A stretch of 64,000 bases of DNA from Promethearchaeota archaeon. Lineage in GTDB: Archaea > Asgardarchaeota > Lokiarchaeia > Sigyniarchaeales > SOKP01. Positions 1 through 64,000 of this stretch are shown here, piece by piece. The notes beneath the pieces are model-generated. The model did no database searches. It was not told where the DNA came from and worked only from the letters and a program-made list of their open reading frames with translations. Position 1 is the stretch's first letter. Each line of letters opens with the position of its first letter. The stretch spans positions 148,192 to 212,191 of the forward strand of contig JAHLWP010000003.1 in assembly GCA_019057865.1 (NCBI GenBank). The letters run 5' to 3'. The position numbers and the translations under genes were made by a program.

Positions 1-1
1 G

Positions 2-226
2 AATGTTTTTGCAGAAGATTTAGATGCCCTAACGCAATATTGTGAAGAAATACATTTACAAATGGATGACAATGAAAATTTAGAAATAATAATAAATATT
101 AGTGTGGAATCTAATAATTATGTTGAGCATAATAAGAGATTGCCTTTAAGGTTTAGAGATTTGCGATTAATTTTTAATTTTATAACACGAATTTATAATG
201 ATTATTATATTATTTGGGTAGATTAA
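2..226 (+). CDS. 3' end of a hypothetical protein (partial, runs off window start)
   Basis: Frame 2 is open from the window edge (NVFAEDLDALTQYCEE...IIWVD) to TAA at 224-226, just before the RBS of the next gene. Confidence 0.7.
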   Translation, partial: NVFAEDLDALTQYCEEIHLQMDDNENLEIIINISVESNNYVEHNKRLPLRFRDLRLIFNFITRIYNDYYIIWVD

Positions 227-251
227 ATAAGAAGAGAAGAGGTTAATAATA

Positions 252-1496
252 ATGAATGAGGTTAATAAAAATGATCAGGAAATTCAAATCGTTAAAGATT
301 TTGTAAAAGATGGGAGAATTGATGATGCTGTAAAAACAATCGCCAGTTATTTGGGTAATCCAACAGAAGAAAAATATATAGAAAGATTAGAAAATATTAT
401 AGAAACGTTACTACCTCTTCATGGAGGTAGAACAGTATTGAGATTTTTAATTGAAAACTTAATTATTGATATACCTACTTTATTAAAAAACCTTTCAAAA
501 AAAGACTCGTTATTGAGATATACCTTTTTACTATTACTGAAAACAATGTGTGAAAACGAATGTGATTTATTCCTCCCTCATAGTGAAGATTTATTAAATT
601 CTAATGATCCTAATGTCCGAGAAGCGGCTTTACAATTATTAATATACATGGCAGGTGGAGAAACTGATATTGATGATGAGGCTCTTATAAAAACAATTAT
701 ATTAAAATTACCAGATGATAAAGATTTTGTAGTTGAAAAAGCTATTCAAACTCTAAAAGCGATAGGTAGGAATAACCCAACCGTAATAACTAGAATCTTA
801 TCTGATTATGCAAAAGAAATACTAAATATTCCCGAGAATGAAGATTTAAAAAAATCCATAGATTCAATATTAAAATCCATAGTTTCCATTGATAAAATAG
901 GAGAAATTGTAGAAGAAGAAAAGATGGAAAGACATTTGGAAAAGGAAGAATCAGAACTTTTAGATAAAGAATTGGAACTAAAAAAGAAAGAATTAGAGAT
1001 TAAAAAGAAAAAATTGGAATTAGAAGAAAAAGAGAGAGAAATTGAAGAAAAGGCAATGCAAACGAAAGAGGAGGCATTAAGACTAAAAGAGGAAAGAATA
1101 ACGAAAGAACAAGAATTAGGTGAAGAGAAAGAAATTAAAGAAAAACCTGCAAAAGTAAAAATACCAAAAAAGCTAAAGAAGGAAGAATCGGAAATTATTG
1201 ACAAAGAATTGGAACTAAAAAAGAAAGAAATAGAGATTAAGAAGAAAAAATTGGCATTAGAAGAAAAAGAGAAGGCATTAGAAGAAAAAGAAATCTTAGA
1301 GAAGGAAAAGGTATTAAAATTAAAAGAAGAATTAATTGAAAAGGAAAAGGAACTATCTCAAGTAGAGTTAGAACTAAAGCAAAAAGCAATTGAACAAAAA
1401 GAACAGAAACTTAAAGAAGAAGAAATCAAAAGGATTAAAGAAGAGCTTAAAAAAATAGAACATAACAAAGAAGAAAATGAAGAATCTCTGAAATAA
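252..1496 (+). CDS. HEAT-repeat protein with long Glu/Lys-rich coiled-coil tail
   Basis: HEAT-like motifs (LLNSNDPNVREAALQLL; LPDDKDFVVEKAIQTLKAI) followed by an E/K-rich tail of about 190 aa; GAGGT RBS upstream. Confidence 0.75.
   Translation: MNEVNKNDQEIQIVKDFVKDGRIDDAVKTIASYLGNPTEEKYIERLENIIETLLPLHGGRTVLRFLIENLIIDIPTLLKNLSKKDSLLRYTFLLLLKTMCENECDLFLPHSEDLLNSNDPNVREAALQLLIYMAGGETDIDDEALIKTIILKLPDDKDFVVEKAIQTLKAIGRNNPTVITRILSDYAKEILNIPENEDLKKSIDSILKSIVSIDKIGEIVEEEKMERHLEKEESELLDKELELKKKELEIKKKKLELEEKEREIEEKAMQTKEEALRLKEERITKEQELGEEKEIKEKPAKVKIPKKLKKEESEIIDKELELKKKEIEIKKKKLALEEKEKALEEKEILEKEKVLKLKEELIEKEKELSQVELELKQKAIEQKEQKLKEEEIKRIKEELKKIEHNKEENEESLK
941..1273 (+). repeat. Intragenic ~95-bp direct repeat (about 941-1036 and 1178-1273)
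   Basis: KEESELLDKELELKKKELEIKKKKLELEEKE versus KEESEIIDKELELKKKEIEIKKKKLALEEKE, near-identical at the DNA level. Confidence 0.85.
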
Positions 1497-1499
1497 GTT

Positions 1500-2525
1500 T
1501 CATTCCTCATCAAAATCAATACTAGATTGGGGTTTATTCTCAGTAATAGGAGTTTTATGTAATCTTCTCACTAATTTTCGAACTTCTTCTATTTTCATAC
1601 TTTCTGGGGCTAAACTCAATTGAATTTTTTTTGCTAGATCATATGCTAGCTCAATATAATTTAGATCTTCGAGAAATTCTACAATTTGAATTTTACAATC
1701 TATATCTTCTATTCCTTCTCCATATTCTAATAATTTTTCTTTGAGTAAAATATCTATCTTATCAGATCTCTCAACATATTTTACCTTTCTGACTAATTGC
1801 TTAAAACTGTTCATTAAATTATATATTTCAGAATCAGCATAGCTATCAATATTTTTCAACACATGGAAAATATAAATTTCCGCCTTTTCCCATCTTTTAA
1901 ATTTTAAACTCGATTCGATTAATTCTAAAAGAGCTAACTCATAGAGAAATTTACTTTCAATACTAGGTATAATTTTTTCAAAAATCCAATCTAATAAATT
2001 AGGTAAATCAAATTTCTCAATAATATCTAGTAAGAATTTCTCTACAGTAAAATATAACTTTGCATTTTCTGTTTTTGTAGAAGTTAGGAAAGAAACTAAA
2101 GCATACTTAACTCTACCCATAGCATCTTCAAGATTTAAAGGTTTTTCTGCAAATTTGTAAAATGCTGATTCTAAAATCGGTTGAATCTTATCTTTAGCGT
2201 CGAAATCATAAACAAAATATTCTCCCCAACTTGGCGTAGGTCCGATGCTTTTTCTGGATTTTGTAGATTGTTTCTGCTTGGTTTTTTGAGGTAATTTAGG
2301 TTGTTTAGCCTTTAATTCATCAGATAGTTGTTTTGCTTGTTCTTCAGATATAAATCTAAGAATTATTTTATCTTTTTCTTTTGGAACAGTTAATCTGAAA
2401 AATACATCTTCTTCTTCATCTTCAAATAATACATCTCTTAAATTCTTTGGAAAGGTAATTCCAGTTTTAGTTTTTTTAATTATTTCCTCAAATAAAGGAG
2501 TATCTTTGGAATTCTCTTCTGCCAT
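1500..2525 (-). CDS. Hypothetical protein: AbrB/SpoVT-like N-terminus plus alpha-helical (TPR-like) C-terminus
   Basis: KTGITFPKNLRDVL...VFFRLTV...KIILR resembles the AbrB swapped hairpin (ITIPKxxR); the rest is helical repeats. Confidence 0.5.
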   Translation of the reverse strand: MAEENSKDTPLFEEIIKKTKTGITFPKNLRDVLFEDEEEDVFFRLTVPKEKDKIILRFISEEQAKQLSDELKAKQPKLPQKTKQKQSTKSRKSIGPTPSWGEYFVYDFDAKDKIQPILESAFYKFAEKPLNLEDAMGRVKYALVSFLTSTKTENAKLYFTVEKFLLDIIEKFDLPNLLDWIFEKIIPSIESKFLYELALLELIESSLKFKRWEKAEIYIFHVLKNIDSYADSEIYNLMNSFKQLVRKVKYVERSDKIDILLKEKLLEYGEGIEDIDCKIQIVEFLEDLNYIELAYDLAKKIQLSLAPESMKIEEVRKLVRRLHKTPITENKPQSSIDFDEE

Positions 2526-2594
2526 AATTATTAAATTGTTTAGTTATTTTATAACTTTAATATTATATTATTAATTTTATTAATTTCTTTATTA

Positions 2595-3197
2595 TTACCC
2601 TGTAATATTAACTAATTCTACTCCACGTACATCAAAATTTTGATCAATAAAGCATAAAATAGCGTGCCCCTCATGAACATATACTATTGGAACAGGATAA
2701 GATTCAGCATTTTCAATAAAATTTTTTTTAACAAATAAAGTTAGAACTTTATTACATACTCTACATTCAACATTTATACTTTTTATTAAGCCTAAATCTG
2801 CAAACCTTTCTATAATATCTTCAATTTCATTTTTAAAAGCATTAAAAATATTAATAGAAAAATTTCCATAGGACAAAATTACCTCCACATCATATATATC
2901 ATGAAATTTAAAACTTACATGATCCAATAAAGCTTCCAATAATTGAAATTGTACTTCATTTCTCGAACCAACAGTATATATTAAATTATCTCTTCTGATA
3001 TGTACAATTTTCATATTTCCCTTGGTTAAATGAAAGAAAATATCATTAACTGGATTTTGTTTGACAATATTTAAATCTAAATCATATCTTTTAAATGATC
3101 TAACAGGTTTCCACTCAAACAATGTGAAATTTTCATTACTTATATTGATAAATTCAAGATACTCTCCGATATTTTTATATACTGGCATTTGACTCAC
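2595..3197 (-). CDS. Longin-like domain plus C-terminal Cys/His zinc-binding domain
   Basis: Beta-alpha pattern ending LLEALLDHVSFKFHDIY...FNAFKNEIEDII; C-terminal CRVC...PVPIVYVHEGHAILCFIDQNFDVRG. Confidence 0.5.
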   Translation of the reverse strand: MSQMPVYKNIGEYLEFINISNENFTLFEWKPVRSFKRYDLDLNIVKQNPVNDIFFHLTKGNMKIVHIRRDNLIYTVGSRNEVQFQLLEALLDHVSFKFHDIYDVEVILSYGNFSINIFNAFKNEIEDIIERFADLGLIKSINVECRVCNKVLTLFVKKNFIENAESYPVPIVYVHEGHAILCFIDQNFDVRGVELVNITG

Positions 3198-3415
3198 ATT
3201 AAATACTTAAATATTAATACTTTTAAAGTGATAATTATTCAAAATTACTATTATAACTAATTAATGGTAATTTCAATATAAATATCTTTCATGAACGATA
3301 TCAATTTTTTTGAATCGGTTCTTAATTAATAATATAAATTATAAAGGAAGATTTTTAATTTTTAATAACTCTCCTTGATAAAAAGTTTAAAAATTCCAAT
3401 AATGAGTGAGCAAAA

Positions 3416-4258
3416 TTGGATAAAAAGAAAATTAAAAGAGAAATTGACACTTTTCAAGAAACACATATAATAAAAGAGTATGAAACTTTATCTTTTTCTG
3501 TAGTATTGGTTAAACCTGAGCATGCAGGGAATATTGGTTCTATAGCACGTCTAATGGAAAATTTCAACTTTAAAAAGCTTGTTATTTTTAATCCAATTGA
3601 AGAAATTGAAAAAATATTCAGTTATGAAACCCAAGGATTTGCTATGCATGGAAAAGATATTCTTTTTAATGCTGAAGTAATAATTATTCAAGACCAAGAA
3701 GATCATCTATCTAAATTTAAAAAATATTTAGAAGGATTTGATTTAGTTATTGCTACAACTGCCAAAGGCGAAAGTTACTCAAATATTAGAAGATTAGCGA
3801 TTTTCCCTGAAGACTTAATATTTCCAAAATCCGAAACTCAATTAAAAATTGCTATACTTTTTGGTAAGGAGTCTCGAGGTTTAACTAATGAAGAAATCAA
3901 CTTTGTAGATATATTATTAAGAATCCCTACAGGATTTAATTACCCTACTTTAAATATTTCACACGCTTGTGGAATAGTATTATATGAAATATTTAAAAAA
4001 ATAAGCGTATTAACAATTGGACGAGGTAAAAAACCTGTTCTTTATGCAAATAAAGAAGACCGTCTTACTCTTTATAAATTTATAGATCATCTTATTGAAA
4101 AGTTGAAAATAAGATCTCATAAAAAAGAAAATGTATTTTTTGCGTTTAAAAATGTTTTTGAACGTGCTTTTATGTCAAAAAAAGAATTGAGTTTAATAAC
4201 AGGATTATTTTCCAAAGTAGATTCAATTTTAAGTAATATAAGCTTATATGAGAGTTGA
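3416..4258 (+). CDS. trmJ: tRNA (cytidine/uridine-2'-O)-methyltransferase, SPOUT TrmJ/TrmH family
   Basis: VVLVKPEHAGNIGSIARLMENF, ILFGKESRGLTNEE and PTLNISHACGIVLYE SPOUT motifs. Confidence 0.85.
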   Translation: MDKKKIKREIDTFQETHIIKEYETLSFSVVLVKPEHAGNIGSIARLMENFNFKKLVIFNPIEEIEKIFSYETQGFAMHGKDILFNAEVIIIQDQEDHLSKFKKYLEGFDLVIATTAKGESYSNIRRLAIFPEDLIFPKSETQLKIAILFGKESRGLTNEEINFVDILLRIPTGFNYPTLNISHACGIVLYEIFKKISVLTIGRGKKPVLYANKEDRLTLYKFIDHLIEKLKIRSHKKENVFFAFKNVFERAFMSKKELSLITGLFSKVDSILSNISLYES

Positions 4259-4292
4259 TTTAAGGAAATTAAAAAAATTTAAATTAAAAAAA

Positions 4293-4943
4293 TTAAATAA
4301 GATATTTTTGCTGTAATTCAACATAATCATAATAATCTTGAAATTTTTCTTCTACAAATTCGAAAGTTATCTCGTAAAATTGTCGAAAGAGTTCTTCTGG
4401 AAAGATATTCTCCTCAAAAATTATTTTTGAAACTAATTGTTCAGTTAAGATTTGTGAATTGATTGGCTTATTATATAGTAAAAACTTCATCATAGATTTT
4501 TCAACAGTAGTTTTAACTATACTTTTCACAAACTTTAAACCTAAATCAGAATCAGGGTCAAGAAAATATGGATAATTCATATCATCCAAGATTTTTATCA
4601 AGTTTAATTTGTTTGAGATCTTATCTACACTGTATTCTAATGAGCTAGGCTGAAGTCCAAACTTCTCACAAAAATCTTGTTTTGATTCATGAAGAGGAAA
4701 TGCTAAAGGGTGTCTTGAGATAATGTAATATGCAGAAATCAGGAATTTAAACAAGTTATGAGGGATTTTATCACATTTCCTCAAATATCGATAGATTAAT
4801 GTAATCGTATCTAGTAATAAATCAAAATTAATGTCGAGTTGCTCCAAAAATTCTTGGCTTTCTTTTAATAAATCAACCGTTATCCTTTCTTTTGTATTAA
4901 GTATTTCATAATTAGGTGTATAAAGTTCTAACATTTCACACAC
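4293..4943 (-). CDS. TFIIB/cyclin-fold-like orphan protein
   Basis: Helical pattern (ITLIYRYLRK...LISAYYIISR...SKQDFCEKFGLQPSSL) resembles a TFB cyclin repeat; no zinc ribbon. Confidence 0.45.
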   Translation of the reverse strand: MCEMLELYTPNYEILNTKERITVDLLKESQEFLEQLDINFDLLLDTITLIYRYLRKCDKIPHNLFKFLISAYYIISRHPLAFPLHESKQDFCEKFGLQPSSLEYSVDKISNKLNLIKILDDMNYPYFLDPDSDLGLKFVKSIVKTTVEKSMMKFLLYNKPINSQILTEQLVSKIIFEENIFPEELFRQFYEITFEFVEEKFQDYYDYVELQQKYLI

Positions 4944-5021
4944 AAATCCTTTACTTATTTATTTTTTATTGTAATATTGATATGATATTTCGATATTATA
5001 CATATAGTACTTTTTATATTT

Positions 5022-5071
5022 AAATGTTGCATCACAATTGATGCATTTTAGGATCAAAAATGCAAACATTT
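5022..5071. promoter_or_regulatory. Nested inverted repeats between divergent TATA-like boxes (candidate operator)
   Basis: TGCATCA-caat-TGATGCA at 5028-5045; AAATGTTGCAT (5022-5032) versus ATGCAAACATTT (5060-5071); TTTATAT(A) tracts on both sides. Confidence 0.5.
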
Positions 5072-5123
5072 ATATATTTATAAATTCATTTTTATATCAG
5101 TGTTTTTGTCGGAGTAAATTAAA

Positions 5124-5591
5124 ATGCCACCTGAATCTAAATCTCAAGATGATTCTGAAGAAAGAAAAAAAAGAATTACTGTTAAACTAGATGGATTCGA
5201 TCGTAAAGTCATTAATAAGATGGCAACAAATAGAAATATCTCTCTATCCCAGGCTATAAGAAATATAGTACACCAATGGATTGAAAGTAATCCCGATTTA
5301 TTGAAAAAAAATTACGGAATTAGTGTTGAAGAAATTTCTGAGGAAATTGCTTTAGAAACAGCAAGTATAACATTAGATAAAACTTTGCAACCATATGAGA
5401 AAGATATAATAAAAGAACTACCTAATTTTTTTGAAATGGTTGATGATGTTAGTTTAGAAGATTTAGCAGAATATTTTGATATTAGTATAAAAGCTATTAA
5501 AAATCTAATCTTTACACATAGCGTAAAAATAAAAGAATTAGGATTGCGTTTAATGTATAGAGGAGACAGAATATATAAATACATAGAATAA
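5124..5591 (+). CDS. Ribbon-helix-helix (CopG-like) regulator with C-terminal winged-helix/PCI-like domain
   Basis: RITVKLDGFDRKVINKMATNRNISLSQAIRNIV is RHH-like; VSLEDLAEYFDISIKAIKNLI is HTH-like. Confidence 0.7.
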   Translation: MPPESKSQDDSEERKKRITVKLDGFDRKVINKMATNRNISLSQAIRNIVHQWIESNPDLLKKNYGISVEEISEEIALETASITLDKTLQPYEKDIIKELPNFFEMVDDVSLEDLAEYFDISIKAIKNLIFTHSVKIKELGLRLMYRGDRIYKYIE

Positions 5592-5613
5592 AAATTAAAT
5601 TAGTAGACTAAAA

Positions 5614-5874
5614 ATGAGTTCTGGAAAAATAGAAAAGTTTTACAATGATGTTTTAAAGAGCAGATTTAATAATTCAGTCGATCATTATTTTTCTCTTTCT
5701 AGTTGCGTAATCCCTTTTTCATCTTTATCTAAAAATAAACAATCTTCTTGTATTTATTTTGGTAATGAAAAGATACCATTTAAAGAGAGACATCCAGAAT
5801 TTAGGATGATATTAAGAAATGAATTTTCTAATGTTATAAAGGAATTCAGTAGAAATCTTAATAATAATAAATAA
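5614..5874 (+). CDS. Small hypothetical protein, paralogue of 8740..9000
   Basis: Shares VIPFS...IYxGNExIPFxxxxPEFxxILxxEF with the 8740 ORF. Confidence 0.7.
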   Translation: MSSGKIEKFYNDVLKSRFNNSVDHYFSLSSCVIPFSSLSKNKQSSCIYFGNEKIPFKERHPEFRMILRNEFSNVIKEFSRNLNNNK

Positions 5875-5912
5875 AGATTTTTTCAACTTAACAGAATAAA
5901 GAGTAAAATAGC

Positions 5913-6269
5913 TTATTCATAAAGAACGCAAGCTATCAAGATAAATTTCCATGGAACTTCATTTCCATCGTATACTAAAGATTTAACATCATCAAAAGGC
6001 TCTTTACCGGAAAAAGTTTAAAAACTTTCCAAGCCCTTTCCTATAGCTTTTTCATCTTCTAATATTTCTAAAAATCGTTCTTTAATCCCTGCCCAATAAA
6101 TTTGTTTCAAATCTATTATCTTTTTTAGTTCAGGCAAATCAATTAAACCTTCCGTGACTAAATTCTCACTAACCAGATGGAAGTATTTACTAAATTTTCT
6201 AGAAACTTCTTCTGGATTACCTTCTATTCGATTGTACAAAAAAACCAATCCAATTGCATTCATTTTCAA
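5913..6269 (-). pseudogene. Hypothetical protein interrupted at about 6018-6035 (compensating indels or sequencing error)
   Basis: After the TAA at 6018-6020 the same frame continues TFSGKEPFDDVKSLVYDGNEVPWKFILIACVLYE to TAA at 5913-5915; the shifted frame across the break reads AWKVFK. Confidence 0.6.
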
Positions 6270-6414
6270 TTAAGTCTTTTAATGATATGTTTTGAAAAAT
6301 TATTCTTCTTTTTAATAAATTGATATTATTAACCATAAAGCTTATTATTCTTTTTATTAAATATCAGAATTGATAAGTTTTTTATTCTTATATCATATAA
6401 GAAGGAATTTAAGC

Positions 6415-6612
6415 ATGCCAAAAGTATGTAAATGGTATTTTTGCTGTCCCATAAAATATTATGTGGAAAGTGGTAAACTTGAGAGAAAATGGATTGAAGA
6501 ATATTGCTTGATAAGTAATATTGATTGTGTAAGATACGAAATGGAAGAAAATGGTATAGAACACCCTGATAATATGCTTCCTAACGGAGAAATCAGAGAA
6601 GGATTAAGATAA
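6415..6612 (+). CDS. Small Cys-rich protein (probable start ATG 6415)
   Basis: MPKVCKWYFCCP...YC...CVRY...HPDNMLPNG; AAGGA RBS before ATG 6415. Confidence 0.7.
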   Translation: MPKVCKWYFCCPIKYYVESGKLERKWIEEYCLISNIDCVRYEMEENGIEHPDNMLPNGEIREGLR

Positions 6613-6692
6613 AAAGTGAAAAATGCTCTAATAAATTTTATAATTCATATTGAATTAAAATTCAATAATTCTAAATAGTAAGAGAGAATAAA

Positions 6693-7886
6693 TTGGAGAT
6701 TCGAAAACTTACGGAAAAAGACAGATTGTCTTATAGAAAGATCTGTCGTTACGCATTCTCAGCTTCAGAAAACAATTATGAGAAGTTAGATTGGCCACCT
6801 GATGATATGCCAATTAATCGATTTTATGGCGCTTTTGATAATGATGTACTAATAGCCGGAAGTGGAATAATTCCATTTGAAATAAAAGTACGCTCCAAAA
6901 CATTTAAAATGGGAGGAGTTGATGGAGTAGCAACAAAACCTGAATTCCGTAATCGTGGGGTAATACGAGAAATTTTTAAGCAAATTTATCAAGATTTGTA
7001 CAAAAATAAAATTCCAATCTCAGTGCTATATCCTTTTAAAATTTCTTACTATGAAAAGTTGAGTTATGCTGTTGTTAATGAAGAAATTTTGTATCATTTT
7101 GAAATTTCAAGTATCATTGATAGAAAAACAAATTACTTCATGAAAGAAGTTGAGGAAATAAATGAAGATATTAAACACGTGTATGATCAAATAATAAACA
7201 AGTATGATTATATCGCTAAACGATCAGAAATACAATGGAAAGACTTAAAAAAATCAAACTATAAGTTTATATGCTATGATAAAGATCGACCAGTTGGTTA
7301 TATTTTTCTTCACTTTCCGAAAAAGGATACACCGTGGTGGGAACAACTGGACCATATTCAAAATACTATTTACATCCGAGAAACTTTTTGGCTTAATCAA
7401 TCTGCTAAACAAACAATTTTCAACTTTCTATGGAGTCACCGAGATCAACGAAAATATATTGCAGGAGCTTTTCCAGTAAATGAAAATATTATAGGGTTGC
7501 TAAATAATCCACGAATTTTAGCGCGTGAAATACATCCAAATTCTATGCTAAGAATAATTGATGTAAAAACCATATTAGAGTCCTTGAATTATTCGATTAG
7601 TGATTTTAGCATTTCAATTCGCGTCCATGATAAAGATTGCCCATGGAATAATAGCAATTTTCTCTTAACATCAGATAATAAAATAATAAACGTTAAGTTT
7701 GAAGAAAATAAAGAAGAACCTATTGATTTAGAAATAGATATAAGTCATTTTGCTCAGTTGCTCGTAGGATTTAGAACAATTGATGATTTATTGGAATATG
7801 ATTTTGTTACAATTAATGAAAAGAAATTAGAATTGATAAAAAAACTTTTCCCCCTTGCAAGTAGTAATTTCTCTGATTTTTTTTAA
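6693..7886 (+). CDS. Eis-family GNAT acetyltransferase (tandem GNAT plus SCP2-like C-terminus)
   Basis: GVATKPEFRNRG acetyl-CoA motif, SVLYPF..YYEK, MLRIIDV and DKDCPWNN. Confidence 0.9.
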   Translation: MEIRKLTEKDRLSYRKICRYAFSASENNYEKLDWPPDDMPINRFYGAFDNDVLIAGSGIIPFEIKVRSKTFKMGGVDGVATKPEFRNRGVIREIFKQIYQDLYKNKIPISVLYPFKISYYEKLSYAVVNEEILYHFEISSIIDRKTNYFMKEVEEINEDIKHVYDQIINKYDYIAKRSEIQWKDLKKSNYKFICYDKDRPVGYIFLHFPKKDTPWWEQLDHIQNTIYIRETFWLNQSAKQTIFNFLWSHRDQRKYIAGAFPVNENIIGLLNNPRILAREIHPNSMLRIIDVKTILESLNYSISDFSISIRVHDKDCPWNNSNFLLTSDNKIINVKFEENKEEPIDLEIDISHFAQLLVGFRTIDDLLEYDFVTINEKKLELIKKLFPLASSNFSDFF

Positions 7887-8034
7887 TTAATAGATTATTA
7901 TTAGATGATATCTCTATTTTTTAGATTAATTACAAAATTATTAATTTAAAAACTTTTAAAGAACAAAAAATATCTCACTTTTTATATTTTCGTAAAGAAT
8001 TACCTTTAAACTAATATTCTGACTTGGATAAAAA

Positions 8035-8355
8035 GTGAATTCGCAATTATTAGAAAAGAAAGTTGAGGATCTTCTAGAAAAAATTCTAAAACCAGAGGAA
8101 TCACAAAATAAAAGGAGAATTCAAAGAATAAAATTTCGACTATTATCTAAACTTGTAGCTGATTTATTCAACAACAAGGATTCAAAAGAATGTTTTCATA
8201 ATATCTCAAATCTAATAATTTTGATGCTTAATTTGTATAAAGATACTTTTCCTGTTGATAATTTTCCAAATAAAGAAAAAGATAGAGCAGTAAAGTCGAC
8301 GACTAAACATAAACATATATTGAAGCAAGAATTCCTAATGAAAGAGAAACTTTAG
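8035..8355 (+). CDS. Small hypothetical protein, distant member of the 5614/8740 family
   Basis: NISNLII...PVD...ILKQEF aligns loosely with DISTLVI...PSD...ILIYEF. Confidence 0.55.
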   Translation: MNSQLLEKKVEDLLEKILKPEESQNKRRIQRIKFRLLSKLVADLFNNKDSKECFHNISNLIILMLNLYKDTFPVDNFPNKEKDRAVKSTTKHKHILKQEFLMKEKL

Positions 8356-8365
8356 GAGGTAAAAG

Positions 8366-8650
8366 ATGGGTTTAAATGTTGGAAAGATAAAACAATCATA
8401 TCTAATCCATCAAAAACCAGATTTTAAAAGGTCATCTGTAATCGAGAATGAAAATGATAAGATTAATTGTATTATTACAAGAGATTCGATAATTATTACT
8501 AATGAGAATTTAGCAATAATAAAAATTCTACATTCTCTTTTATTAACTAATTCAAATCTAACTAATAAACAAAAGCTGGACTATTGTAAAAGTGAAAGAT
8601 TCTTCATGAAATTATATTTGAGGGAGATAATAAAAAATCTTAAGAGATAA
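8366..8650 (+). CDS. Hypothetical protein
   Basis: ORF with a strong AGGAGGT RBS. Confidence 0.6.
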   Translation: MGLNVGKIKQSYLIHQKPDFKRSSVIENENDKINCIITRDSIIITNENLAIIKILHSLLLTNSNLTNKQKLDYCKSERFFMKLYLREIIKNLKR

Positions 8651-8739
8651 TTAATATTCGATTTTAGTTTTATTACTAAATTTGTCGAGAGTTTTCTTTT
8701 AAATACGACTGATATTATAATATGGTTAAATAAATTAAT

Positions 8740-9000
8740 GTGAGATTGAAATTGAGTTTAGAATTAATAAGTAAAGGAATCAATAATATAGAGAAAAGAA
8801 AACAAGTTAATACTCCTGAAGAGTTTATTGACATATCAACTTTAGTAATTCCTTTTTCTACCATTTTTGAAAAATTAACTCCTTCAGATATTTATACCGG
8901 AAATGAGATTATTCCTTTTGAAAAAAAAGACCCAGAATTCAAACTTATATTAATTTATGAGTTTGAAAATGCGTTAGAAGAATTTAAACATTCTGTTTAA
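8740..9000 (+). CDS. Small hypothetical protein, paralogue of 5614..5874
   Basis: VIPFSTIF...IYTGNEIIPFEKKDPEFKLILIYEF. Confidence 0.7.
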   Translation: MRLKLSLELISKGINNIEKRKQVNTPEEFIDISTLVIPFSTIFEKLTPSDIYTGNEIIPFEKKDPEFKLILIYEFENALEEFKHSV

Positions 9001-9643
9001 GTTCTAAATCATCACCAATTAATGCATATCTGCAAAAAACTTGATTCTGAGGCATGAACTTCTTGAATTGTTACTAAAAGAAAAAATTTAAATTAATATT
9101 TATTATTCAACTTTTTTCTTATTGTTGCTCTTTATACAATTTTTTAATATATGCCCGTAATCTCTCAAAACTTTCTTCTTCTCCTTGGTTAGCAGAACAA
9201 CAAAAAATTTAATAAAAGACTAAAGATACTTAACTTTTTAAATATAAATTTCCTATATCTAAACATGTTAAAGGCAACTAATTTTAAAAATGCAATTTTA
9301 TTCTCTTTATTACTAACTATTTCCATATATCTTGGAACCTTTATCCCCGTGTTAAGTTTCTTTTTCTTACAACGATTTTCCAAAACCAATCCCGACAATA
9401 GTGATTTGGTCTCAAAAAGTCTTAGCGCAATGAATGATTTTGCTATTCCCTCTTTCGAATTCTAATAATTATTATTTTTTTTCTATATTATTTTTAAATG
9501 TTATAAATTAAAGGTGAAAGTAAAATTTTCTCATTAACTTCCCTACAGGAAGTTTTTCAAAAACATTTAATTGAAATAATTATAAATATGACCTAAATTC
9601 TATATAGTTTTAATAAAAACTATATGTTAAAAATAAAAATAAG

Positions 9644-10288
9644 TTGTTAACGATGGAAAAACTAAATAAAATCTATGAAAAAATTCATGCAAGTTATTTT
9701 ACTATCATAGGAGTCATAATATTCATGATTGGGCTTATACCCGCGATTTTAGTACACCCTGATTTTAGCTTTTTGTCTACATTTATCAGTAATTTAGGAG
9801 AACCCTCATCAAATGACTTATGGATATATTTTAATGTTCTATGGTTTATCACAGGAATATTCATGATCCTCTTTATATTTGGTTTTACTCAATACTTGCA
9901 ACAAAAAGGAGCTTATATATTGGGAACTTGGATAATGCTTATTTTTAGTGTACTTTCAGCAGGAGGAATTCTAGGTTTAGCAATATTTAATGCAGAAGAT
10001 GCGTACAAAATGCACTACATTTCAGAATTGATTTTCTTCTTTACAGGAATACTATACCTTTTTGGTTATGCAGCTCTAGAAAATAAGATATCAGATTTCC
10101 CTAAATGGCAAGCTATATTTAATATAATAGTTGCGTTTTTCTTTATAATATATTTGATTTTATTAATAGTTAATAGGATAAATGAAGATGTTGCAGTGGA
10201 AGCTCGAACTCTTGCTGAGTGGTTATTTCTCTTCGCAAACCTAACTTGGTTTTTTGAAAATGGAGTTTTTGTACTAAAAATAAAATAA
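9644..10288 (+). CDS. DUF998/Frag1-like multi-pass membrane protein
   Basis: About 6 TM helices; FSFLSTFISNLG, H in KMHYI, and EW in the last helix. Confidence 0.7.
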   Translation: MLTMEKLNKIYEKIHASYFTIIGVIIFMIGLIPAILVHPDFSFLSTFISNLGEPSSNDLWIYFNVLWFITGIFMILFIFGFTQYLQQKGAYILGTWIMLIFSVLSAGGILGLAIFNAEDAYKMHYISELIFFFTGILYLFGYAALENKISDFPKWQAIFNIIVAFFFIIYLILLIVNRINEDVAVEARTLAEWLFLFANLTWFFENGVFVLKIK

Positions 10289-10307
10289 TTTTTATCTAAT
10301 CTTTTTT

Positions 10308-10751
10308 TTATAATTCCTTATTTAATTGAATAAGATTTGGATTTAAAAATACATTTTGGCACATAGGACATGCATTATATTTTATCAACCAAGATGATAC
10401 GCAATAATCATGATATTTACTACCACAATAGGAGCAAGTTATAGTTTTAGCTTCATTATAATTTATATATTTGTGGCAAATTATACATTGAATTCTTTGA
10501 TTTGATACCTTAATCTTTTCAATTCTTAATTGTTTTCCACAATAACAACAAAAATTCGCTTTATTCTTATTATGATCAGGTAGCTTATTACCACAATAGG
10601 TACAATAATTATAACTATATTTAGACAAGATACTTTTCACTATTATCTGTTTTTTTAGATCACTCTTTAACTTAATATCAAATATCAATAAAAGTAATAA
10701 AATGATCTTTAGTCCAATTTTTAGAAGAAAAAAAGATTTTATTAGAAGCAA
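10308..10751 (-). CDS. Zinc-ribbon plus RING/PHD-like finger protein (candidate E3-like); true start probably downstream of 10751
   Basis: CTYCG...FCCYCG zinc ribbon; CIIC...CSYC..YHDYC..W....CPMC finger. Confidence 0.75.
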   Translation of the reverse strand: MLLIKSFFLLKIGLKIILLLLLIFDIKLKSDLKKQIIVKSILSKYSYNYCTYCGNKLPDHNKNKANFCCYCGKQLRIEKIKVSNQRIQCIICHKYINYNEAKTITCSYCGSKYHDYCVSSWLIKYNACPMCQNVFLNPNLIQLNKEL

Positions 10752-10767
10752 AGATAAAAAGAGTTGG

Positions 10768-11556
10768 TTATTTGTATTTAGAGATAAATTCCTTCAAGGG
10801 AGTAATATATTCATTTTTAAAAGAGAAGATATTATTATGACCAGCTCCCTCTATTAATATTAAATTTTTTTCAACGATCTCAGGGAGAATTTTATATATA
10901 AGTATTCCTTCTTCAGTTGGAATAATCCAATCTGCTGTTCCATGAATAACTAGAACAGGCTTTTTAAATTTCTTTATTCTTGTATCATTGGAGTACTCAT
11001 TTAAGGATTCTGGAGTGATTTCAGGACTATTAACTCTAAATAACCGTGTCATCATATTATAAGCACTAGCAAATCCGCTTTCAAAAATAATTCCACGTAA
11101 ACCATCGGGATTATGGGCCCCAATTTCAGAAGCACAAACACTTCCAATTGAACGACCTAGGATAAATAGAGAATCGTTTAAATTATTATTATGCATCCAC
11201 TTATAAAATTCATTATAAATTGGCATTGCATCTGTTATTAGACTACTATAAATTGGTTCACCGGAGCTAAATCCATAGCCGCGAAAATCAACAACCGCTA
11301 AGTTAACATCACATTCAAAAAAAAAGTCTAAAAAGTATCGATATTCTAATGCAATCTCTCCATTTCCATGGAAGAGTAGAATTGTTGGCAATTCTTTATT
11401 GTTTAAGTAGAAAAATCCACCAATTATTATGTATTTACTAATTTGAAATTGTAAAACTTCAATATTGGCTTCTAACTTTTGTGGAATTGGTGTTTTTCGA
11501 GGATAAAATACAACATTGGAAATAGCAGGATTATCAATGAATGATTTTTTTACCAT
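10768..11556 (-). CDS. Alpha/beta hydrolase (ABHD13/17-like)
   Basis: LFHGNGE, VDFRGYGFS, GRSIG nucleophile elbow, IHGTAD and GAGHNN. Confidence 0.9.
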   Translation of the reverse strand: MVKKSFIDNPAISNVVFYPRKTPIPQKLEANIEVLQFQISKYIIIGGFFYLNNKELPTILLFHGNGEIALEYRYFLDFFFECDVNLAVVDFRGYGFSSGEPIYSSLITDAMPIYNEFYKWMHNNNLNDSLFILGRSIGSVCASEIGAHNPDGLRGIIFESGFASAYNMMTRLFRVNSPEITPESLNEYSNDTRIKKFKKPVLVIHGTADWIIPTEEGILIYKILPEIVEKNLILIEGAGHNNIFSFKNEYITPLKEFISKYK

Positions 11557-11719
11557 ATTAGAATATCTTCTCTTATTGCATTTTTATAAAATTGCTCAAA
11601 TGCTTATATTTTTTTTTAAAATTTTTGTACAAAATGCATAACTTTTAAATAAAATTGAGATAAGTATTTACCTGCATTTGTATCCAATTATAAAAAAATA
11701 AAAGAGGTTTTGATTAATT

Positions 11720-12025
11720 ATGGGAATTATAATGGTAACTGTATGGTATCCAATGCATAAAAATGCTGATATAGCAAAAATATATCTAAAACGGCCCAGA
11801 GAGATACCTTTTGTAACAAAATGGCGAGCTTTCAATACACCAGCAGGAACAGATGGGTTTAAGCAATACCATATAATTTACACTGAAAGAGGGAAACTTG
11901 AAGAGGCAGGATTGGAGATATATAAATATTTTATGCCATTTACCAGTATTGAAGGTTTTAATTTGCTATTTGAACCACTAACAGGAGTATCAGATAGCTT
12001 TAAATTAATGGGAATGACTTGGTAG
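11720..12025 (+). CDS. Small hypothetical protein (ferredoxin-like/alpha+beta barrel pattern)
   Basis: Clean ORF with GAGGT RBS. Confidence 0.7.
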   Translation: MGIIMVTVWYPMHKNADIAKIYLKRPREIPFVTKWRAFNTPAGTDGFKQYHIIYTERGKLEEAGLEIYKYFMPFTSIEGFNLLFEPLTGVSDSFKLMGMTW

Positions 12026-12056
12026 TAAAATTAATCAATATTTTAAATCTTTTTTT

Positions 12057-12621
12057 TTATTTTCTATTTAATTTTTTCTTATATAATACTAAAAGAACTG
12101 AAACTGTACTAAGCAATATTAAAAAGAATATTCCAAATGAAAAATTAATAGCTTGTCCATTTTCATCTAAGCATGTTTCATAACCCTCAGCTTCCCAGGC
12201 TAAAATACCTCCAACCATATTGTAGACTTTCGTAAAATTTTGATTTACAAGAAACAGGCTTCCAGTTTCACTTCTACCACCAGTTCTGCAATATATAATA
12301 ATCTCTGTATCCTTATAAGGTTCAAGCTCGCTAATTCTTGTTGCGAGCTCACCAAGCGGTATCAATATTGCATTACATAAATGACCTTCATCATATTCCC
12401 ATTGATCTCTTACATCCAAAACAATTAGATCAGGATATTGGGTATTATTATTTTATCATGTCACGTGCTGTGTGTACATTAATATTTGTATAAGTTTGTG
12501 CTTTAACATTAACTATTGAGACGTAATTAAAAGATAAGAAAAATAACAATAGAACTAGAATAAGAACTGTATATTTATGGATTTTAGAATTTGAATCGAT
12601 TCTTGCCTTATTTCTTCTCAT
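12057..12621 (-). pseudogene. Secreted, C-terminally membrane-anchored rhodanese-domain protein, split by a single-base insertion near 12452
   Basis: ATG 12621 gives a signal peptide (MRRNK...VLILVLLLFFLSF...VKAQ) and then ...TARDMI; one extra A shifts it from NNNTQYPDLIVLDVRDQWEY...YCRTGGRS...GGILAW. C-terminal TM plus KKKLNRK. Confidence 0.8.
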
Positions 12622-12632
12622 GTCCCATTAAT

Positions 12633-13379
12633 TTATTTAGCTTTTCCTTGAGCTGCTACAGCTTCCATTGCCTCTTTAACTTTCTCAGCTTCTCCAAGGT
12701 AATAATGCTTTAGCGGCTTTAAATCATCATCAAGTTCATAAATAAGAGGAATTCCTGTAGGAATATTTAAACTCACTATTTCCTCTTCTGGTACATTATC
12801 TAAATATTTCACTAATGCACGCAAACTATTTCCATGGGCAGATATCAGCACTTTTTTTCCGGATTTAATAGTGGGTGCTATTACATCATGCCAGTAGGGC
12901 AAAAATCGCTCAACCGTATCTTTTAAGCATTCTGTTTGTGGTATATCCTTTGGATCTAAATTTTTATATATAGGATCATTTCCGGGATATCTGGGATCTG
13001 TTGTTTTAAGAGCAGGCGGAGGGGTATCATAACTCCTTCTCCAAATAAGTACTTGTTCTTCACCTACTTCTGCTGCCATTTTAGCCTTATAAAAACCCTG
13101 TAATGCTCCATAATGCCTTTCATTTAATCGCCATGAGCGATAGACAGGGATCCACATTAAATTCATATGATCTAAAACTATCCATAGAGTTCTTATACCT
13201 CTTTTCAATACAGATGTATAGGCTATATCAAACGTATAACCTCCTTCTTTCAATAATCTAGCCCCTTCTTCTGCTTCTTCAATTCCTTTTTCTGAAAGAT
13301 CTACATCGGTCCATCCAGTAAATCTATTTTCTTTATTCCAAGTGCTTTCTCCATGTCTTTGCAGCACTAATATGTAGAT
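12633..13379 (-). CDS. gpmA: 2,3-bisphosphoglycerate-dependent phosphoglycerate mutase; probable ATC start at 13379
   Basis: [30 protein letters not shown] and AHGNSLRAL motifs. ATC-TAC-ATA-TTA-GTG-CTG-CAA-AGA-CAT aligns to the MYxLVLxRH start and lies 6 nt after GAGGTGA. Confidence 0.95.
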
Positions 13380-13502
13380 ATCAATTCACCTCATTAATCA
13401 ACTTATTTTAAAATTTTAAATATTTTTAACTTAAATATATCTATTTATATTTTTAATTAAATTATTTTAAAAAATAAAATTTACACTTATGAGAGATAAA
13501 TA

Positions 13503-14168
13503 GTGATAAAAAAAGGTATATTGAAAGGAGGAAAACGCACAGAAGCAAATTGGAATAATTCTAAATTAGGTGAACCTTTTAAAGAAGCTTTAGATCAATT
13601 TAAAGAAAAGGTTTTAAATAGAAACGATTTCGATCCAACATCATTACTCCAATTCGGGCTGTTTATGTCCATGGGAGTAATTAATATATTAAAAGAGAAT
13701 GAAGCTAGATTTGGATTAGAAGGTCAAAAAGCAGTAAATGATGCACTAATAAAAACTGGATATATGGTAGGAGAACAAATAGTAAAGGATATTACTATTC
13801 CATTAGAAATAAGCCCTATAGAATTGATGAGTTTTTTGGCAACAATTATAAACACACAAGCATGGACATCTATAGAGGATCCACGAATAGATAACGATAA
13901 ACAGTGTTCATTTGATATATTGTGGTGTCCACTACAAGATGTGTATTCAGCTTTTGATTGTAGAGTTCAAAGATACTTAGTACAAGGAATTATAAACGCA
14001 TTTAGAGATTCCAATATATTAGATAACGAATATCAAATAGAATTCACAAAAACTATTCCCGCAGGAGCAGAATGCTGTAATTTCATCATTTCTGAGAAAA
14101 GACCCGGAGAAATAGATAAATGGGAAGTTTATTCAAAAATGTTAGAAAAGAAAGCACTTAAGAAATAA
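13503..14168 (+). CDS. V4R / L-2-amino-thiazoline-4-carboxylate-hydrolase-like protein
   Basis: WCPL...DC...TKTIPAGAECCNF Cys pattern. Confidence 0.65.
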   Translation: MIKKGILKGGKRTEANWNNSKLGEPFKEALDQFKEKVLNRNDFDPTSLLQFGLFMSMGVINILKENEARFGLEGQKAVNDALIKTGYMVGEQIVKDITIPLEISPIELMSFLATIINTQAWTSIEDPRIDNDKQCSFDILWCPLQDVYSAFDCRVQRYLVQGIINAFRDSNILDNEYQIEFTKTIPAGAECCNFIISEKRPGEIDKWEVYSKMLEKKALKK

Positions 14169-14204
14169 GATTTATCTAACTTAAATAACAAAATCATTAA
14201 AATC

Positions 14205-15119
14205 TTAATTACCTTTATTAACTTTCTTTTTTCGTATAAATTGGTGGACATTAAATTGGGTTCTTTCACCTGTATCTACAACTCTTCTTACTGCTTGTTT
14301 CTTACTATCTTCAATTACTTTTTGAACAGGTTGGTATTTTCTGGCTGGATTTCCAATATAAATCCAATTTGGGTCCAAAATTTGATTAATATGAGTAACT
14401 GTCCACACACCTAAGGTTGTTCCTTTACAAACAATAGTACCGGGAGTAACTATACAATTTGCTCCAAGTACAACATGATCTCCTATAATTACTTTTTTAA
14501 TTAAAAGATAGTCTATATTATCAATTCTAATAATAATACTTGAAAAAACTTGGGCAGCTTGTCCAATCATTATATTGTTTCCAAAATCAATAAATTCAAC
14601 GTCACTCCAACCATCAAACATAGTACTTTTAAAATCTGCTCTCATATCACACATTTTGAATGCAAAATTGTTTACCCAGGGAAAACAAAAATTATTCCAT
14701 ATCCAAAAGATGTATTTTTTCACAGTTACTCTTAAACAAAAAAAGTAGTAATCTCTATCATGAATATCCACTTTAAAAAGACCTTCTCTGGGTCTATGAA
14801 GTAGTTTTAAAATTATTAAAATAAACTTTCCAAAAAGCAAACTAATAAGAAGATAAGATCCCCACCATACAAAAATATCAACACCTATAACTAAAATACG
14901 CCAGTGAAAGAAATTCGAATCCATTGCAAAACCATAAAAAGTTAAAATCATCACAGAAGGCATCATAAAGGATAAAATATGTAATAATAGGAAGAGAATT
15001 ACTCCCATATAATTCCAAGTAAAAACATTAGTTGTTATAGGGATTTTTTTTATATCGATCGATTTAATATCTTCGATTCTTGAAATCGATTTTTCACTCT
15101 CCATCATATTCTCCTCCAA
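14205..15119 (-). CDS. Membrane protein with left-handed beta-helix (hexapeptide) acyltransferase-like domain
   Basis: Two TM segments, then IDFGNNIMIGQAA...VIIGDHVVLGANCIVTPGTIV...YIGNPAR. Confidence 0.85.
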   Translation of the reverse strand: MEENMMESEKSISRIEDIKSIDIKKIPITTNVFTWNYMGVILFLLLHILSFMMPSVMILTFYGFAMDSNFFHWRILVIGVDIFVWWGSYLLISLLFGKFILIILKLLHRPREGLFKVDIHDRDYYFFCLRVTVKKYIFWIWNNFCFPWVNNFAFKMCDMRADFKSTMFDGWSDVEFIDFGNNIMIGQAAQVFSSIIIRIDNIDYLLIKKVIIGDHVVLGANCIVTPGTIVCKGTTLGVWTVTHINQILDPNWIYIGNPARKYQPVQKVIEDSKKQAVRRVVDTGERTQFNVHQFIRKKKVNKGN

Positions 15120-16720
15120 AAATTTCTTTAATTTCGTTTATATCAAGTTTTTTTGCAGGGAATCCACCATATATTCCATTCTTTCCGATTTTATCATATT
15201 TAATTGTCGCACACATGGGTAATATAGTTGAATTATCTCCCATTTCCAATCCTGGCAGTGATCCATTTGAAGCACTAAAAATACAATTATTGCCAACATC
15301 TGCTCCAAAAAAAGTTAAATTTTCTTCCCCATATACACCATCAACTAAATGATTAGTAATATGGGCAAACGTCCCAATATAGCAATTTTTCCCAAAATCG
15401 ATATGGCTATGGAAAAAAGCTTCCTCAAAAATTGTATTTTTTCCAACTTGATTAGATCTTATGAATTTTAATTCCCAATTTATTAACCACGGAAATGGAG
15501 AACGTATAAATGCGAAAATTGGGTATTTGAATAAAAAGGATCTAAAATGATAATAATCTAAGACTGTAGAAGATTCATCTAAGTTTCGATCATATACGCC
15601 TTGTTCTGGTCCTCTTTCATCTGCTAATTTATAGAACCATTTTGTAAATAGAGCAACAAAAAATAAGTGCAATAAATATATTCCAATTAGAATTAAAGGA
15701 GTTAATAATAATATAATTACATTTATACTCAAAAGTGATTCTAACGATAATGTTGTTGATAAGGTATATGGAATTAACATCCCGAAAAGAAATAGGATAA
15801 ACAAAAATCCAGGAATTATAAAGGAACATCCTATAATAACCCACCCGGTAATAATGTAAAAATGAAATGGTACTGATAATTCTTTTACATATGCTCTTAA
15901 ATCTTCTTCATTAAACTCTTTTTCAATAGCTTCCTCAAAAATTAAGGTTTCAAGTGCTTCTACATTATTGCTTAAATGATTTTCCTCTAGTTTTTTAGCA
16001 GGTACGCCCTGATATACTGAATCACTTTCAAGATATTGATTAATGGTTGTCATAGATATTACATTAAGAATAGTATTTGGTTCAATTACAGTTCCGGGTA
16101 AAACGACAGCATGAGCACCAATAATTACATTATCTTTAATTATCACCTTTTTTATGATTAATTTATCTTGAACAATTATATTAGACATTATAAGGCTACC
16201 TTGACCGATTTTTACATTTTTACCAAATTCAACAAATTCACAATCAACCCACCCTTCATTTAAGGAATTAGAAAAAGATGTTTTTACTCCTAAAATTTTA
16301 AAAGCTAGAGATTCGAGCAAAGGTAAAGATAATTGACGAGCTAACCATACAGGCCATTTTTTTATAACAGATCTTAAACTCCAATAACAATAATCTTTAT
16401 CCTTTTTGTTTCTAAAAAAAACACCTTCTTTAGGTTTATGTATTAAATTTACAAAAGATACCGCGACTTTTGCAACTATAATAGAACTCAAAATTAAAAG
16501 AATAACACCTATAAAAAAAACTAAAGGAAAAAGAAAATAAAACATTAGATCCAGTTTAGGAAAATGCTGCCAGAAGTACCAAATCCATAAAATTGATGGT
16601 TGAGCGCTTAAAGTTATAATTATAAAATATAAAATTAGGTATCTTTTTTTAGCTAAAACATTTGTTGTTCTTGGTCCTTCTCGTAAAGATGCTGGAATAG
16701 AGATCTTAGATTCACTTCAT
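15094..16720 (-). CDS. Membrane protein with two TM-pair/hexapeptide units; true start probably ATG 16720 with a one-base insertion
   Basis: The frame is open upstream of 16545 to 16716 (SESKISIPASLREGPRT...TM); the ATG at 16720 is out of frame by one A. Two LbH units end in YQGVPAK and YGGFPAK. Confidence 0.8.
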
Positions 16721-16941
16721 TTTTTAGTGTAATCGGGTATAAATACTAAAAATAAAGAAATAACAGTAGTTAAATCTTTTTGTCAAAAAATCTATACTAA
16801 GAACAATTGGATTTTTTATTATTTTATTGAAATAATTGTAAAAAACTGCATTATTAAAGAAAATTGAAATACAATTTACTATTAATTCTAATAAAATTAA
16901 AGATCATTTTCATATTGTAAATTTAATGAGGATAAATAAGA

Positions 16942-18471
16942 ATGATTGAATCGTTTTTCTGGTGGACACAGGAACAAAAACTCATTTCTAATAAAGTTTC
17001 TCAGTTTGTAGATGATAACTTTGAAGAAGCTGAAAAGTACTTTTGGAATACAAAATTTCCTTGGCCATTGGTGAGAAAAGTTGCTGATGAGGGATATTTT
17101 GGAGCAGCTGTTCCTAAAAAGTATGGAGGTTTAGAATTGGGCGCAACTGGAGGTTGTATTGTTGCAGAACAATTGGGCCGTCTATATGCCGTAGGTCATG
17201 TGTTTACAGTAAGTATACTTGCTGGATTAGAACAAATATTAAGATTTGCTAATGATGACCAAAAAGAACAGTGGCTTCCGAAAATCGCAAGTGGAGAAGA
17301 ACTAGGTGCACTCTGTATCACAGAACCCTTTGCTGGATCTGACGCCGCAAACATTTTTACAACTGCAGAAAAAGATGGAGATGAGTGGGTAATAAATGGT
17401 AAAAAAAGATTTATTACGGGTGCTGGAGTTTCAGACAGATATTTTATATATGCCAAAACTAATGACGATCCCTCTATTCGTAAACAATATGGCCATTTGA
17501 CCTCTTTTATAGTAGAAAAAGGGAGACCTGGTTTTACGCTTGAAAAAATTAATCCATTAATTGGATTTGATAATGTACCAAATGGATATATTGACTTTGA
17601 AAATGTTAGAATACCAGACGAAAACCGGATTGGTGCAGTAGGGAAAGGTTGGAATGTGATGATGGCAGGGTTAAATTTTGAACGGCTTATTGGATCTGCA
17701 GTAATGATTGGTGGATTTAAAGATATAATTGCTTTATTATTTCATTACACCAGACGTAGAGTTCAATTTCGACGTACAACCAATCGTTTCCAAGGAAACG
17801 CAGATGGCATCGCTGATATTATATCTAAATATAAAATGGCTAGATTATTTTCTTATCATTGTGCAAAGCTTCTAGATGATGGGATGGAGCCCATGGTTGA
17901 TGCCTCTATTGCTAAAAAGATGAATACGGAATGGATGAGAGAAGTAGGAATAACTGCTATCCAAATTATGGGTGGTGATGGATTAACTAAATTTTATCCT
18001 GCTGAACGTATGCTTCGTGAAGGAAAGATTGGTGAAATTGTCGCAGGTACTTCAGAGATTCAAAATTTGATTATATATCGCTTCTCGGCAATGCTTCCAA
18101 TCTACAACGCAGCTTTGAGATTTAGGTGGAATGATGAGGTTAACGCACCCATTATCTCAAAAAAAGAGTCAAAATTTAAAGGATTAGAGCTTAATGAAGA
18201 AAATTTATTAAAGGTTATCGCTCATGATTATAAAGTTAATCCAGGATTATATATGACTCCAGATGATGTTAGAGAGGATATAGGTGGGAGCCGTTCGGCG
18301 ATAAGGAATATTTTTGAATCCTTAGAAAAACAAAACCTAATCGTTACCCATCGAGATCGTCAGGGTAAGATTGTTTTGGTGAAAGCCACTTATGTTGGTT
18401 TACAAAAAGCATTTCCTAAAGAATATTACCAGTGGTTTCCAGAGTGGTATGATGATTCAGATAAGTTTTAA
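16942..18471 (+). CDS. Acyl-CoA dehydrogenase with C-terminal winged-helix extension
   Basis: CITEPFAGSD, INGKKRFITGA, RRVQF and IQIMGGDG...GEIVAGTSEIQ motifs, plus an extra ~120-aa tail. Confidence 0.9.
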   Translation: MIESFFWWTQEQKLISNKVSQFVDDNFEEAEKYFWNTKFPWPLVRKVADEGYFGAAVPKKYGGLELGATGGCIVAEQLGRLYAVGHVFTVSILAGLEQILRFANDDQKEQWLPKIASGEELGALCITEPFAGSDAANIFTTAEKDGDEWVINGKKRFITGAGVSDRYFIYAKTNDDPSIRKQYGHLTSFIVEKGRPGFTLEKINPLIGFDNVPNGYIDFENVRIPDENRIGAVGKGWNVMMAGLNFERLIGSAVMIGGFKDIIALLFHYTRRRVQFRRTTNRFQGNADGIADIISKYKMARLFSYHCAKLLDDGMEPMVDASIAKKMNTEWMREVGITAIQIMGGDGLTKFYPAERMLREGKIGEIVAGTSEIQNLIIYRFSAMLPIYNAALRFRWNDEVNAPIISKKESKFKGLELNEENLLKVIAHDYKVNPGLYMTPDDVREDIGGSRSAIRNIFESLEKQNLIVTHRDRQGKIVLVKATYVGLQKAFPKEYYQWFPEWYDDSDKF

Positions 18472-18508
18472 ATAGCTTATTTTTATTTTCTTTTCTTTTA
18501 AAATTCAA

Positions 18509-18862
18509 TTATTCGATTTCAAAATCTTTAATCATATCAACCTTTTTATTAGCATCAAGAGTGATTGCGATAAGTTTTGGGTTTTCATCATCCTCATCTT
18601 CAGGATCATACATTACAAAATAAAAAATATTACCTTCACTTTCAAAACCAACTTCCATTTCACCAACTTCAGGTAATATCTTTTTAATATTATCTGGAGC
18701 ATTATCTTTAAGTATATTAAATATAGAATCTTCAAGTTTTTCCTGTTTTTTTCTTATTTCCTTAATTTTAGAGAAATCAAATTGTCCAAGAGATTCTTGA
18801 GCTTTTTTATTTAAATCATTCCATTCTTGGAACATGCTTTCCAAACTAGGTTCTGATGCCAT
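18509..18862 (-). CDS. Acidic hypothetical protein
   Basis: Clean 117-aa ORF with typical codon usage. Confidence 0.7.
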   Translation of the reverse strand: MASEPSLESMFQEWNDLNKKAQESLGQFDFSKIKEIRKKQEKLEDSIFNILKDNAPDNIKKILPEVGEMEVGFESEGNIFYFVMYDPEDEDDENPKLIAITLDANKKVDMIKDFEIE

Positions 18863-18971
18863 AAGAACTTATTTCATTTGATAAAAATAAAACTTGTTAT
18901 TATCAAGGAAATAAATATTAATTGAATATTCTTTATTAGATTATAAAATCTTAAATTAAAGGTGTTAAAAA

Positions 18972-19544
18972 ACGGCAATCCAATTTCCAAAGCCAAATTT
19001 AAAGGGTACTAAAAGCCTTGAAGAGTGTATTTTTGAACGGGAGAGTGTTAGAAGTTATAAAACCAGACCTATCGAAATTGAGAAAATTTCTCAAATTCTA
19101 TGGGCAGCACAAGGGAAAAAAGGATTTAAAAGAACAGTACCATCTGCGGGAGCTACATATCCTCTAGAAATTTACGTTATCATAAAAGATAAAGGTTTTT
19201 TTCACTATAATGTAGAAAAACATTCTTTAGAAGTAATATCAGAGGAGAAATTAGAAGAAAAACTCTCTCGTGCATCTTGGGATCAGGAATTTATCGCTCA
19301 GGCTTATTTAAATATAATAATATGTGCTGAATTCTCAAGAACTACTGAGAGATATCGTCAAAGAGGGATTAGATATGTATTTATCGAAGTTGGTCATTGT
19401 GCTCAAAATGTTCACTTAGAAGCTGTTGCATTAGGTTTAGCTTCCGTTCCAATAGGAGCATATGAAGATGATAGAGTTAAAAACGTGTTAGGACTTCCAA
19501 AAAAAATTGAGCCACTTTATATCATTCCTATCGGATATCCATAA
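18972..19544 (+). CDS. SagB/ThcOx-family nitroreductase (absent from ORF track; ACG or ATC start)
   Basis: Translates as TAIQFPKP...LEECIFERESVRSY...ILWAAQG...RTVPSAGATYPLEIY...RYVFIEVGHCAQNVHLEAVALGLASVPIGAY...PLYIIPIGYP*. In-frame TAA at 18966-18968; GGTG RBS at 18961. Confidence 0.9.
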   Translation, partial: TAIQFPKPNLKGTKSLEECIFERESVRSYKTRPIEIEKISQILWAAQGKKGFKRTVPSAGATYPLEIYVIIKDKGFFHYNVEKHSLEVISEEKLEEKLSRASWDQEFIAQAYLNIIICAEFSRTTERYRQRGIRYVFIEVGHCAQNVHLEAVALGLASVPIGAYEDDRVKNVLGLPKKIEPLYIIPIGYP

Positions 19545-19604
19545 TAATTTTAATTATTTTTAATAAGTTATTTATTAAATATTAACAGCAAAAGATAATC
19601 TTTA

Positions 19605-20411
19605 ATGCTAAACAGCAATTCCAAAATAGAAATTAAAATTGCGAATAATATCATCTATTATTTAATTATTTTTTTTATCTTCTTATTTTGGTTCTCTTAT
19701 TCTACTTATGATAATATCTCAATTCTAATTTTAATCTGTTTTTCCATTTTATCCCTAATAATTTACTCACTAATTAAAAATCTAAGGAAAGGCATGGAAT
19801 TAGGAACCAAAATTTTTCATATTTTGTTAATTTTCATTCCAATTACTTTTCTTTTAGACATAATATATTTTTATGAGCCATTTACTCCTCCTTTTTTTAT
19901 TCCCTTTTATGATTTAGTAGGTATAAAACATCAACATAACATAATTTTAATCCTACTATTGTTTTCACTAATATTTGTAAAATTAATAGGAGTTAAAATC
20001 TATTTTTCGATAAGTATGAAAATTAATACAGATTGGAAGGGAGATGAGATATTTGAATTTTTCGCTCAAGATATAATCAATAAAAAGATAATTCTTTTAA
20101 TAATTCTCTTTCCTCTTGGAGCCTTAGTGGAGGAATTTATTTACAGATGTTTATTTTTAAGCGTTTTGATTTATTTCCTCAATTGGGATCTTGTTTTTAG
20201 TATATTTTTTATTTCAGGTCTATTTGGAATAGCACATTATTCTGCTTCGAAAAATTTGGGTCATGTACTTTCTACTCTAATATCCTCCATCATTTATTTT
20301 TATGCATTAATTAATTTGGGTTTATTATATCCTTGGATATTTCATTTTCTTACAAATATTTTTGTCGTATTATTTTATGTTCAAAATAGAAAGAAAAAGT
20401 TGACTAAATGA
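19605..20411 (+). CDS. CPBP (Abi/CAAX-like) intramembrane metalloprotease
   Basis: EEFIYR, FGIAHY and IFHFLTN motifs in a multi-TM protein. Confidence 0.85.
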   Translation: MLNSNSKIEIKIANNIIYYLIIFFIFLFWFSYSTYDNISILILICFSILSLIIYSLIKNLRKGMELGTKIFHILLIFIPITFLLDIIYFYEPFTPPFFIPFYDLVGIKHQHNIILILLLFSLIFVKLIGVKIYFSISMKINTDWKGDEIFEFFAQDIINKKIILLIILFPLGALVEEFIYRCLFLSVLIYFLNWDLVFSIFFISGLFGIAHYSASKNLGHVLSTLISSIIYFYALINLGLLYPWIFHFLTNIFVVLFYVQNRKKKLTK

Positions 20412-20463
20412 AGGAGAAAATATTAAATATTAATTCTATATGGTAAAAGATAATATATTTCTA

Positions 20464-20790
20464 TTAAGGTATTATCACAGAAGGATCTTCTTTTATTTTA
20501 TCTAAAACAATTTGAGTCTTAATTTCTTCTACTCCTGGGAGATTGCGAAGTTTTTCAATGAGTTCCATTGAATCAGAATGATCAAGACATTTTGCCATTA
20601 TAAATATTGGATATTCTCCAGTTATTATGTAAGCATATTTGATTTTTATCATTTCTTCTATTTTTTTCTTAATATCCTCTAAAGGGTAAGAAGAATTTAC
20701 TCGAAGTGATGATAGAATAGAATTATCTTCTAATATTCGGTCTAAAACAATCTCAGTTTTGACTTTTAAAAAGTAGAATTTTTTCTTCAC
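20464..20790 (-). CDS. Lrp/AsnC ligand-binding (RAM) domain, probably 5'-truncated
   Basis: YIITGEYPIFIMAKC...LRNLPGVEEIKTQIVLDKIKE. The N-terminal KVKTEIVLDRILED is the tail of a second RAM domain; no HTH. Confidence 0.65.
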   Translation of the reverse strand: MKKKFYFLKVKTEIVLDRILEDNSILSSLRVNSSYPLEDIKKKIEEMIKIKYAYIITGEYPIFIMAKCLDHSDSMELIEKLRNLPGVEEIKTQIVLDKIKEDPSVIIP

Positions 20791-20810
20791 TCTTCAGTAT
20801 ATTAGATCTT

Positions 20811-21266
20811 TTAATCTGAAAACATACTTTCTGGAAGAATCCAAACAGGGGGATCTCTTTTGAGCCCTTTTTTTTTAAGTTTTTCAAGCCTTTCTTTATA
20901 ATCGTTATAAAAATCATATCCAAAAACACAGATGCCATGATCAATAGCATCCAAAATGGATACAACGCCTTCATGAAACATTTTATTAAATTCATTAGCT
21001 CTATAACAAAATGCATCCAATCCTAAAGATAATTTATAATGTTCATAAATAATGGTTGACCTATTAATGAAAGGTTCTTTAAAATCTCCAACAAATATCA
21101 TATCTAGATCGCTATTTTCCATAAAATCACTTCTTGCTCTTGATCCAAATAAAATTACACATTCTAACGGCACTTTTTTGTTAATAATTTCCGATAATTT
21201 GATTAAATAATCCTTCAAATCAGCCTCTAATATTTTCTTTATTTCCTTTAATTTCTTTATTAACAA
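20811..21266 (-). CDS. Minimal nucleotidyltransferase (MNT) antitoxin
   Basis: ILFGSRARSDFMENSDLD motif; overlaps the HEPN gene. Confidence 0.9.
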   Translation of the reverse strand: MLIKKLKEIKKILEADLKDYLIKLSEIINKKVPLECVILFGSRARSDFMENSDLDMIFVGDFKEPFINRSTIIYEHYKLSLGLDAFCYRANEFNKMFHEGVVSILDAIDHGICVFGYDFYNDYKERLEKLKKKGLKRDPPVWILPESMFSD

Positions 21267-21636
21267 AATTGATTATTTTTTTCGCTTGATTCATCGCTAA
21301 TTCTGCTTCTTGTTTATGATAGGCTTTATGTGGTGCAATATTTGGAAGAGCATCAGGATAACGAGTTGTAATATAGTGTTTGTCAAGGCTTAGTGCTGTC
21401 CTTTCGATATCTTCAAAATTTGCATTTTTTATATCTTTATATTTTTCTAAAAGAGAGTGAATAGAATGACCCCATCCATAGAGTTTATTATGATATAACA
21501 AGGCTTTCACTGCTTTTTCTGCTGCTTGTTGACAATGAAAAACTACAGTATTGAATCTATCATTCTCAAATAAAATCTTAGCATTTTCTAAATCCCAGTT
21601 TGCTTCCTCTAGCCAATTGGCTATCCGTTCGTTCAT
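21220..21636 (-). CDS. HEPN-domain protein (HEPN-MNT pair)
   Basis: FHCQQAAEKAVKALL, GHSI and YITTRYPD motifs. Confidence 0.9.
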   Translation of the reverse strand: MNERIANWLEEANWDLENAKILFENDRFNTVVFHCQQAAEKAVKALLYHNKLYGWGHSIHSLLEKYKDIKNANFEDIERTALSLDKHYITTRYPDALPNIAPHKAYHKQEAELAMNQAKKIINFVNKEIKGNKENIRG

Positions 21637-21855
21637 AAAAGCGATTTTATTTTTTAAAAAGTTGTTCTATATTAAATATATCCTTTCAATTTTAAAAAAC
21701 TAGGTAGAAAGAGAATTATGATTTGCTCTTTTTTCACAGAAAAAGTCTTCAAAAAGGTTTGAAATATTACTCAAATTTTATTTGAACGTTTATTTTATTT
21801 TTGTTCCTTAAATTTTTAAGATCTGACGCTTGAATATTATAAAGTGGTTAAGTAA

Positions 21856-22030
21856 AATATTGATATTATCAATATTTATGATATTGATATTAAAGGAGGA
21901 TATTTAGGTTGTCTGCAGTGTGGGTATGATAATCAGTGTGTTTATAAAGATAAAGATGAATTTATGGAGTTTTGGAATCAAAAACTTAAAACTTCAGATA
22001 TTTTGATTTTTGTAGGAAATATAAAAGAGG
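21856..22030 (+). pseudogene. Internal fragment of an iron-sulfur flavoprotein / NADPH-dependent FMN reductase gene
   Basis: NIDIINIYDIDIKGGYLGCLQCGYDNQCVYKDKDEFMEFWNQKLKTSDILIFVG; no start or end of the gene, and the expected first Cys reads Tyr. Confidence 0.65.
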
Positions 22031-22281
22031 AAAATACCTGAATAAATTGAATCAATTATCCCAACAACACTATTCGCTACTGTATCTTTAGGAAATGTGT
22101 GCTTTAAAACTGCAAAAAATGTACCTATGGCTCCAATAATAATGAGAAAAGTAATGAAAATTGAGCTAAACTGCATAATTCCAATATCAGAAAGTATATT
22201 AATGAGAATAATAGGGAGAACTAAATAGAATACTGCTTTTAGTGTCCCATATATAATCATTTCTTTGATTTGAATTTTCAT
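21994..22281 (-). pseudogene. Membrane protein, apparently 3'-truncated
   Basis: Three TM helices, then the frame runs into the opposite-strand flavoprotein fragment. Confidence 0.5.
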
Positions 22282-22481
22282 TTACTCAAACCTTCATTTT
22301 TTGATTAGATTAGCTTCTTAATTGATGTTTTGTGATAATAATTACTTAGTGGAAATTATCATTAATAAATAGATCTATTAAAAAAATTTCCATTTTCCCC
22401 CTAAATTTTTACTCTAATTAAATTTTTTAACTTAACATTCTTTATATTTTTACAATATATGTATAAGATTTGTTATAATTC

Positions 22482-23216
22482 ATGGAATCAATAAATAATC
22501 TTTTTAAAAAAGCTATAAAATCTAGAGATTCAGAAGAAATTAATGAATTTCTAATTGAATTAAGTAAAGATCCAGAAAAAGAATATCTTACATTTTTAAA
22601 CTATTTCATTGATAATATTAACCTCCCAATTTTTGAAAAAATTAAGATAAATTTAATTTTTGCATTGGGCGAAATTGGAGAAAAAGTCCAATTGGATGAG
22701 AGATATCTAAAATTCTTAGAAGAAATATATTACATATCTGATAGGTGGGTAAGAAATGAAATAATTCAGGCAATAGATAAAATTTCAAGAAAATCAGAAT
22801 TGCCAGGATATCACCTCCAATTGATAAGATTTTCATTAATAGATGATTATGAACCAGTTGTTATTAATTCTTTAAAGATTTTACTTGGTTTACAAAATCT
22901 TCCTAATTTTATTTTGAAAAATGTCATACAAATTTTAAAATCTAAAAACTCTGAAATTATTCAGGAATGCTCCTTAATTTTACAAAAATTTATTCACGAT
23001 TCAAATCAATTATTTTTCTTATTAAATGATTCAGAGATGTATAAAAGTATTAAAAAGGGAACAATTCGATCTTTACTAATAGCTTACTTTAAATCAGTTA
23101 TAAACCTAGAATCCTTCAAAAAAAAGATAGAAAACGCTAATTGGGATAAAGATTCTAAAGAGAGATACATTAAAGAAATTGATACTTATGAAAGAATTTT
23201 GCTAAAAAATCTATAA
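22482..23216 (+). CDS. HEAT-repeat protein
   Basis: LIFALGEIG, SDRWVRNEIIQAIDKI and LIDDYEPVVINSLKIL. Confidence 0.7.
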   Translation: MESINNLFKKAIKSRDSEEINEFLIELSKDPEKEYLTFLNYFIDNINLPIFEKIKINLIFALGEIGEKVQLDERYLKFLEEIYYISDRWVRNEIIQAIDKISRKSELPGYHLQLIRFSLIDDYEPVVINSLKILLGLQNLPNFILKNVIQILKSKNSEIIQECSLILQKFIHDSNQLFFLLNDSEMYKSIKKGTIRSLLIAYFKSVINLESFKKKIENANWDKDSKERYIKEIDTYERILLKNL

Positions 23217-23226
23217 TCTAATAGAT

Positions 23227-24456
23227 TTATTCATATTTTACAAGAATATCATCTAATTCTTCATAAGAAAAAATTATTTCATTAAATATTTTTATTAAAA
23301 ATTTTATTATTTCTCTCGGATTACCATTGGACTTATTGAATATATATTTTAAAACTTTTTCATTTAAAGGATAATAAGAATCTGGATTTTCCTTAAGAAA
23401 TTCAACATAATTTATATTTTCGAGGAATTGTTCCATTGCTTTCTTATAAAATTGGAACATATCTCGCTCATCCAAACCTAACATAAATAGAGGTTCTTTT
23501 AAGAAAAGTAAGAGTTTTCTATTCTTTTCTTCAATCATTTTTTTTATTTCTTCAAATGAATCAATTGATTTTAGGGTAATAATAGTTCTTATTCCATGTA
23601 TCTCCTGTAAATTGAGAATTTTTCCAAATATTTTTTTAGCAGTCCTAATTTCGGGTAAAGAACGATTTTGCGTTCCATAAAGCCAACTTGGATCAAATAC
23701 TTCTTCAATTTCATCTGTTTCTTCTTCAGCAGCCTTCATCATAGAGAGAATTTTTTCAAAATCATCAATAAAAAGTACACTTCCTAATTTTGAATTTTCA
23801 ATTAGAATTTTCAACATTAAAAATGAATTAACTTCTTTTCTTAAATCGTGTGTTAAATTTAATCTCGATAATTCTCTTACATCCATTAATTCTCCAAGAA
23901 ACCACCTTTCAGCATCTATTTTTTTATAAGGATCTAATTGATGAGCTGTAATTGCATTTATTACATCTTTTAATGCAATTTCATCATCAAACATTGATGA
24001 CCAATTTTCACAAGCAGTTTTTCTTACTTTATTGATATCGGCTACATGAAAAAATCCAAATTTTCTCTCTAATGCACCCCAACTATTACATAATTGATTA
24101 GCAATGTATCTTAATGGTTCAATTCCCAAATTTTCAATAAATTCTGAATATGTATTATAATAAAATTTCTTATATACATTCTCTAATGAAACATATACAG
24201 TATTATGATAATATAATTTATTTTTTAGTGCCCAATATAAATGTGTCTTTCCAATTCCTACTCCTCCTATAATAGGTAGGATAAAATTTTCATTATTCTC
24301 AATTATATTTATTATTGATTCTAATAAATCCTGTCTTGATTGAACTAGACTAAGCTCTTCCTTAAACTCACCTGTAGATACAAATTTTTTAAAAGGGGAG
24401 CCAAGAATTTTTAAGAAATACAATAATTTTTGTTTAGTATTTTCGAAAAGTAGCAT
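23227..24456 (-). CDS. AAA+/P-loop ATPase (DUF2791/BrxD- or Orc-like)
   Basis: Walker A GGVGIGKT, Walker B VLFIDDFE, AERWFLG and sensor GNPREII. Confidence 0.75.
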   Translation of the reverse strand: MLLFENTKQKLLYFLKILGSPFKKFVSTGEFKEELSLVQSRQDLLESIINIIENNENFILPIIGGVGIGKTHLYWALKNKLYYHNTVYVSLENVYKKFYYNTYSEFIENLGIEPLRYIANQLCNSWGALERKFGFFHVADINKVRKTACENWSSMFDDEIALKDVINAITAHQLDPYKKIDAERWFLGELMDVRELSRLNLTHDLRKEVNSFLMLKILIENSKLGSVLFIDDFEKILSMMKAAEEETDEIEEVFDPSWLYGTQNRSLPEIRTAKKIFGKILNLQEIHGIRTIITLKSIDSFEEIKKMIEEKNRKLLLFLKEPLFMLGLDERDMFQFYKKAMEQFLENINYVEFLKENPDSYYPLNEKVLKYIFNKSNGNPREIIKFLIKIFNEIIFSYEELDDILVKYE

Positions 24457-24495
24457 CTTAGTGATTCATAAAGATTTAAATTTTTAATTTTTATA

Positions 24496-25125
24496 TTAAG
24501 TAGTCTTGAGGGACTCACTTCCTAGGATTATTATAAAACCAACTACTTTATCATCTACATTAGCTAAAGGTTCAAAACTTATATTAAGATCCTCCTTTTG
24601 GTCTCGTCCTACAATTAAACAATCATAAAAGACAGGATCACCTTTATCATTAATTACAACTCTATCAGCAACTAGCATCCCATTTCTAATTAAAGCAACT
24701 GGATTTTTAAGAATTTCACCTTTAAAAAAATCAAGATGATTAATTCCTTGTTTATAATCATTTAAATACAATCCTGCAGTGTGTAAAAGAGTAATTGTAA
24801 ACGGAAATGCGTCAGAGAATTGTCCTTCGCTATAAAGTTCCATAATATCATTTGGCATTAAAACACAATACTCCAAGGCAGAATCCTCCAGATTTTCCCA
24901 GGAGAAATCAGATTTCCTCGAATAAGCAATCTTCTTTTCAGATATATCTTCAAATCCAACTAATAAGCCTTGAGAAATATTAATTCCTTCAGAATCTGTA
25001 ATTTTAATATTATCTGAAAAGATAATTGAGTCTTCATATTTTGAAATAATTGAACCTGTAAATTCTCCAATAATTTTAATTTCATTTATGGAATCATATA
25101 AGATAATTTTATCTGTGTTATTCAT
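24496..25125 (-). CDS. Hypothetical protein
   Basis: Clean 209-aa ORF with no motif recognised. Confidence 0.7.
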   Translation of the reverse strand: MNNTDKIILYDSINEIKIIGEFTGSIISKYEDSIIFSDNIKITDSEGINISQGLLVGFEDISEKKIAYSRKSDFSWENLEDSALEYCVLMPNDIMELYSEGQFSDAFPFTITLLHTAGLYLNDYKQGINHLDFFKGEILKNPVALIRNGMLVADRVVINDKGDPVFYDCLIVGRDQKEDLNISFEPLANVDDKVVGFIIILGSESLKTT

Positions 25126-25260
25126 TATCAGTACATTTATGATGATATATCGTATACATAATATTATGAACTCTGAATGTTACAACATTAATCTTATATA
25201 TTAAACTTTCCATATAATTTTAGGTAGAATATATTTAATTAATAAGCAAATTTCAAAAAA

Positions 25261-26505
25261 ATGGGCTCAAATATCCTTTATCAAAACATTTCGGAGTTAT
25301 CAAAAACAGATTTATTACAAAGAGCACAAGAATTTATTTTTTCCACTGGATTAAATGATGGAGCATCTCAATTGTGTAAAGCCAATATGAAATATGGAAT
25401 AGCACAATTTCAAATTATTCAAGAGAGATATGGATTTGAACCTAAAACAACGTTTATTTCTTCACCAGACGAGACAATTTCAAGAAATAATTTTCGATGG
25501 AACTCTGGTTTAGGATATGGAGGAAGATTAAATTGGGGATCTGGCAAGGAAAAATTGATATTTCTTAATATAAAACCTAATTGCTGTGGAATACTTATTG
25601 GAGGTATAAAAGAGGTTCCAGATCCATATGAAATAATCAAAAAGATCGATGATATAAAATCTAAAGAACTATACCATAATGATATCCTAATTAATTGGGA
25701 TTATGGAATATCTAATCATTTTATTAATTGTCTAGAAACAAGAAATCTATCAGATATAGACATTCCTCCTTATATAATTATGATTCATGGATCTGCTCCG
25801 GAATTTAGAGATGATAAATATGGGATAGGACTTTATGTAGATAAATCGAAAACGTTAAAAGAAAGAGCAATTGAAGAGGATACTAAATTTGGAAAGCAAT
25901 TCATTTTATTAGATACTGATGCAAAGGAATATTCAAATTTTAATAATAAAGCTCTAGAATTTTCAAGTAAAAAAAGAGAAATTATAGCTGATAACTTGTG
26001 TGATTATGACTATAAGGTTATTTGTAATCAACCCCATCAATTTCTAAAAGATTATAATAATATGTATTTAGGAAGCAATTGTACAGACACCAATTGTGAA
26101 ATCATAACCTCTAATATATTTCCAACGACTCTTAGGCCAGATATTGCTGCTTATCTATTTAAAGGTAAAAAAAATTTAACTGAAACAACATTAAGGAATA
26201 TAAATCTTTTAGACAGAGCAGAAAAATTAGAACTTTTGGATTTATTACAGAATTCGGATATATTACCTCACGGAGGTGGTTATCTTTTGTCTGATATTGT
26301 AGAAGTTCAAGATGTACTTGAATATAAAGATCAAAGATATTTTGTTACTTCTTTAAAATCAAATATAAGTAGATTGAAAATAATTAGAAATGTTAGAGAA
26401 TTACAATTTGAGTATAGAGGGCGTGATATAATTCTCAAAACAATCCAATTGGACCTTGGAGAAATTATTGCTCGCTTAAATCCTTTATTCTCCTTAAAAT
26501 TATAA
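25261..26505 (+). CDS. Divergent RtcB-like RNA ligase
   Basis: SPD, PNCCG, SNHFI, IHGS, PHQ, PHGGGY and the terminal ARLNPLFSLKL occur in RtcB order. Confidence 0.65.
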   Translation: MGSNILYQNISELSKTDLLQRAQEFIFSTGLNDGASQLCKANMKYGIAQFQIIQERYGFEPKTTFISSPDETISRNNFRWNSGLGYGGRLNWGSGKEKLIFLNIKPNCCGILIGGIKEVPDPYEIIKKIDDIKSKELYHNDILINWDYGISNHFINCLETRNLSDIDIPPYIIMIHGSAPEFRDDKYGIGLYVDKSKTLKERAIEEDTKFGKQFILLDTDAKEYSNFNNKALEFSSKKREIIADNLCDYDYKVICNQPHQFLKDYNNMYLGSNCTDTNCEIITSNIFPTTLRPDIAAYLFKGKKNLTETTLRNINLLDRAEKLELLDLLQNSDILPHGGGYLLSDIVEVQDVLEYKDQRYFVTSLKSNISRLKIIRNVRELQFEYRGRDIILKTIQLDLGEIIARLNPLFSLKL

Positions 26506-26544
26506 ATTTAAAAAAAGAAAAAAATGGTAAAAATCTAAAATCTT

Positions 26545-28596
26545 TTATTCGACTTTAGCACCGGAAGGTAAATCTTTATCCGGTGTTAGTATAGATACTT
26601 TATCACCTTCCACAGCAGCAAGAAGCATGCCTTCGCTTAAAATTCCTCTTAATTTTCTTGGTTCTAAATTAGTTAAAATAACAATCTTTTTACCAATTAA
26701 TTCATCAGCTTTATAGTGTTCTGCTAATCCGGCTACTAATGTTCTTTTTTCAGTTCCCAGATCAACAAAGAGTTTATAAAGCTTATCTGCTTTTGGAACT
26801 TTTTCAACTTTCTCAATTAAAGCAACCCTTATATCTAGTTTTTTAAAATCTTCATAAGAAACCAATTTTTTAACACCTTGTTTTCCTTTATTCTTTCTAA
26901 TTTGACTTAGTTTTTCTCTTAATTCATTTATCTCTAATTTTTGGAAAATTGGCATTGGAACTTTAATTTTATGCCCTTCTTTAAGAGCATTCTCATTTAT
27001 ACTATTCCATGACAATTGATTTAATTTTTCTGGAATATTTAAATAATCTAGAATTTTTTCGGATGTATCAGGAATGAATGGAGCTAATAAAATTGCTAAG
27101 GCATAAACAGCTTGGGCACATAAATTAAAGACATGTCCAGCAGCATTTTTATCTTTTTTTATCAAATGCCAAGGTGCCTTATTATTTAGGTAAACGTTTC
27201 CATCTCTTCCAAAATTAACAATTTCTCTTAACGCTCTTCTCAATTCAAATTTGTCTAATAATTCACCTACTAAATTACCTATCGATTTTAACCTAGTCAC
27301 AAATTCTCTATCAAGATCATCAAATCTTATCCTATTAGGAATTGTACTTTTGAATTGTTTATTTAAAAACGTCAATATTCGATGGATAAAATTTCCTATA
27401 ACATCATTTAAAGTCTTGATGTTATTGGCAAATTCAGACCAAAGAAATGATGTATCACTTTTTTCAGGTCTATTATAAATCAAATTAAAACGCCAATAAT
27501 CTAGTGGAGCTAATTCTAGTGCTTCATCAATCCATATTCCAACTCCTCTAGATTTTGAAAATTTATCATTTTCATACATCAACCATTCAGTTGATGAGAC
27601 ATTGTAAGGTAAGACTAACTTCTCTTTCTCGGTTTTATCATCATTGTAAGCCATTAATAAACCAGGAAATACAATCAAATGAAAAATTATATTATCCTTT
27701 CCAATAAAGTAAGCTGTTTTTGTATTATCATCTTTCCAAAAGTAATCAAATTTTTTTGGTTCATTTATCAATTTTTCTGCCCATTCTAAACAAGCACTTA
27801 TATAGCCAAGTACCGCTTCAAACCACACATATATAGTCTTTCCTTCAGCTCCTTTAAATGGTGCTGGGATTCCCCATTCTAAATCTCGCGTAATTGCTCT
27901 TTCAGGAAGTCCTTCTGCAATACTATTTAAGCACATTTGTCGAGCATTTTGGGGGATAATCTCGTTATTTTCAATTAATTTTTTTAAACGCTCTTGTAGT
28001 TTGGGAAAATTCATGTACCAATGTTTTGTTGATTGAATTTTAGGAGAATTACCACATATAGCGCATCTTGGTTTTTTTAATTCGAGAGGTGTTAACAACT
28101 TTTGGCAGTTATCACATTGATCTCCTCGTGCATCTTCAAAACCACAATGCGGACATATCCCTTCTACAAATCTATCTGGGAGAAAGAGATTATCTTTTTC
28201 ACAATATAGCGATTCAATCTCTTTTTCTAAGATATATCCATTTTTTTGAACATCAAGATAAAACTCTTGAACAAATCTAATATGAGTAGGATTATGGGTG
28301 ATTGTATAATTATCATACGAAATTTTCCATTCTTTAAACAAATTTTTAGTGATTTCATGGTTTCTCGTAGCTAATTCTTCCACAGCTACATTCTGCTTTT
28401 TAGCTGCTACAGCAACAGGAGTTCCATGGGAATCTGAGCCTGAAACAAAAACAACTTCATCTCCTTTTAATCTGAGATACCTAGCGAATATGTCTGCAGA
28501 TAAAACGCTTCCAATCATAGTTCCTAAATGGGGAATAGCATTCACATAAGGCCAAGCTGAAGTGATGACCCATTTAGTTTTGTTAATCGTAGTCAA
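26545..28596 (-). CDS. metG: Methionine--tRNA ligase with C-terminal tRNA-binding (Trbp111) domain
   Basis: TSAWPYVNAIPHLG (HIGH-like), zinc knuckles, KFSKS and NLEPRKLRGILSEGMLLAA. Confidence 0.97.
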   Translation of the reverse strand: MTTINKTKWVITSAWPYVNAIPHLGTMIGSVLSADIFARYLRLKGDEVVFVSGSDSHGTPVAVAAKKQNVAVEELATRNHEITKNLFKEWKISYDNYTITHNPTHIRFVQEFYLDVQKNGYILEKEIESLYCEKDNLFLPDRFVEGICPHCGFEDARGDQCDNCQKLLTPLELKKPRCAICGNSPKIQSTKHWYMNFPKLQERLKKLIENNEIIPQNARQMCLNSIAEGLPERAITRDLEWGIPAPFKGAEGKTIYVWFEAVLGYISACLEWAEKLINEPKKFDYFWKDDNTKTAYFIGKDNIIFHLIVFPGLLMAYNDDKTEKEKLVLPYNVSSTEWLMYENDKFSKSRGVGIWIDEALELAPLDYWRFNLIYNRPEKSDTSFLWSEFANNIKTLNDVIGNFIHRILTFLNKQFKSTIPNRIRFDDLDREFVTRLKSIGNLVGELLDKFELRRALREIVNFGRDGNVYLNNKAPWHLIKKDKNAAGHVFNLCAQAVYALAILLAPFIPDTSEKILDYLNIPEKLNQLSWNSINENALKEGHKIKVPMPIFQKLEINELREKLSQIRKNKGKQGVKKLVSYEDFKKLDIRVALIEKVEKVPKADKLYKLFVDLGTEKRTLVAGLAEHYKADELIGKKIVILTNLEPRKLRGILSEGMLLAAVEGDKVSILTPDKDLPSGAKVE

Positions 28597-28673
28597 TTTA
28601 AACTCACCTCTAATTCTGATTAATAAAAAGAAGGATCTCTTAAATATTTTAAATAAATGAAATTTAAAATGAT

Positions 28674-29855
28674 TTAGTCAAATGTAATTTTAGCACCACA
28701 ATATCTGCAAGCTTTGATTTCATTTTTCATTTTTTCAAGACATGGTTCATGATAATAAGAATGACATATTTCACATTGATAGACTTTAAAATCTCCTAAA
28801 AAGATACTATGGCAATATGAGCATGATTGATCGATTCTATCTACATTTTCTTCTGGAATTAATAACATCTCTGTAGTTTGGCTTATATTATCCTCTAATA
28901 TTGTTATTTTTTGAGCACTCTCAGCTTTTTCTTCTAGTAGTTTTAGTGTGGATTTTGGCAATTCTAACAAAAAAAAACAAAAGGGGCATCGAAATACTTT
29001 TTCGGTATATTCCGTTTTTTTTGCCCACATTGCAGCACAAGACAGATGCATAGGTCTACCACATGATGTGCAATATCTTCCTTCTGAAAAGAAGTCTGAT
29101 CCTGTTATGGGAGCTTTAAGTGAATGGCATATTTGGCATTTCTGTTGACTTCGATCTTTTCCACTCATCATTAAACTAATTTCTAAGACAGTAGGTCTTC
29201 TCAAAGGAAGAGCAATTTCACTAATCAAGGGGGGAATTTTATCTTGCTTATCAGGAGAAAAGTAATCTATTTCATCTTTTAATTCTTTTTTTGAAGCGTA
29301 AGATTTTCCAGCATTTATTAGTTCTTTTGAATTATTGAAAAAGCCAAATTTTCCCTTCGTAATCTTAGTTATTCTTTCTAATATGCTCAATTGGTAATCT
29401 TGTGTCACCCCTAATTGGCAAACATCGATATATATTCCCAATCCTTTAGCAATATTAATAATTTGTTCTATCTTTATAGGATCAATTTGTAATTTATTAT
29501 CACTTATTATGAAAATCCTTGGCACTTTACCACTTATTTTTCGCATTTCTTCAATAAGCATTTGCATAGCAAAAGCTAATCCGTCATGTAAACGTCCTTT
29601 ACCTGAGATTTGAATTTTTGTCAAAGATTCTATTAATTTATCTGAATTGTAAGCAAAGGAGATTACCATTTTAGGAGCTTCCCCAAAAGTCAATATCGAA
29701 ATCCTATCTTTTAAGTCAATTGATAATTTGGATTGAATAAAATTTCTAGCTGTCTGAAGTTCAACTATAAGTCTATTAGGTTTAAAGTCTCTTCTTAACA
29801 TAGACCTTGAAGTATCAAGAAGAAGGACTGTATCCTCTATTTTAAAGTCTTGCAA
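28674..29855 (-). CDS. vWA domain (Ssl1/p44- or Rpn10-like) fused to two RING/PHD-like C4HC3 fingers
   Basis: LLLDTSRSMLRRDFKPNRL; CQIC...CTSC..MHLSC..W...CPFC; CSYC...CEIC..YHEPC...CRYC. Confidence 0.8.
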   Translation of the reverse strand: MQDFKIEDTVLLLDTSRSMLRRDFKPNRLIVELQTARNFIQSKLSIDLKDRISILTFGEAPKMVISFAYNSDKLIESLTKIQISGKGRLHDGLAFAMQMLIEEMRKISGKVPRIFIISDNKLQIDPIKIEQIINIAKGLGIYIDVCQLGVTQDYQLSILERITKITKGKFGFFNNSKELINAGKSYASKKELKDEIDYFSPDKQDKIPPLISEIALPLRRPTVLEISLMMSGKDRSQQKCQICHSLKAPITGSDFFSEGRYCTSCGRPMHLSCAAMWAKKTEYTEKVFRCPFCFFLLELPKSTLKLLEEKAESAQKITILEDNISQTTEMLLIPEENVDRIDQSCSYCHSIFLGDFKVYQCEICHSYYHEPCLEKMKNEIKACRYCGAKITFD

Positions 29856-29906
29856 ATTTTCTTCGATACCATTATTTAAATAAGAATTAAATTAGGAAAA
29901 TTTTGT

Positions 29907-31268
29907 TTATTTATAATTTAAATAATTATAACCAAATAATGTGTAAATTTTGATAGCATCAATATAATCTTGAATTTCGATATTCTCATTTATTGCATGC
30001 ATTTCATTAGCACTTCCAGGCCCAAAATGAATAGTTTTTTCACAATATCCACTATTACGATAAAAATGGGCATCGGTTGCTCCTGGAGCAATAAAAAAGA
30101 AAGATTCTCTATTATAAACTTTTTCTACAACTTCCTTTAATTTTTTTACCATTTCGGATTTATGATATTCTTTCCAGATTGAAGATGGTCCATCATGATA
30201 AATTTCTAAAGAGACAAAAACTTCCTTTGGAACATCTGAAGATACATCTTGTACTTCGAAACCAATATGGTCTATTAATTTTTTTAAACCTTCTAAAATC
30301 ATTCCTGCTGTTTGTCCGGGTAATAGCCTAAAGTCAATGATCGCTTCACAGTGATCGGGAATAATATTTTCTTTAATACCACCTTCAATCATATTTACAC
30401 TCTTAGTAAATACGGTTAGTGATTTCATTATGTTTCGTAATAAAGGCTGATCATTATATATACGGTTAAAGATTTCTTCATTTGGAAAAACTTTATTAAC
30501 CAGTTTCTTTAGTTCCTCTAATGAAAGTGGTGGATCAACTTTTGGAACAAATTCATCCAGTTTATCTAAATTTTCTATTATTTTACTCATCATATAGATG
30601 GCATTTTCACCCATAAAAGGTACCATGGAATGAGCTGGTTTTCCATTTGTAATTACTTTTATTAGAAGATGACCTTTTTCACCAAAAATTATTGTTTTTG
30701 GGAGTGGAGATAGTCCACTAGGTTCTCCAATTAAAACAAAATCACATTTAATTGATCTTGGTTTTAGAATATTTTCCAAACACCACCCTGTTCCTAATGT
30801 ACCACCCGTTTCTTCGTCTGCAACTGCATTTACAATTAAATTTCTTGATGTCTTAATCCCAATTTTTTTCAATATTGTTAATGATATCACCATCGCCGCT
30901 AATGCTGCTTTCATATCCACTGTCCCTCTCCCATACATATACTTTTTACGTTTGATAAACGCAGAGAGAGGAGGATATTTCCATTCCTCTTCAATTCCCG
31001 GAGGAACTACATCCATATGTGCATTATATAAAAGATTCTTTCCCTTGAAATTATCATTAAGAAAAGTGATTAAATTTGCTCTATTGTCTCCAAAGGGAAA
31101 AATTTCACAACCTATACCTGCGTCCTTTAAATATTTTTCAATTTTTAAGGCAACATTTTTTTCATTTCCAGGAGGATTATAGGATTCTGTTGCTATTAAT
31201 TCTCTTAAAAAGGTGATGTAATCTTCCCTATTTTTATCAATTTCATTTAAAATTTTTTCTTCAGTCAT
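29907..31268 (-). CDS. M20 family metallopeptidase/deacylase (ArgE/DapE)
   Basis: NAHMDVVP, GRGTVDMK, ADEE, GEP and MHAINE motifs. Confidence 0.92.
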   Translation of the reverse strand: MTEEKILNEIDKNREDYITFLRELIATESYNPPGNEKNVALKIEKYLKDAGIGCEIFPFGDNRANLITFLNDNFKGKNLLYNAHMDVVPPGIEEEWKYPPLSAFIKRKKYMYGRGTVDMKAALAAMVISLTILKKIGIKTSRNLIVNAVADEETGGTLGTGWCLENILKPRSIKCDFVLIGEPSGLSPLPKTIIFGEKGHLLIKVITNGKPAHSMVPFMGENAIYMMSKIIENLDKLDEFVPKVDPPLSLEELKKLVNKVFPNEEIFNRIYNDQPLLRNIMKSLTVFTKSVNMIEGGIKENIIPDHCEAIIDFRLLPGQTAGMILEGLKKLIDHIGFEVQDVSSDVPKEVFVSLEIYHDGPSSIWKEYHKSEMVKKLKEVVEKVYNRESFFFIAPGATDAHFYRNSGYCEKTIHFGPGSANEMHAINENIEIQDYIDAIKIYTLFGYNYLNYK

Positions 31269-31433
31269 ATAACCTTTAATAATATTGATCTCTTAATTGA
31301 GTTTTTGTTATATTGTGAAACTTTAGAATATTTTGATATAACTTAAAACAAACTAAAAAATTTAAAAAATTTAGGAAATTTTAATATTTTTAATTAATTT
31401 AATAATCAAAAACTAGATATTACAGTTGATTTA

Positions 31434-34400
31434 TTGATTCGACGTAAAAAAGAAATAAAGCGTATTTTTGTCGTAGTATTTTTCATAAGTTTAATATTTA
31501 TAACTAATATACAAATTCTAACCAATTTAAATTTAGAAGAAGAAAATAATAATTTTGAGAATAAAGAAATAGAAACCTTACCTTTAAGTAGTGATATAGA
31601 TTATACCATCATTGGTGCTGGAGATGATCAAAATGTTCGGATTTATACAAGTAATATGTCTGAAAATACCAATGATATTCAGGAGTATTTTGAAATTCCA
31701 TCACTCTCTTCGGAAGAAATGTATCTTACGTCTGGAGATTTTAATTTTACATTTCAAAATAATTATACAACAGAATATATTATAGAAGATGATAGTGCCC
31801 TTTATGCAGAAGATTTTATCTCTTATCAATTTAATCCTAGTACAATGTATTCTGAACTGCAGGAACCAATAAATAATGGAATAGTCTATGAGGGAGATTT
31901 TGATGACTTAACAGATATCAATGATAACACATATTATTGGATTGGTGCCGATAATGGGGTTATAAATTTCACAATTGACGCAGGTTATACGGAATTATCT
32001 AACTACTATAACTTGCCATTTAATAAATCAAAAATCTTAGGTTTTATCGCATCTATGAGATTAAGTGCTAATCAAGATGCTAATTTAACTATCAGATTGT
32101 ATGATGATGTTAATTCTAACTGGGTGACTGTAGTAGATGCTATTTCAATTGAAGGTGATTCAGTTATTCGAGCAATTGAAAGTCGATCTATCAATACAAA
32201 TTTAAACTTTATTGACTCCACAGACAGTGTCTATATTCAATATATTTTTGAGCGTTCTGACCTCGGATATTTCGAAATTAGAGCGCGTAAATTTGATATG
32301 CGAGCGATCTATCCCCTTGATTTACCAATTACAGACCAGGAATATGTTGCATTAGAATTCGATTTGAAAGGAGAAAAGTCAACTGTCAACGGATTTTATG
32401 CCTGGATTCGCACACTCGATGTTCAAGAAGCAATTAATGCGGAATTAAACATAACACTTTATAAAGCAAATGCAACATTGATTCGAGATTTTGATGTAGA
32501 TCCTTGGGGGGATAATCTACGAACGGTAAATATACAACCAAATATGAATTTTACCTCATTAATCGATTCCTTTGTAATTAGTTATAGTGGGGACAACCTA
32601 TCTTATTTCCCATTTAATACGGATAATACTAAGGATTTGGAATTATACAATTATTTCATAGTTATTAAATGTAACATTTCTAATCCGATTTATAGTTTAG
32701 TGACCCTACCTTGGACTAATTTCGGAGATAATAGAACTGAACATCAACTAAAAACTACTGAAAATAATGGTTTTACATGGAATAATGCTGTAAAAGAAAT
32801 AATACCAGGGTTTTTTACTTCTCCATTAGATGCAAGTTCTTTTAAACTAAATGTTTCTAGAGGATATATGCCATCCGATTTTGGAGATGATGGTTTAAAA
32901 ATCCAAGATTATTCTATTGAAAATGTAGTAAATAAATCTAAAACACCTTATTTAGAATGGGGTATAGGCCGATGGAACCATACATTTTCAACGCCTATTG
33001 ATGATAATGTCGATCGATTCCAAGTTGATCTCTCATGGAATAAATCTATTATTGAGGGTTTCAAATTTAATGTTTCCTATTCTGTAAATGCATATTGGGT
33101 TGAAGGTGCTACATCCACTTATTATGCAAGTTATAGTGAATCTCCAAAATGGACTTTTAATTTTAGTTTTATTAAAGCTAGTCCAAATTTTAATAATTGG
33201 AATTTTCAAGAGTTTTGGTTCGTTTATAATGATTATTTCACTGCGAATAACTTAACAAAACCAGGTGATATAGAAATATTACCTGAAGTAGGAGGAGAAT
33301 TTGAGTTAACTGAAATGCAAAATAAGATAGTGGTAAACGCAACTGTTGCTAATATTGGAGGGATTTATTCCTTGAATTTAACAAGTTTCAATTTTATTTC
33401 CGAAATGCATAGTTATATTAACTATAAAGAAATTTTTTGGGAATCAAATGGTTTTATGTATGGAGATGATATAATTGTAAGTGTTGATATACAAGATAAT
33501 CATCAAAATGCCCCAAATCCCACAACTGGATATGCAAATGTAACTTTCTATGATCCAAATGGAGTCCTAATTGCTCAAAAAGAATCATCGAATGGTGTAA
33601 TTCATGATTCTGTACTTTCATATGATTTTAACAATGATACTATCTTTTCTGTAAATACGAGTATTTCTGAGTTTGGAGAATATCATTTAGGATATTTTTG
33701 GGAAAATGGTTCTGCTGTTGGCTGCAATAAAATTACTATTTACATCGATTATTATGACCTTGAATTAGAAGGTTGTAATTATTCATCATATAGGGAACAA
33801 AATATTCTTAGTGGAAAGATAAATAATAAAGTATTTGATAACTATACTTTGTTAATTGCATCTATAAATGAAACAACAGGTATTTCACAACCTGGTTTTT
33901 ATCCTATTAATAATTCTGATTTAGATGAGCAAATTATTTATGAGATTGGAGGTAATCAATTACCTATTTTAATTGAAACTTTCATGCAAAGTCAAGATAT
34001 ATTAAACCCCGAAGAAGTGGTTAATATTAAAACAAAAATTTCTAATATGCATGAATTTATCCCTATTGATATATCTGTAAATGTCAGATTTGTATCTTAT
34101 ATTAATGAAGAATGGATTATCGCGAATGCAACTTCAAGTACAGTTAGCCTAAATTTTTCAGGGCATCCAGATGATTCGTATGAATTTGATATTGATTTGA
34201 CAATACCATCATTGAATAAAACTACAAAAGTGTGGGAAGGTGTAAATGCCCCAGTTAGATTGGGGGGCGTTAAAACATTGGTAACTATCTTTGTTGGAAA
34301 TGATATTGCAGGAATATTTGAAAGTAGCTATTATTCACTACTTAGTAATGAAACAAGCAATAATTTTGATGGAAATATAATAGCTTTAAGAATTGCTGAA

Positions 34401-35546
34401 GAAACTCCAAGCTGGTACATTTTAAATGGTTTTGAGAGAGATGAATGCTTATATTTACCAAATAAAACATCCTTTTTAATTAATATAATAGATAAAAATT
34501 ATGTAAGCTCATATAATCAATTTTATTATCAATTTTCCCTAATTCTTAACAGTAAATTTAACAATATTATTATAGATCCTGAAAATCCCATTAATGGACA
34601 AGTTTTTAATCTTAGCTCTGTTTTAACTACAGAGTTTGGAGATATATTGTTAAATGAAAGTGTTTCTTGTCATCATTATGAATCTAATTCATGGGTTTAT
34701 ATTGACTCAGATTTTACAGATATTAATGGTTCTACAACATTTTCAATTGATACTAAGACCCTCAATTTCGAAGATTATATATTACTAAGATTAAGTTGGG
34801 ACGGTGATTCATTAATAAATGGGGTATCTAAAAATGTAACAATAAATTTATTTATACAATCCAATAATCTTTCAATATCAATTCAACAAAATGAGGTTCT
34901 TATCTATAAGAATAGAGCTATTACAATATCTATTACTTTGAATAACATCGGAGAATCTATTTTGCAAATTTTGGAGAAAAATATCGATATTCAGGTCAAT
35001 GATGGGCTGCAATATTCAATCGTAGAAATAGATTATACAACACTAAATCGGTTTACACCTGGAGAATCTTCTCTTGTAATGATTAAGATAGGAATACCTG
35101 AAATTAAAAAACTAAATATTTCAATTTCCATTACTGCTCAAAATATCATAACAAATGAAAATATTACAGTTAGCAAACAAACGACTTTTGATGTATTTGA
35201 TCCTCCCTTCTATGATTACTTTATTGAATATCTAATTTTTCTAATAATAGGTTCATTTGGATTGATTTGGATCATAACTTTACTTTATGCGAAGAGAATT
35301 AAAAAGAAAATTGAAACACCAGTTGAAGAAGTAGCCAAAAAGAGACCAAGAAAAGCAAAATATGTATTAGTGTCTGATTTGAAAAAAGAACCAACAAAAA
35401 AACCTAAAAAACTTACTCCCATACCTAAAAAAATTCCAGAAGAAATAGAAGAACCAAAGGAAGTTAAAAAGAAAAAAGTTACTGATTTAGATTCTTTATT
35501 AGAAGAAAAAGGGCTAAGTGACAAAAAGAAAAAAGCTAAAAAATAA
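31434..35546 (+). CDS. Large membrane-anchored cell-surface (glyco)protein
   Basis: N-terminal basic plus hydrophobic signal, beta-rich ectodomain with many N-x-S/T sequons, C-terminal TM, and a Lys/Pro-rich tail of about 85 aa. Confidence 0.8.
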   Translation: MIRRKKEIKRIFVVVFFISLIFITNIQILTNLNLEEENNNFENKEIETLPLSSDIDYTIIGAGDDQNVRIYTSNMSENTNDIQEYFEIPSLSSEEMYLTSGDFNFTFQNNYTTEYIIEDDSALYAEDFISYQFNPSTMYSELQEPINNGIVYEGDFDDLTDINDNTYYWIGADNGVINFTIDAGYTELSNYYNLPFNKSKILGFIASMRLSANQDANLTIRLYDDVNSNWVTVVDAISIEGDSVIRAIESRSINTNLNFIDSTDSVYIQYIFERSDLGYFEIRARKFDMRAIYPLDLPITDQEYVALEFDLKGEKSTVNGFYAWIRTLDVQEAINAELNITLYKANATLIRDFDVDPWGDNLRTVNIQPNMNFTSLIDSFVISYSGDNLSYFPFNTDNTKDLELYNYFIVIKCNISNPIYSLVTLPWTNFGDNRTEHQLKTTENNGFTWNNAVKEIIPGFFTSPLDASSFKLNVSRGYMPSDFGDDGLKIQDYSIENVVNKSKTPYLEWGIGRWNHTFSTPIDDNVDRFQVDLSWNKSIIEGFKFNVSYSVNAYWVEGATSTYYASYSESPKWTFNFSFIKASPNFNNWNFQEFWFVYNDYFTANNLTKPGDIEILPEVGGEFELTEMQNKIVVNATVANIGGIYSLNLTSFNFISEMHSYINYKEIFWESNGFMYGDDIIVSVDIQDNHQNAPNPTTGYANVTFYDPNGVLIAQKESSNGVIHDSVLSYDFNNDTIFSVNTSISEFGEYHLGYFWENGSAVGCNKITIYIDYYDLELEGCNYSSYREQNILSGKINNKVFDNYTLLIASINETTGISQPGFYPINNSDLDEQIIYEIGGNQLPILIETFMQSQDILNPEEVVNIKTKISNMHEFIPIDISVNVRFVSYINEEWIIANATSSTVSLNFSGHPDDSYEFDIDLTIPSLNKTTKVWEGVNAPVRLGGVKTLVTIFVGNDIAGIFESSYYSLLSNETSNNFDGNIIALRIAEETPSWYILNGFERDECLYLPNKTSFLINIIDKNYVSSYNQFYYQFSLILNSKFNNIIIDPENPINGQVFNLSSVLTTEFGDILLNESVSCHHYESNSWVYIDSDFTDINGSTTFSIDTKTLNFEDYILLRLSWDGDSLINGVSKNVTINLFIQSNNLSISIQQNEVLIYKNRAITISITLNNIGESILQILEKNIDIQVNDGLQYSIVEIDYTTLNRFTPGESSLVMIKIGIPEIKKLNISISITAQNIITNENITVSKQTTFDVFDPPFYDYFIEYLIFLIIGSFGLIWIITLLYAKRIKKKIETPVEEVAKKRPRKAKYVLVSDLKKEPTKKPKKLTPIPKKIPEEIEEPKEVKKKKVTDLDSLLEEKGLSDKKKKAKK

Positions 35547-35591
35547 TTTTTTTCTGACCTAAATTACTATTTTTTAATAAGAAAAATAAAA

Positions 35592-35960
35592 TTATAATTT
35601 AGAAATTGAAATCAAATTACGTTTAAGTAGGCCTAATGAGGCTTTACCATCAAGGCCAGCTAGAGCAATTAATGCATTTTTATCTGAACCACCCACTAAA
35701 ACAGCAAAGCCATTCTCAAACTCGATAGTTGTAGTTTTTAAACCCCCTTTTCCAATGTCGCTTCCTAAATTATTAGAATCCTTGATAATTGCGGCACACG
35801 CCTTTGCAATTTTCCCATGGTCCATTTCAGTTATGGTCTGACCAACTATTACTTTCCCTTGTGAATCAGCAGCAATCAAACCTTCACACTCAGGAACTAT
35901 ATCCATTAATTCTGCTAATTTTTTTTCAAGTTCTTTTTTATTCATAAAAATACTGCTCAT
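35592..35960 (-). CDS. Roadblock/LC7 (MglB/LAMTOR-like) protein
   Basis: EGLIAADSQGKVI...IAKACAAI...GGLKTTTIEFENG...ASLGLL. Confidence 0.85.
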   Translation of the reverse strand: MSSIFMNKKELEKKLAELMDIVPECEGLIAADSQGKVIVGQTITEMDHGKIAKACAAIIKDSNNLGSDIGKGGLKTTTIEFENGFAVLVGGSDKNALIALAGLDGKASLGLLKRNLISISKL

Positions 35961-36106
35961 ATAAAATAATTTTTATCGTCTTTAATTCTGAAATAAGTTA
36001 CTTTGATTGGTTAAGATATTATCTTAAATATATATATAATTTAAAGAAATTTAAACTTATCAAATATATAAAAAAGGAAAATTGAAAAATTTACACTTTA
36101 TAAAAT

Positions 36107-36403
36107 TTATTTTAAAATAATTAAAATTAGGTTCTCCTCTAACGCCACCATAGTTTCTTGTGATTTCCCACCTGTAGCCGTCTCTAATCGTATGAATTTC
36201 AATGTCCCCTCTTTTAATGCTTCAACAACTTGCTTTCCTTTCCCAATGAGTGATGTAACATAAGCAGCTACTTCTTCACTTATTTCTATATCCATATTCG
36301 AATCTATCGGCAAGCCCGATGAATCACATATAATTACTCCCCTAACACCTTCGCGTTCCTCGAAGCGTCGGATGATTGACTTCACTTCAGCACGATTTAT
36401 AAT
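36107..36403 (-). CDS. Roadblock/LC7 protein (start probably ATT/ATA at 36403/36400 rather than GTG 36385)
   Basis: GVRGVIICDSSGLPIDS...VAAYVTSL...LKFIRLET; AGGTG RBS 8 nt before the in-frame ATT. Confidence 0.85.
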   Translation of the reverse strand: MINRAEVKSIIRRFEEREGVRGVIICDSSGLPIDSNMDIEISEEVAAYVTSLIGKGKQVVEALKEGTLKFIRLETATGGKSQETMVALEENLILIILK

Positions 36404-36522
36404 CTCAACTACACCTTCAAGATATATTCTAATTTTTAATATTATAATAGATTTAATATTTTTAAAAATTTATATTAAAGATATTCTTTTTTGAATAAGA
36501 CTTAATATTTTTATAAATTAAA

Positions 36523-36966
36523 ATGGAAAAAATTGAAGCTTTATATATAATAAATGGGGAAAGTCAACTTATCTTTTCTTATGAAAGCCTTAATGAACGA
36601 TCTGATGACTTTGATTATTCAAATATCTCTCGATTTTTTTCTGTAATCAAAACTTTTGCTTTAAAGATTGGGAAAAAAGAGGCTAAAATAATTGAACTTG
36701 GAAATAGTAAGATATTCAAAACTTTGGATGATGAATATAAGATTGAAGTTATTTTAAAATGTGATAAAAACATAAAAGAAAAAAAGGCTTCAATCAATTT
36801 AAAAAAAATTCTAAATTTATTTATTAACTTATTTATTGGGTATTTTAATTCATCTTTGCGAACAAAAAAAGAAAGAATGGAATTTTTCATAAAAGAAATA
36901 TCTTTTATATTTGGAGGAAGCGGAAAGGTGAATTACTTTTTAGAAAATATTAAAATTTTTACTTGA
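36523..36966 (+). CDS. Longin-domain protein
   Basis: IEALYIINGESQLIFSY...ISRFFSVIKTFA...IELGNSKIF...LKKILNLFINLF. Confidence 0.7.
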   Translation: MEKIEALYIINGESQLIFSYESLNERSDDFDYSNISRFFSVIKTFALKIGKKEAKIIELGNSKIFKTLDDEYKIEVILKCDKNIKEKKASINLKKILNLFINLFIGYFNSSLRTKKERMEFFIKEISFIFGGSGKVNYFLENIKIFT

Positions 36967-36979
36967 ATAGAACTTTAGC

Positions 36980-37612
36980 TTATAAAAAGAATTGTTTAAA
37001 AGAATTACTTGCTCGTTCTTCTCCTATTGTAGATAACCCCATATGACCTGGACACATAAGAAAATTATCTGTAAGTTCTGGATTATACATAATTTTGTGT
37101 TTAATTGATTCAAATAAAAGATTTTGATTTCCGCCACGAAGATCTGACCTCCCTACACTCCTTCTGAAAATTAAATCTCCTGAAAATAGTATTCCATCAA
37201 TTTCTTGACCATTAAATTCTTTAACATCTTTTGAATAGAAACATAATCCACCAGGTGAATGTCCCGGGGTCTCTAATATATTGATTAAAATGTCCCCTAC
37301 TTTTAGAGTATCTCCTTGCTTTAACCACTTATTTGCTTGTCTTTGAGTATATATCCCCGATTCATATTCTTTCTTATTGTACATTAGTGGAATTTTATGA
37401 TATCTTAAAACTTTACCTATTTTCATTGAATGATCGAAGTGTCCGTGTGTTAATAAGACAGCTATAGGTTTTGCATTCAAATTCTCTATTGTATTAATTA
37501 TTGTGGTTGTATCATCAGCTGGATCAATAATTACTATTTCTCTTGTAATTTCTGAACCAAAAATATAGCAGTTTGTTTCAAGCGGACCAACAACAAGCCT
37601 TTTAAATATCAA
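36980..37612 (-). CDS. MBL-fold metallo-hydrolase (glyoxalase II-like)
   Basis: THGHFDH, TPGHSPG, FSGD and PGH motifs. Confidence 0.92.
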   Translation of the reverse strand: MIFKRLVVGPLETNCYIFGSEITREIVIIDPADDTTTIINTIENLNAKPIAVLLTHGHFDHSMKIGKVLRYHKIPLMYNKKEYESGIYTQRQANKWLKQGDTLKVGDILINILETPGHSPGGLCFYSKDVKEFNGQEIDGILFSGDLIFRRSVGRSDLRGGNQNLLFESIKHKIMYNPELTDNFLMCPGHMGLSTIGEERASNSFKQFFL

Positions 37613-37716
37613 TATCTTTATATCCTTTAACCTGAGAATTTATTTTTTGAATTGAAAAGAAAAAATGAAAAAGTTTTTAATTTAATTATTGATAATTACC
37701 AGTTTTAAGATTTTCA

Positions 37717-38004
37717 CTAGTTGCTTTTAATCAAATCACTGATTTCATGTAATTTCTTATAAACCTCTAAGCCTTTCTTTGTAAGTTTTATGTATTTTAC
37801 TTTATTATTCTGTTCAATTTCAATAAGACCTTTTTTGATTAGGTCTTCTTTCACTCTAAAGAATGAATTATAGTACGAGAATTTGTTCAGCTCATTATAA
37901 AATGTGTGCTTATCTACTTTATGGTCTTTAGATTGCATTAGGACTTGGAAAGTGTCCCTGAAACCTTTCTTTTTAAGGAAAAAAATCAAATCTTGAAAAG
38001 TCAA
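37717..38004 (-). CDS. Small winged-helix DNA-binding protein
   Basis: LIKKGLIEI...YIKLTKKG wing motif. Confidence 0.7.
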   Translation of the reverse strand: MTFQDLIFFLKKKGFRDTFQVLMQSKDHKVDKHTFYNELNKFSYYNSFFRVKEDLIKKGLIEIEQNNKVKYIKLTKKGLEVYKKLHEISDLIKSN

Positions 38005-38270
38005 TTCTTCTATACCTAATTAAATAATTAAATTTATACTAAATTGTAATTAGAAAAAATTATGAATATTAAAAAAGCTTTTGATTATTTTTAAAAAATA
38101 TTATCAGTATTGATCAAAAGAATTTATTAATTTAAATACAAAGATTGTATCTTAGTCGAAATTTATTGAAATGATTTTAAAAATACCTTTCACTGAATTT
38201 ATTTAAATGACTAAAAATATCACTAATTTTATAAAAATTATAATTTTATTTAAAAGGTTTATTAGAATTT

Positions 38271-39035
38271 ATGAGAATTGGAGGAATTATTGATATAAGT
38301 ACTAAGGACATTCCTAATAGATCTTCAATGGTAATTTTTACAGTTGGTTGTAATTTGAGTTGTAGTTTTTGTCATAATAAATACCTATTACAACCAAATG
38401 TAGGAAAAGATATGGTAATTAATGAAGTGCTTAAACAAGTTAGGAGTAATCTATTAATTAGTGGGGTTAGTATTAGTGGAGGAGAACCCACACTTCAACA
38501 AGATTTGATAGATTTATGTAGAGAAATTAGAAAAATTGGTAAGTATTTAAGTTTAGATACAAACGGGACTACACCTCATATTATTAAAAAATTACTCCCA
38601 TATATTAATAGAATTGCTTTAGATTTAAAAGGACCATTAAAAAAAGAACGATATAAAGAAATTACTGGTGGAAATATCGATCCCAACCTAATAATTGAAA
38701 CATTTAATCTTGTAAATAAACAAAAAGATATTGATCTTGAAATTAGAACAACATATGTGGAAAACTTAATTGTGCCAGATGATATTCATGAAATAATTGC
38801 TTTTCTTAAAAAAAATGAATTTAATGGAATCTTTGTACTTCAACAGTATCAATATTCTGATGGTGTAGGTGAAGGTTTAAAAAATAATTTTCAAAAACCT
38901 GAACATTTATTTTTACTCAATATTCTTAATCCATATAAAGATGTAAAACTACCATTTAAAATATTCCTAAGAGATGAAATTGTAGGATATTCTAATATAA
39001 ATAAATTATTTGAACTAACTCTTGATGAATTATAA
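38271..39035 (+). CDS. Radical SAM glycyl-radical activating enzyme (anaerobic RNR activase-like)
   Basis: GCNLSCSFCHN, SGGEPTLQ, LDTNG and EIRTT motifs. Confidence 0.88.
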   Translation: MRIGGIIDISTKDIPNRSSMVIFTVGCNLSCSFCHNKYLLQPNVGKDMVINEVLKQVRSNLLISGVSISGGEPTLQQDLIDLCREIRKIGKYLSLDTNGTTPHIIKKLLPYINRIALDLKGPLKKERYKEITGGNIDPNLIIETFNLVNKQKDIDLEIRTTYVENLIVPDDIHEIIAFLKKNEFNGIFVLQQYQYSDGVGEGLKNNFQKPEHLFLLNILNPYKDVKLPFKIFLRDEIVGYSNINKLFELTLDEL

Positions 39036-40184
39036 ATGAATGAAAAAGAAATTTTAGACGTAATACAATCCTGTATTGATTGTAAATCATGCAAGGATTC
39101 ATGTGATACTTATTCTGTCACTCAAGAAGAATTAAAATCCCCAAATGGACGAATAAAAATCTCTGAAAAAGTCTTTAAAAATGAAGATATTTCTAAAGAA
39201 GAACGAATTGGATTATACACGTGTACTTTATGTGGAATGTGTGATCGAGTTTGTCAGCAAAATATCCCTATCGCAGATATTATTCATTCAGCTAAAATGA
39301 AATTAGTAGAACAAGGTAAAGCACCTTTAGATATTCATAATAAAATTATTAAGGGAATTATTGAAAAAGATAATAGTGTTAATGGAGATCCTGAAAAGCG
39401 GTTAGATTGGATTCCAGATATATATCGTGATGCTGAGCTCTTTGAAAAAAAAAAATCTGATACATTATTATTCTTAGGATGTATGTCTTCTTTTCGAGTA
39501 AAAGAAAGTGCTAGTGCTTCATATGTACTTCTGAAAGAAGGAAATTATGATTTCAAAATTTTAGAAAAAGAACCTTGTTGTGGTGAGTATATCTATTCTG
39601 CTGGAAATCTTCATTTAGCTAAAAAATTATTCAAAGAAAATGTTGAGCTTTTTAAACAGATTGGAATAAAAAATATAATTGTTACCTGTGGCGGATGCTT
39701 ATATGCGTTTGATAAAGTATATCGAAAATATTTCAAAGATTTTAATATTGAAGTAAAACACATAATTGAGGTTATCTATGAATTAGAGAAAAATGGGAAA
39801 ATAATATTAAATTCTATTAATAAATCAATAACTTACCATGATCCTTGTAGGCTTGGTAGAAAATATTTAAATGGTCCCCTTTATAATGAGCCTAGAGAAT
39901 TGTTAAAGAAATGTGGAATAAAAGTTAAAGAATTGATCGAGGAACATGACCATTGTCCGTGTTGCGGATCGGGTTCCGGAATTAGAGGTGTTGATAGCAG
40001 TATTTGCATAAAAATCGGCAACCAATTGTTTAACAATATAGAAACTAAGGAGATAGCATCCTCTTGTCCTTTATGTGTTTTTAATTTTAGATATGTAAAT
40101 TATAAGACTGAAGCAGGTAAAGAATGTAAATATATTACAGATTTTTTACTTGAAGCTCTAAAAAAAAATAATAATTCGAATTAA
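39036..40184 (+). CDS. Fe-S oxidoreductase, HdrD/GlpC-like (2x4Fe-4S plus two CCG domains)
   Basis: CIDCKSC, CTLCGMC, PCCG, YHDPC and CCGSG motifs. Confidence 0.9.
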   Translation: MNEKEILDVIQSCIDCKSCKDSCDTYSVTQEELKSPNGRIKISEKVFKNEDISKEERIGLYTCTLCGMCDRVCQQNIPIADIIHSAKMKLVEQGKAPLDIHNKIIKGIIEKDNSVNGDPEKRLDWIPDIYRDAELFEKKKSDTLLFLGCMSSFRVKESASASYVLLKEGNYDFKILEKEPCCGEYIYSAGNLHLAKKLFKENVELFKQIGIKNIIVTCGGCLYAFDKVYRKYFKDFNIEVKHIIEVIYELEKNGKIILNSINKSITYHDPCRLGRKYLNGPLYNEPRELLKKCGIKVKELIEEHDHCPCCGSGSGIRGVDSSICIKIGNQLFNNIETKEIASSCPLCVFNFRYVNYKTEAGKECKYITDFLLEALKKNNNSN

Positions 40185-41536
40185 CTCTTTATTTTTCCTA
40201 TTGATTTAGTATCTATTTTTGATTTCATAGCATAGAAAACAACGATTCCACAGATTATAATGATTATCTGAATAAGAATAACATACCAATTAAAAGTGAA
40301 TAATAAAGCAATGCAAATAATTGATCCTAATAAAGCGATTACTGGAAATCCTTTAATACTCGGTTTTAATTTAAAAGGTCTTTCTATATCTGGTTTCTTT
40401 TTTCTTAAAGCAAGTAAGCTTATATTAACCAAGATAAAATTAATAAGCACACCAAAAACAGTTGCGTGAGCAACTACTGAAATATCCCCAAATAAGATCG
40501 GAATTAATGTAAAGCACATGGTTAGCACTACTGCAGTTGTCGGAGTTCTAAATTCTGGTGAGATTTTACTTAATTTTTCTGGTAGTGCTTTATCTCTAGC
40601 CATACCATACATCATACGAGAAGTTACGATTAACATTATAAGAACCGTATTTGCAGTGGCAAATAATGCAATAAAAGACATGATTATTCCACCTCCTGGT
40701 CCTAAAACTTCTGCAGCGACTTCATTTAAAGGAGCATCAGAATCTGCAATGTCACCATATGGTAATATACTGATTACTGAAATAGCAGTAATGCAGTAGA
40801 GAATAGTAGTGATAATAATCGAATAAATTATGGCTTTAGGTATATTCTTTTGAGGTTCTTTAACTTCCTCCGCGATATTAGCAATATCTTCAAAACCTAT
40901 GTATGCAAAAAAGATTAAAGCAACTGAAGACAATATAGCTGCAAAAGATGCTCCTGAGGGAAGTACAAAATAATTTGGTTCACGTTTTCCAAAGAACCCA
41001 AGGATAATAATAATAATTAAACCTGACACTTCGATTAATGTAAATATGATATTAGTTCTAGTGGATGTCTTGATACCAAGTGAATTTATAATACTGAGGG
41101 CTATAACAAGTAAAATGCTATAACTTATAATAACAAATATTGAAGGTACATTGATTAAATCGGCTAGATAACCTCCAAAAGCTAGAGCAACAGTAGCCGC
41201 GGATAATATCCCTGAAAAAATAATTATCCATCCTAATATAAACGACAGACTCCTTTTCTTGAATGCTTCCTCTGTATAAACAAATTCCGCAGCACTTTTA
41301 GGGAACATTGCAGAAAGTTCGGCATATGATAATCCTGTTAAAGCTCCAGTAATAGAAGCTAATACGAACGCTAGCCATGATAGATTTCCTGTTTTTCCCA
41401 AAACTTCACCTATTAACGCATATATCCCTGCACCTAATATATTTCCTACACCATATACAGTAAGTGCAAATAAGGAAACTCTGCGCTTTAGTTTTGGACT
41501 TTTTTTAGGTTCTTCCATGATTACTCTCTTTTTCAA
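40181..41536 (-). CDS. APC-family amino-acid permease
   Basis: ILGAGIY, YAELSAMFP, FFAYIGFE and SRMMYGMARD motifs. Confidence 0.92.
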   Translation of the reverse strand: MKKRVIMEEPKKSPKLKRRVSLFALTVYGVGNILGAGIYALIGEVLGKTGNLSWLAFVLASITGALTGLSYAELSAMFPKSAAEFVYTEEAFKKRSLSFILGWIIIFSGILSAATVALAFGGYLADLINVPSIFVIISYSILLVIALSIINSLGIKTSTRTNIIFTLIEVSGLIIIIILGFFGKREPNYFVLPSGASFAAILSSVALIFFAYIGFEDIANIAEEVKEPQKNIPKAIIYSIIITTILYCITAISVISILPYGDIADSDAPLNEVAAEVLGPGGGIIMSFIALFATANTVLIMLIVTSRMMYGMARDKALPEKLSKISPEFRTPTTAVVLTMCFTLIPILFGDISVVAHATVFGVLINFILVNISLLALRKKKPDIERPFKLKPSIKGFPVIALLGSIICIALLFTFNWYVILIQIIIIICGIVVFYAMKSKIDTKSIGKIKS

Positions 41537-41617
41537 TATGAATAATTATATTTTCAATTTTATAAAAACTATATAGGAAAATTTCAAAATCAGATTTGAA
41601 TTATTTAGTACTTCTGA

Positions 41618-42133
41618 TTATTTTAATTTCTCAAGTCTTACTATGCATGGTTGTTGGCTATGTTTATGTTTTTTCACTTGTTGTAATCTAAATTCTCTTC
41701 TTTTTTTAGCCTCTTCATATCTGCGGCGATCATCTTCTGTTTCTGGGATAATTTGTGGAATTTTAACCGGTTTATCATTCTCGTCTAGAGCAACAAAGCT
41801 AAGGTATGCTGAACCAACATGCGTGTGTGTTCCAGTTCTTAAACATTCTGCTTCAATTCTTACTCCGATTTCCATAGATGTATTTGCAACATAATTTATT
41901 GATGCTTTAGCAAAAACTAAATTCCCAACATAAACTGGAGATATAAAATCCATTCGATCAACTGAAGCCGTGACACAATTACGATGAGTATGCCTTGCTG
42001 CTACTATAGCTCCTGCTTGATCAACCAATTTTAAGATATATCCTCCATGAACATTACCCGTAGCATTAGAGTGTTCTGGCATCATTACTTGAGTAAGTTC
42101 AATTTTAGATTCTGATACTTTTTTTGCTTCCAA
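41618..42133 (-). CDS. Hotdog-fold acyl-CoA thioesterase (YciA-like)
   Basis: NATGNVHGG..LKLVD and VTASVDRMDF. Confidence 0.92.
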   Translation of the reverse strand: MEAKKVSESKIELTQVMMPEHSNATGNVHGGYILKLVDQAGAIVAARHTHRNCVTASVDRMDFISPVYVGNLVFAKASINYVANTSMEIGVRIEAECLRTGTHTHVGSAYLSFVALDENDKPVKIPQIIPETEDDRRRYEEAKKRREFRLQQVKKHKHSQQPCIVRLEKLK

Positions 42134-42363
42134 TTTTAAATTACCTTTTGGAGTCTTTTTGATAAAAATACAAAAGTCTAGTATAATGATAAAAATTATT
42201 ATTTTAAATTATAATTCTTAATTTTTTTTAAACATTTTAAATTTATTTTCCTAACCAATAGTTTTATATTTAACGTCATTTTCTATAGATCATAAAATTC
42301 TGAATAAATATTCATTTTATAATATAATAAATAAAGAAAAAAGGATTTTCAGAGTGATAAGTT

Positions 42364-42873
42364 ATGCCAAGTTTTGAAGAAACTTATGAAGCAATTAAGG
42401 CAGATTGGAATGCTGGAGAGAAAAATTTTAATATAGAATGTGAGATGCTTTCTGAGGGTATGCAGGTAAATTGTATAATGGGCAATTCAGCAGGAGAACC
42501 TTTTGAATTGCTTATTGATGCTCCAGGCGGATTAAGTGGCTCAAATAAAGGTCCTTCTCCTTTATTAGTTATTTTATCATCAATTGGTGCTTGTATAATT
42601 GCTGTAACTAAATTTTGGGCCAAGATTATGGATATTAAAATTGAAGAAATGAAAGTGTTTTCACGTGGACATATCAATCTTGGTGCACTTTTTGGAATAG
42701 ATGATAGTAAACTTGCTGGATATGATAAACTTGAACCTGTAATAAGAATTAAAGCAGATGCTTCAGAAGATAAAATTAATGATCTTATGGATAAAGTCTT
42801 TAACCATTGTCCTGTTATTACAAATTTTGGTGGAGCATCAAAAATTACTCCTAAAGTTCAAATAAAAAAGTAA
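42364..42873 (+). CDS. OsmC/Ohr-family protein
   Basis: GPSPLLVILSSIGAC...HCPV. Confidence 0.85.
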   Translation: MPSFEETYEAIKADWNAGEKNFNIECEMLSEGMQVNCIMGNSAGEPFELLIDAPGGLSGSNKGPSPLLVILSSIGACIIAVTKFWAKIMDIKIEEMKVFSRGHINLGALFGIDDSKLAGYDKLEPVIRIKADASEDKINDLMDKVFNHCPVITNFGGASKITPKVQIKK

Positions 42874-43034
42874 ATAAACTACTAATTATCTTTTTTTTTA
42901 TTAATTTTGAATTTATCATAACTGATTAGATCCCCAACCAAGGACGACTTTATATTTTACAGATATTGAAAATAAATTATTAATCAACAAATTATTATAT
43001 TTCTTAATTACATAACTCATTTTCTTATAAATAA

Positions 43035-43673
43035 TTGCTATTTATGCATAATTTTAAGTATATTATTTGGGATTTTGATGGCACATTATTTAATACTTAT
43101 CCACATATAGCTTCAGTAATAGTAGAAATCATGAAGAATAACTATAAAATTGATTTAAATTTGAAAGAAGTCCAAGGATGGTGTGAAATAGGCTTAAAAT
43201 TTTGTTTTAACAAAATCACCTCAGATTTCAAGATAAGTTTATCAGAATTTCAAGATTTGTTTAATAAAGGATATGGGGTAAATATAGAATCTCAGCAAAC
43301 TCCCTTTCCAAGAGCAGAAGAAATACTTAAATATATTCAAAAAAATGGTGGTAAGAACTTTATTGTCACTCATCGAGGGATTAAAACCTTATCTAAATTA
43401 CTAAGTTACTATATTATGGAAAAATATTTTGAAAAAATAATTACATATGAAGATGGTTTTCCAAACAAGCCAGATCCTGCATCTTTTTTATATGTAATTA
43501 ATGAAAATAAATTGCCAAGAGAGAAAGTTATATCAATTGGTGATAGAGAAATTGATATTCAAACTGCACGTGCGATTAATATTAAATCTTGCTTTTTCAA
43601 TCCTGAAGGAAAAATTCAAGAATTAGCGGATTTTAATATTAAAAATCTTATTGAGTTAAAAAAGATACTTTAA
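43035..43673 (+). CDS. HAD-superfamily hydrolase
   Basis: WDFDGTL, KPDP and IGDREID motifs. Confidence 0.92.
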   Translation: MLFMHNFKYIIWDFDGTLFNTYPHIASVIVEIMKNNYKIDLNLKEVQGWCEIGLKFCFNKITSDFKISLSEFQDLFNKGYGVNIESQQTPFPRAEEILKYIQKNGGKNFIVTHRGIKTLSKLLSYYIMEKYFEKIITYEDGFPNKPDPASFLYVINENKLPREKVISIGDREIDIQTARAINIKSCFFNPEGKIQELADFNIKNLIELKKIL

Positions 43674-43786
43674 TCTCACTAATCTCACTAAGATATTTCT
43701 ATAGCTTGATTTAACAATTTGATTTCAGTGCGAAAACTATTAGATTGTGTTGTTTTTAGAATTATATAAAATAAGAAAAAATTAAC

Positions 43787-44632
43787 TTATTTAAGAGAAT
43801 ATTTAGGGTCTCTTTTTTCAAAAAATGCGCTAGAGGCTTCATTCATATCCTTGGAGGAGAAAGTAATAACTTGTGAGCTATTCTCAAATTGAATAATTGT
43901 GTCTAGGCTAGGTGAATCAAGACTTAAATTAATAGCTTTCTTAGTCATACGTAATCCTATGGGGCTTTTCTTTAACATTTCTTCTGCTAATTCCATTGCA
44001 GCATCTAATAGTTTATCTTTTTCAACAAGTCTATTAACTAATCCTATTTCTTTTGCTTCTTTACCATTAACAGTTCTTCCTATATATAATATTTCTGCTG
44101 CTGTTGACATTCCTATCAAACGTGGTAAAAAGTAACTCGCTCCTATATCAGCTCCAGTAAGTCCGATATTAATCGGCGAATTAATAAATTGCGCTTCTTC
44201 ACTAACAATGCGTATATCTGCTGCTAAAATAAATGAAAGTCCACCACCTGCTGCTGGTCCTTGAATAAGTGCGATGATTGGTTGACTTATTTTTCGCATC
44301 TTTAAAATTATCTGAGATATCCTCCATTGATAGTAGATCTTTTTTTTAATAGGTTCTGTAACATCTAAGAAGTAATATTTTTTATAATTCTCTTGTATTT
44401 TTTTTGAATTTAAAATTAAGCCTTCTTGCAAATCTGTTCCTGCGCAGAATGCCCTTCCTGCTCCTTTTAAAATAATGACTCTACAATTTAAATTTACTAT
44501 CAACTGATCTAAAATTGAATGCAATTCCTCTTCCATTTGAAAACTAATCGCATTTAGCTTCTCCGGTCTATTTAAAGTTAAAATTCCTATACCATTTTCT
44601 TGTAATTCCCATTTAATTGTTTCGAAATTCAT
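43787..44632 (-). CDS. Enoyl-CoA hydratase/isomerase family protein
   Basis: LNRPEKLNA, AFCAGTDL and GPAAGGG motifs. Confidence 0.92.
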   Translation of the reverse strand: MNFETIKWELQENGIGILTLNRPEKLNAISFQMEEELHSILDQLIVNLNCRVIILKGAGRAFCAGTDLQEGLILNSKKIQENYKKYYFLDVTEPIKKKIYYQWRISQIILKMRKISQPIIALIQGPAAGGGLSFILAADIRIVSEEAQFINSPINIGLTGADIGASYFLPRLIGMSTAAEILYIGRTVNGKEAKEIGLVNRLVEKDKLLDAAMELAEEMLKKSPIGLRMTKKAINLSLDSPSLDTIIQFENSSQVITFSSKDMNEASSAFFEKRDPKYSLK

Positions 44633-44681
44633 ATAATTTCACGAGTGGTGTATAAAATTTAGAAAATTAAAGAAATTTATA

Positions 44682-45455
44682 TTATAAAGCATTTAAAGTT
44701 TTTTTAGCGATGAGAAATAACGTTTTTAAATGCTCTTCAGTTAAATGAAAATGCAATTTCCATTCATCTTCACCTAAGTAATCACTAATTGTAAAGATTG
44801 CCCCAGCTTCAACATTCAAATACTCTGCCACAGCAAATATAGCTGCTGCTTCCATATCAACAGTTAAAACTCCTTCTTTTTGATATTGTTTTATCTCTGG
44901 ATATGTTTCTCGATAAGGAGCGTCTATTGTCCAGTCTGTACCTACTGTAAACTCTAAATCCATAGCTTTCATAACTTCAACTAGTTTTTCAGTTAATTTT
45001 TTAGATGGGAAAGAATATTTTTCAGGTTTTAGGTAATGATATGAAGTACCTTCATCCCTAATTGATTTATCACATACTACAAAACTTCTTAATTGTAAAC
45101 TTTTTTGTAATGAACCAGCAGTTCCAATTGATAGAAATAGTTTAATACCAAAAGTATTGAGTTCTTCAATTAAAATGGCAACCATTGGAGCACCAATACC
45201 GAAACCACCACAAATTCCTAATTGATCATCATTCTCCTCTAAAATATAAAAATGATCTCCAAAAATATAGTCAATTTTTTTTACTGAATGGTTTTCAAGA
45301 ATATAATTAAATAATGGGGTTGAATAACAAACGATAACTCCTTTAGGGGGTTTTACATTCGGAATTCTTCCTATTTCTTTTTTATACTTCCAAAAACCTT
45401 TAGCTGTTACAAATGATCTCTCAAGGTATTTATCTGGATAATTTGGAAAAGGCAT
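44682..45455 (-). CDS. Nucleoside phosphorylase (PNP/UDP family)
   Basis: GIGAP, GTAGSL, RDEGTSYHY, TIDAPYRET and VDMEAAA motifs. Confidence 0.9.
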   Translation of the reverse strand: MPFPNYPDKYLERSFVTAKGFWKYKKEIGRIPNVKPPKGVIVCYSTPLFNYILENHSVKKIDYIFGDHFYILEENDDQLGICGGFGIGAPMVAILIEELNTFGIKLFLSIGTAGSLQKSLQLRSFVVCDKSIRDEGTSYHYLKPEKYSFPSKKLTEKLVEVMKAMDLEFTVGTDWTIDAPYRETYPEIKQYQKEGVLTVDMEAAAIFAVAEYLNVEAGAIFTISDYLGEDEWKLHFHLTEEHLKTLFLIAKKTLNAL

Positions 45456-45615
45456 TTTTTTAAAAATTAATATTTAATTAGAAGCAATAATTTCGCTATA
45501 ATGTTTTATCATAATTAAATTTCAATTATTTAATACAATCAATAATTATAAATAGTATTATCATTTCAAGTTAATTTAAATAGAGTAATTGTAAGATAAT
45601 GTAGTTGATTAGAAA

Positions 45616-48015
45616 TTGATTACTGAGAAGGCAATGAAAAGAACCATAAAACTGAAAAATAATCTACTATCAAGTAAATATGAATTATGTATTGAACGTA
45701 TGAAATTTTTTACCGAAATCTATAAAAAATACCCAAATGATCCTGAGATCATAAAACGAGCAAAAGCTATAGCTCATACTTTAAGAAATATGACAATATT
45801 CATCCGAGAAAACGAGTTGCTCGTAGGAAATGAGACAAGTAAAAATCTAGGAGAGAAAATCTTTCTAGACTTATACTCATATGATAAGACTTTAGGTGAT
45901 CGAAATAGTATTCAGAAATATAGAAAAAGAAAACTGCAACCCTTTTATATTGAAGATAGTGAAATTGAGGAACTTTTAAAAATATTCCCTTATTGGAAAG
46001 GCAAGGCATTATATGGTGATATAATTCCAAAAGAATTATTCGATAGGAAATTGATTACCGGATTAGATCGTATTAAAGTAGCTGCCCCTAATATATCTAT
46101 TGCCAATGGTACAAACGAAGGGCATATGTGTATCGGATATGAAAAATTATTGAAATTAGGATATAATGGTATTATTAGAGAAGTAGAATCTTATCAATCG
46201 TCATTAAATAAAAATGACTCAAATTATGATGAAAAATTCAATTTTTATGAAGCTGTTAAAATTTGTTATGAAGCAGCAATTAACTTTTCTAAGAGATACT
46301 CTGAACTTGCGTACAATATGTCTTTAAATAAAAAAAATGAGCAAAGTAAAAAGGAACTTGAAGAAATTGCTAAAATGATGGAAAAGCTCACCATAAAGTC
46401 TCCTAATACATTTTATGAAGCTGTTCAGCTTATCTGTTTTACTCAAAATATTGTAAATATCATTTATCAAAGAAGTGTAGTTGCATTAGGACGGCTTGAT
46501 CAGATATTATGGTCTTATTATCAGATGGATTTAGAAAAAAATAGGATCACTAGAGATTTTGCTTTAGAGTTGATTGAAGAATTAAATTTAAAGCTTACTT
46601 GGAATGTTACACTATTACCAACAGATTATACTATGGTTTCAAATGCTTTAGGGTTAAATACTCAAACCATAACTATTTCAGGAGTAGATAGAAATGGAAA
46701 TGATGCTACAAATGAACTTTCTTATCTATTTCTTGAAGCATATAAAAATATCAAGGCTTTAACAACTGATTTATCAATCAGAATTCATAAAGTTACTCCA
46801 AAAGAATTTTTCAAAAAAGCAATAGAAGTGTTTCAATTCACATCTGGAATTGCATTCTATAATGACGATATAATTATACCCTCTTTAGAAAAAGCGGGTT
46901 ATACCATTGAAGACGCCCAAAATTATGCAATAATAGGATGTGTTGAACCTACTAGTCAAGGAAATACATTTGCAGCAACTGGTAGAATGTATGTAAATTT
47001 ACCCGGTGTTCTCGAATTAGTTCTCAATAATGGATATTGTAATTTAACCCGACAAAAAAGTGGGTTAGAAACGGGAAATCCTATTAATTTTACAACCTAT
47101 GATGAATTATATAATGCATTTATCCTGCAACTGCGGTATAATATTGAGAAATCTGTTAAAGTAGCAGAAGTAGGGGATGATATGACTATAAAGTATTTTC
47201 AACAGCCATTTATCTCTGCTCTAATTGATGGATGTGTAGAAAGTGGAAAAGATTATACTGAAGGTGGAGCTAAATATAATTTCTCTTCTATTACGGCATA
47301 TGGTTTTGCTACGTTAGTGGATTCGTTGTACAATATAAAGAAATTAGTGTTTGAAGAAAAATTAATGTTATTACCAGAACTAGTTCAAATTTTAAATTCA
47401 AATTTTAATGGTCAAGAAGAACTTAGACAAAAATTAATAAATAGATATGATAAATGGGGAAATGATAAAGAAGATATTGATTTACTTGCATCAGAATTAT
47501 GGGATTTATACTGTTCTGAAGTTGTAAAGCATAAATGCATTAGAGGAGGTCGATATAATCCTGGTGCTTATTCAATGGGAGTCCACGTAATGGAAGGTCT
47601 TTTTACAAAACCCACTGCTGATGGAAGAAAGGCAATGCAGCCAATATCTAATAGCCTTTCACCTGTAAATAAAGGGGAAAAAAATGGAATTACCGCCACG
47701 CTAAATTCAATCGCGAAACTGAATTATGATTTAGCTACAAACGGAGTTGCCGTTAATGTAAGAATTCATCCACAAAATCTTAAAAATGAAGAAAACGTGG
47801 ATAAATTCTATAGCTTACTTAAATCTTATTTTGAATTAGGTGGAATGCAGATACAACCTAATGTTGTTTCAACTGAAACCTTAAGAGATGCTCAAAAGCA
47901 TCCAGAACAATATCCAGACTTAATAGTTAAAGTTGGAGGATATAACGCAACTTTCGTGGACTTAGGTGCTCCAATTCAAAAGGATATAATTAATAGATTA
48001 GAATATAACTTCTAA
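45616..48015 (+). CDS. Glycyl-radical enzyme (PFL2/dehydratase-like, single active Cys)
   Basis: GRLDQ, IIGCVEP and C-terminal LIVKVGGYNATF glycyl loop. Confidence 0.9.
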   Translation: MITEKAMKRTIKLKNNLLSSKYELCIERMKFFTEIYKKYPNDPEIIKRAKAIAHTLRNMTIFIRENELLVGNETSKNLGEKIFLDLYSYDKTLGDRNSIQKYRKRKLQPFYIEDSEIEELLKIFPYWKGKALYGDIIPKELFDRKLITGLDRIKVAAPNISIANGTNEGHMCIGYEKLLKLGYNGIIREVESYQSSLNKNDSNYDEKFNFYEAVKICYEAAINFSKRYSELAYNMSLNKKNEQSKKELEEIAKMMEKLTIKSPNTFYEAVQLICFTQNIVNIIYQRSVVALGRLDQILWSYYQMDLEKNRITRDFALELIEELNLKLTWNVTLLPTDYTMVSNALGLNTQTITISGVDRNGNDATNELSYLFLEAYKNIKALTTDLSIRIHKVTPKEFFKKAIEVFQFTSGIAFYNDDIIIPSLEKAGYTIEDAQNYAIIGCVEPTSQGNTFAATGRMYVNLPGVLELVLNNGYCNLTRQKSGLETGNPINFTTYDELYNAFILQLRYNIEKSVKVAEVGDDMTIKYFQQPFISALIDGCVESGKDYTEGGAKYNFSSITAYGFATLVDSLYNIKKLVFEEKLMLLPELVQILNSNFNGQEELRQKLINRYDKWGNDKEDIDLLASELWDLYCSEVVKHKCIRGGRYNPGAYSMGVHVMEGLFTKPTADGRKAMQPISNSLSPVNKGEKNGITATLNSIAKLNYDLATNGVAVNVRIHPQNLKNEENVDKFYSLLKSYFELGGMQIQPNVVSTETLRDAQKHPEQYPDLIVKVGGYNATFVDLGAPIQKDIINRLEYNF

Positions 48016-48047
48016 TGCATTAAAAGAATAAAAAAAGGAAAATGTTT

Positions 48048-49334
48048 CTAGATTTTGATATTACTTATATTTGAGCTAATTTCATCAATTAAACTTGGAT
48101 CATCATAATTTATTCTTCTAATGCTTGAAAAGCTCCAAATTAAAATAGTTGTTAAGATCATTAAAAGAGCACTATACAATAATAAATTAGCATTTCCTAA
48201 TAATATTGCTAAGGGTCCTGTTATAATAGTTCCAATTGGTGCTATCGACATAGATAAGGCGTGATCAATTGATGTAACTCTGCCGATTTTATCTTTGGGC
48301 ACAATAGTTTGTATCCATGTTTGATATAACGAATTTATAATTGGTAGCATTAATCCCAGTACAAAGCCACCTATACTGATTATAAAAAATGCACCTGTTG
48401 GAGCTATAGAAAATATTGCGTATCCTATTCCAGCAACTACTATGCCGAGAAAAATTATCCTCATTCTATTTGTCCATTCTTTCTTAAAAGAGGCTACCAG
48501 AGCGCCAATGATCATACCTCCTTGAAAAGAAATCATAGTTAAAGCAAAGATTAATTCAGTTCCTCCATGATCTATTAGAATATAGAGTGACATTAAAGTA
48601 TCTAGTGGTCTTATCAAAAAATTTATAAGCATACTTACTATAATCATTGCTGTTAATCCTGGGATTAATTTTAATGTTTTAAAACCCAATTTAAATTCTT
48701 TAATAAACGAATTTTTTTCTATGGTGCCAGGATTTTCTACAAGATGTTTCACTGAGGGAATACTTATTAGCAATAATGGAATCAATGCTATGAAAAAAGT
48801 AATTACATCTGCCCATAGAAGGAGATTAATCGTTAAAAATACCAATAATACTGCCGCTACAAATTGAGCAGAAAGTTGAACAACTCCAGTAAATAAATAA
48901 TTTATTCCATTAATTCTAGTTAATTTTTCTTGTGGAACCATAGCAGGTATAATTGCATTTACTGTAGGTAAATGAAACGCTTGAAATACACTCCTCAAAC
49001 TAATAAAAATAAGCATCATCCATGTAGTTAAAATATTGAGTTGAAATAGGATAATTAGTATAAATGTAGTAAATGCTTGTAATGAATCTACAACAATTAT
49101 TAGGACTTTTCGATTTAATCTATCAGCAAATACTCCCGCAATTGGCATACAAATTGTCATGGGAAGTATGTACATAAATGAAGCGGTCGCCATGAACATG
49201 GCACTTCCAGTTTCAAGTGTTAGCCATATTGTTATAGCAAAAAATGCTATAGTCGATCCAAATAAAGAAAATAATTGCCCTGTCCAAAAAAAGAGATAAT
49301 TCCTATAGGTTTTTTTATTTGCTGTATCTTCCAT
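48048..49334 (-). CDS. MFS transporter (MefA/DHA3-like)
   Basis: FWTGQLFSLFGS, GVFADRLNRK and about 12 TM helices. Confidence 0.9.
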   Translation of the reverse strand: MEDTANKKTYRNYLFFWTGQLFSLFGSTIAFFAITIWLTLETGSAMFMATASFMYILPMTICMPIAGVFADRLNRKVLIIVVDSLQAFTTFILIILFQLNILTTWMMLIFISLRSVFQAFHLPTVNAIIPAMVPQEKLTRINGINYLFTGVVQLSAQFVAAVLLVFLTINLLLWADVITFFIALIPLLLISIPSVKHLVENPGTIEKNSFIKEFKLGFKTLKLIPGLTAMIIVSMLINFLIRPLDTLMSLYILIDHGGTELIFALTMISFQGGMIIGALVASFKKEWTNRMRIIFLGIVVAGIGYAIFSIAPTGAFFIISIGGFVLGLMLPIINSLYQTWIQTIVPKDKIGRVTSIDHALSMSIAPIGTIITGPLAILLGNANLLLYSALLMILTTILIWSFSSIRRINYDDPSLIDEISSNISNIKI

Positions 49335-49396
49335 TTTTATCCCTTAATTTCCTAATTATTTTTTGTTTCTATAATTTTTTTTAATTAAATGAAAGT

Positions 49397-50314
49397 TTAC
49401 ATTTTATCAATTATTTTAAAAAGCTTAGAAAGAACCACTTCAGGATCGCCCGTAAATTTAAATACTCCTTCCTCCAGATCTCCCTCAATACCCTCCGCAG
49501 CTAATTCATAAATTAGATTCTCAGCTTCTTCTTTAGAAATATTGAGAGTTTGAGAAAATTTCTCGATTGGTATTGATTTTTGAAGCTTAATTAAACCTTG
49601 AATACGCTTTTTAATACGATCTTTTTCAATTTCATCCGAAACGTGCACTTTCATTCTTGGTTTAGTAAATTCTTCCCCAAATTGAGCTTCTATTCGTCGA
49701 CCTAAGTCTTCTATTCCCGATTTTTTTACCGCTTTTTCAATACCTTCGCCCATTTTCTCCATCTTTCTACCTAAGACTTCTAATTTAGCAATATCTCCAA
49801 TGTTATTTTTAACAAATTTCATTGATTTTCGAACTAACTCTGAAACTGAAGCACCTAAACCTTCTGCCCAATCTTTCCATTCATCGCTCATCTCAGGATC
49901 AACTGAAATATTTATTCTTTTTACAGCTTTTTTTCTTACCTTATCAAACTTTTTCCTTACTTTATCTCTTAATTTGTATTCATATTTATGTACTTTTTCT
50001 TTTAAATGCTCAAGCTTTTCTCTTGTGTCTTCGATTTTTTCCCTTGCGTCTCCTCCTAGATCCTCTAAGTTTTCCCTTACATCTCCAATTTCATTTAATA
50101 AGGATTCTCTTTCCTCCTCAAGATCTTCCAGGTCTTCTCTTAAATCTCCTTTTATATCCTCACTTTCTTCTAACAAATCGTCTATCTCATCCCTAAACTC
50201 ATCATATAAATCATCTAATTCATCCAGAAGATCGTCTCGAATAGTATTTAACTCCCATTTTATCCTCTCGGCTTCTCTCTTATCCTCTTCATTTTTTTCT
50301 TCATCATTTGACAT
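49397..50314 (-). CDS. Acidic coiled-coil plus RHH plus C-terminal PCI/winged-helix protein
   Basis: D/E-rich coil; RINISVDPEMSDEWKDWAEGLGASVSELVRKSM (RHH); IPIEKFSQTLNISKEEAENLIYELAAEGIEG. Confidence 0.75.
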   Translation of the reverse strand: MSNDEEKNEEDKREAERIKWELNTIRDDLLDELDDLYDEFRDEIDDLLEESEDIKGDLREDLEDLEEERESLLNEIGDVRENLEDLGGDAREKIEDTREKLEHLKEKVHKYEYKLRDKVRKKFDKVRKKAVKRINISVDPEMSDEWKDWAEGLGASVSELVRKSMKFVKNNIGDIAKLEVLGRKMEKMGEGIEKAVKKSGIEDLGRRIEAQFGEEFTKPRMKVHVSDEIEKDRIKKRIQGLIKLQKSIPIEKFSQTLNISKEEAENLIYELAAEGIEGDLEEGVFKFTGDPEVVLSKLFKIIDKM

Positions 50315-50349
50315 GTTTATTCCTCCTTCTTTTTTTAAATTTTAACATT

Positions 50350-51024
50350 TTATTCATTTTGCTTGATTTGAATAGGTTTATTAGCTAAAGTGGCTTTTTG
50401 GTGTCTTTCAATAGTGTCAATGTAATAAACTGCTCCTGAAATCTCTGTTCCCTGACCAATTCTTACATTCCGTCCTTTAACATCCCCATCAACAAATGTT
50501 CCGGTAATGTCAACTGTATTTGTGGCAGAAATATTTCCATACACTTTAAATGGTTGTTTAAACATTTTTTTGGCTCGCACCAGACGTGTGCCGATAAATA
50601 TATCCTCTCCAGTGATATCTCCATTAATCGTACTCGAGCCGTTAATATCAATACTTTTTTGAGAAAGTAGTCCGCCTTGAATTCTTGCTGAACCTGAAAA
50701 TCTAATTCCCTGAAGAGCTTCCACATTATTTCCTGCCCTAAATGACCCTGAACTTCCTAATTCTCCCTTAATCGAAATCTCCCCTCCTACCGACGCTGAG
50801 CCAGAAAACCTGGCATTACCATCTCCATTAAGGTGTCCTATAATTCTAAATGACCCAGAACTTCTAGTATCACCTAAAACAGTTAAATTACCTGCCCCCC
50901 TCATAGAACCAGATGATCGAAATCCAGTACACTTAAAATTTCCCTCTATTTTAGCTGAGCCTGAAACAATTAGCTCGTCATTAATTTCTCCCTCTGAAAG
51001 TCTTCCTGATCCAGATATTTTCAT
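50350..51024 (-). CDS. Bactofilin / polymer-forming cytoskeletal protein (YhbE/YhbF-like)
   Basis: Repeated xSGSxxIxGxL beta-helix units and VKGRNVRIGQGTEISGAVYY. Confidence 0.8.
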   Translation of the reverse strand: MKISGSGRLSEGEINDELIVSGSAKIEGNFKCTGFRSSGSMRGAGNLTVLGDTRSSGSFRIIGHLNGDGNARFSGSASVGGEISIKGELGSSGSFRAGNNVEALQGIRFSGSARIQGGLLSQKSIDINGSSTINGDITGEDIFIGTRLVRAKKMFKQPFKVYGNISATNTVDITGTFVDGDVKGRNVRIGQGTEISGAVYYIDTIERHQKATLANKPIQIKQNE

Positions 51025-51145
51025 ATTTTTTAACCTCTTCTTTTATTTTTTTGTTTTGTTATTTTTTTTTTAATTTCTTCTTTTATGATTTTGTTTTATT
51101 ACTTATTTGTGAACTTGATTAATATTATAAAAAAATGTAAATTAA

Positions 51146-51235
51146 TTAATAGATTATAAGATATCTATTTTGACGGGAAGCTACCTCATTTTTCACATCA
51201 AAAATATTCTTTTCCAATTCATTTTCAATTTTCAT
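51146..51235 (-). CDS. Putative 29-aa peptide MKIENELEKNIFDVKNEVASRQNRYLIIY
   Basis: GGAGGA RBS properly spaced before the ATG; C-terminus resembles the neighbouring peptide. Confidence 0.5.
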   Translation of the reverse strand: MKIENELEKNIFDVKNEVASRQNRYLIIY

Positions 51236-51353
51236 TTTTTTTCCTCCATTTTTCTTAATTTTTGTTTGAGTTTTTTAGTTAGTTTTAATTTTTGATTAAC
51301 TTTTTTATTATTTTTTTTAATGAACGTGAATTAAAATAAAAAAAAAAGATTAT

Positions 51354-51428
51354 TTATTTAATAATTAAATATCTTGGACGATACCAAATTTTTCTATTAA
51401 TTTCGGCTTTAAACTCTTTATAATCCAT
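51354..51428 (-). CDS. Putative 24-aa peptide MDYKEFKAEINRKIWYRPRYLIIK
   Basis: GAGGTTAAAAAAATG initiation region, nearly identical to that of the bactofilin gene (GAGGTTAAAAAATATG). Confidence 0.5.
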   Translation of the reverse strand: MDYKEFKAEINRKIWYRPRYLIIK

Positions 51429-51495
51429 TTTTTTAACCTCTTTTTTCATTTTTCTCATTTTTTTGTTTTTTATTTTTTTTTCCTAATTAAAAATT

Positions 51496-51643
51496 ATACA
51501 CACTAGTATTTAAATATTGTGTATTTTGTTGTGTATATTTTTATTAAAAATTTTTGAAAATGATGAATAGAGGGATTCATGATTGGCTCTATTAGTGTGT
51601 AATGGATCATGTATACACTTCTATTAATACACACTGGTACACA
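51496..51643. promoter_or_regulatory. TATA box flanked by clustered TACAC/GTGTA boxes (candidate RHH operator)
   Basis: ATACACA 51496, TATTTAAATA 51507-51516, TGTGTAT 51518 and 51530, and further copies near 51594, 51611, 51627 and 51637. Confidence 0.55.
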
Positions 51644-51777
51644 ACCTATTTTCAAAATTATTTCTGAAATTTGAGAGAAGAAGTTTGGAAAATAGGTTAA
51701 GATGAAATTTCTTTGAATTTTTTAATAATACTTCTGTAAGTAAATTCACTAATCTTTAATATTTTTAATTCTTAATC

Positions 51778-52350
51778 TCAAGGGCATAAATCATATTTGT
51801 TATTTAAATTCTTTAATTCTTCCTTTGGTATGGGATTAAAATAAAGATGAATTTTAACACCACGAACAGGTTCAAGACCTTTGGTACTGGTAATTTGATT
51901 TCTGCTAAGAGTCAATTCTTCTAAACCTTCAAGGGGTTCGAGACCTTTTATTTCACTTATCTTATTTTCACTTAAGATTAAATAATAAATCTTACTAAGC
52001 CCCTCAAGTCCTTTTATCTCTTTAATTTGATTATTTCCTAAATCCAAGAATCTCAAATCTTTTAGGTTTTGAAGTCCTTTTATTTCAGTTATATTATTAT
52101 GGTCTAAATATAGATTCCATAAATTAGTTAAATTGTCAAGATCTTTAATTTCTGTAATTAAATTTGAACTAAGGGATAATCTTTTTAAATTAGTGAGAGC
52201 TCCTAATCCTCCAATCTCAGATATCTTATTTTTTGTTAAATCCAATGTCTTTAAATTTTTTAAATTTTGAAGCCCGTTAATCTGAGTAATCTTATTAAAA
52301 CTTAAATCTAAGAATTCTAAATTAATTATTTTTTCAAGACCTTCTATCTG
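51778..52350 (-). pseudogene. SDS22-type leucine-rich-repeat protein, 5'-truncated
   Basis: The LRR frame extends upstream of TTG 52245 (QIEGLEKIINLEFLDLSFNKITQINGLQNLKNLKTLDL) and begins mid-repeat at about 52350. Confidence 0.75.
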
Positions 52351-52888
52351 GTCCTTCTCTTAAATAATTTCTTGCTTTATATGTCCAAGTATAGCAATCA
52401 GTAACAAACTTATTGTATGATTTAGGTTTCATTCTATTGTCTGATGCATCATTGGTATGGAAATACATTTTAGTCTTAACTAGCATCCCATGACAGGGGA
52501 TATTATTTAATGTTAAATAGGTATAAGATTTGGCTTCAGGATTGTCAGTAGTATCAGGAGCCTCTGTTCCAATATAGAAGATCACTTTTCTTTTTTCTGT
52601 CCAAAAAATTGTGTCATCATCCTTCCACTTGGCACTAGCGATCTGATCTGCTAAAATTGCATCCAAAGCTGCTTCAGCTATCCAGTCGTGAGTACCATAG
52701 CAATATCTATACCAATCCTGAATCTCTGATTCTGTCGCAAAATTTGGATTAAACGTTGCTCTCCTTTCAGGGAAATGACCTTGAATCCTGCCGTTATTGA
52801 AACCTTGAATATCTAGCGCTAAAGGTACTAAAGCTATTAATATTTCAAAGATAATCAAAATTAATAAAAACTTTTTTCTATTCTTCAC
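52334..52888 (-). pseudogene. Secreted zinc-dependent phospholipase C/P1-nuclease-like protein, 3'-truncated
   Basis: Signal peptide, GTHDWIAEAA and GTEAPD. It ends before the expected later His/Asp ligands, running into LRR sequence. Confidence 0.55.
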
Positions 52889-52933
52889 TTTTTTATTTCA
52901 CCTTATTTATTTTTTTTACATTTTTAGATGCCA

Positions 52934-53640
52934 TTATATAAATACCCCCCAACCTTGAGTTCTATGATACCATATAAGTAAGCCTACTATTGATAGCACC
53001 ATTGTACCAACTGAATACATTAAAAGGCACGTCGAAGTTGTTAATGAGCTAGGATCATTACCACGGCCTTTAAAGAAAGACATCATAATTCCCCCTATTG
53101 TTGCCATGACAAACATCTCAATCACTTCTAAAGGTAAGTAAAGTATGTCGTACAAAATCGTGAAATCAAACCCTCCAAAGTTAAACGGAAGCATACTTAG
53201 AAAACCCTGAGCTATAGCGATATAACCTAAATAACGGAACCATAAAGAGAGCTTATCAAGGACCTGTAATACTTGTGAACCACTTTTATCTAAAAAATTG
53301 CCTACTGAAGTAAAGGCAGCACAAACCGAGGCAAATGATAAAGCTACTGATAAACCAAGTATACCGCCAAAATTACCAGATTTCTCATATTCAATAAGCA
53401 TCCATATTGCCATTCCAAGACCAGTTAAAGTCGAAATTAAAGAAATAGCCGAAGAAGCTAAAGAACTATAAGGATTGCTCCCTCTTGACACAATTAACGA
53501 AGTTAAAAACCCACCTAAAGGAAGAATTCCACCTAAGTTTGCTCCAAGGCTAAAGGCATTATACATTGAAAGAAGGCTACCTATATTCCATAACCTTTTA
53601 TTTGAATGCAATGTTGGTAGCGGATTACCCTCACTATCCT
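52934..53640 (-). pseudogene. Gly/Ser-rich multi-helix hydrophobic domain, probably the C-terminal part of a larger gene
   Basis: About 6-7 hydrophobic helices. The frame stays open upstream of TTG 53611 to 53710 with no RBS, colliding with the PIN gene. Confidence 0.5.
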
Positions 53641-54805
53641 TAGTCTCAAATCTGAACTTCCAAATGAAGATAATATCTTCATAGTTGTTGCTTATACTGT
53701 AAATAAAGAATTAGATGAATTGAAACAACGCAAAAAAAGAATTAGAAATTTACAAGGAAAATTGAAAAAATATAAAGATAAAGAATTTTCTACGGGGATT
53801 TTTTTAAAAATAATTATTTATCCAACAAAATGGTCATCATTAGAATCGGATTGGGTAGAAAAACTAGATAAAAATGATGCTGATTGTCGTATTATAGCAG
53901 AAATACTTGTCTTTAGTAAAATTCATCCAGAGGACGATATTTATTTCATAACCGCTGATAATACACCCTATTTTTTAGCAAAAGATTTGGGTATAAATAC
54001 AATTTATTGGACAGATGAAGAATTTAAAGAGATTTTTGAACGTGATGAGTCAAATATAAAAAAACCTAAGATATTAACTGATTTAATTATACATTTTGAA
54101 AATGGTGAAAAAGAAACTAGCATAACTTCTAAAATAGACTTTCCTAGTCTTGAGACCTTTATGGACCAAGAATTTCCTGAGATTTCAGAATTTAAGAATC
54201 AAGAAGAATATGCACTTAATAATGAAGATTTAACTTTAAATCAAATAGAAAAAGAGGGTTTGGAAATAACTAATATTCTAAATTCTTTTTTTTTTAAGGA
54301 TTACGAACAGTTTAGAACAGAAGTTGAAAATTATTATAATGATCTTAAGGAGTATAAAAAGTATAAGGAAATTAAATTTTGTTTATCAAATACAGGAAAT
54401 AAACCTTACAATAACGTAACTATTCAAATATTTACTCCTTTAGAAAAGGGTTTTGATATTAAGTCTAAAAATGAGATTGAAAAACCAGAGAGACCAAAAT
54501 TTGAACGTCGATTTCAATTTCAATTATCACCTACCCTTATGTCCCGTTCAATTCATTATCTTAGAGAATATAACATTAAATATATTGTACCTAAAAAGTC
54601 GGAAGAAAGGGAGAGAAATGATTTATGGGATTTTGGATATACTATAAAAAAAATTCAACATAATATAACATTAAATCTCTATTCTATTATGATTAAATTT
54701 CCAGATGATTTTAAGACGAAAAAAATATATTTTTCTTGTGGGTTTGTTCACGATGAGGAAGGTAAAACGAAAAACCAAAAGTTAAAGTTAAATATAGAAA
54801 TTTAG
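53621..54805 (+). pseudogene. PIN-domain ribonuclease-like protein, 5'-truncated, with a C-terminal beta-rich domain
   Basis: Upstream of TTG 53720 the frame reads IFIVVAYTVNKELDELK; DADCRII and FITADN follow. The first acidic DTN motif is missing (TAG at 53618-53620). Confidence 0.65.
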
Positions 54806-54834
54806 CCCAGAACTAATTATTTCAAGATTATATC

Positions 54835-56907
54835 TTATCTCATTCTTCTTCTTGTTCTGTTTCTCAAATCCCTCAATAAATAATCCATCTTATCTATATC
54901 AAAAAAATATTCACCAAATTTAATTATATATTTATCGCTTTCAATTTCCTCATCTAATTCCCTTACTTTCCTAATAACTATCACTTCCCCTACATTATCT
55001 CTATTATTTTTTCTAAAAATTTCCTCAATTCTAGGAATATCTTTTAAAGAATACAACTCTGATCCCCCATATTCACCCACACTACAAAATATAATCTTAA
55101 GGGTTCTATAATGGGTATACTGGATTATGTTTAATAATTTAGAATAAAAAGGTAAAATTTTGTTAGTGAGGGAAGGAATTACAATATAATCAATCTTATT
55201 TTTTGAAGCCCAGCCTGAAATAACATCACTTAGACGCAAAAAATCACGACATATGAAAATCGATATGTTTCCGATAGATGTTGCGAAAATCTTGATCTTT
55301 GGAAAAATTTTGCATTCAATTTTTTCTTGGATATCTAATGAAGATATATAGACAGGTGTTTGCTTTTCCTGATAATCAATCAAACCTTTATCAATGATAA
55401 ATGCTTGGTTAGTATAATAATTATTATTAGTATTTTTCTTGTGCTCTAAGCCACCTATAATGACTACTTCATGTTCTCTTGAAATTTTTTTAAGGTATGA
55501 GATTTTACTATAAGGAACAGAGTTCTCAGGAAGAACAATCAAATCAGGTTTACCATTATGGTCATCTATAGCCATTGAAAGCATTTCATCAATTTTTGGA
55601 TTTACTCTTGACTCTAAGTTTTGATATATCAACACTTTATCAGTATTTTCCCAGAAATGTTTAATAAAAAACAAAAAATGCTCACTTTTATTAAAATTCA
55701 AATCATCGAATTTTTTAACTCCTTTTAATGAATGAATTTGAAATATATGGATGATTTTTAACGGAAAATCATCAACTTCTCTTGACAGTGTTATTTTTTC
55801 TGGTACCTCTTCAAAAAATAATAAATTTTGCATTGATTTTTGCTTGAAATGTTCCCTGTGGGTTCCAATTGCCAGAATATCTGATTCACTTAAATTACTT
55901 AATTCCATCTTGAAGATTCTAATGTTTTCTTCATAATCAAGTTTTAAATTATAATACTCCATAAATCCAGCACTACCTTGTCTTTTCATGGCAGAATATT
56001 GAACAATTCTCTGAGCATATTTGCTTTGGAGTGCTATATATTTATCATATTTCTGTAGATCAGTTTCATATAACGAAATTTTCCTCAAATTTGTTAAATC
56101 TTCTAAGTTTTTAATTTCTTTAATCGGATTATAATCAAAATATAAATGAAGTAAATCTTTTAAATTCTCTAAATTTTGTATTTCTTCTATAAAATTCTGT
56201 TCTAAGTGTAAAGATCTAAGATTAATTAACTTTTCTACTCCACTTATCTCCTTAATTCTATTTTTTGAAAGATTAAGCCATTCCAAATTTATTAAGGTTT
56301 CTAAATTTTCAATCTTCTTAATATTATTAGATGAGAAATCTAAATCTGTTAAATGAACTAAAGATTCTATATTTTCAATTCGTCCTATATTATTCTCTCC
56401 CAACCAGAGTTTATTTAAGGAAGTTAATTCTTCAATGTTTTCAATTATTTTTATTTTGTTGTTAAAAAGCATTAACTCTTGTAGATTTCTAAGGTTTTCT
56501 ATTTCCTCTATTCGTTCAATCTCATTATGTGCTAGGTATAACCACTCTAAATTAACTAAGTGTGAGATATTTTTTATCTGTGATATTTTATTTCCTGAGA
56601 TTGCAAGTTCTTTTAAATTAACCAAACGGTCAAGATTTTTAATTTCTGTAATATTATTATAAGAGAGAACTAAATCTTCTAAATTAATTAAATTTTCTAA
56701 GCTTTTTATTTCAGTTAAATTATTTTTCCATAAAGAGAGAGTCTTTAAATTATAAAGTCTTTCTAAACCAATGATCTCATCTAAGTCTGTTATCCCTCTT
56801 CCTTGAAGGTAAAGGCAATTGTTATCTACAAATATTTTCTCATCATTATATGTTACGAAATTTGTCATCAAACATTTAAGTGATTTTTGACATAATTTTA
56901 AATCCAA
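54835..56907 (-). CDS. SDS22-type LRR array fused to a C-terminal nitrilase/carbon-nitrogen hydrolase domain
   Basis: About 11 LxxLxLxxNxIxxIxxLxxL repeats; PDLIVLPE(E), QEK(K)QTP and IFIC(C)RDF catalytic triad motifs. Confidence 0.85.
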   Translation of the reverse strand: MDLKLCQKSLKCLMTNFVTYNDEKIFVDNNCLYLQGRGITDLDEIIGLERLYNLKTLSLWKNNLTEIKSLENLINLEDLVLSYNNITEIKNLDRLVNLKELAISGNKISQIKNISHLVNLEWLYLAHNEIERIEEIENLRNLQELMLFNNKIKIIENIEELTSLNKLWLGENNIGRIENIESLVHLTDLDFSSNNIKKIENLETLINLEWLNLSKNRIKEISGVEKLINLRSLHLEQNFIEEIQNLENLKDLLHLYFDYNPIKEIKNLEDLTNLRKISLYETDLQKYDKYIALQSKYAQRIVQYSAMKRQGSAGFMEYYNLKLDYEENIRIFKMELSNLSESDILAIGTHREHFKQKSMQNLLFFEEVPEKITLSREVDDFPLKIIHIFQIHSLKGVKKFDDLNFNKSEHFLFFIKHFWENTDKVLIYQNLESRVNPKIDEMLSMAIDDHNGKPDLIVLPENSVPYSKISYLKKISREHEVVIIGGLEHKKNTNNNYYTNQAFIIDKGLIDYQEKQTPVYISSLDIQEKIECKIFPKIKIFATSIGNISIFICRDFLRLSDVISGWASKNKIDYIVIPSLTNKILPFYSKLLNIIQYTHYRTLKIIFCSVGEYGGSELYSLKDIPRIEEIFRKNNRDNVGEVIVIRKVRELDEEIESDKYIIKFGEYFFDIDKMDYLLRDLRNRTRRRMR

Positions 56908-57167
56908 ATCTTAAATAATTTTTATCTAGATTCAGTATATAATTTTTATGCATTCTAATTTGAATTTTTAGAGGTTCAGGAGAAAGGTGATCATATTTTT
57001 GGTTAAGCAATTTCGATGAGATTTTTCCTAGTTATAAATATAATTCATAAATCAGAAATTTTAAGGAATAAAGTAAAGAATGAGTTAGATTATATCTCTC
57101 CTATAGTAGTGTACGGATTTTTACAAGAAAAGATCTTTTATCATAATCCAATTCTGATTCTTTTTAT

Positions 57168-60100
57168 TTAAAAAAAATCCATTAATCTAAATAAGCGTTT
57201 AAGATAGGTGAAATAGACATCCCAGAAATTCTCAAAATTTGTCTTATTAATTTTTGATAAAAACGTATACATAATAAAATCATGTGGAATATAATGTAGA
57301 ATTTTTTTCCTTCTTATAACAAATTGGTTATATAATACTTCCCAACCATAATCAAAACTTTCGCTTTTATCAAGAGTATAAAGTTTTTCAATAGATACGA
57401 ATGGAAACTCATCTTTTGGAGATTTTAATAGAGCTTTTTTGATCTTTATTTCCAAATCCTTAATTATTAGCTTCTCAAATCCCATCTTTTGTTTTTTATT
57501 GATAAAAAATTCAAAAAAAGAAAAAATAAAATCTGTATTGCTTATTTCTGTTACACTCTTATCTTTTCCTTGGTTAATAAAATATTCAAATAATTCTTCC
57601 CAATTTGCAAAAGTAACGTTGTCCAATTCATCTAACTCAGCTAAAATTTTAGGCATATCAACAGAATATTCCCTTTGCTCTGAAAGTTCTTTTTGGTCTA
57701 TTTCTTCAAAAAATGAATTGATTTTTTCAATAAATTTGGGTGGAGTTTTAAGCAATTTTGAGATCTCAGTAAAAAAAGTCTTTGGTACTTTAAGTTCTTC
57801 CCTTAGTTTATGGGAAATAATTTCTCTAGGAATGTATCTATTAATTCCAAGAGTATAATATACACTTTTAGCCAAATTTTGGTCCCATGTCAAAAGAATT
57901 TCATAAAAGCGTTTTTTTACATCAAAGATCCCAGCATGTTCCGCAATTTCTTCTGCAATGTTAAGCATATCACAAACCCTATGAAATATTTTATTGAAAT
58001 TCGAATCTTCTTTAGGAAAGTAGTGAATCATATTTTTGACCATATAAATCAAATTTTCAAGCTGGTAATCTTTTCTTGGATACAACCGGAAACCAAAAAT
58101 TTTCAATTTATCAATAAAGTAATTACGGTTTTCTTCATAAAAACTAGTGTGATCATTTTTTAATATTTCCAATACTTCCAAGATTTCATAAATCGTTGAG
58201 GAAAGATTCCAATAGCCTATTTCCTGAATAGAATAGTTTTCTTTTGCATTTTTAATTACCCATTTGACAAGATCATGATTAATCTCCTTAAAACACTTAT
58301 AAATCCTCCCAATTATTCTAATTTGACTTCTAATATCGTTAAACATGTAATTACTTTGCTTAAAATATTCAAATATTGATATTTGGAACCATTTATAAAG
58401 AAATGTATAAGGTTTAATTTCCTCTATTAAGAAAGATAAGAATCCTGAAAAATCAAAAAAAATTCTTCTCCCACTTTCGTCAATGAAATTCGAACGGTTT
58501 GCATAAAATTCAAACAAAATGGTAATCGAATCTGAGAGTGGTCTTGCTTGTATTAAATCTTTATATTCTTTATCCAATTGAATTGCTAGGTCAAAGAATG
58601 CATACTCCCACTGCATTTTTTTCGCCTTTCTTGTTAAATTTTCATGTACACGATGCATTCCTTTACATAAAACCCAAACCTTTTCTTTATCATATCCAAA
58701 TTTATCATAAAGATTTCGATAGAGAAAAGCCCTGTTTTTAATCCCTTTGTAGTGACCAGAATAGGAATATTCTAACGTGAATCCCACACCCATAAGCTTA
58801 ATAATATCATCTTCAGATAGATTATTGCTGAAATATATCCTGAAAATCTCACTGAGTGTCGAATTATTAAATATTATCTTATAAGTATTATTTTTATTCA
58901 AGAAATTCTCAAAATATTCTTTCCCTCTTATTTTACTTTCTTCATATTTCAGTTTTAAAATAATAATAACCGGATTTTCAAGTTTTATAGAATGGCGTAG
59001 TTCATCTCGATATTTATTTTTGAAAGTCAATTTTTCTGTATCTTTTAATTCCCACTTATCCCGCTCAATTAATTCATTTAATATTTCATATATTATTTCT
59101 AATGATTCTAACATTGAATTTTCTATTAGAAATTCTCCTATCATTAATAAAATTGGATAATAACGCCATCTTTCTCCTTCTAAGAGGTAAGATTTATGTT
59201 TTCCTAAAAGAAATTTTTTATAGTCAGTAATAATTTTGTTGGAATCTTTTTCAAAAATTAAAGCCACTTGTAACCATTTTTTTGTAAATTTTTTATCATA
59301 GTCTGGGTTGTGAGATACCTCAATCCAATTATGACGATTATCTTTAAAATAATCATTAATTAACAAAAAAATGTTGTTTTCTTCCTTTAAAAAGCCCTGA
59401 TCCATCATATAGAGAATATAATCAAGTTTAAATAAAGGAGAGACTTCAACAGAGTTTAAAATATTGGCACAGAGGTATAAAATATGATATTCTGAATTTT
59501 TAAAGACAAGATTTATTAAAAATATGTAATTAGGGTTTGTATCCAACTCATTTATTGCTTGTCTGAGTTCAAATTCTAACTTTAGAAGAATAATCTTGAA
59601 TGTAGTTTCAATTTCATTGTTTTCCATATAATATTCAAGTAAGTTTCCGATATCTTCAATGATATCAGCAAGATTTCTACCTTGTAGCCAGTGAGACAAA
59701 AAATAATTAACGTTAATATCAAAATCCTTGATTCTTTCTGCTTTTTTTAAATAAATTATCTTATTCCAATGTGCATATGAATCTATATTATTTTCATTAC
59801 ACCTGCTTGCTAAATCATTATAAATTTCCTTTTCTTTATCCTTTATCGAGATTCCTCCAAATTTGACGGATTTCTTCTGCAAAAATTGTTTAAAGGAATT
59901 ATGATCAAATAAGATGATATTAGAATATTGTTTAAAAAAGAATTTGAATTTTAAAATAAAGATGTCAACCTGGGTATTTTCTAACCAACTTTGTAACCAC
60001 ATCAAGTCGATAGGTCCATGGATTCTTGAAATTAAACCAGCGATTTTGTTATAATTAGAATCATCTTCAAAACCAAAGGACACCCAATATTTTTCATATA

Positions 60101-61619
60101 TATTATCCCAACCGTTAAAATCCAAATTTTCATTAATCATATGCTTATTATTTCTTAGATCGTCATAACTTTCAAAATTTTCACAGATATGCTTTAAATA
60201 TCGTGGATTTCCTTGAGTTTTGTTTAATAACACCTCTATAATTTCAAATTCTAACGGTGTCTCATTTTTAAAATACTTCATTAGGTATAGTTCGATTTCC
60301 TTTTCTGTGAAGGTGGGTATATGAAATATATTTAATTCCTTGAAATATTCTGACTGTTTATACCAGGGAATTGAATCAAAATGTTGACCGCTTACAAGAA
60401 AGATTATACGGTTAGGTAAAGTGGAAGGTTTTGGCAAATAACTAGTTAAAGGCTTAGCTAACTTTTCCATTTCTTCTTGGGTTACATGATCAATTCCATC
60501 TATTATTATTAGAACCTTTTTTTCTTTTTCCTCAGCCATTTCAGAAAGTTTATATAAATTTTCGATAAATCTCTCATTCACATCTTTAAAAGAAGTACTT
60601 CTAATATAATACCTAAATTGTTCATTTAGATCTTCATAAAAATGGTCTATTTCTCCTCTAGATCTATGACTCAATTCATTAGGATCTCGAAAACAGAGAT
60701 ATTTAAAAATATAACAATTCCTGAAAGTCTTGGTGTTTATTTCAGATTCTAAAAATGTAGATTTTCCTGTACTTGGACCTCCCTGCAAAAACAAATACCC
60801 TTTACTTCTTTTTAAAACTTCTTTAATTAGATTATCTTTCAGGCTCGGAAAAGATATATATTTTTCCTTTTCGACTGGAAAATCGTGAGGATTAGGAGAG
60901 ACACTTAATCCAAATTCTTTTAATAATAATTCTAAAGGAAAGTAACCTTTTTTCTCGGGATTCTTTTTTGTTATTAAAAACCAAGTATAAAAAGATTCAA
61001 TCTTTTTAATTTCTTCTATCGGTCTTGCTCTAGTAGGCATATACCCGAAATTAAAATTAAAGTGATCTAAAAAATTCCACAGTTCATCATTAGAAATACC
61101 AAGATGTTTTGAAAATCTATCAAGAAATTGTTGATTGATATTATCCTCAAGTATTATTTCTTTAGTAATCTTATTGTTTTTGTAAGGTATCCATATTTCA
61201 CGATAAAAAGAAGAGAAAGAAATTTTTTTATTTCTCTCCTTTGGTAAACCGCTTGTACTACTACTGGGATATTTATTAGTAACTAATTCTAATTTTAACT
61301 GATATTCTTTAAAATTCTTTCTCAATATTTTGTATGAGCTATATAACTTTTGAAATAAGGAAAATTCCTTCCCTGTTTTTATCGTGAAAAGAGCTCCTAA
61401 AGTAATTTCATCCCTAGTTTTTGAAGCTTTCGTCTGAATACAATGTAAGATATTATTGTTTAATTCAAAAACAATGTCATCCCAATTCCCAAATTTTTCA
61501 TGTTTTAGGTAAACACCTGTGAGGATGCCTTTCTCTAGATATTTATCAATATAATCACCAAAGACAGTTGCCTCAAAATCATCCCCAATTGCTTGGGAAT
61601 CATCTCCTCTTGAGCTCAA
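57168..61619 (-). CDS. PD-(D/E)xK nuclease-STAND/NACHT ATPase with long helical sensor region (Avs/AVAST-like antiviral protein)
   Basis: GDDFE...WDDIV...IQTK nuclease motif; GGPSTGKST; LIIIDGIDH; GNPRYL; ~900-aa helical C-terminus. Confidence 0.8.
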   Translation of the reverse strand: MSSRGDDSQAIGDDFEATVFGDYIDKYLEKGILTGVYLKHEKFGNWDDIVFELNNNILHCIQTKASKTRDEITLGALFTIKTGKEFSLFQKLYSSYKILRKNFKEYQLKLELVTNKYPSSSTSGLPKERNKKISFSSFYREIWIPYKNNKITKEIILEDNINQQFLDRFSKHLGISNDELWNFLDHFNFNFGYMPTRARPIEEIKKIESFYTWFLITKKNPEKKGYFPLELLLKEFGLSVSPNPHDFPVEKEKYISFPSLKDNLIKEVLKRSKGYLFLQGGPSTGKSTFLESEINTKTFRNCYIFKYLCFRDPNELSHRSRGEIDHFYEDLNEQFRYYIRSTSFKDVNERFIENLYKLSEMAEEKEKKVLIIIDGIDHVTQEEMEKLAKPLTSYLPKPSTLPNRIIFLVSGQHFDSIPWYKQSEYFKELNIFHIPTFTEKEIELYLMKYFKNETPLEFEIIEVLLNKTQGNPRYLKHICENFESYDDLRNNKHMINENLDFNGWDNIYEKYWVSFGFEDDSNYNKIAGLISRIHGPIDLMWLQSWLENTQVDIFILKFKFFFKQYSNIILFDHNSFKQFLQKKSVKFGGISIKDKEKEIYNDLASRCNENNIDSYAHWNKIIYLKKAERIKDFDINVNYFLSHWLQGRNLADIIEDIGNLLEYYMENNEIETTFKIILLKLEFELRQAINELDTNPNYIFLINLVFKNSEYHILYLCANILNSVEVSPLFKLDYILYMMDQGFLKEENNIFLLINDYFKDNRHNWIEVSHNPDYDKKFTKKWLQVALIFEKDSNKIITDYKKFLLGKHKSYLLEGERWRYYPILLMIGEFLIENSMLESLEIIYEILNELIERDKWELKDTEKLTFKNKYRDELRHSIKLENPVIIILKLKYEESKIRGKEYFENFLNKNNTYKIIFNNSTLSEIFRIYFSNNLSEDDIIKLMGVGFTLEYSYSGHYKGIKNRAFLYRNLYDKFGYDKEKVWVLCKGMHRVHENLTRKAKKMQWEYAFFDLAIQLDKEYKDLIQARPLSDSITILFEFYANRSNFIDESGRRIFFDFSGFLSFLIEEIKPYTFLYKWFQISIFEYFKQSNYMFNDIRSQIRIIGRIYKCFKEINHDLVKWVIKNAKENYSIQEIGYWNLSSTIYEILEVLEILKNDHTSFYEENRNYFIDKLKIFGFRLYPRKDYQLENLIYMVKNMIHYFPKEDSNFNKIFHRVCDMLNIAEEIAEHAGIFDVKKRFYEILLTWDQNLAKSVYYTLGINRYIPREIISHKLREELKVPKTFFTEISKLLKTPPKFIEKINSFFEEIDQKELSEQREYSVDMPKILAELDELDNVTFANWEELFEYFINQGKDKSVTEISNTDFIFSFFEFFINKKQKMGFEKLIIKDLEIKIKKALLKSPKDEFPFVSIEKLYTLDKSESFDYGWEVLYNQFVIRRKKILHYIPHDFIMYTFLSKINKTNFENFWDVYFTYLKRLFRLMDFF

Positions 61620-61887
61620 AATTTCTTCTCTCGATTAATTGCTATAGGTTTAATGCTATTATAGTTTTATTTCCTAAAAATATATTTTTATTACAATAGA
61701 GATTAGAAGATACTCTAATTTTAAATTGGAATTTTCATAACTTCACAATTAAAATTATATTCTTGTATGATTTTATTTCTTTCTCGTATTTTACCTATAG
61801 ATGTCATAGTAACACCTCTAATCTCAATTTATATATACTTTCTATAAAATGATATTATTCAAAAAATAAATATTTTCTTGAATTTAC

Positions 61888-62330
61888 AAAAGAATTCAAG
61901 ATTCATTAAAATTCCCATTGTTATGTGAGGATTGTGAACAAAGAATCTCTAAATTTGAGAATTATTTTGCTGAAATGATATTCTATCCTACAGTGAATTT
62001 AAACAGCAATGATGTAAATTATGACGAAACTTTATTAAAATTTATTGGTCAGTTAATTGGAGAGTTATAAATACAATCCCTATGTTGATGAAAAAGAGTT
62101 TAAAAAAAGTTTCACGTCATTTAGTTGAATGTGAAAAGAATTGGAGAGATTATTTAAATGGAAGTATTGATAAACCATTATCTTCTCATTACTTGATTCA
62201 TACTTTGTGTGTATTAGATCATATCAAGGAATTTAAAAAGTCTTGGCAATTCTTGACACAAAGGTCAATTGCTCACAGTTTTGATAACTATGACGGAGTC
62301 GATTTTGTTTGGAGTCAATTACCTTTTTAT
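61888..62330 (+). pseudogene. Degraded HNH-endonuclease-like gene
   Basis: KRIQDSLKFPLLCEDCEQRISKFENYFAEMIFYP...LLKF, then a frameshift to ..NWRVI; 5' end missing. Confidence 0.5.
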
Positions 62331-62450
62331 TTCTATTTCCTTTACTTCCTCTTTCTCTTCTTCTTTTACTTCTTCCTTCTCTTCTTCCTTTTCTTCCTCT
62401 TTCTCTTCTTGCTTCACTTTCTTTTTCTTTTCTCTCTTTTTCTTAACCAT
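62319..62450 (-). CDS. Putative 43-aa Lys/Glu low-complexity peptide (possibly a truncated gene start)
   Basis: GAGGTG RBS, then MVKKKREKKKKVKQEEKEEEKEEEKEEVKEEEKEEVKEIEIKR*. Confidence 0.45.
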   Translation of the reverse strand: MVKKKREKKKKVKQEEKEEEKEEEKEEVKEEEKEEVKEIEIKR

Positions 62451-62651
62451 TTTTTTACACCTCTATTTTTAATTGCTTTTTATACACTTTTTAGGAATAC
62501 TCTTTATTTTTGGTCATTTAATATTTAGAGAGAACAAAATTTAAATCTTTACTTTGATGTCCAAAATGATCAATTTTAACTAATTTTTGTAGAAAAAGGA
62601 AAAAAAAAGAGATTCAAAAGTAATTAAACCGACAAAAATTTGAGTTTTTAC

Positions 62652-62804
62652 TTACTTTTCCAATTTGGTTTTAAATGGTTCGCCCTTCGTAAAAATTGTC
62701 TCATCCTTAATTCTTAAGACTTCTACGTTAGATGGTTTTTTCTCCCTGTATTCTTTTTTACCGAATTTAACGATTTCCTTCAATACCTTTCTATTGGAGA
62801 TCAT
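62652..62804 (-). CDS. Putative 50-aa basic protein
   Basis: MISNRKVLKEIVKFGKKEYREKKPSNVEVLRIKDETIFTKGEPFKTKLEK*. Confidence 0.35.
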   Translation of the reverse strand: MISNRKVLKEIVKFGKKEYREKKPSNVEVLRIKDETIFTKGEPFKTKLEK

Positions 62805-62940
62805 TATCACTAGAGAAATGATTAATTATATCTCATTTTAATTTTTAGATTATTCAGTCAAAATAAGAAATTGCTAGACTCCAACAAATTTTTAATCTTG
62901 GAAAATTGTTAAATTTATTGATTTTTTAGAGGAATATATT

Positions 62941-63213
62941 TTGGGTGAAAAATTTCTTATAGAAAATTTATTTGAATCAAAAGCTCGAATTAAAATCTTA
63001 AACATTCTGGTGAAAGAAAAAGAATTGAATATCTCATCCCTCATTAATAAGACAAGACTAAATCATACGAATGTTCAAAAACACCTAAATTTTCTTAAAA
63101 CGCGAGACTTAATCCAAGAGAAGAGATTTGGACGAATACGAATATTTAGGTATAAAAATGAAAGCATAAAATCAAGAGCATTAGAAAATTTCATACATAT
63201 TTGGGAAGATTAA
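62941..63213 (+). CDS. ArsR-like winged-helix transcription regulator
   Basis: LFESKARIKILNIL...ELNISSL...VQKHLNFL...LIQEKRFGRIRIF. Confidence 0.85.
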   Translation: MGEKFLIENLFESKARIKILNILVKEKELNISSLINKTRLNHTNVQKHLNFLKTRDLIQEKRFGRIRIFRYKNESIKSRALENFIHIWED

Positions 63214-63238
63214 TTTAATTTCTTTCATAGACCTTGCA

Positions 63239-63946
63239 CTATGTTAATAGTGGTTTCAGTAAGTTTCTGCTTCGTTTAAATCCTGTAAACTTTTCAGCAG
63301 TTTCACTACTTAAGATACTATGTTTTACTTGATAAAACACACTGCTCATTTGAATTCCTAATTTTTTACAGACCATATTGTGGCGAACTGAATTTACATC
63401 TAATTTTATCATGGTTAGTATACAGACGACTCCCGCAATAATAGTATCTGTTGTATTCATAAGTCTATTCCCGAATTTCCTTAAAAGAGAATCAGATACG
63501 TGAATAAATTTTTTATCAAAATGGAAATGGATTATTAAAGAAAGTAAAAGTCTTTGGACCATCTTGGTTCGATCCCGAGAAAAGTATTCAGGACAGTACC
63601 TTACAGCTTCCAAAAAATAAATTTTAAATTTCCTTTTGGTAAAATTTGCAACTTCGATGATTTTGTCTTTTTTAATATTTATGCATTTTATTTTAAAGAA
63701 TATATACAGTACTGCAGGAACCAATCTCTCTGCTCTTTTGTAGTATGATCTTACGTGTTCCCAAATAGTTTGATAGAATATACAGAATTCAGAATAATCT
63801 CTTTTTGCTAGGATTATATCCAGTTTTTTGACAATAAGATTTAATACTGGAATGAGAGAAAGACAATCTTTTCTTAATTTTATAATATTGCTATATTGAT
63901 CGATTTCTTCAATCATATAAGATTCAATTTCCTTTTGTGCCATCAT
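63239..63946 (-). CDS. TFIIB/cyclin-fold-like orphan protein
   Basis: Two cyclin-like repeats (LVPAVLYIFFKIKCINIKKDKIIEV; IIAGVVCIL...MVCKKLGIQMSSV); no zinc ribbon. Confidence 0.55.
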   Translation of the reverse strand: MMAQKEIESYMIEEIDQYSNIIKLRKDCLSLIPVLNLIVKKLDIILAKRDYSEFCIFYQTIWEHVRSYYKRAERLVPAVLYIFFKIKCINIKKDKIIEVANFTKRKFKIYFLEAVRYCPEYFSRDRTKMVQRLLLSLIIHFHFDKKFIHVSDSLLRKFGNRLMNTTDTIIAGVVCILTMIKLDVNSVRHNMVCKKLGIQMSSVFYQVKHSILSSETAEKFTGFKRSRNLLKPLLT

Positions 63947-64000
63947 TTAGTTTCCTTTTGCTTTTTATAAGCAAAATATAATGAGTATATTTAAAGAAAA

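Follow-up and report, generated by a model that had tools for sequence, protein, structure and literature searches.

An Avs3-like nuclease-STAND gene beside an LRR-nitrilase fusion gene in an Asgard archaeon

Avs3 and Avs4 have been described as receptors that detect phage proteins by binding them directly, and in SeAvs3 (PDB 8dgc) a single chain runs from a Cap4-type nuclease through a STAND NTPase to a long C-terminal region. In the operon of Avs2-trypsin and MBL, the protease fused to the Avs protein cleaves, and thereby activates, the separately encoded MBL. The nitrilase of DRT1 is an oligomerisation-dependent abortive-infection effector, and in DRT11 (UG5) a reverse transcriptase (RT) and a nitrilase suffice for defence. 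A NACHT-type switch together with an LRR domain, both of them components of intracellular immune receptors, is found in NLRs and in bNACHT16, a bacterial NACHT protein with C-terminal LRRs.

The window analysed here is a stretch of 64,000 nucleotides of DNA from a Promethearchaeota archaeon. ORF calls and translation place on its minus strand a nuclease-STAND gene, followed by a gene for a protein with LRRs and a nitrilase domain (Table 1). The initial annotation proposed that the two products may act as one sensor and executor system, and took the union of STAND and LRRs in one chain as a trait of eukaryotic NLRs. This union does hold for NLRs, but bNACHT16 shows that NACHT-LRR proteins are not confined to eukaryotes. 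The locus in the window shares with NLRs and bNACHT16 the NACHT-type switch and the LRR domain; it differs in that these are carried on two polypeptides, which mostly occur apart, and in that the STAND protein ends in a C-terminal region not made of LRRs. LRRs were also absent from all 11 large NACHT ORFs scanned in 10 related genomes and on a second contig of the window genome. No system with a STAND and an LRR-nitrilase was found in the literature searched, in agreement with the claim that the pairing is undescribed.

Table 1. Position of the genes, domains and spacer in the window
Feature	Coordinates	Strand	Basis
Avs3-like nuclease-STAND gene, 1483 aa, TTG start	57168..61619	(-)	ORF and translation
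N-terminal Cap4/PD-(D/E)xK-type nuclease domain, residues 35-196, predicted effector	61032..61517	(-)	PADLOC, conserved residues
STAND (NACHT-like) NTPase module, residues 243-629; Walker A GPSTGKST, Walker B IIDGIDH	59733..60893	(-)	NCBIfam, Pfam, motifs, fold
Family-specific C-terminal region of about 845 aa, residues 640-1483, presumed sensor	57171..59702	(-)	Conservation
Spacer between STAND and LRR-nitrilase genes	56869..57167	(-)	Sequence read directly
LRR-nitrilase gene, 676 aa from ATG (690 aa from TTG at 56907)	54835..56868	(-)	ORF and translation
LRR domain, residues 40-290, eleven 22-residue repeats of SDS22/internalin type, predicted ligand sensor	56038..56790	(-)	Pfam, fold
Family-specific middle domain, residues 300-420, helical with a small sheet	55648..56010	(-)	Conserved motifs
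Nitrilase-superfamily domain, residues 423-650, tetrad E461-K515-E488-C553, predicted effector	54958..55641	(-)	PADLOC, Pfam
Second LRR gene, apparently frameshift-broken, 184-aa ORF and 155-aa ORF	51778..52888	(-)	LRR_4, frame continuation

The locus and the nuclease-STAND protein

The reading frames, their common strand and their spacing of about 260 bp were called correctly in the initial annotation. Counted to the TTG start of the LRR-nitrilase gene, the gap measures 260 bp; counted to the ATG at 56868, it measures 299 bp. This ATG encodes Met14 of the 690-aa version, a residue nearly invariant in 34 homologues, and a homologue 94% identical to the LRR-nitrilase (P0003) has a length of 676 aa. 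Direct reading of the spacer showed a TATA-like TTTAAAATTA box some 29 nt before the ATG and nothing resembling a Shine-Dalgarno motif. Both features fit a promoter of the gene's own and a leaderless mRNA, although the evidence is weak because the local DNA has a G+C content of 25%. The spacer is bridged by DNA contigs from two independent studies. Homologues come from records labelled Lokiarchaeota or Promethearchaeota, and both families are present in one genome that is a Helarchaeota MAG; these labels support the Asgard origin proposed for the locus. A second LRR gene lies 2.6 kb downstream. Its 155-aa ORF matched LRR_4 (E 8e-23), and the LRR coding sequence goes on in another frame upstream of the start of this ORF. 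Five LRR genes were found on one 25-kb contig of the window genome, and TIR+LRR proteins are encoded in the same genome. The region is best explained as a variable defence region near the end of a contig.

The nuclease domain of the STAND protein was matched by a CBASS/Cap4-type endonuclease model (PADLOC PDLC00741 'Effector endonuclease', E 1.3e-8) and by SAVED-PDDEXK (PADLOC, E 2.7e-6), and falls inside the alignment to SeAvs3 (8dgc_A). The NTPase module was matched by the Avs1b NTPase module of NCBIfam (E 3e-14), by PF05729 in the genome search (27.3 bits) and, just below the cut-off, by Pfam NPHP3_N (24.2 bits) and NACHT (22.4 bits). Among 16 relatives, little or no variation was seen at D47/D48 and Q62-x-K64, in Walker A G280-T288 or at Walker B D374/D377. 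The archaeal family has G470-N-P472 without variation; over the full set of 16, G470 and P472 do not vary, and N471 is not on the invariant list. The nuclease, Walker A and B and GNP motif named in the initial annotation are confirmed by these matches and conserved motifs.

Residues 1-700 found their best match among solved structures in SeAvs3 (8dgc_A, E 7e-18, 748 columns), followed by plant and animal NLRs, Avs4 and Avs5. This fits the Avs-type layout proposed earlier. No Avs3 model matched the protein, and the only Avs match, to part of the Avs1b NTPase, reached 51 bits where the cut-off is 1500. Like Avs3, the protein is the product of a single gene, with a Cap4-type nuclease followed by a STAND NTPase and then a long C-terminal region, and has a patchy distribution: the full-length form was found in 2 of 400 Asgard genomes, and the protein was the sole family match in a search of the window genome. 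Ten full-length relatives share 41-64% identity with it and a Helarchaeota relative 30%, and relatives that match the N-terminal half at 24-29% identity have the length of SeAvs3, about 2020 aa. Unlike Avs3, it has an archaeal host (Lokiarchaeia, Helarchaeota), is about 540 aa shorter than SeAvs3, and ends in 845 aa with no detectable TPR or similarity to SeAvs3. No Pfam, PDB or Atlas match was obtained for this C-terminal region. It is conserved over its whole length, with a mean identity of 45-48% compared to 58-61% in the N-terminal half. The 1483-aa protein is best explained as an Avs-type antiviral STAND with a fold closest to Avs3. As read from its sequence, it has a predicted effector, a switch and a long, conserved, sensor-like C-terminal region in one chain. 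A view of it as the sensor-less half of an NLR was not upheld, since the chain has a nuclease and, at its C-terminal end, a conserved stretch of some 850 aa.

The LRR-nitrilase protein

The AlphaFold2 model of the LRR-nitrilase (pLDDT 87.7, pTM 0.80) contains 11 regularly spaced LRR strands of 22 residues between residues 56 and 278, the number estimated initially. The domain matched Pfam LRR_4 (E 9.6e-38), and its best structural matches were SDS22 (Z 33.9, rmsd 2.1, 280 residues) and internalin A. Repeat number and the non-scaffold (surface) positions differ among homologues. The middle domain has no Pfam match; its motifs IGTHxE, HSLKG and FW are conserved in the 34 homologues, and it is kept in family members of 400-466 aa that lack LRRs. 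The nitrilase triad reported initially is part of an E-K-E-C tetrad. Across the 34 homologues, E461, E488 and K515 do not vary, and conservation of C553 is at least 90%. No signal peptide or membrane helix was evident in the sequence or the model, and the protein is predicted to be cytoplasmic.

The best matches of the nitrilase domain were nitrilases of defence systems in PADLOC (RTasNitrilase, E 2.5e-18; RT_UG5-nitrilase, 3.5e-5; Drt1a, 1.7e-4), far above metabolic models, and the Pfam CN_hydrolase match was 23.8 bits against a cut-off of 23.2. The initial annotation had already named DRT1 as a defence system with a nitrilase domain. The domain belongs to the same defence-associated radiation as the nitrilases of DRT1 and UG5 (DRT11) and has the catalytic tetrad intact. 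In contrast to these systems, no reverse transcriptase is present in the protein or adjoining it, and the regulatory part is an LRR solenoid with the middle domain, where those systems use RT and DNA adducts. In domain logic the protein resembles Toll-like and LRR+TIR receptors, where an LRR sensor is fused straight to an effector or signalling domain with no NTPase. It differs from Toll-like receptors in being cytoplasmic and in having a nitrilase effector, and no homology is claimed beyond the LRRs.

The family comprises about 89 clusters, all of them from archaeal records with an Asgard label or from metagenome contigs without a label, and no paper describing its architecture was found in the literature searched. 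A non-immune function is very unlikely. The protein would then be a housekeeping or signalling enzyme, a nitrilase-fold amidase or acyltransferase that its LRR adaptor directs to a cellular substrate, and the position beside the STAND gene would be coincidental. Some members (L117/L013) do lie amid metabolic genes, a weak similarity to apolipoprotein N-acyltransferase was seen (NCBIfam TIGR00546, E 3.4e-5), and SDS22-type LRRs are regulatory adaptors in eukaryotes. Against this reading stand the patchy distribution of the orthologue (7 of 400 Asgard genomes, 6 of 135 within the same archaeal family), contexts that are mostly defence or mobile-element neighbourhoods, the large margin of the defence nitrilases over metabolic models, a variant with an added HNH nuclease, and the variation in LRR number and surface residues.

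Gene neighbourhoods in related archaea

A STAND neighbour was present in only three of 11 LRR-nitrilase contexts (the window, L019 and L015). Contexts without it include type I RM genes (L006, L008), a TIR/LD_cluster3 island (L010), an SMC-like ATPase with a methylase (L016), PIN/RT/integrase genes (L118) and the metabolic genes already mentioned, as well as L014 and L017; SLFN/NYN and toxin-antitoxin/integrase genes were further neighbours. Of the 10 STAND-family contexts, 4-5 had an LRR gene in the vicinity and five had none (L021, L022, L023, L025, L026). The STAND genes of L020 and L021 sit amid housekeeping genes, and those of L022, L023 and L026 amid SLFN, HEPN-helicase, TIR and MmeI-type RM genes.

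An obligate two-gene operon (a 'split NLR'), with the LRR-nitrilase as sensor and executor, the STAND as switch and neither working alone, is extremely improbable. The genes are adjacent on one strand in the window, two other studies recovered them side by side in closely related strains, and both families co-occur once more, in L019. Co-occurrence, order and linkage in the comparative data contradict such an operon. Co-occurrence fails in both directions (8 of 11 LRR-nitrilase contexts had no STAND), the order in L019 is reversed with a 262-aa gene in between, and in G128, the only other reference genome with both families, they lie on different contigs. Furthermore, the STAND retains its own nuclease and C-terminal region, and LRR-less members of the nitrilase family exist.

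A looser arrangement, in which Asgard nuclease-STANDs cooperate facultatively with exchangeable neighbouring LRR-effectors (nitrilase, HEPN, kinase), is possible but doubtful. The LRR protein would widen the range of triggers, or would be a second effector arm switched on by the STAND oligomer. An LRR gene within 3 kb was found in 4 of 10 STAND contexts compared to 3 of 40 SLFN_AlbA_2 defence genes, which served as controls and came from genomes of the same archaeal family (one-sided Fisher test, p 0.02). A NACHT gene abuts two of six LRR-nitrilase orthologues, whereas none of 56 SLFN genes of this family shares even a contig with one (Fisher p ~0.008, hand-computed); in both comparisons the samples are small and the contexts related by descent. 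The neighbourhood of STAND and LRR-effector genes is non-random and commoner than chance predicts. The LRR-nitrilase recurs beside two unrelated nuclease-NACHT families: in L015 it is convergent with, and 31 bp from, an unrelated REase-NACHT protein which itself has an LRR gene upstream. Together with the enrichment, this leaves room for a looser functional link. Elsewhere, a zinc-ribbon-LRR gene follows a SIR2-NACHT-TPR gene after 105 bp (L108), a kinase-LRR gene lies directly upstream of the STAND in L024, and a TPR-LRR gene lies directly upstream of a distant 2020-aa relative (L028). STAND-LRR pairs were co-directional in five of six adjacent or near-adjacent cases, with L020 divergent, and the Avs2-trypsin operon offers a precedent, as its Avs protein works with an effector from a separate gene. 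LRR-positive contexts fall in at least three separate clades of the STAND tree and in the Helarchaeota outgroup, with differing partner enzymes, which shows that juxtaposition arose repeatedly and was not inherited as a single arrangement.

Several observations speak against such cooperation. The LRR gene is downstream of the STAND in the window and upstream elsewhere, with gaps of 205-794 bp, and the enzyme domain of the partner is a nitrilase, HEPN, a PD-T4-6-like kinase or none. LRR-positive contexts are scattered over the STAND tree, and L019 is sister to L026, which has no LRR gene (support 100/100). Of the archaeal family's 13 large NACHT genes, only 3 had an LRR neighbour. In contrast to Avs2-trypsin, the STAND is fused to a terminal nuclease and not to a partner-processing protease, and its partner is neither conserved nor tightly linked. 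Moreover, LRR genes cluster with each other anyway, as on the 25-kb contig, so island structure could explain the enrichment.

Two neighbouring and probably separate immune genes

STAND and LRR-nitrilase each usually occur without the other and are thus most likely two separate immune genes. Two autonomous single-gene systems side by side in a shared island, not an obligate partnership, are probably what the window contains; functional cooperation of the two proteins is rather unlikely. The spacer with its TATA-like box and the frequent lack of linkage between the families are points in favour of autonomy. The single sensor and executor system proposed initially fails the comparative test commonly applied to two-gene systems, and the initial reading as a whole is supported only in part.

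For the STAND protein, whose architecture and motifs were observed directly, Avs3 and Avs4 suggest by analogy that a conserved viral protein would be bound by the C-terminal region. The NACHT-like module would then oligomerise in an ATP-dependent manner and gather the Cap4-like nuclease domains, and the clustered domains would cut DNA and abort the infection. The LRR-nitrilase, whose domains, catalytic tetrad and defence-island contexts were likewise observed, would be a separate receptor-effector fusion with no NTPase. Its variable LRR solenoid may bind a viral or other foreign protein and thereby switch on the DRT-type nitrilase domain. Oligomerisation is the most likely switch; nitrilases need it to be active, and it controls the DRT1 nitrilase. 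The active domain may hydrolyse an essential metabolite bearing an amide or nitrile, or deamidate a bound protein.

The adjacency of the two genes would then reflect the co-residence of immune genes in islands. Both are candidate antiviral genes, and the LRR-nitrilase gene encodes a previously undescribed fusion of an LRR protein with a defence-type nitrilase. LRRs are also fused to HNH plus nitrilase, HEPN, TIR and a PD-T4-6-like kinase in these archaea, a variety that fits the LRR as a portable sensor for single-chain receptors.

Organization of the locus

The initial annotation had proposed a STAND gene followed on the same strand by an LRR-nitrilase gene, and both open reading frames were confirmed as real (see the table for coordinates). 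The window is the terminal 64 kb of contig C54, in a genome of 4.26 Mb and 87 contigs. The gene pair lies 2.4 kb from the contig end, and the G+C content is about 25-27% across the window. The LRR-nitrilase probably starts at the ATG at position 56868, since Met14 is nearly invariant in the homologues and P0003, a 94%-identical homologue, has a length of 676 aa. The spacer between the two genes is therefore 260-299 bp. A TATA-like box is found about 29 nt before this ATG, and no Shine-Dalgarno motif was found in the spacer. The spacer is compatible with a promoter belonging to the LRR-nitrilase itself, a weak indication in DNA this rich in A+T.

DNA contigs of four sequencing runs were compared, and the spacer was bridged by contigs of two independent studies. 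The arrangement is thus no artefact of assembly and persists in strains that are about 97-100% identical, the bridging contigs showing adjacency in close strains only. Deletion-like joints in the contigs of the runs, with sides of 20-24 letters, were disregarded. Word depth in run X3 was about 85-100 for contigs over 46.0-51.4 kb versus about 10 over 52.6-62.3 kb. This drop suggests that the stretch with the LRR genes and the STAND gene is strain-variable and present in part of the population only. Spots of high depth at 50.8-51.4 and 62.2-62.8 kb were set aside as low-complexity T/CT-rich DNA. Neither flanking direct or inverted repeats nor a tRNA were found at the island borders, and the small neighbouring genes had no PADLOC or Pfam match. 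Two short ORFs, one of 184 aa with a hydrophobic helix at the N-terminus and no family match, the other LRR-only, look like one LRR gene split by a frameshift. Before the start codon of the 155-aa ORF, LRR coding runs on for about 25 codons in another frame.

Coordinates of the genes and loci discussed. L-numbers denote loci, G-numbers Asgard genomes and C-numbers contigs
Feature	Sequence	Position	Strand	Length
STAND gene	window	57168-61619	minus	1483 aa
LRR-nitrilase gene	window	54835-56907	minus	690 aa
ORF with N-terminal hydrophobic helix	window	52334-52888	minus	184 aa
LRR-only ORF	window	51778-52245	minus	155 aa
The two preceding ORFs together	window	51778-52888	minus	
Small neighbouring genes	window	52334-54805; 62082-63946		
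ORF with nitrilase domain	window's genome, C9	33975-34541		about 1280 aa
ORF with nitrilase domain	window's genome, C45	27900-28442		about 1280 aa
ORF with nitrilase domain	window's genome, C45	23964-24467		about 1280 aa
LRR ORFs	window's genome, C38 (25 kb)	L053:2564-3880; L064:7631-9403; three more		
REase-like-NACHT-HEAT gene	window's genome, C56	9520-13128 (L113:7521-11129)		1202 aa
LRR-nitrilase and NACHT genes	L015 (G153:C56)	1690-11884		
Apyc1-like gene	L117	6216-6959		
Dense defence island	L018/L036 (Helarchaeota G128, contig 1)	1-20000		
SIR2-NACHT-TPR and LRR genes	L108 (G266:C33)	8731-15257		

The STAND protein

The STAND protein is a single chain made up of a nuclease (residues 35-196), an NTPase (243-629) and a conserved C-terminal region (640-1483), the last of which is a putative sensor. 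The nuclease matched the CBASS/Cap4-type endonuclease model PDLC00741 of PADLOC with an E-value of 1.3e-8. In an alignment of about 15-16 relatives D47/D48 were nearly invariant, and Q62 and K64 were invariant. The NTPase matched the Avs1b NTPase module of NCBIfam (E 3e-14), and the scores for NACHT and NPHP3_N were just below the Pfam cut-offs. Both the Walker A motif (G280-P-S-T-G-K-S-T288) and the Walker B motif (I372-I-D-G-I-D377) are intact; G285, K286, S287, D374 and D377 show no or almost no variation among the same relatives, and G470-N-P472 is invariant in the archaeal family.

An AlphaFold2 model of residues 1-700 had a pLDDT of 82.5. The best Foldseek match of this model was SeAvs3 bound to terminase (8dgc_A, E 7e-18, 748 columns), followed by plant and animal NLRs, Apaf-1/Dark, Avs4 and Avs5. 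The TM-score by query to 8dgc_A was only 0.37, so the domain orientation differs. The Avs3 model gave no match to the protein in PADLOC or NCBIfam, and the NCBIfam Avs1b model scored 51 bits against a cut-off of 1500. Because the protein passes no curated Avs model, it is termed Avs3-like or Avs-like and not a member of Avs1-5. Its next-nearest relatives by sequence have about the length of SeAvs3 (about 2020 aa), and those with a named source are from Bacteroidota (Sphingobacterium, Cruoricaptor).

No match to the C-terminal 845 aa was found in Pfam or the PDB, and none that was usable in the Atlas feature search; the STAND profile and the nitrilase half of the neighbouring protein likewise had no match in sequence searches of the PDB. 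The 845 aa are conserved end to end, with an identity of 45-48% versus 58-61% for the N-terminal half, and this faster divergence is the pattern expected for a sensor domain. By the Avs scheme, the C-terminal region would bind a viral protein, and ATP-dependent oligomerisation would then switch on the Cap4-like nuclease by proximity.

The family is small and archaeal, consisting of ten clusters (41-64% identity) and a 30% identical relative in a Helarchaeota MAG. Full-length members were present in 2 of 400 Asgard reference genomes. The gene is single-copy in the window's genome, where neither a family-specific NTPase HMM nor jackhmmer detected a paralogue. A Pfam NACHT search of the same genome revealed a second, unrelated STAND gene on contig C56, which has no LRR neighbour and encodes a REase-like (HSDR_N_2/MmeI_N)-NACHT-HEAT protein with the layout of the L015 and L116 proteins. 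Neither the STAND family nor the LRR-nitrilase family was found in the viral contigs of IMG/VR.

The LRR-nitrilase

The LRR-nitrilase was modelled with a pLDDT of 87.7 and a pTM of 0.80, and is composed of an LRR part, a family-specific middle domain and a nitrilase-fold domain, in this order. The 11 regular 22-residue repeats occupy residues 56-278, and the LRR part superposes on SDS22, with a Z of 33.9 and an rmsd of 2.1 over 280 residues, as well as on internalins. When the whole model was used for fold searches, LRR proteins filled the match lists. The nitrilase domain passed the Pfam CN_hydrolase cut-off marginally (23.8 bits, cut-off 23.2). E461, K515 and E488 do not vary among 34 homologues, and conservation of C553 reaches at least 90%; the Glu-Lys-Cys triad and the second Glu are thus kept. 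PADLOC assigned the domain to RTasNitrilase with an E-value of 2.5e-18 over 199 residues, followed by RT_UG5-nitrilase (3.5e-5) and Drt1a (1.7e-4). Judged by sequence models, the domain is much closer to the nitrilases of defence-associated reverse transcriptases than to Pfam CN_hydrolase. A CARF-nitrilase fusion is also present among the PADLOC models.

The protein carries the nitrilase type associated with the UG reverse transcriptases of DRT class 3 (UG1/UG5/DRT1). In contrast to this class, an RT domain is absent from the protein itself and from the ORFs at 45.6-64 kb, and the LRR-nitrilase is therefore not a DRT. Three ORFs elsewhere in the same genome contain a nitrilase domain that shares about 27% identity with the one in the LRR-nitrilase, and their size suggests that they may be RT-nitrilase (DRT class 3-like) proteins.

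Conservation within the LRR-nitrilase is highest in its nitrilase domain (54% identity). The homologues, which range from 555 to 884 aa, differ in LRR surface positions and in the number of repeats; a few family members have no LRR, and some carry an extra HNH nuclease. The family forms 89 clusters in a large protein collection, the source being Asgard wherever it is labelled, and an orthologue was found in just 7 of 400 Asgard genomes. The nitrilase of DRT1 is an abortive-infection effector that requires tetramerisation. By analogy, the LRR-nitrilase may be a single-chain receptor in which a ligand on the LRR drives or releases assembly of the nitrilase domains. Alternatively, it could be a protein deamidase acting on an LRR-bound target.

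Genomic contexts and the relation of the two families

The two genes had been proposed to form a 'split NLR', with the STAND switch and the LRR-effector acting as one sensor/executor system. Recurrent co-occurrence and adjacency of the two families across genomes were not borne out. A STAND neighbour was present in 3 of 11 distinct LRR-nitrilase contexts, and an LRR gene in 4-5 of 10 STAND contexts. Just one other reference genome, Helarchaeota G128, has both families, and there contig 3 carries the LRR-nitrilase and contig 1 the STAND gene.

The three LRR-nitrilase contexts with a STAND neighbour are the window, with the STAND gene upstream, L019 and L015. The order in L019 is LRR-nitrilase, a 262-aa gene without PADLOC or Pfam match, and a STAND gene of the window's family. 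In L015 the LRR-nitrilase is convergent with, and 31 bp from, a gene for a 1259-aa HSDR_N_2 (REase-like)-NACHT protein; upstream on the NACHT strand are genes for a 541-aa LRR protein and for a protein of more than 773 aa without assigned family. No relationship between the STAND family and the L015 NACHT protein was detected by hhalign, and the two were accordingly treated as separate STAND families. In contexts without STAND, the LRR-nitrilase is accompanied by type I RM (L006, L008), SLFN and NYN (L008), a TIR/LD_cluster3 gene cluster (L010), an SMC/LmuB-like ATPase and a methylase (L016), PIN toxins, a group II intron RT and an integrase (L118), or plain metabolic genes (L117/L013). A gene for an Anti-Pycsar Apyc1-like metallo-beta-lactamase is located directly upstream of the homologue in L117, in this otherwise metabolic neighbourhood.

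Internalin-type LRR genes were found within 3 kb of the STAND gene in four of the ten distinct STAND contexts (the window, L019, L036 and L020). In L024 the gene directly upstream encodes a PD-T4-6-like kinase that has weak LRR matches; no LRR gene was found near STAND in L021, L022, L023, L025 and L026. L018/L036 is a dense defence island. Its co-directional run encodes an Upx-like protein of 1254 aa, an LRR-HEPN (Hypoth_Ymh) protein of 398 aa directly upstream of the Avs3-like STAND (1471 aa) with a gap of 288 bp, and a TIR protein of 410 aa; a TIR-LeuA_dimer protein, a type IIG RM enzyme and a stand-alone DRT-type nitrilase of 462 aa follow. Order, orientation and tight spacing are not conserved. 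In the window the LRR gene follows the STAND gene after 260 bp, in L019 and L036 it is upstream, and in L020 an LRR-only gene is divergent from STAND and separated from it by two genes. The LRR-positive contexts are scattered over a maximum-likelihood tree of the STAND family, L019 being sister to the LRR-free L026 with full support, and no other neighbour is conserved across the family. Such variable co-occurrence, order and linkage, together with the scattered tree, are not properties of an obligate two-gene system, and the 'split NLR' idea is regarded as a minority possibility. A complex prediction, which covered only STAND residues 1-700 and LRR domain residues 15-300, scored 0.00 against a mark of 0.32 and counts neither way.

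Chance proximity was considered as well. The genome has 15-20 LRR ORFs in its 4.26 Mb, clumped and with five on one 25-kb contig, so under random placement about 3% of genes would be expected to have an LRR ORF within 3 kb. To control for island residence, the same LRR detector was applied to 40 SLFN_AlbA_2 genes of the same archaeal family, and an LRR gene was observed within 3 kb in 3/40 and within 5 kb in 4/40. The 4/10 of the STAND family gave one-sided Fisher p-values of 0.02 (3 kb) and 0.04 (5 kb) against these controls, on small and non-independent samples. A NACHT gene abuts two of six LRR-nitrilase orthologues in the archaeal family, compared with 0 of 56 SLFN genes on the same contig as a NACHT gene (Fisher p about 0.008, computed by hand). 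Just 3 of 13 large NACHT genes of the archaeal family (the window, L015 and L108) have an LRR neighbour, which speaks against a general rule. The L108 gene encodes a SIR2-NACHT-TPR protein of 1846 aa with Avs5-like layout, and is followed after 105 bp by a 293-aa zinc-ribbon and LRR gene; its 1845-aa homologue in L109 (G270) has no such neighbour. It is concluded that the STAND-LRR association is real but modest, the observations being few and related. Either shared islands of repeat-containing immune genes or a facultative functional link could explain it.

Bacterial NACHT proteins with fused LRRs and an Avs2-trypsin with a separate MBL effector are already known. In the literature searched, Asgard defence surveys and STAND/NACHT surveys did not mention the LRR-nitrilase or LRR-effector partners of Avs. 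The locus is described as an Avs3-like STAND beside a new sensor-effector fusion, which belongs with other LRR-effector fusions of Asgard defence islands, TIR+LRR proteins among them. Contig C38 of the window's genome carries five LRR ORFs, one of which encodes a 590-aa TIR_2+LRR protein and another an LRR protein of 438 aa whose match to a CAP12/Pycsar-type TIR is weak; both have Toll-like combinations of domains, in a Lokiarchaeial genome. It seems unlikely that NTPase-less LRR-effector receptors (nitrilase, HNH, HEPN, TIR, PD-T4-6-like kinase) form an Asgard class that repeatedly teams in trans with Avs-like nuclease-STANDs. If they did, NLR architecture would have a forerunner or analogue that is modular and non-covalent.

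With the STAND protein, the known antiviral STANDs gain an archaeal Avs3-like family whose C-terminal region is new; this is the ordinary part of the locus. The LRR-nitrilase is the more interesting part, as it fuses the sensor fold used in eukaryotic innate immunity directly with an effector whose antiviral role has so far been characterised in bacterial reverse-transcriptase systems. Asgard archaea are the closest prokaryotic relatives of eukaryotes. If the LRR-nitrilases are real receptors, they would represent LRR-based, NTPase-independent pathogen sensing in the archaeal lineage nearest to eukaryotes, and would offer a tractable single-chain system in which to identify the substrate that defence nitrilases act on.

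Follow-up and report, generated by a model that had tools for sequence, protein, structure and literature searches.

CARF-nitrilases (PADLOC CARF_m7--CARF_nitrilase), predicted ancillary effectors of type III CRISPR systems, join a cyclic-oligoadenylate-binding CARF sensor directly to a nitrilase domain and contain no NTPase. NLR, Avs and bNACHT STAND receptors combine a repeat sensor and an enzymatic effector in one polypeptide; the LRR is the classic NLR sensor, and LRR receptors dominate eukaryotic innate immunity. The class 3 UG/Abi RT-nitrilase systems comprise DRT1/UG1 (PDB 9YFD), UG5-large/DRT11 and the stand-alone, UG5-small/UG6-paired nitrilases (PADLOC RTasNitrilase). Recent work identified the nitrilase domains of DRT1 and DRT11 as the module responsible for killing or arrest in these anti-phage systems. 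A requirement of phage defence for the nitrilase cysteine has been demonstrated for these two systems only, by the mutations C1116A in DRT1 and C876A in DRT11 (PMC13275509, PMC13436386). A census of Asgard defence systems mentions neither nitrilases nor DRT systems (PMC11291487), and in the literature that we searched we found no description of a family joining LRRs to a nitrilase.

We analysed such a gene, intact and located on the minus strand of the window, a stretch of 64,000 nucleotides from a Loki-type Asgard archaeon. Its product, the LRR-nitrilase, is probably a one-protein immune sensor-effector not described before. The protein carries the same Glu-Lys-Glu-Cys tetrad as DRT1 and DRT11, its nitrilase domain falls in the same radiation, and in all three the nitrilase forms the effector end of a multidomain protein, this role being presumed for the LRR-nitrilase. 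It differs from the DRT systems in its archaeal host and in having an LRR solenoid instead of a fused or nearby RT: the protein contains no RT domain, and the sole RVT_1 match in the genome lies on another contig. Thus, the LRR-nitrilase is not a DRT system but only a relative of the DRT effector domain, and since its partner module is an LRR solenoid, the DNA-adduct and filament regulation of DRT1 cannot apply to it. It resembles the CARF-nitrilases in the direct fusion of a sensor to a nitrilase of this radiation without an NTPase, with an LRR in place of the CARF sensor. It shares with the STAND receptors the logic of a sensor and an effector in one chain. It differs from them in the order, with the sensor first and the effector at the C terminus, and in having no NTPase match; without the STAND NTPase module, it does not belong to the NLR/STAND group.

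The features of the gene, in window coordinates, are the following:

54835..56868, minus strand: whole LRR-nitrilase gene, 677 aa from the ATG at 56868, stop codon at 54835-54837
56749..56868, minus strand: cap at the N terminus of the LRRs (40 residues), with three short beta strands in the full-length AF2 model
56023..56748, minus strand: eleven SDS22-type LRRs of exactly 22 residues each (P0001 residues 54-295)
55774..56022, minus strand: helical linker conserved within the family, or extension of the nitrilase domain at its N terminus (residues 296-378)
54934..55773, minus strand: nitrilase-superfamily (CN-hydrolase) alpha-beta-beta-alpha domain, presumed effector (residues 379-658)
55525..55527, minus strand: predicted catalytic Glu461 (PE motif), kept in 94/95 family members
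55363..55365, minus strand: predicted catalytic Lys515 (QxKQTP), kept in 95/95 family members
55324..55326, minus strand: Glu528, second Glu of the tetrad, kept in 95/95 family members
55249..55251, minus strand: predicted nucleophile Cys553 (FICRDF), kept in 94/95 family members
54838..54933, minus strand: short helical tail at the C terminus, basic, 32 residues, modelled with low confidence

The mechanical open reading frame (54835-56907, minus strand) reaches further than the gene given here, to a TTG at 56907. Translation most probably begins at the ATG at 56868, because a homologue with 94% identity (P0003) begins with MTNFV at the same position. The AF2 model of the full-length protein has a pLDDT of 89.2 and a pTM of 0.78, and that of the C-terminal half has a pLDDT of 87.7 and a pTM of 0.85; the strands of the LRR cap (E4-7, E10-13 and E18-20) reach a pLDDT of 87-95 in the full-length model. 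The C-terminal tail varies across the family, being absent in some orthologues and about 100-130 residues long in others, and two orthologue clusters bear a C-terminal HNH nuclease motif. We found no Walker A motif, TM segment or signal-like hydrophobic stretch in the protein sequence and no island signature in the GC content around the gene.

The sequence-only reading had divided the protein into an SDS22-like LRR solenoid, a helical linker and a CN-hydrolase domain, and our data bear out this division. For the last of these, the Pfam match, the modelled fold and the tetrad all agree. The match to Pfam CN_hydrolase (PF00795, residues 449-555) is partial and marginal, scoring 23.8 bits where the cut-off is 23.2 (E 3e-5). 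The model of the domain superposes on solved nitrilase-superfamily enzymes, including 5g3o, 2vhi, 2w1v and 1f89, over 210-230 residues (VIA-align, Z 19-20.6, rmsd 2.6-3.2 A), so that the C-terminal domain is modelled as the four-layer alpha-beta-beta-alpha sandwich of this superfamily. All four motifs cited in the earlier reading were found, namely VLPENSVP (with Glu461), NQAFII (at residue 500), QEKQTP (with Lys515) and FICRDF (with Cys553). The tetrad Glu461-Lys515-Glu528-Cys553 aligns with invariant nitrilase columns and is retained in 94-95 of 95 homologues and in all 19 members of the sister clade, and the domain is predicted from these residues to be a catalytically competent thiol C-N hydrolase. 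The nitrilase domain is also the best conserved part of the protein: the median identity of family homologues to the window protein is 51% for this domain, 38% for the LRRs and 30% for the linker.

A single-sequence phmmer search of PDB sequences with the nitrilase domain found no match at E <= 10, and the PDB matches of the whole-protein family profile were dominated by LRRs. The domain-only profile weakly matched DRT1 as well as a number of nitrilase branches; the E-value for DRT1 (9yfd, 5e-4) was no better than that for Nit3 (1.6e-7) or vanin. By this measure, DRT1 is not appreciably nearer to the domain than metabolic enzymes are, and the sequence relation of the LRR-nitrilase to DRT1 itself is weak.

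The PADLOC profile RTasNitrilase matched the LRR-nitrilase with 64.3 bits (E 2.5e-18), more strongly than Pfam CN_hydrolase, and RT_UG5-nitrilase (E 3.5e-5) and Drt1a (E 1.7e-4) also matched; the CARF-nitrilase profile gave no match to the window protein at E <= 1. An exhaustive HMMER search against 1.84 billion representatives gave 138 matches, each of them a member of the LRR-nitrilase family or a multidomain relative. Among the 64 remoter ones, 63 were recognised by RTasNitrilase, 59 by RT_UG5-nitrilase and 51 by CARF-nitrilase; they include one bona fide CARF-nitrilase (P0173, E 5.5e-202) and one bona fide RT-associated nitrilase (P0161, E 5.8e-61).

Phylogenetic trees of the nitrilase domain (FastTree, 118 rows; IQ-TREE LG+C20, 74 rows) had as outgroup the ordinary Asgard metabolic CN-hydrolases rather than all thirteen branches that make up the nitrilase superfamily. 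This outgroup was split from the rest with a support of 100 in FastTree and 99 in IQ-TREE (SH-aLRT), and both P0161 and P0173 fell on the side of the window protein. The earlier reading had left room for a grouping with ordinary metabolic amidases; for those in the trees this is not the case, and the domain groups instead with RT-associated and CARF nitrilases. On sequence grounds, we therefore assign it to the defence-associated nitrilase radiation of the DRT1, UG5/DRT11 and CARF-nitrilase effectors. The LRR-nitrilases are monophyletic (96 in FastTree, 91 in IQ-TREE), and their sister clade (99 and 96) is fused to AAA_15/AAA_21 ATPases of the Septu PtuA or OLD-like ABC type. These sister proteins come from the same archaeal class, and some of them also bear DUF4365 and an N-terminal LRR; they contain a central ATPase in a tripartite, NLR-like layout, whereas the window protein has no ATPase.

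These data also bear on the view that the protein is an ordinary metabolic nitrilase or amidase with an incidental LRR tail, or a scaffold in which catalysis is irrelevant. The above-threshold Pfam match would fit a metabolic enzyme, as would the structural comparison, in which the domain model is equally like formamidase, aliphatic amidase, Nit2 and beta-ureidopropionase. However, the two stand-alone CN-hydrolases of the genome escape the family profile at E < 1e-5, no curated metabolic NCBIfam family matches apart from a weak match to Lnt, the trees set the Asgard CN-hydrolases apart, and the tetrad is retained almost without exception, which would not be expected of a dead scaffold. We consider this view very improbable in both of its forms.

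In the LRR half, Pfam LRR_4 (E 1e-37) and LRR_8 match residues ~40-290, and all of the 22-residue repeats follow the pattern LxxLxLxxNxIxxIxxLxxLxx of the SDS22 class. The nearest solved LRRs by family profile are those of Chlorobium Roco, internalin A, SHOC2 and PPP1R7/SDS22, the last matched at E 1e-45. SDS22/PPP1R7, Roco and the internalins belong to the same repeat class but, unlike the LRR-nitrilase, have no nitrilase domain, and their functions in phosphatase regulation, GTPase signalling and adhesion give no direct clue to its ligand. The solenoid is presumed to be a ligand-binding sensor. Lokiarchaeia are rich in LRR proteins, and the genome carrying the gene has 17 LRR matches. The linker forms five helices with a pLDDT mostly of 88-97 in the half-length AF2 model and contains near-invariant, family-specific positions (G-T-x-x-E, Q and F).

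The same architecture recurs in 89 clusters at 90% identity in NCBI, ENA, JGI and Logan assemblies, some of them on contigs measuring 139 kb, 342 kb and 1.48 Mb. It occurs on about 45 independent contigs, and was found in 7 GTDB genomes and on about 40 contigs from metagenomes. The fusion is therefore genuine and recurrent, and an assembly chimera of an LRR gene and a nitrilase gene, a danger named in the sequence-only reading, has a practically negligible probability. The idea, put forward in the same reading, of LRR proteins with swappable effectors gained substance in two ways: this one nitrilase clade is joined to LRR, TPR, HEAT, ABC-ATPase, STAND and CARF modules, and nearby LRR genes in relatives bear other C-terminal domains.

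Neighbouring genes were annotated for five of the six other GTDB loci and for the window, and in the 39 metagenome loci they were clustered only. The annotated neighbours in the five GTDB loci include HsdM, an MmeI/Eco57I-type methylase, a DDE transposase, a nuclease-NACHT protein and other LRR/TPR proteins. Apart from LRR proteins, no neighbour family recurs in at least 3 of the 45 loci; the LRR-nitrilase has no conserved partner gene or neighbour. The defence context is anecdotal, because it rests on the five annotated loci and the window.

In the window, a gene for a nuclease-NACHT ATPase (57168-61619, 1483 aa) adjoins the LRR-nitrilase gene upstream on the same strand with a gap of ~300 bp. 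Its product has an N-terminal match to a PD-(D/E)xK-like nuclease and a NACHT module with the Walker A motif GGPSTGKS, and gave no match to PDB sequences. The two genes could form one two-gene system, a split NLR in which the LRR protein would be the sensor and a second effector; their adjacency and the domains of the neighbour are in line with this, as is one orthologous locus (L039/L076) that also pairs a NACHT protein with an LRR-nitrilase. However, that NACHT protein is unrelated at the sensitivity of the search and convergently oriented, and blastp, phmmer and jackhmmer found no homologue of the window NACHT protein in any of the 44 other LRR-nitrilase loci. Furthermore, the NACHT protein comes with a C-terminal region of ~1000 aa and is therefore not short of a sensor part, and the gap is AT-rich and leaves room for a separate promoter. 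As NACHT co-occurrence is not conserved, we rejected the split NLR as the main explanation and give it little credence.

We lean towards the interpretation of the LRR-nitrilase as a cytoplasmic single-chain sensor-effector of the prokaryotic conflict (antiviral) type. Regarding its immune role, ligand gating and substrate, we infer the following course. The solenoid of eleven repeats would bind a foreign or stress-derived ligand, and this engagement would put the nitrilase into a different state. The likeliest routes are release from autoinhibition, assembly into dimers or oligomers, or the two together; enzymes of the nitrilase superfamily require dimerisation or oligomerisation for activity. 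The activated nitrilase would hydrolyse an essential metabolite or macromolecule at an amide or nitrile bond, leading to arrest of the infected cell, and the protein would act by itself, needing neither an NTPase switch nor a partner gene. Further points can be set against this interpretation, besides the anecdotal context, the weak relation to DRT1 and the outgroup of the trees. The protein has no NTPase family match or Walker A motif, and sensor-effectors without an NTPase or oligomerisation switch are, to our knowledge, unusual among characterised immune receptors. In addition, the abundant LRR proteins of Lokiarchaeia may serve non-immune signalling.

A more specific version, which we regard as possible but doubtful, is that the LRR-nitrilases of Lokiarchaeia are intracellular pattern-recognition receptors that work independently of an NTPase, and that direct contact of their LRRs with a viral or other foreign protein would alone activate the nitrilase to destroy an essential amide-bearing metabolite. 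If so, the closest prokaryotic relatives of eukaryotes would possess an archaeal single-chain LRR immune receptor, and nitrilase-effector chemistry would extend past RT systems to LRR, ABC-ATPase, STAND, TPR/HEAT and CARF sensors. The LRR-nitrilase is a candidate LRR-based immune receptor in the archaeal lineage closest to eukaryotes. One nitrilase branch is wired to many sensor modules, in Asgard archaea to an LRR solenoid without an NTPase, and the two-module, 677-aa protein offers a much simpler object for studying effector chemistry and activation.

The distribution of the LRR-nitrilase is patchy: it occurs in 7 of 400 Asgard genomes, all of one class, and in 2 of 54 genomes of its own genus. 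This bears on a further explanation without immunity, in which the LRRs would recruit a cellular protein and the nitrilase would cut a C-N bond in it or deamidate it, as an LRR-targeted protein or peptide amidase of ordinary cell regulation. LRRs are protein-protein interaction modules, many LRR proteins occur in Lokiarchaeia, the nearest solved LRRs (Roco, SHOC2, SDS22) belong to signalling or adaptor proteins, and the nitrilase superfamily contains protein-modifying members, for example the N-terminal amidase Nta1. Even for defence nitrilases the substrate is unidentified, including that of the characterised DRT1 nitrilase (PMC13275509). Nevertheless, we consider this explanation unlikely, since the patchy spread, the variable context with R-M, transposase and STAND genes, the fusion of some orthologues to an HNH nuclease and of the sister clade to Septu/OLD-type ATPases, and the placement of the domain among RT- and CARF-associated nitrilases are typical of accessory conflict genes and not of core regulators. 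No relative was found in IMG/VR viral contigs. A match in a Desulfatiglandaceae MAG was rejected as a sign of transfer to bacteria; it lies at a chimeric contig end, where the first 300 nt have a GC content of 27% compared with ~50% in the remainder.

The open reading frame that carries both the repeats and the nitrilase domain was delimited mechanically and has 690 codons.

54835-56907, minus strand: LRR-nitrilase open reading frame, open from TTG

Residue numbers here follow this 690-residue frame (P0001), but the start of the gene is most likely at 56868, giving a product of 677 residues, because P0003, which is 94% identical to the window protein, begins at the in-frame ATG (MTNFV...). Pfam matched LRR_4 (E 1e-37), LRR_8, LRR_9 and LRR_14 at residues about 40-290 and CN_hydrolase at residues 449-555, the last with 23.8 bits, barely over the cut-off of 23.2. 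Eleven repeats of the SDS22-class pattern, spaced by exactly 22 residues, occupy residues 54-295, and the best LRR matches of the family profile are a Chlorobium Roco protein, internalin A, SHOC2 and PPP1R7/SDS22. The full-length AlphaFold2 model (pLDDT 89.2, pTM 0.78) runs from an N-terminal cap through eleven LRR strands and five linker helices to the C-terminal domain; the layout of LRR, helical linker and CN-hydrolase noted in the sequence-only reading is confirmed. No Walker A motif occurs in the protein sequence. Nor is any segment sufficiently hydrophobic to form a membrane helix, and for this reason we read the protein as cytoplasmic.

The fusion is genuine and not an assembly chimera, as it recurs in 89 clusters found by word-indexed search (E 1e-42 or better), nearly all with LRRs and the same nitrilase domain, in 7 GTDB genomes and on about 40 contigs from metagenomes of marine sediment. 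The source assemblies of the clusters come from NCBI, ENA, JGI and Logan, some of the contigs being between 139 kb and 1.48 Mb long, and an exhaustive HMMER search gave 39 representatives (50% identity) below E 1e-30. The records that carry a name belong to Promethearchaeota MAGs and, in one case, to a Helarchaeota MAG. With P0002 as the query and an orthologue threshold of E < 1e-40, orthologues were found in 7 of the 161 genomes of the window's class, 2 of the 54 of its genus, and none of the 239 genomes of other Asgard classes. IMG/VR viral contigs yielded no relative. Transfer to bacteria was considered for a 52%-identical nitrilase-domain fragment at the extreme end of a contig from a Desulfatiglandaceae MAG (L078:1-321, JAWOBE010000139.1); its first 300 nt have 27% GC versus about 45-57% across the remainder, so that a chimeric contig end is the most likely explanation, rather than horizontal transfer.

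Two contigs assembled from different metagenome samples (L093:3276-5246 and L094:1499-3469) have an in-frame TAG that breaks the LRR-nitrilase frame exactly at the invariant Gln of IHLIQLHSLKG, and the gene's own stop is also TAG. This may be a nonsense allele fixed in a population or, less likely, stop-codon recoding.

Residues 290-690, modelled with 51 homologues as input, gave a pLDDT of 87.7 and a pTM of 0.85. In the predicted structure, the nitrilase-superfamily fold of the C-terminal domain is certain (residues 379-658; Z 19-20.6, rmsd 2.6-3.2 Å over 210-230 residues; Foldseek, VIA-align). The top structural matches, which include formamidase, aliphatic amidase, Nit2/Nit3, beta-ureidopropionase, carbamoylases, vanin and Lnt, differ by only about one to two Z units at 10-17% identity; none of the solved branches stands out as closest.

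Glu461, Lys515 and Glu528 are invariant and Cys553 nearly so in three alignments of homologues (A1, A3 and A5), and hmmalign placed the tetrad residues in 94 (E), 95 (K), 95 (E) and 94 (C) of the 95 LRR-nitrilase homologues. Orthologues resemble the window protein most in the nitrilase domain (median identity 51%), less in the LRRs (38%) and least in the linker (30%), and the number of LRR motifs varies across the family from about 3 to 18. Together, the retained tetrad, the highest identity in the nitrilase domain and the variable LRR number indicate that purifying selection acts on the enzyme, while the repeat module varies.

Among PADLOC profiles, the window protein matched RTasNitrilase (E 2.5e-18, 64 bits), RT_UG5-nitrilase (3.5e-5) and Drt1a (1.7e-4); NCBIfam metabolic families gave no match besides a weak Lnt. 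In a PDB profile search, DRT1 (9yfd, E 5e-4) was no nearer than Nit3 or vanin. The family profile did not detect the two stand-alone CN-hydrolases of the same genome at E < 1e-5. Two kinds of relatives beyond the family were found among 1.84 billion proteins. The nearer ones (800-1335 aa, E 1e-25 to 1e-13) have a C-terminal nitrilase domain and are limited to the same Asgard class; AAA_15/AAA_21 ABC-type ATPase modules were present in 9/9 scanned, N-terminal LRRs in two of these nine, and DUF4365 in one of the two. All four tetrad residues are kept in 19/19 members of this clade. Pfam tallies for the 64 remoter proteins include nSTAND3, PUA, HEAT/Arm, TPR and aldolase_II, and among PADLOC profiles RTasNitrilase matched 63 of the 64, RT_UG5-nitrilase 59, CARF-nitrilase 51 and Drt1a 29; the 64 include a full-length CARF-nitrilase (P0173, E 5.5e-202) and a bona fide RT-associated nitrilase (P0161, 5.8e-61).

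The sequence-only reading called for a nitrilase-domain phylogeny, and in the trees we built the outcome that it named as refuting, a clustering of the domain with ordinary metabolic amidases, is not seen: metabolic CN-hydrolases were split from all others at 100 (FastTree) and 99 (IQ-TREE), both trees being rooted on ordinary Asgard CN-hydrolases, an outgroup narrower than the whole nitrilase superfamily. The FastTree tree has 118 rows, 14 of them outgroup, one of which, probably a mis-picked ORF, falls on the wrong side; the IQ-TREE tree (LG+C20 PMSF) has 74 rows with 10 outgroup rows. LRR-nitrilases are monophyletic (96 and 91, respectively) and sister to the ABC-ATPase-nitrilases (99 and 96). 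A HEAT/ARM-nitrilase clade, in which the nucleophile Cys is replaced by Gly or Ser and Glu and Lys are kept (P0132, P0183, P0166, P0137, P0170; also L018 and L035), joins this pair at 98 (IQ-TREE) and is probably a pseudo-enzyme branch. Class 3 UG/Abi hydrolases have been described as a clade separate from other nitrilases (PMC9226505).

These data fit a stand-alone sensor-effector of the conflict-system type, in which the LRRs would bind, the conserved helical linker would transduce and the nitrilase would act as a competent thiol C-N hydrolase. Abortive-infection-type defence by DRT1 and DRT11 requires the nitrilase cysteine, and the DRT1 nitrilase, held closed by a C-terminal lid, is active when oligomeric, with ATP, GTP and NAD+ as suggested substrates (PMC13275509, PMC13436386). 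On this precedent, we propose that a ligand would cause release or oligomerisation of the nitrilase domain, which, once active, would hydrolyse an essential amide-bearing molecule. The main rival, a non-immune protein amidase targeted by its LRRs, is less likely, as both the patchy distribution of the gene and the company of the domain, namely its defence-type relatives, count against it. No description of LRR-nitrilase proteins was found in the literature searched, and an Asgard defence census mentions neither nitrilase nor DRT (PMC11291487). In our classification both the effector branch and the sensor type are known, whereas their NTPase-free combination in an archaeal protein is undescribed.

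Related architectures extend this picture. The orthologue clusters P0005 and P0024 (810 aa) end in a clear HNH nuclease motif (CxxC...HxxH...N...CxxC; last 50 residues), a second predicted effector on one LRR sensor. In the window's own genome, three proteins of about 1280 aa end in a nitrilase domain that belongs to the defence-type radiation; two of the genes lie in tandem, and two of the proteins have sub-threshold TPR matches:

L005:5829-9662, minus strand: nitrilase protein of about 1280 aa
L006:5815-9645, minus strand: nitrilase protein of about 1280 aa
L006:9784-13629, minus strand: nitrilase protein of about 1280 aa

A further protein of this genome, 874 aa long, has a nitrilase of that type and is listed alongside positions 84213-84842 of the window's contig (L048); many genomes of the window's genus carry a related family of about 880 aa. 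Another locus (L083:580-10841) is a cluster of LRR genes in which LRR-nitrilase genes for 837 and 569 aa flank the gene of a 1703-aa protein; this protein has a Walker A motif (residue 450) and LRRs (near 834-900) and is a candidate P-loop-LRR (Roco/NLR-like) protein.

The six orthologues in other GTDB genomes share no neighbours with the window. Pfam annotation of selected neighbours at five of these six loci gave:

L036: type I HsdM methylase; DDE transposase
L040: MmeI/Eco57I-type methylase
L039: convergent HSDR_N-NACHT protein; LRR protein with another C-terminal domain
L041: TPR protein with the same C-terminal domain as the L039 LRR protein

When all ORFs were clustered, LRR proteins were the sole neighbour family at three or more of 45 loci (13 loci); at L093, L094, L096 and L114 this neighbour is itself part of an LRR-nitrilase that is split in two, namely its LRR half. 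In the window, the gene upstream is:

57168-61619, minus strand: nuclease-NACHT gene, 1483 aa

Its product matches a PD-(D/E)xK-like nuclease at residues 35-196 (PADLOC 'Effector endonuclease', SAVED_PDDEXK) and a NACHT/NPHP3_N module at residues 261-453 (Walker A GGPSTGKS at 280), with about 1000 C-terminal residues free of matches, and looks like an Avs/NLR-type single-protein candidate. An obligate 'split NLR' formed with the LRR-nitrilase is unsupported, because no homologue of the NACHT protein lies near any other family member examined.

The 361-aa ORF at 53720-54805 (plus strand), convergent with the LRR-nitrilase gene, is matched by neither Pfam nor PADLOC; by its ESM Atlas features it points to PIN_4-domain clusters (score 0.90), which we treat as a lead only. 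At 51778-52888 (minus strand) lies an LRR-only ORF of 155 aa with about six 22-residue repeats, whose LRR similarity runs on upstream past a TAA stop; upstream of it come first an ORF of 184 aa, in a different frame, and then a 225-aa hydrophobic ORF (52934-53611). It may be an LRR gene that has been truncated or has decayed.
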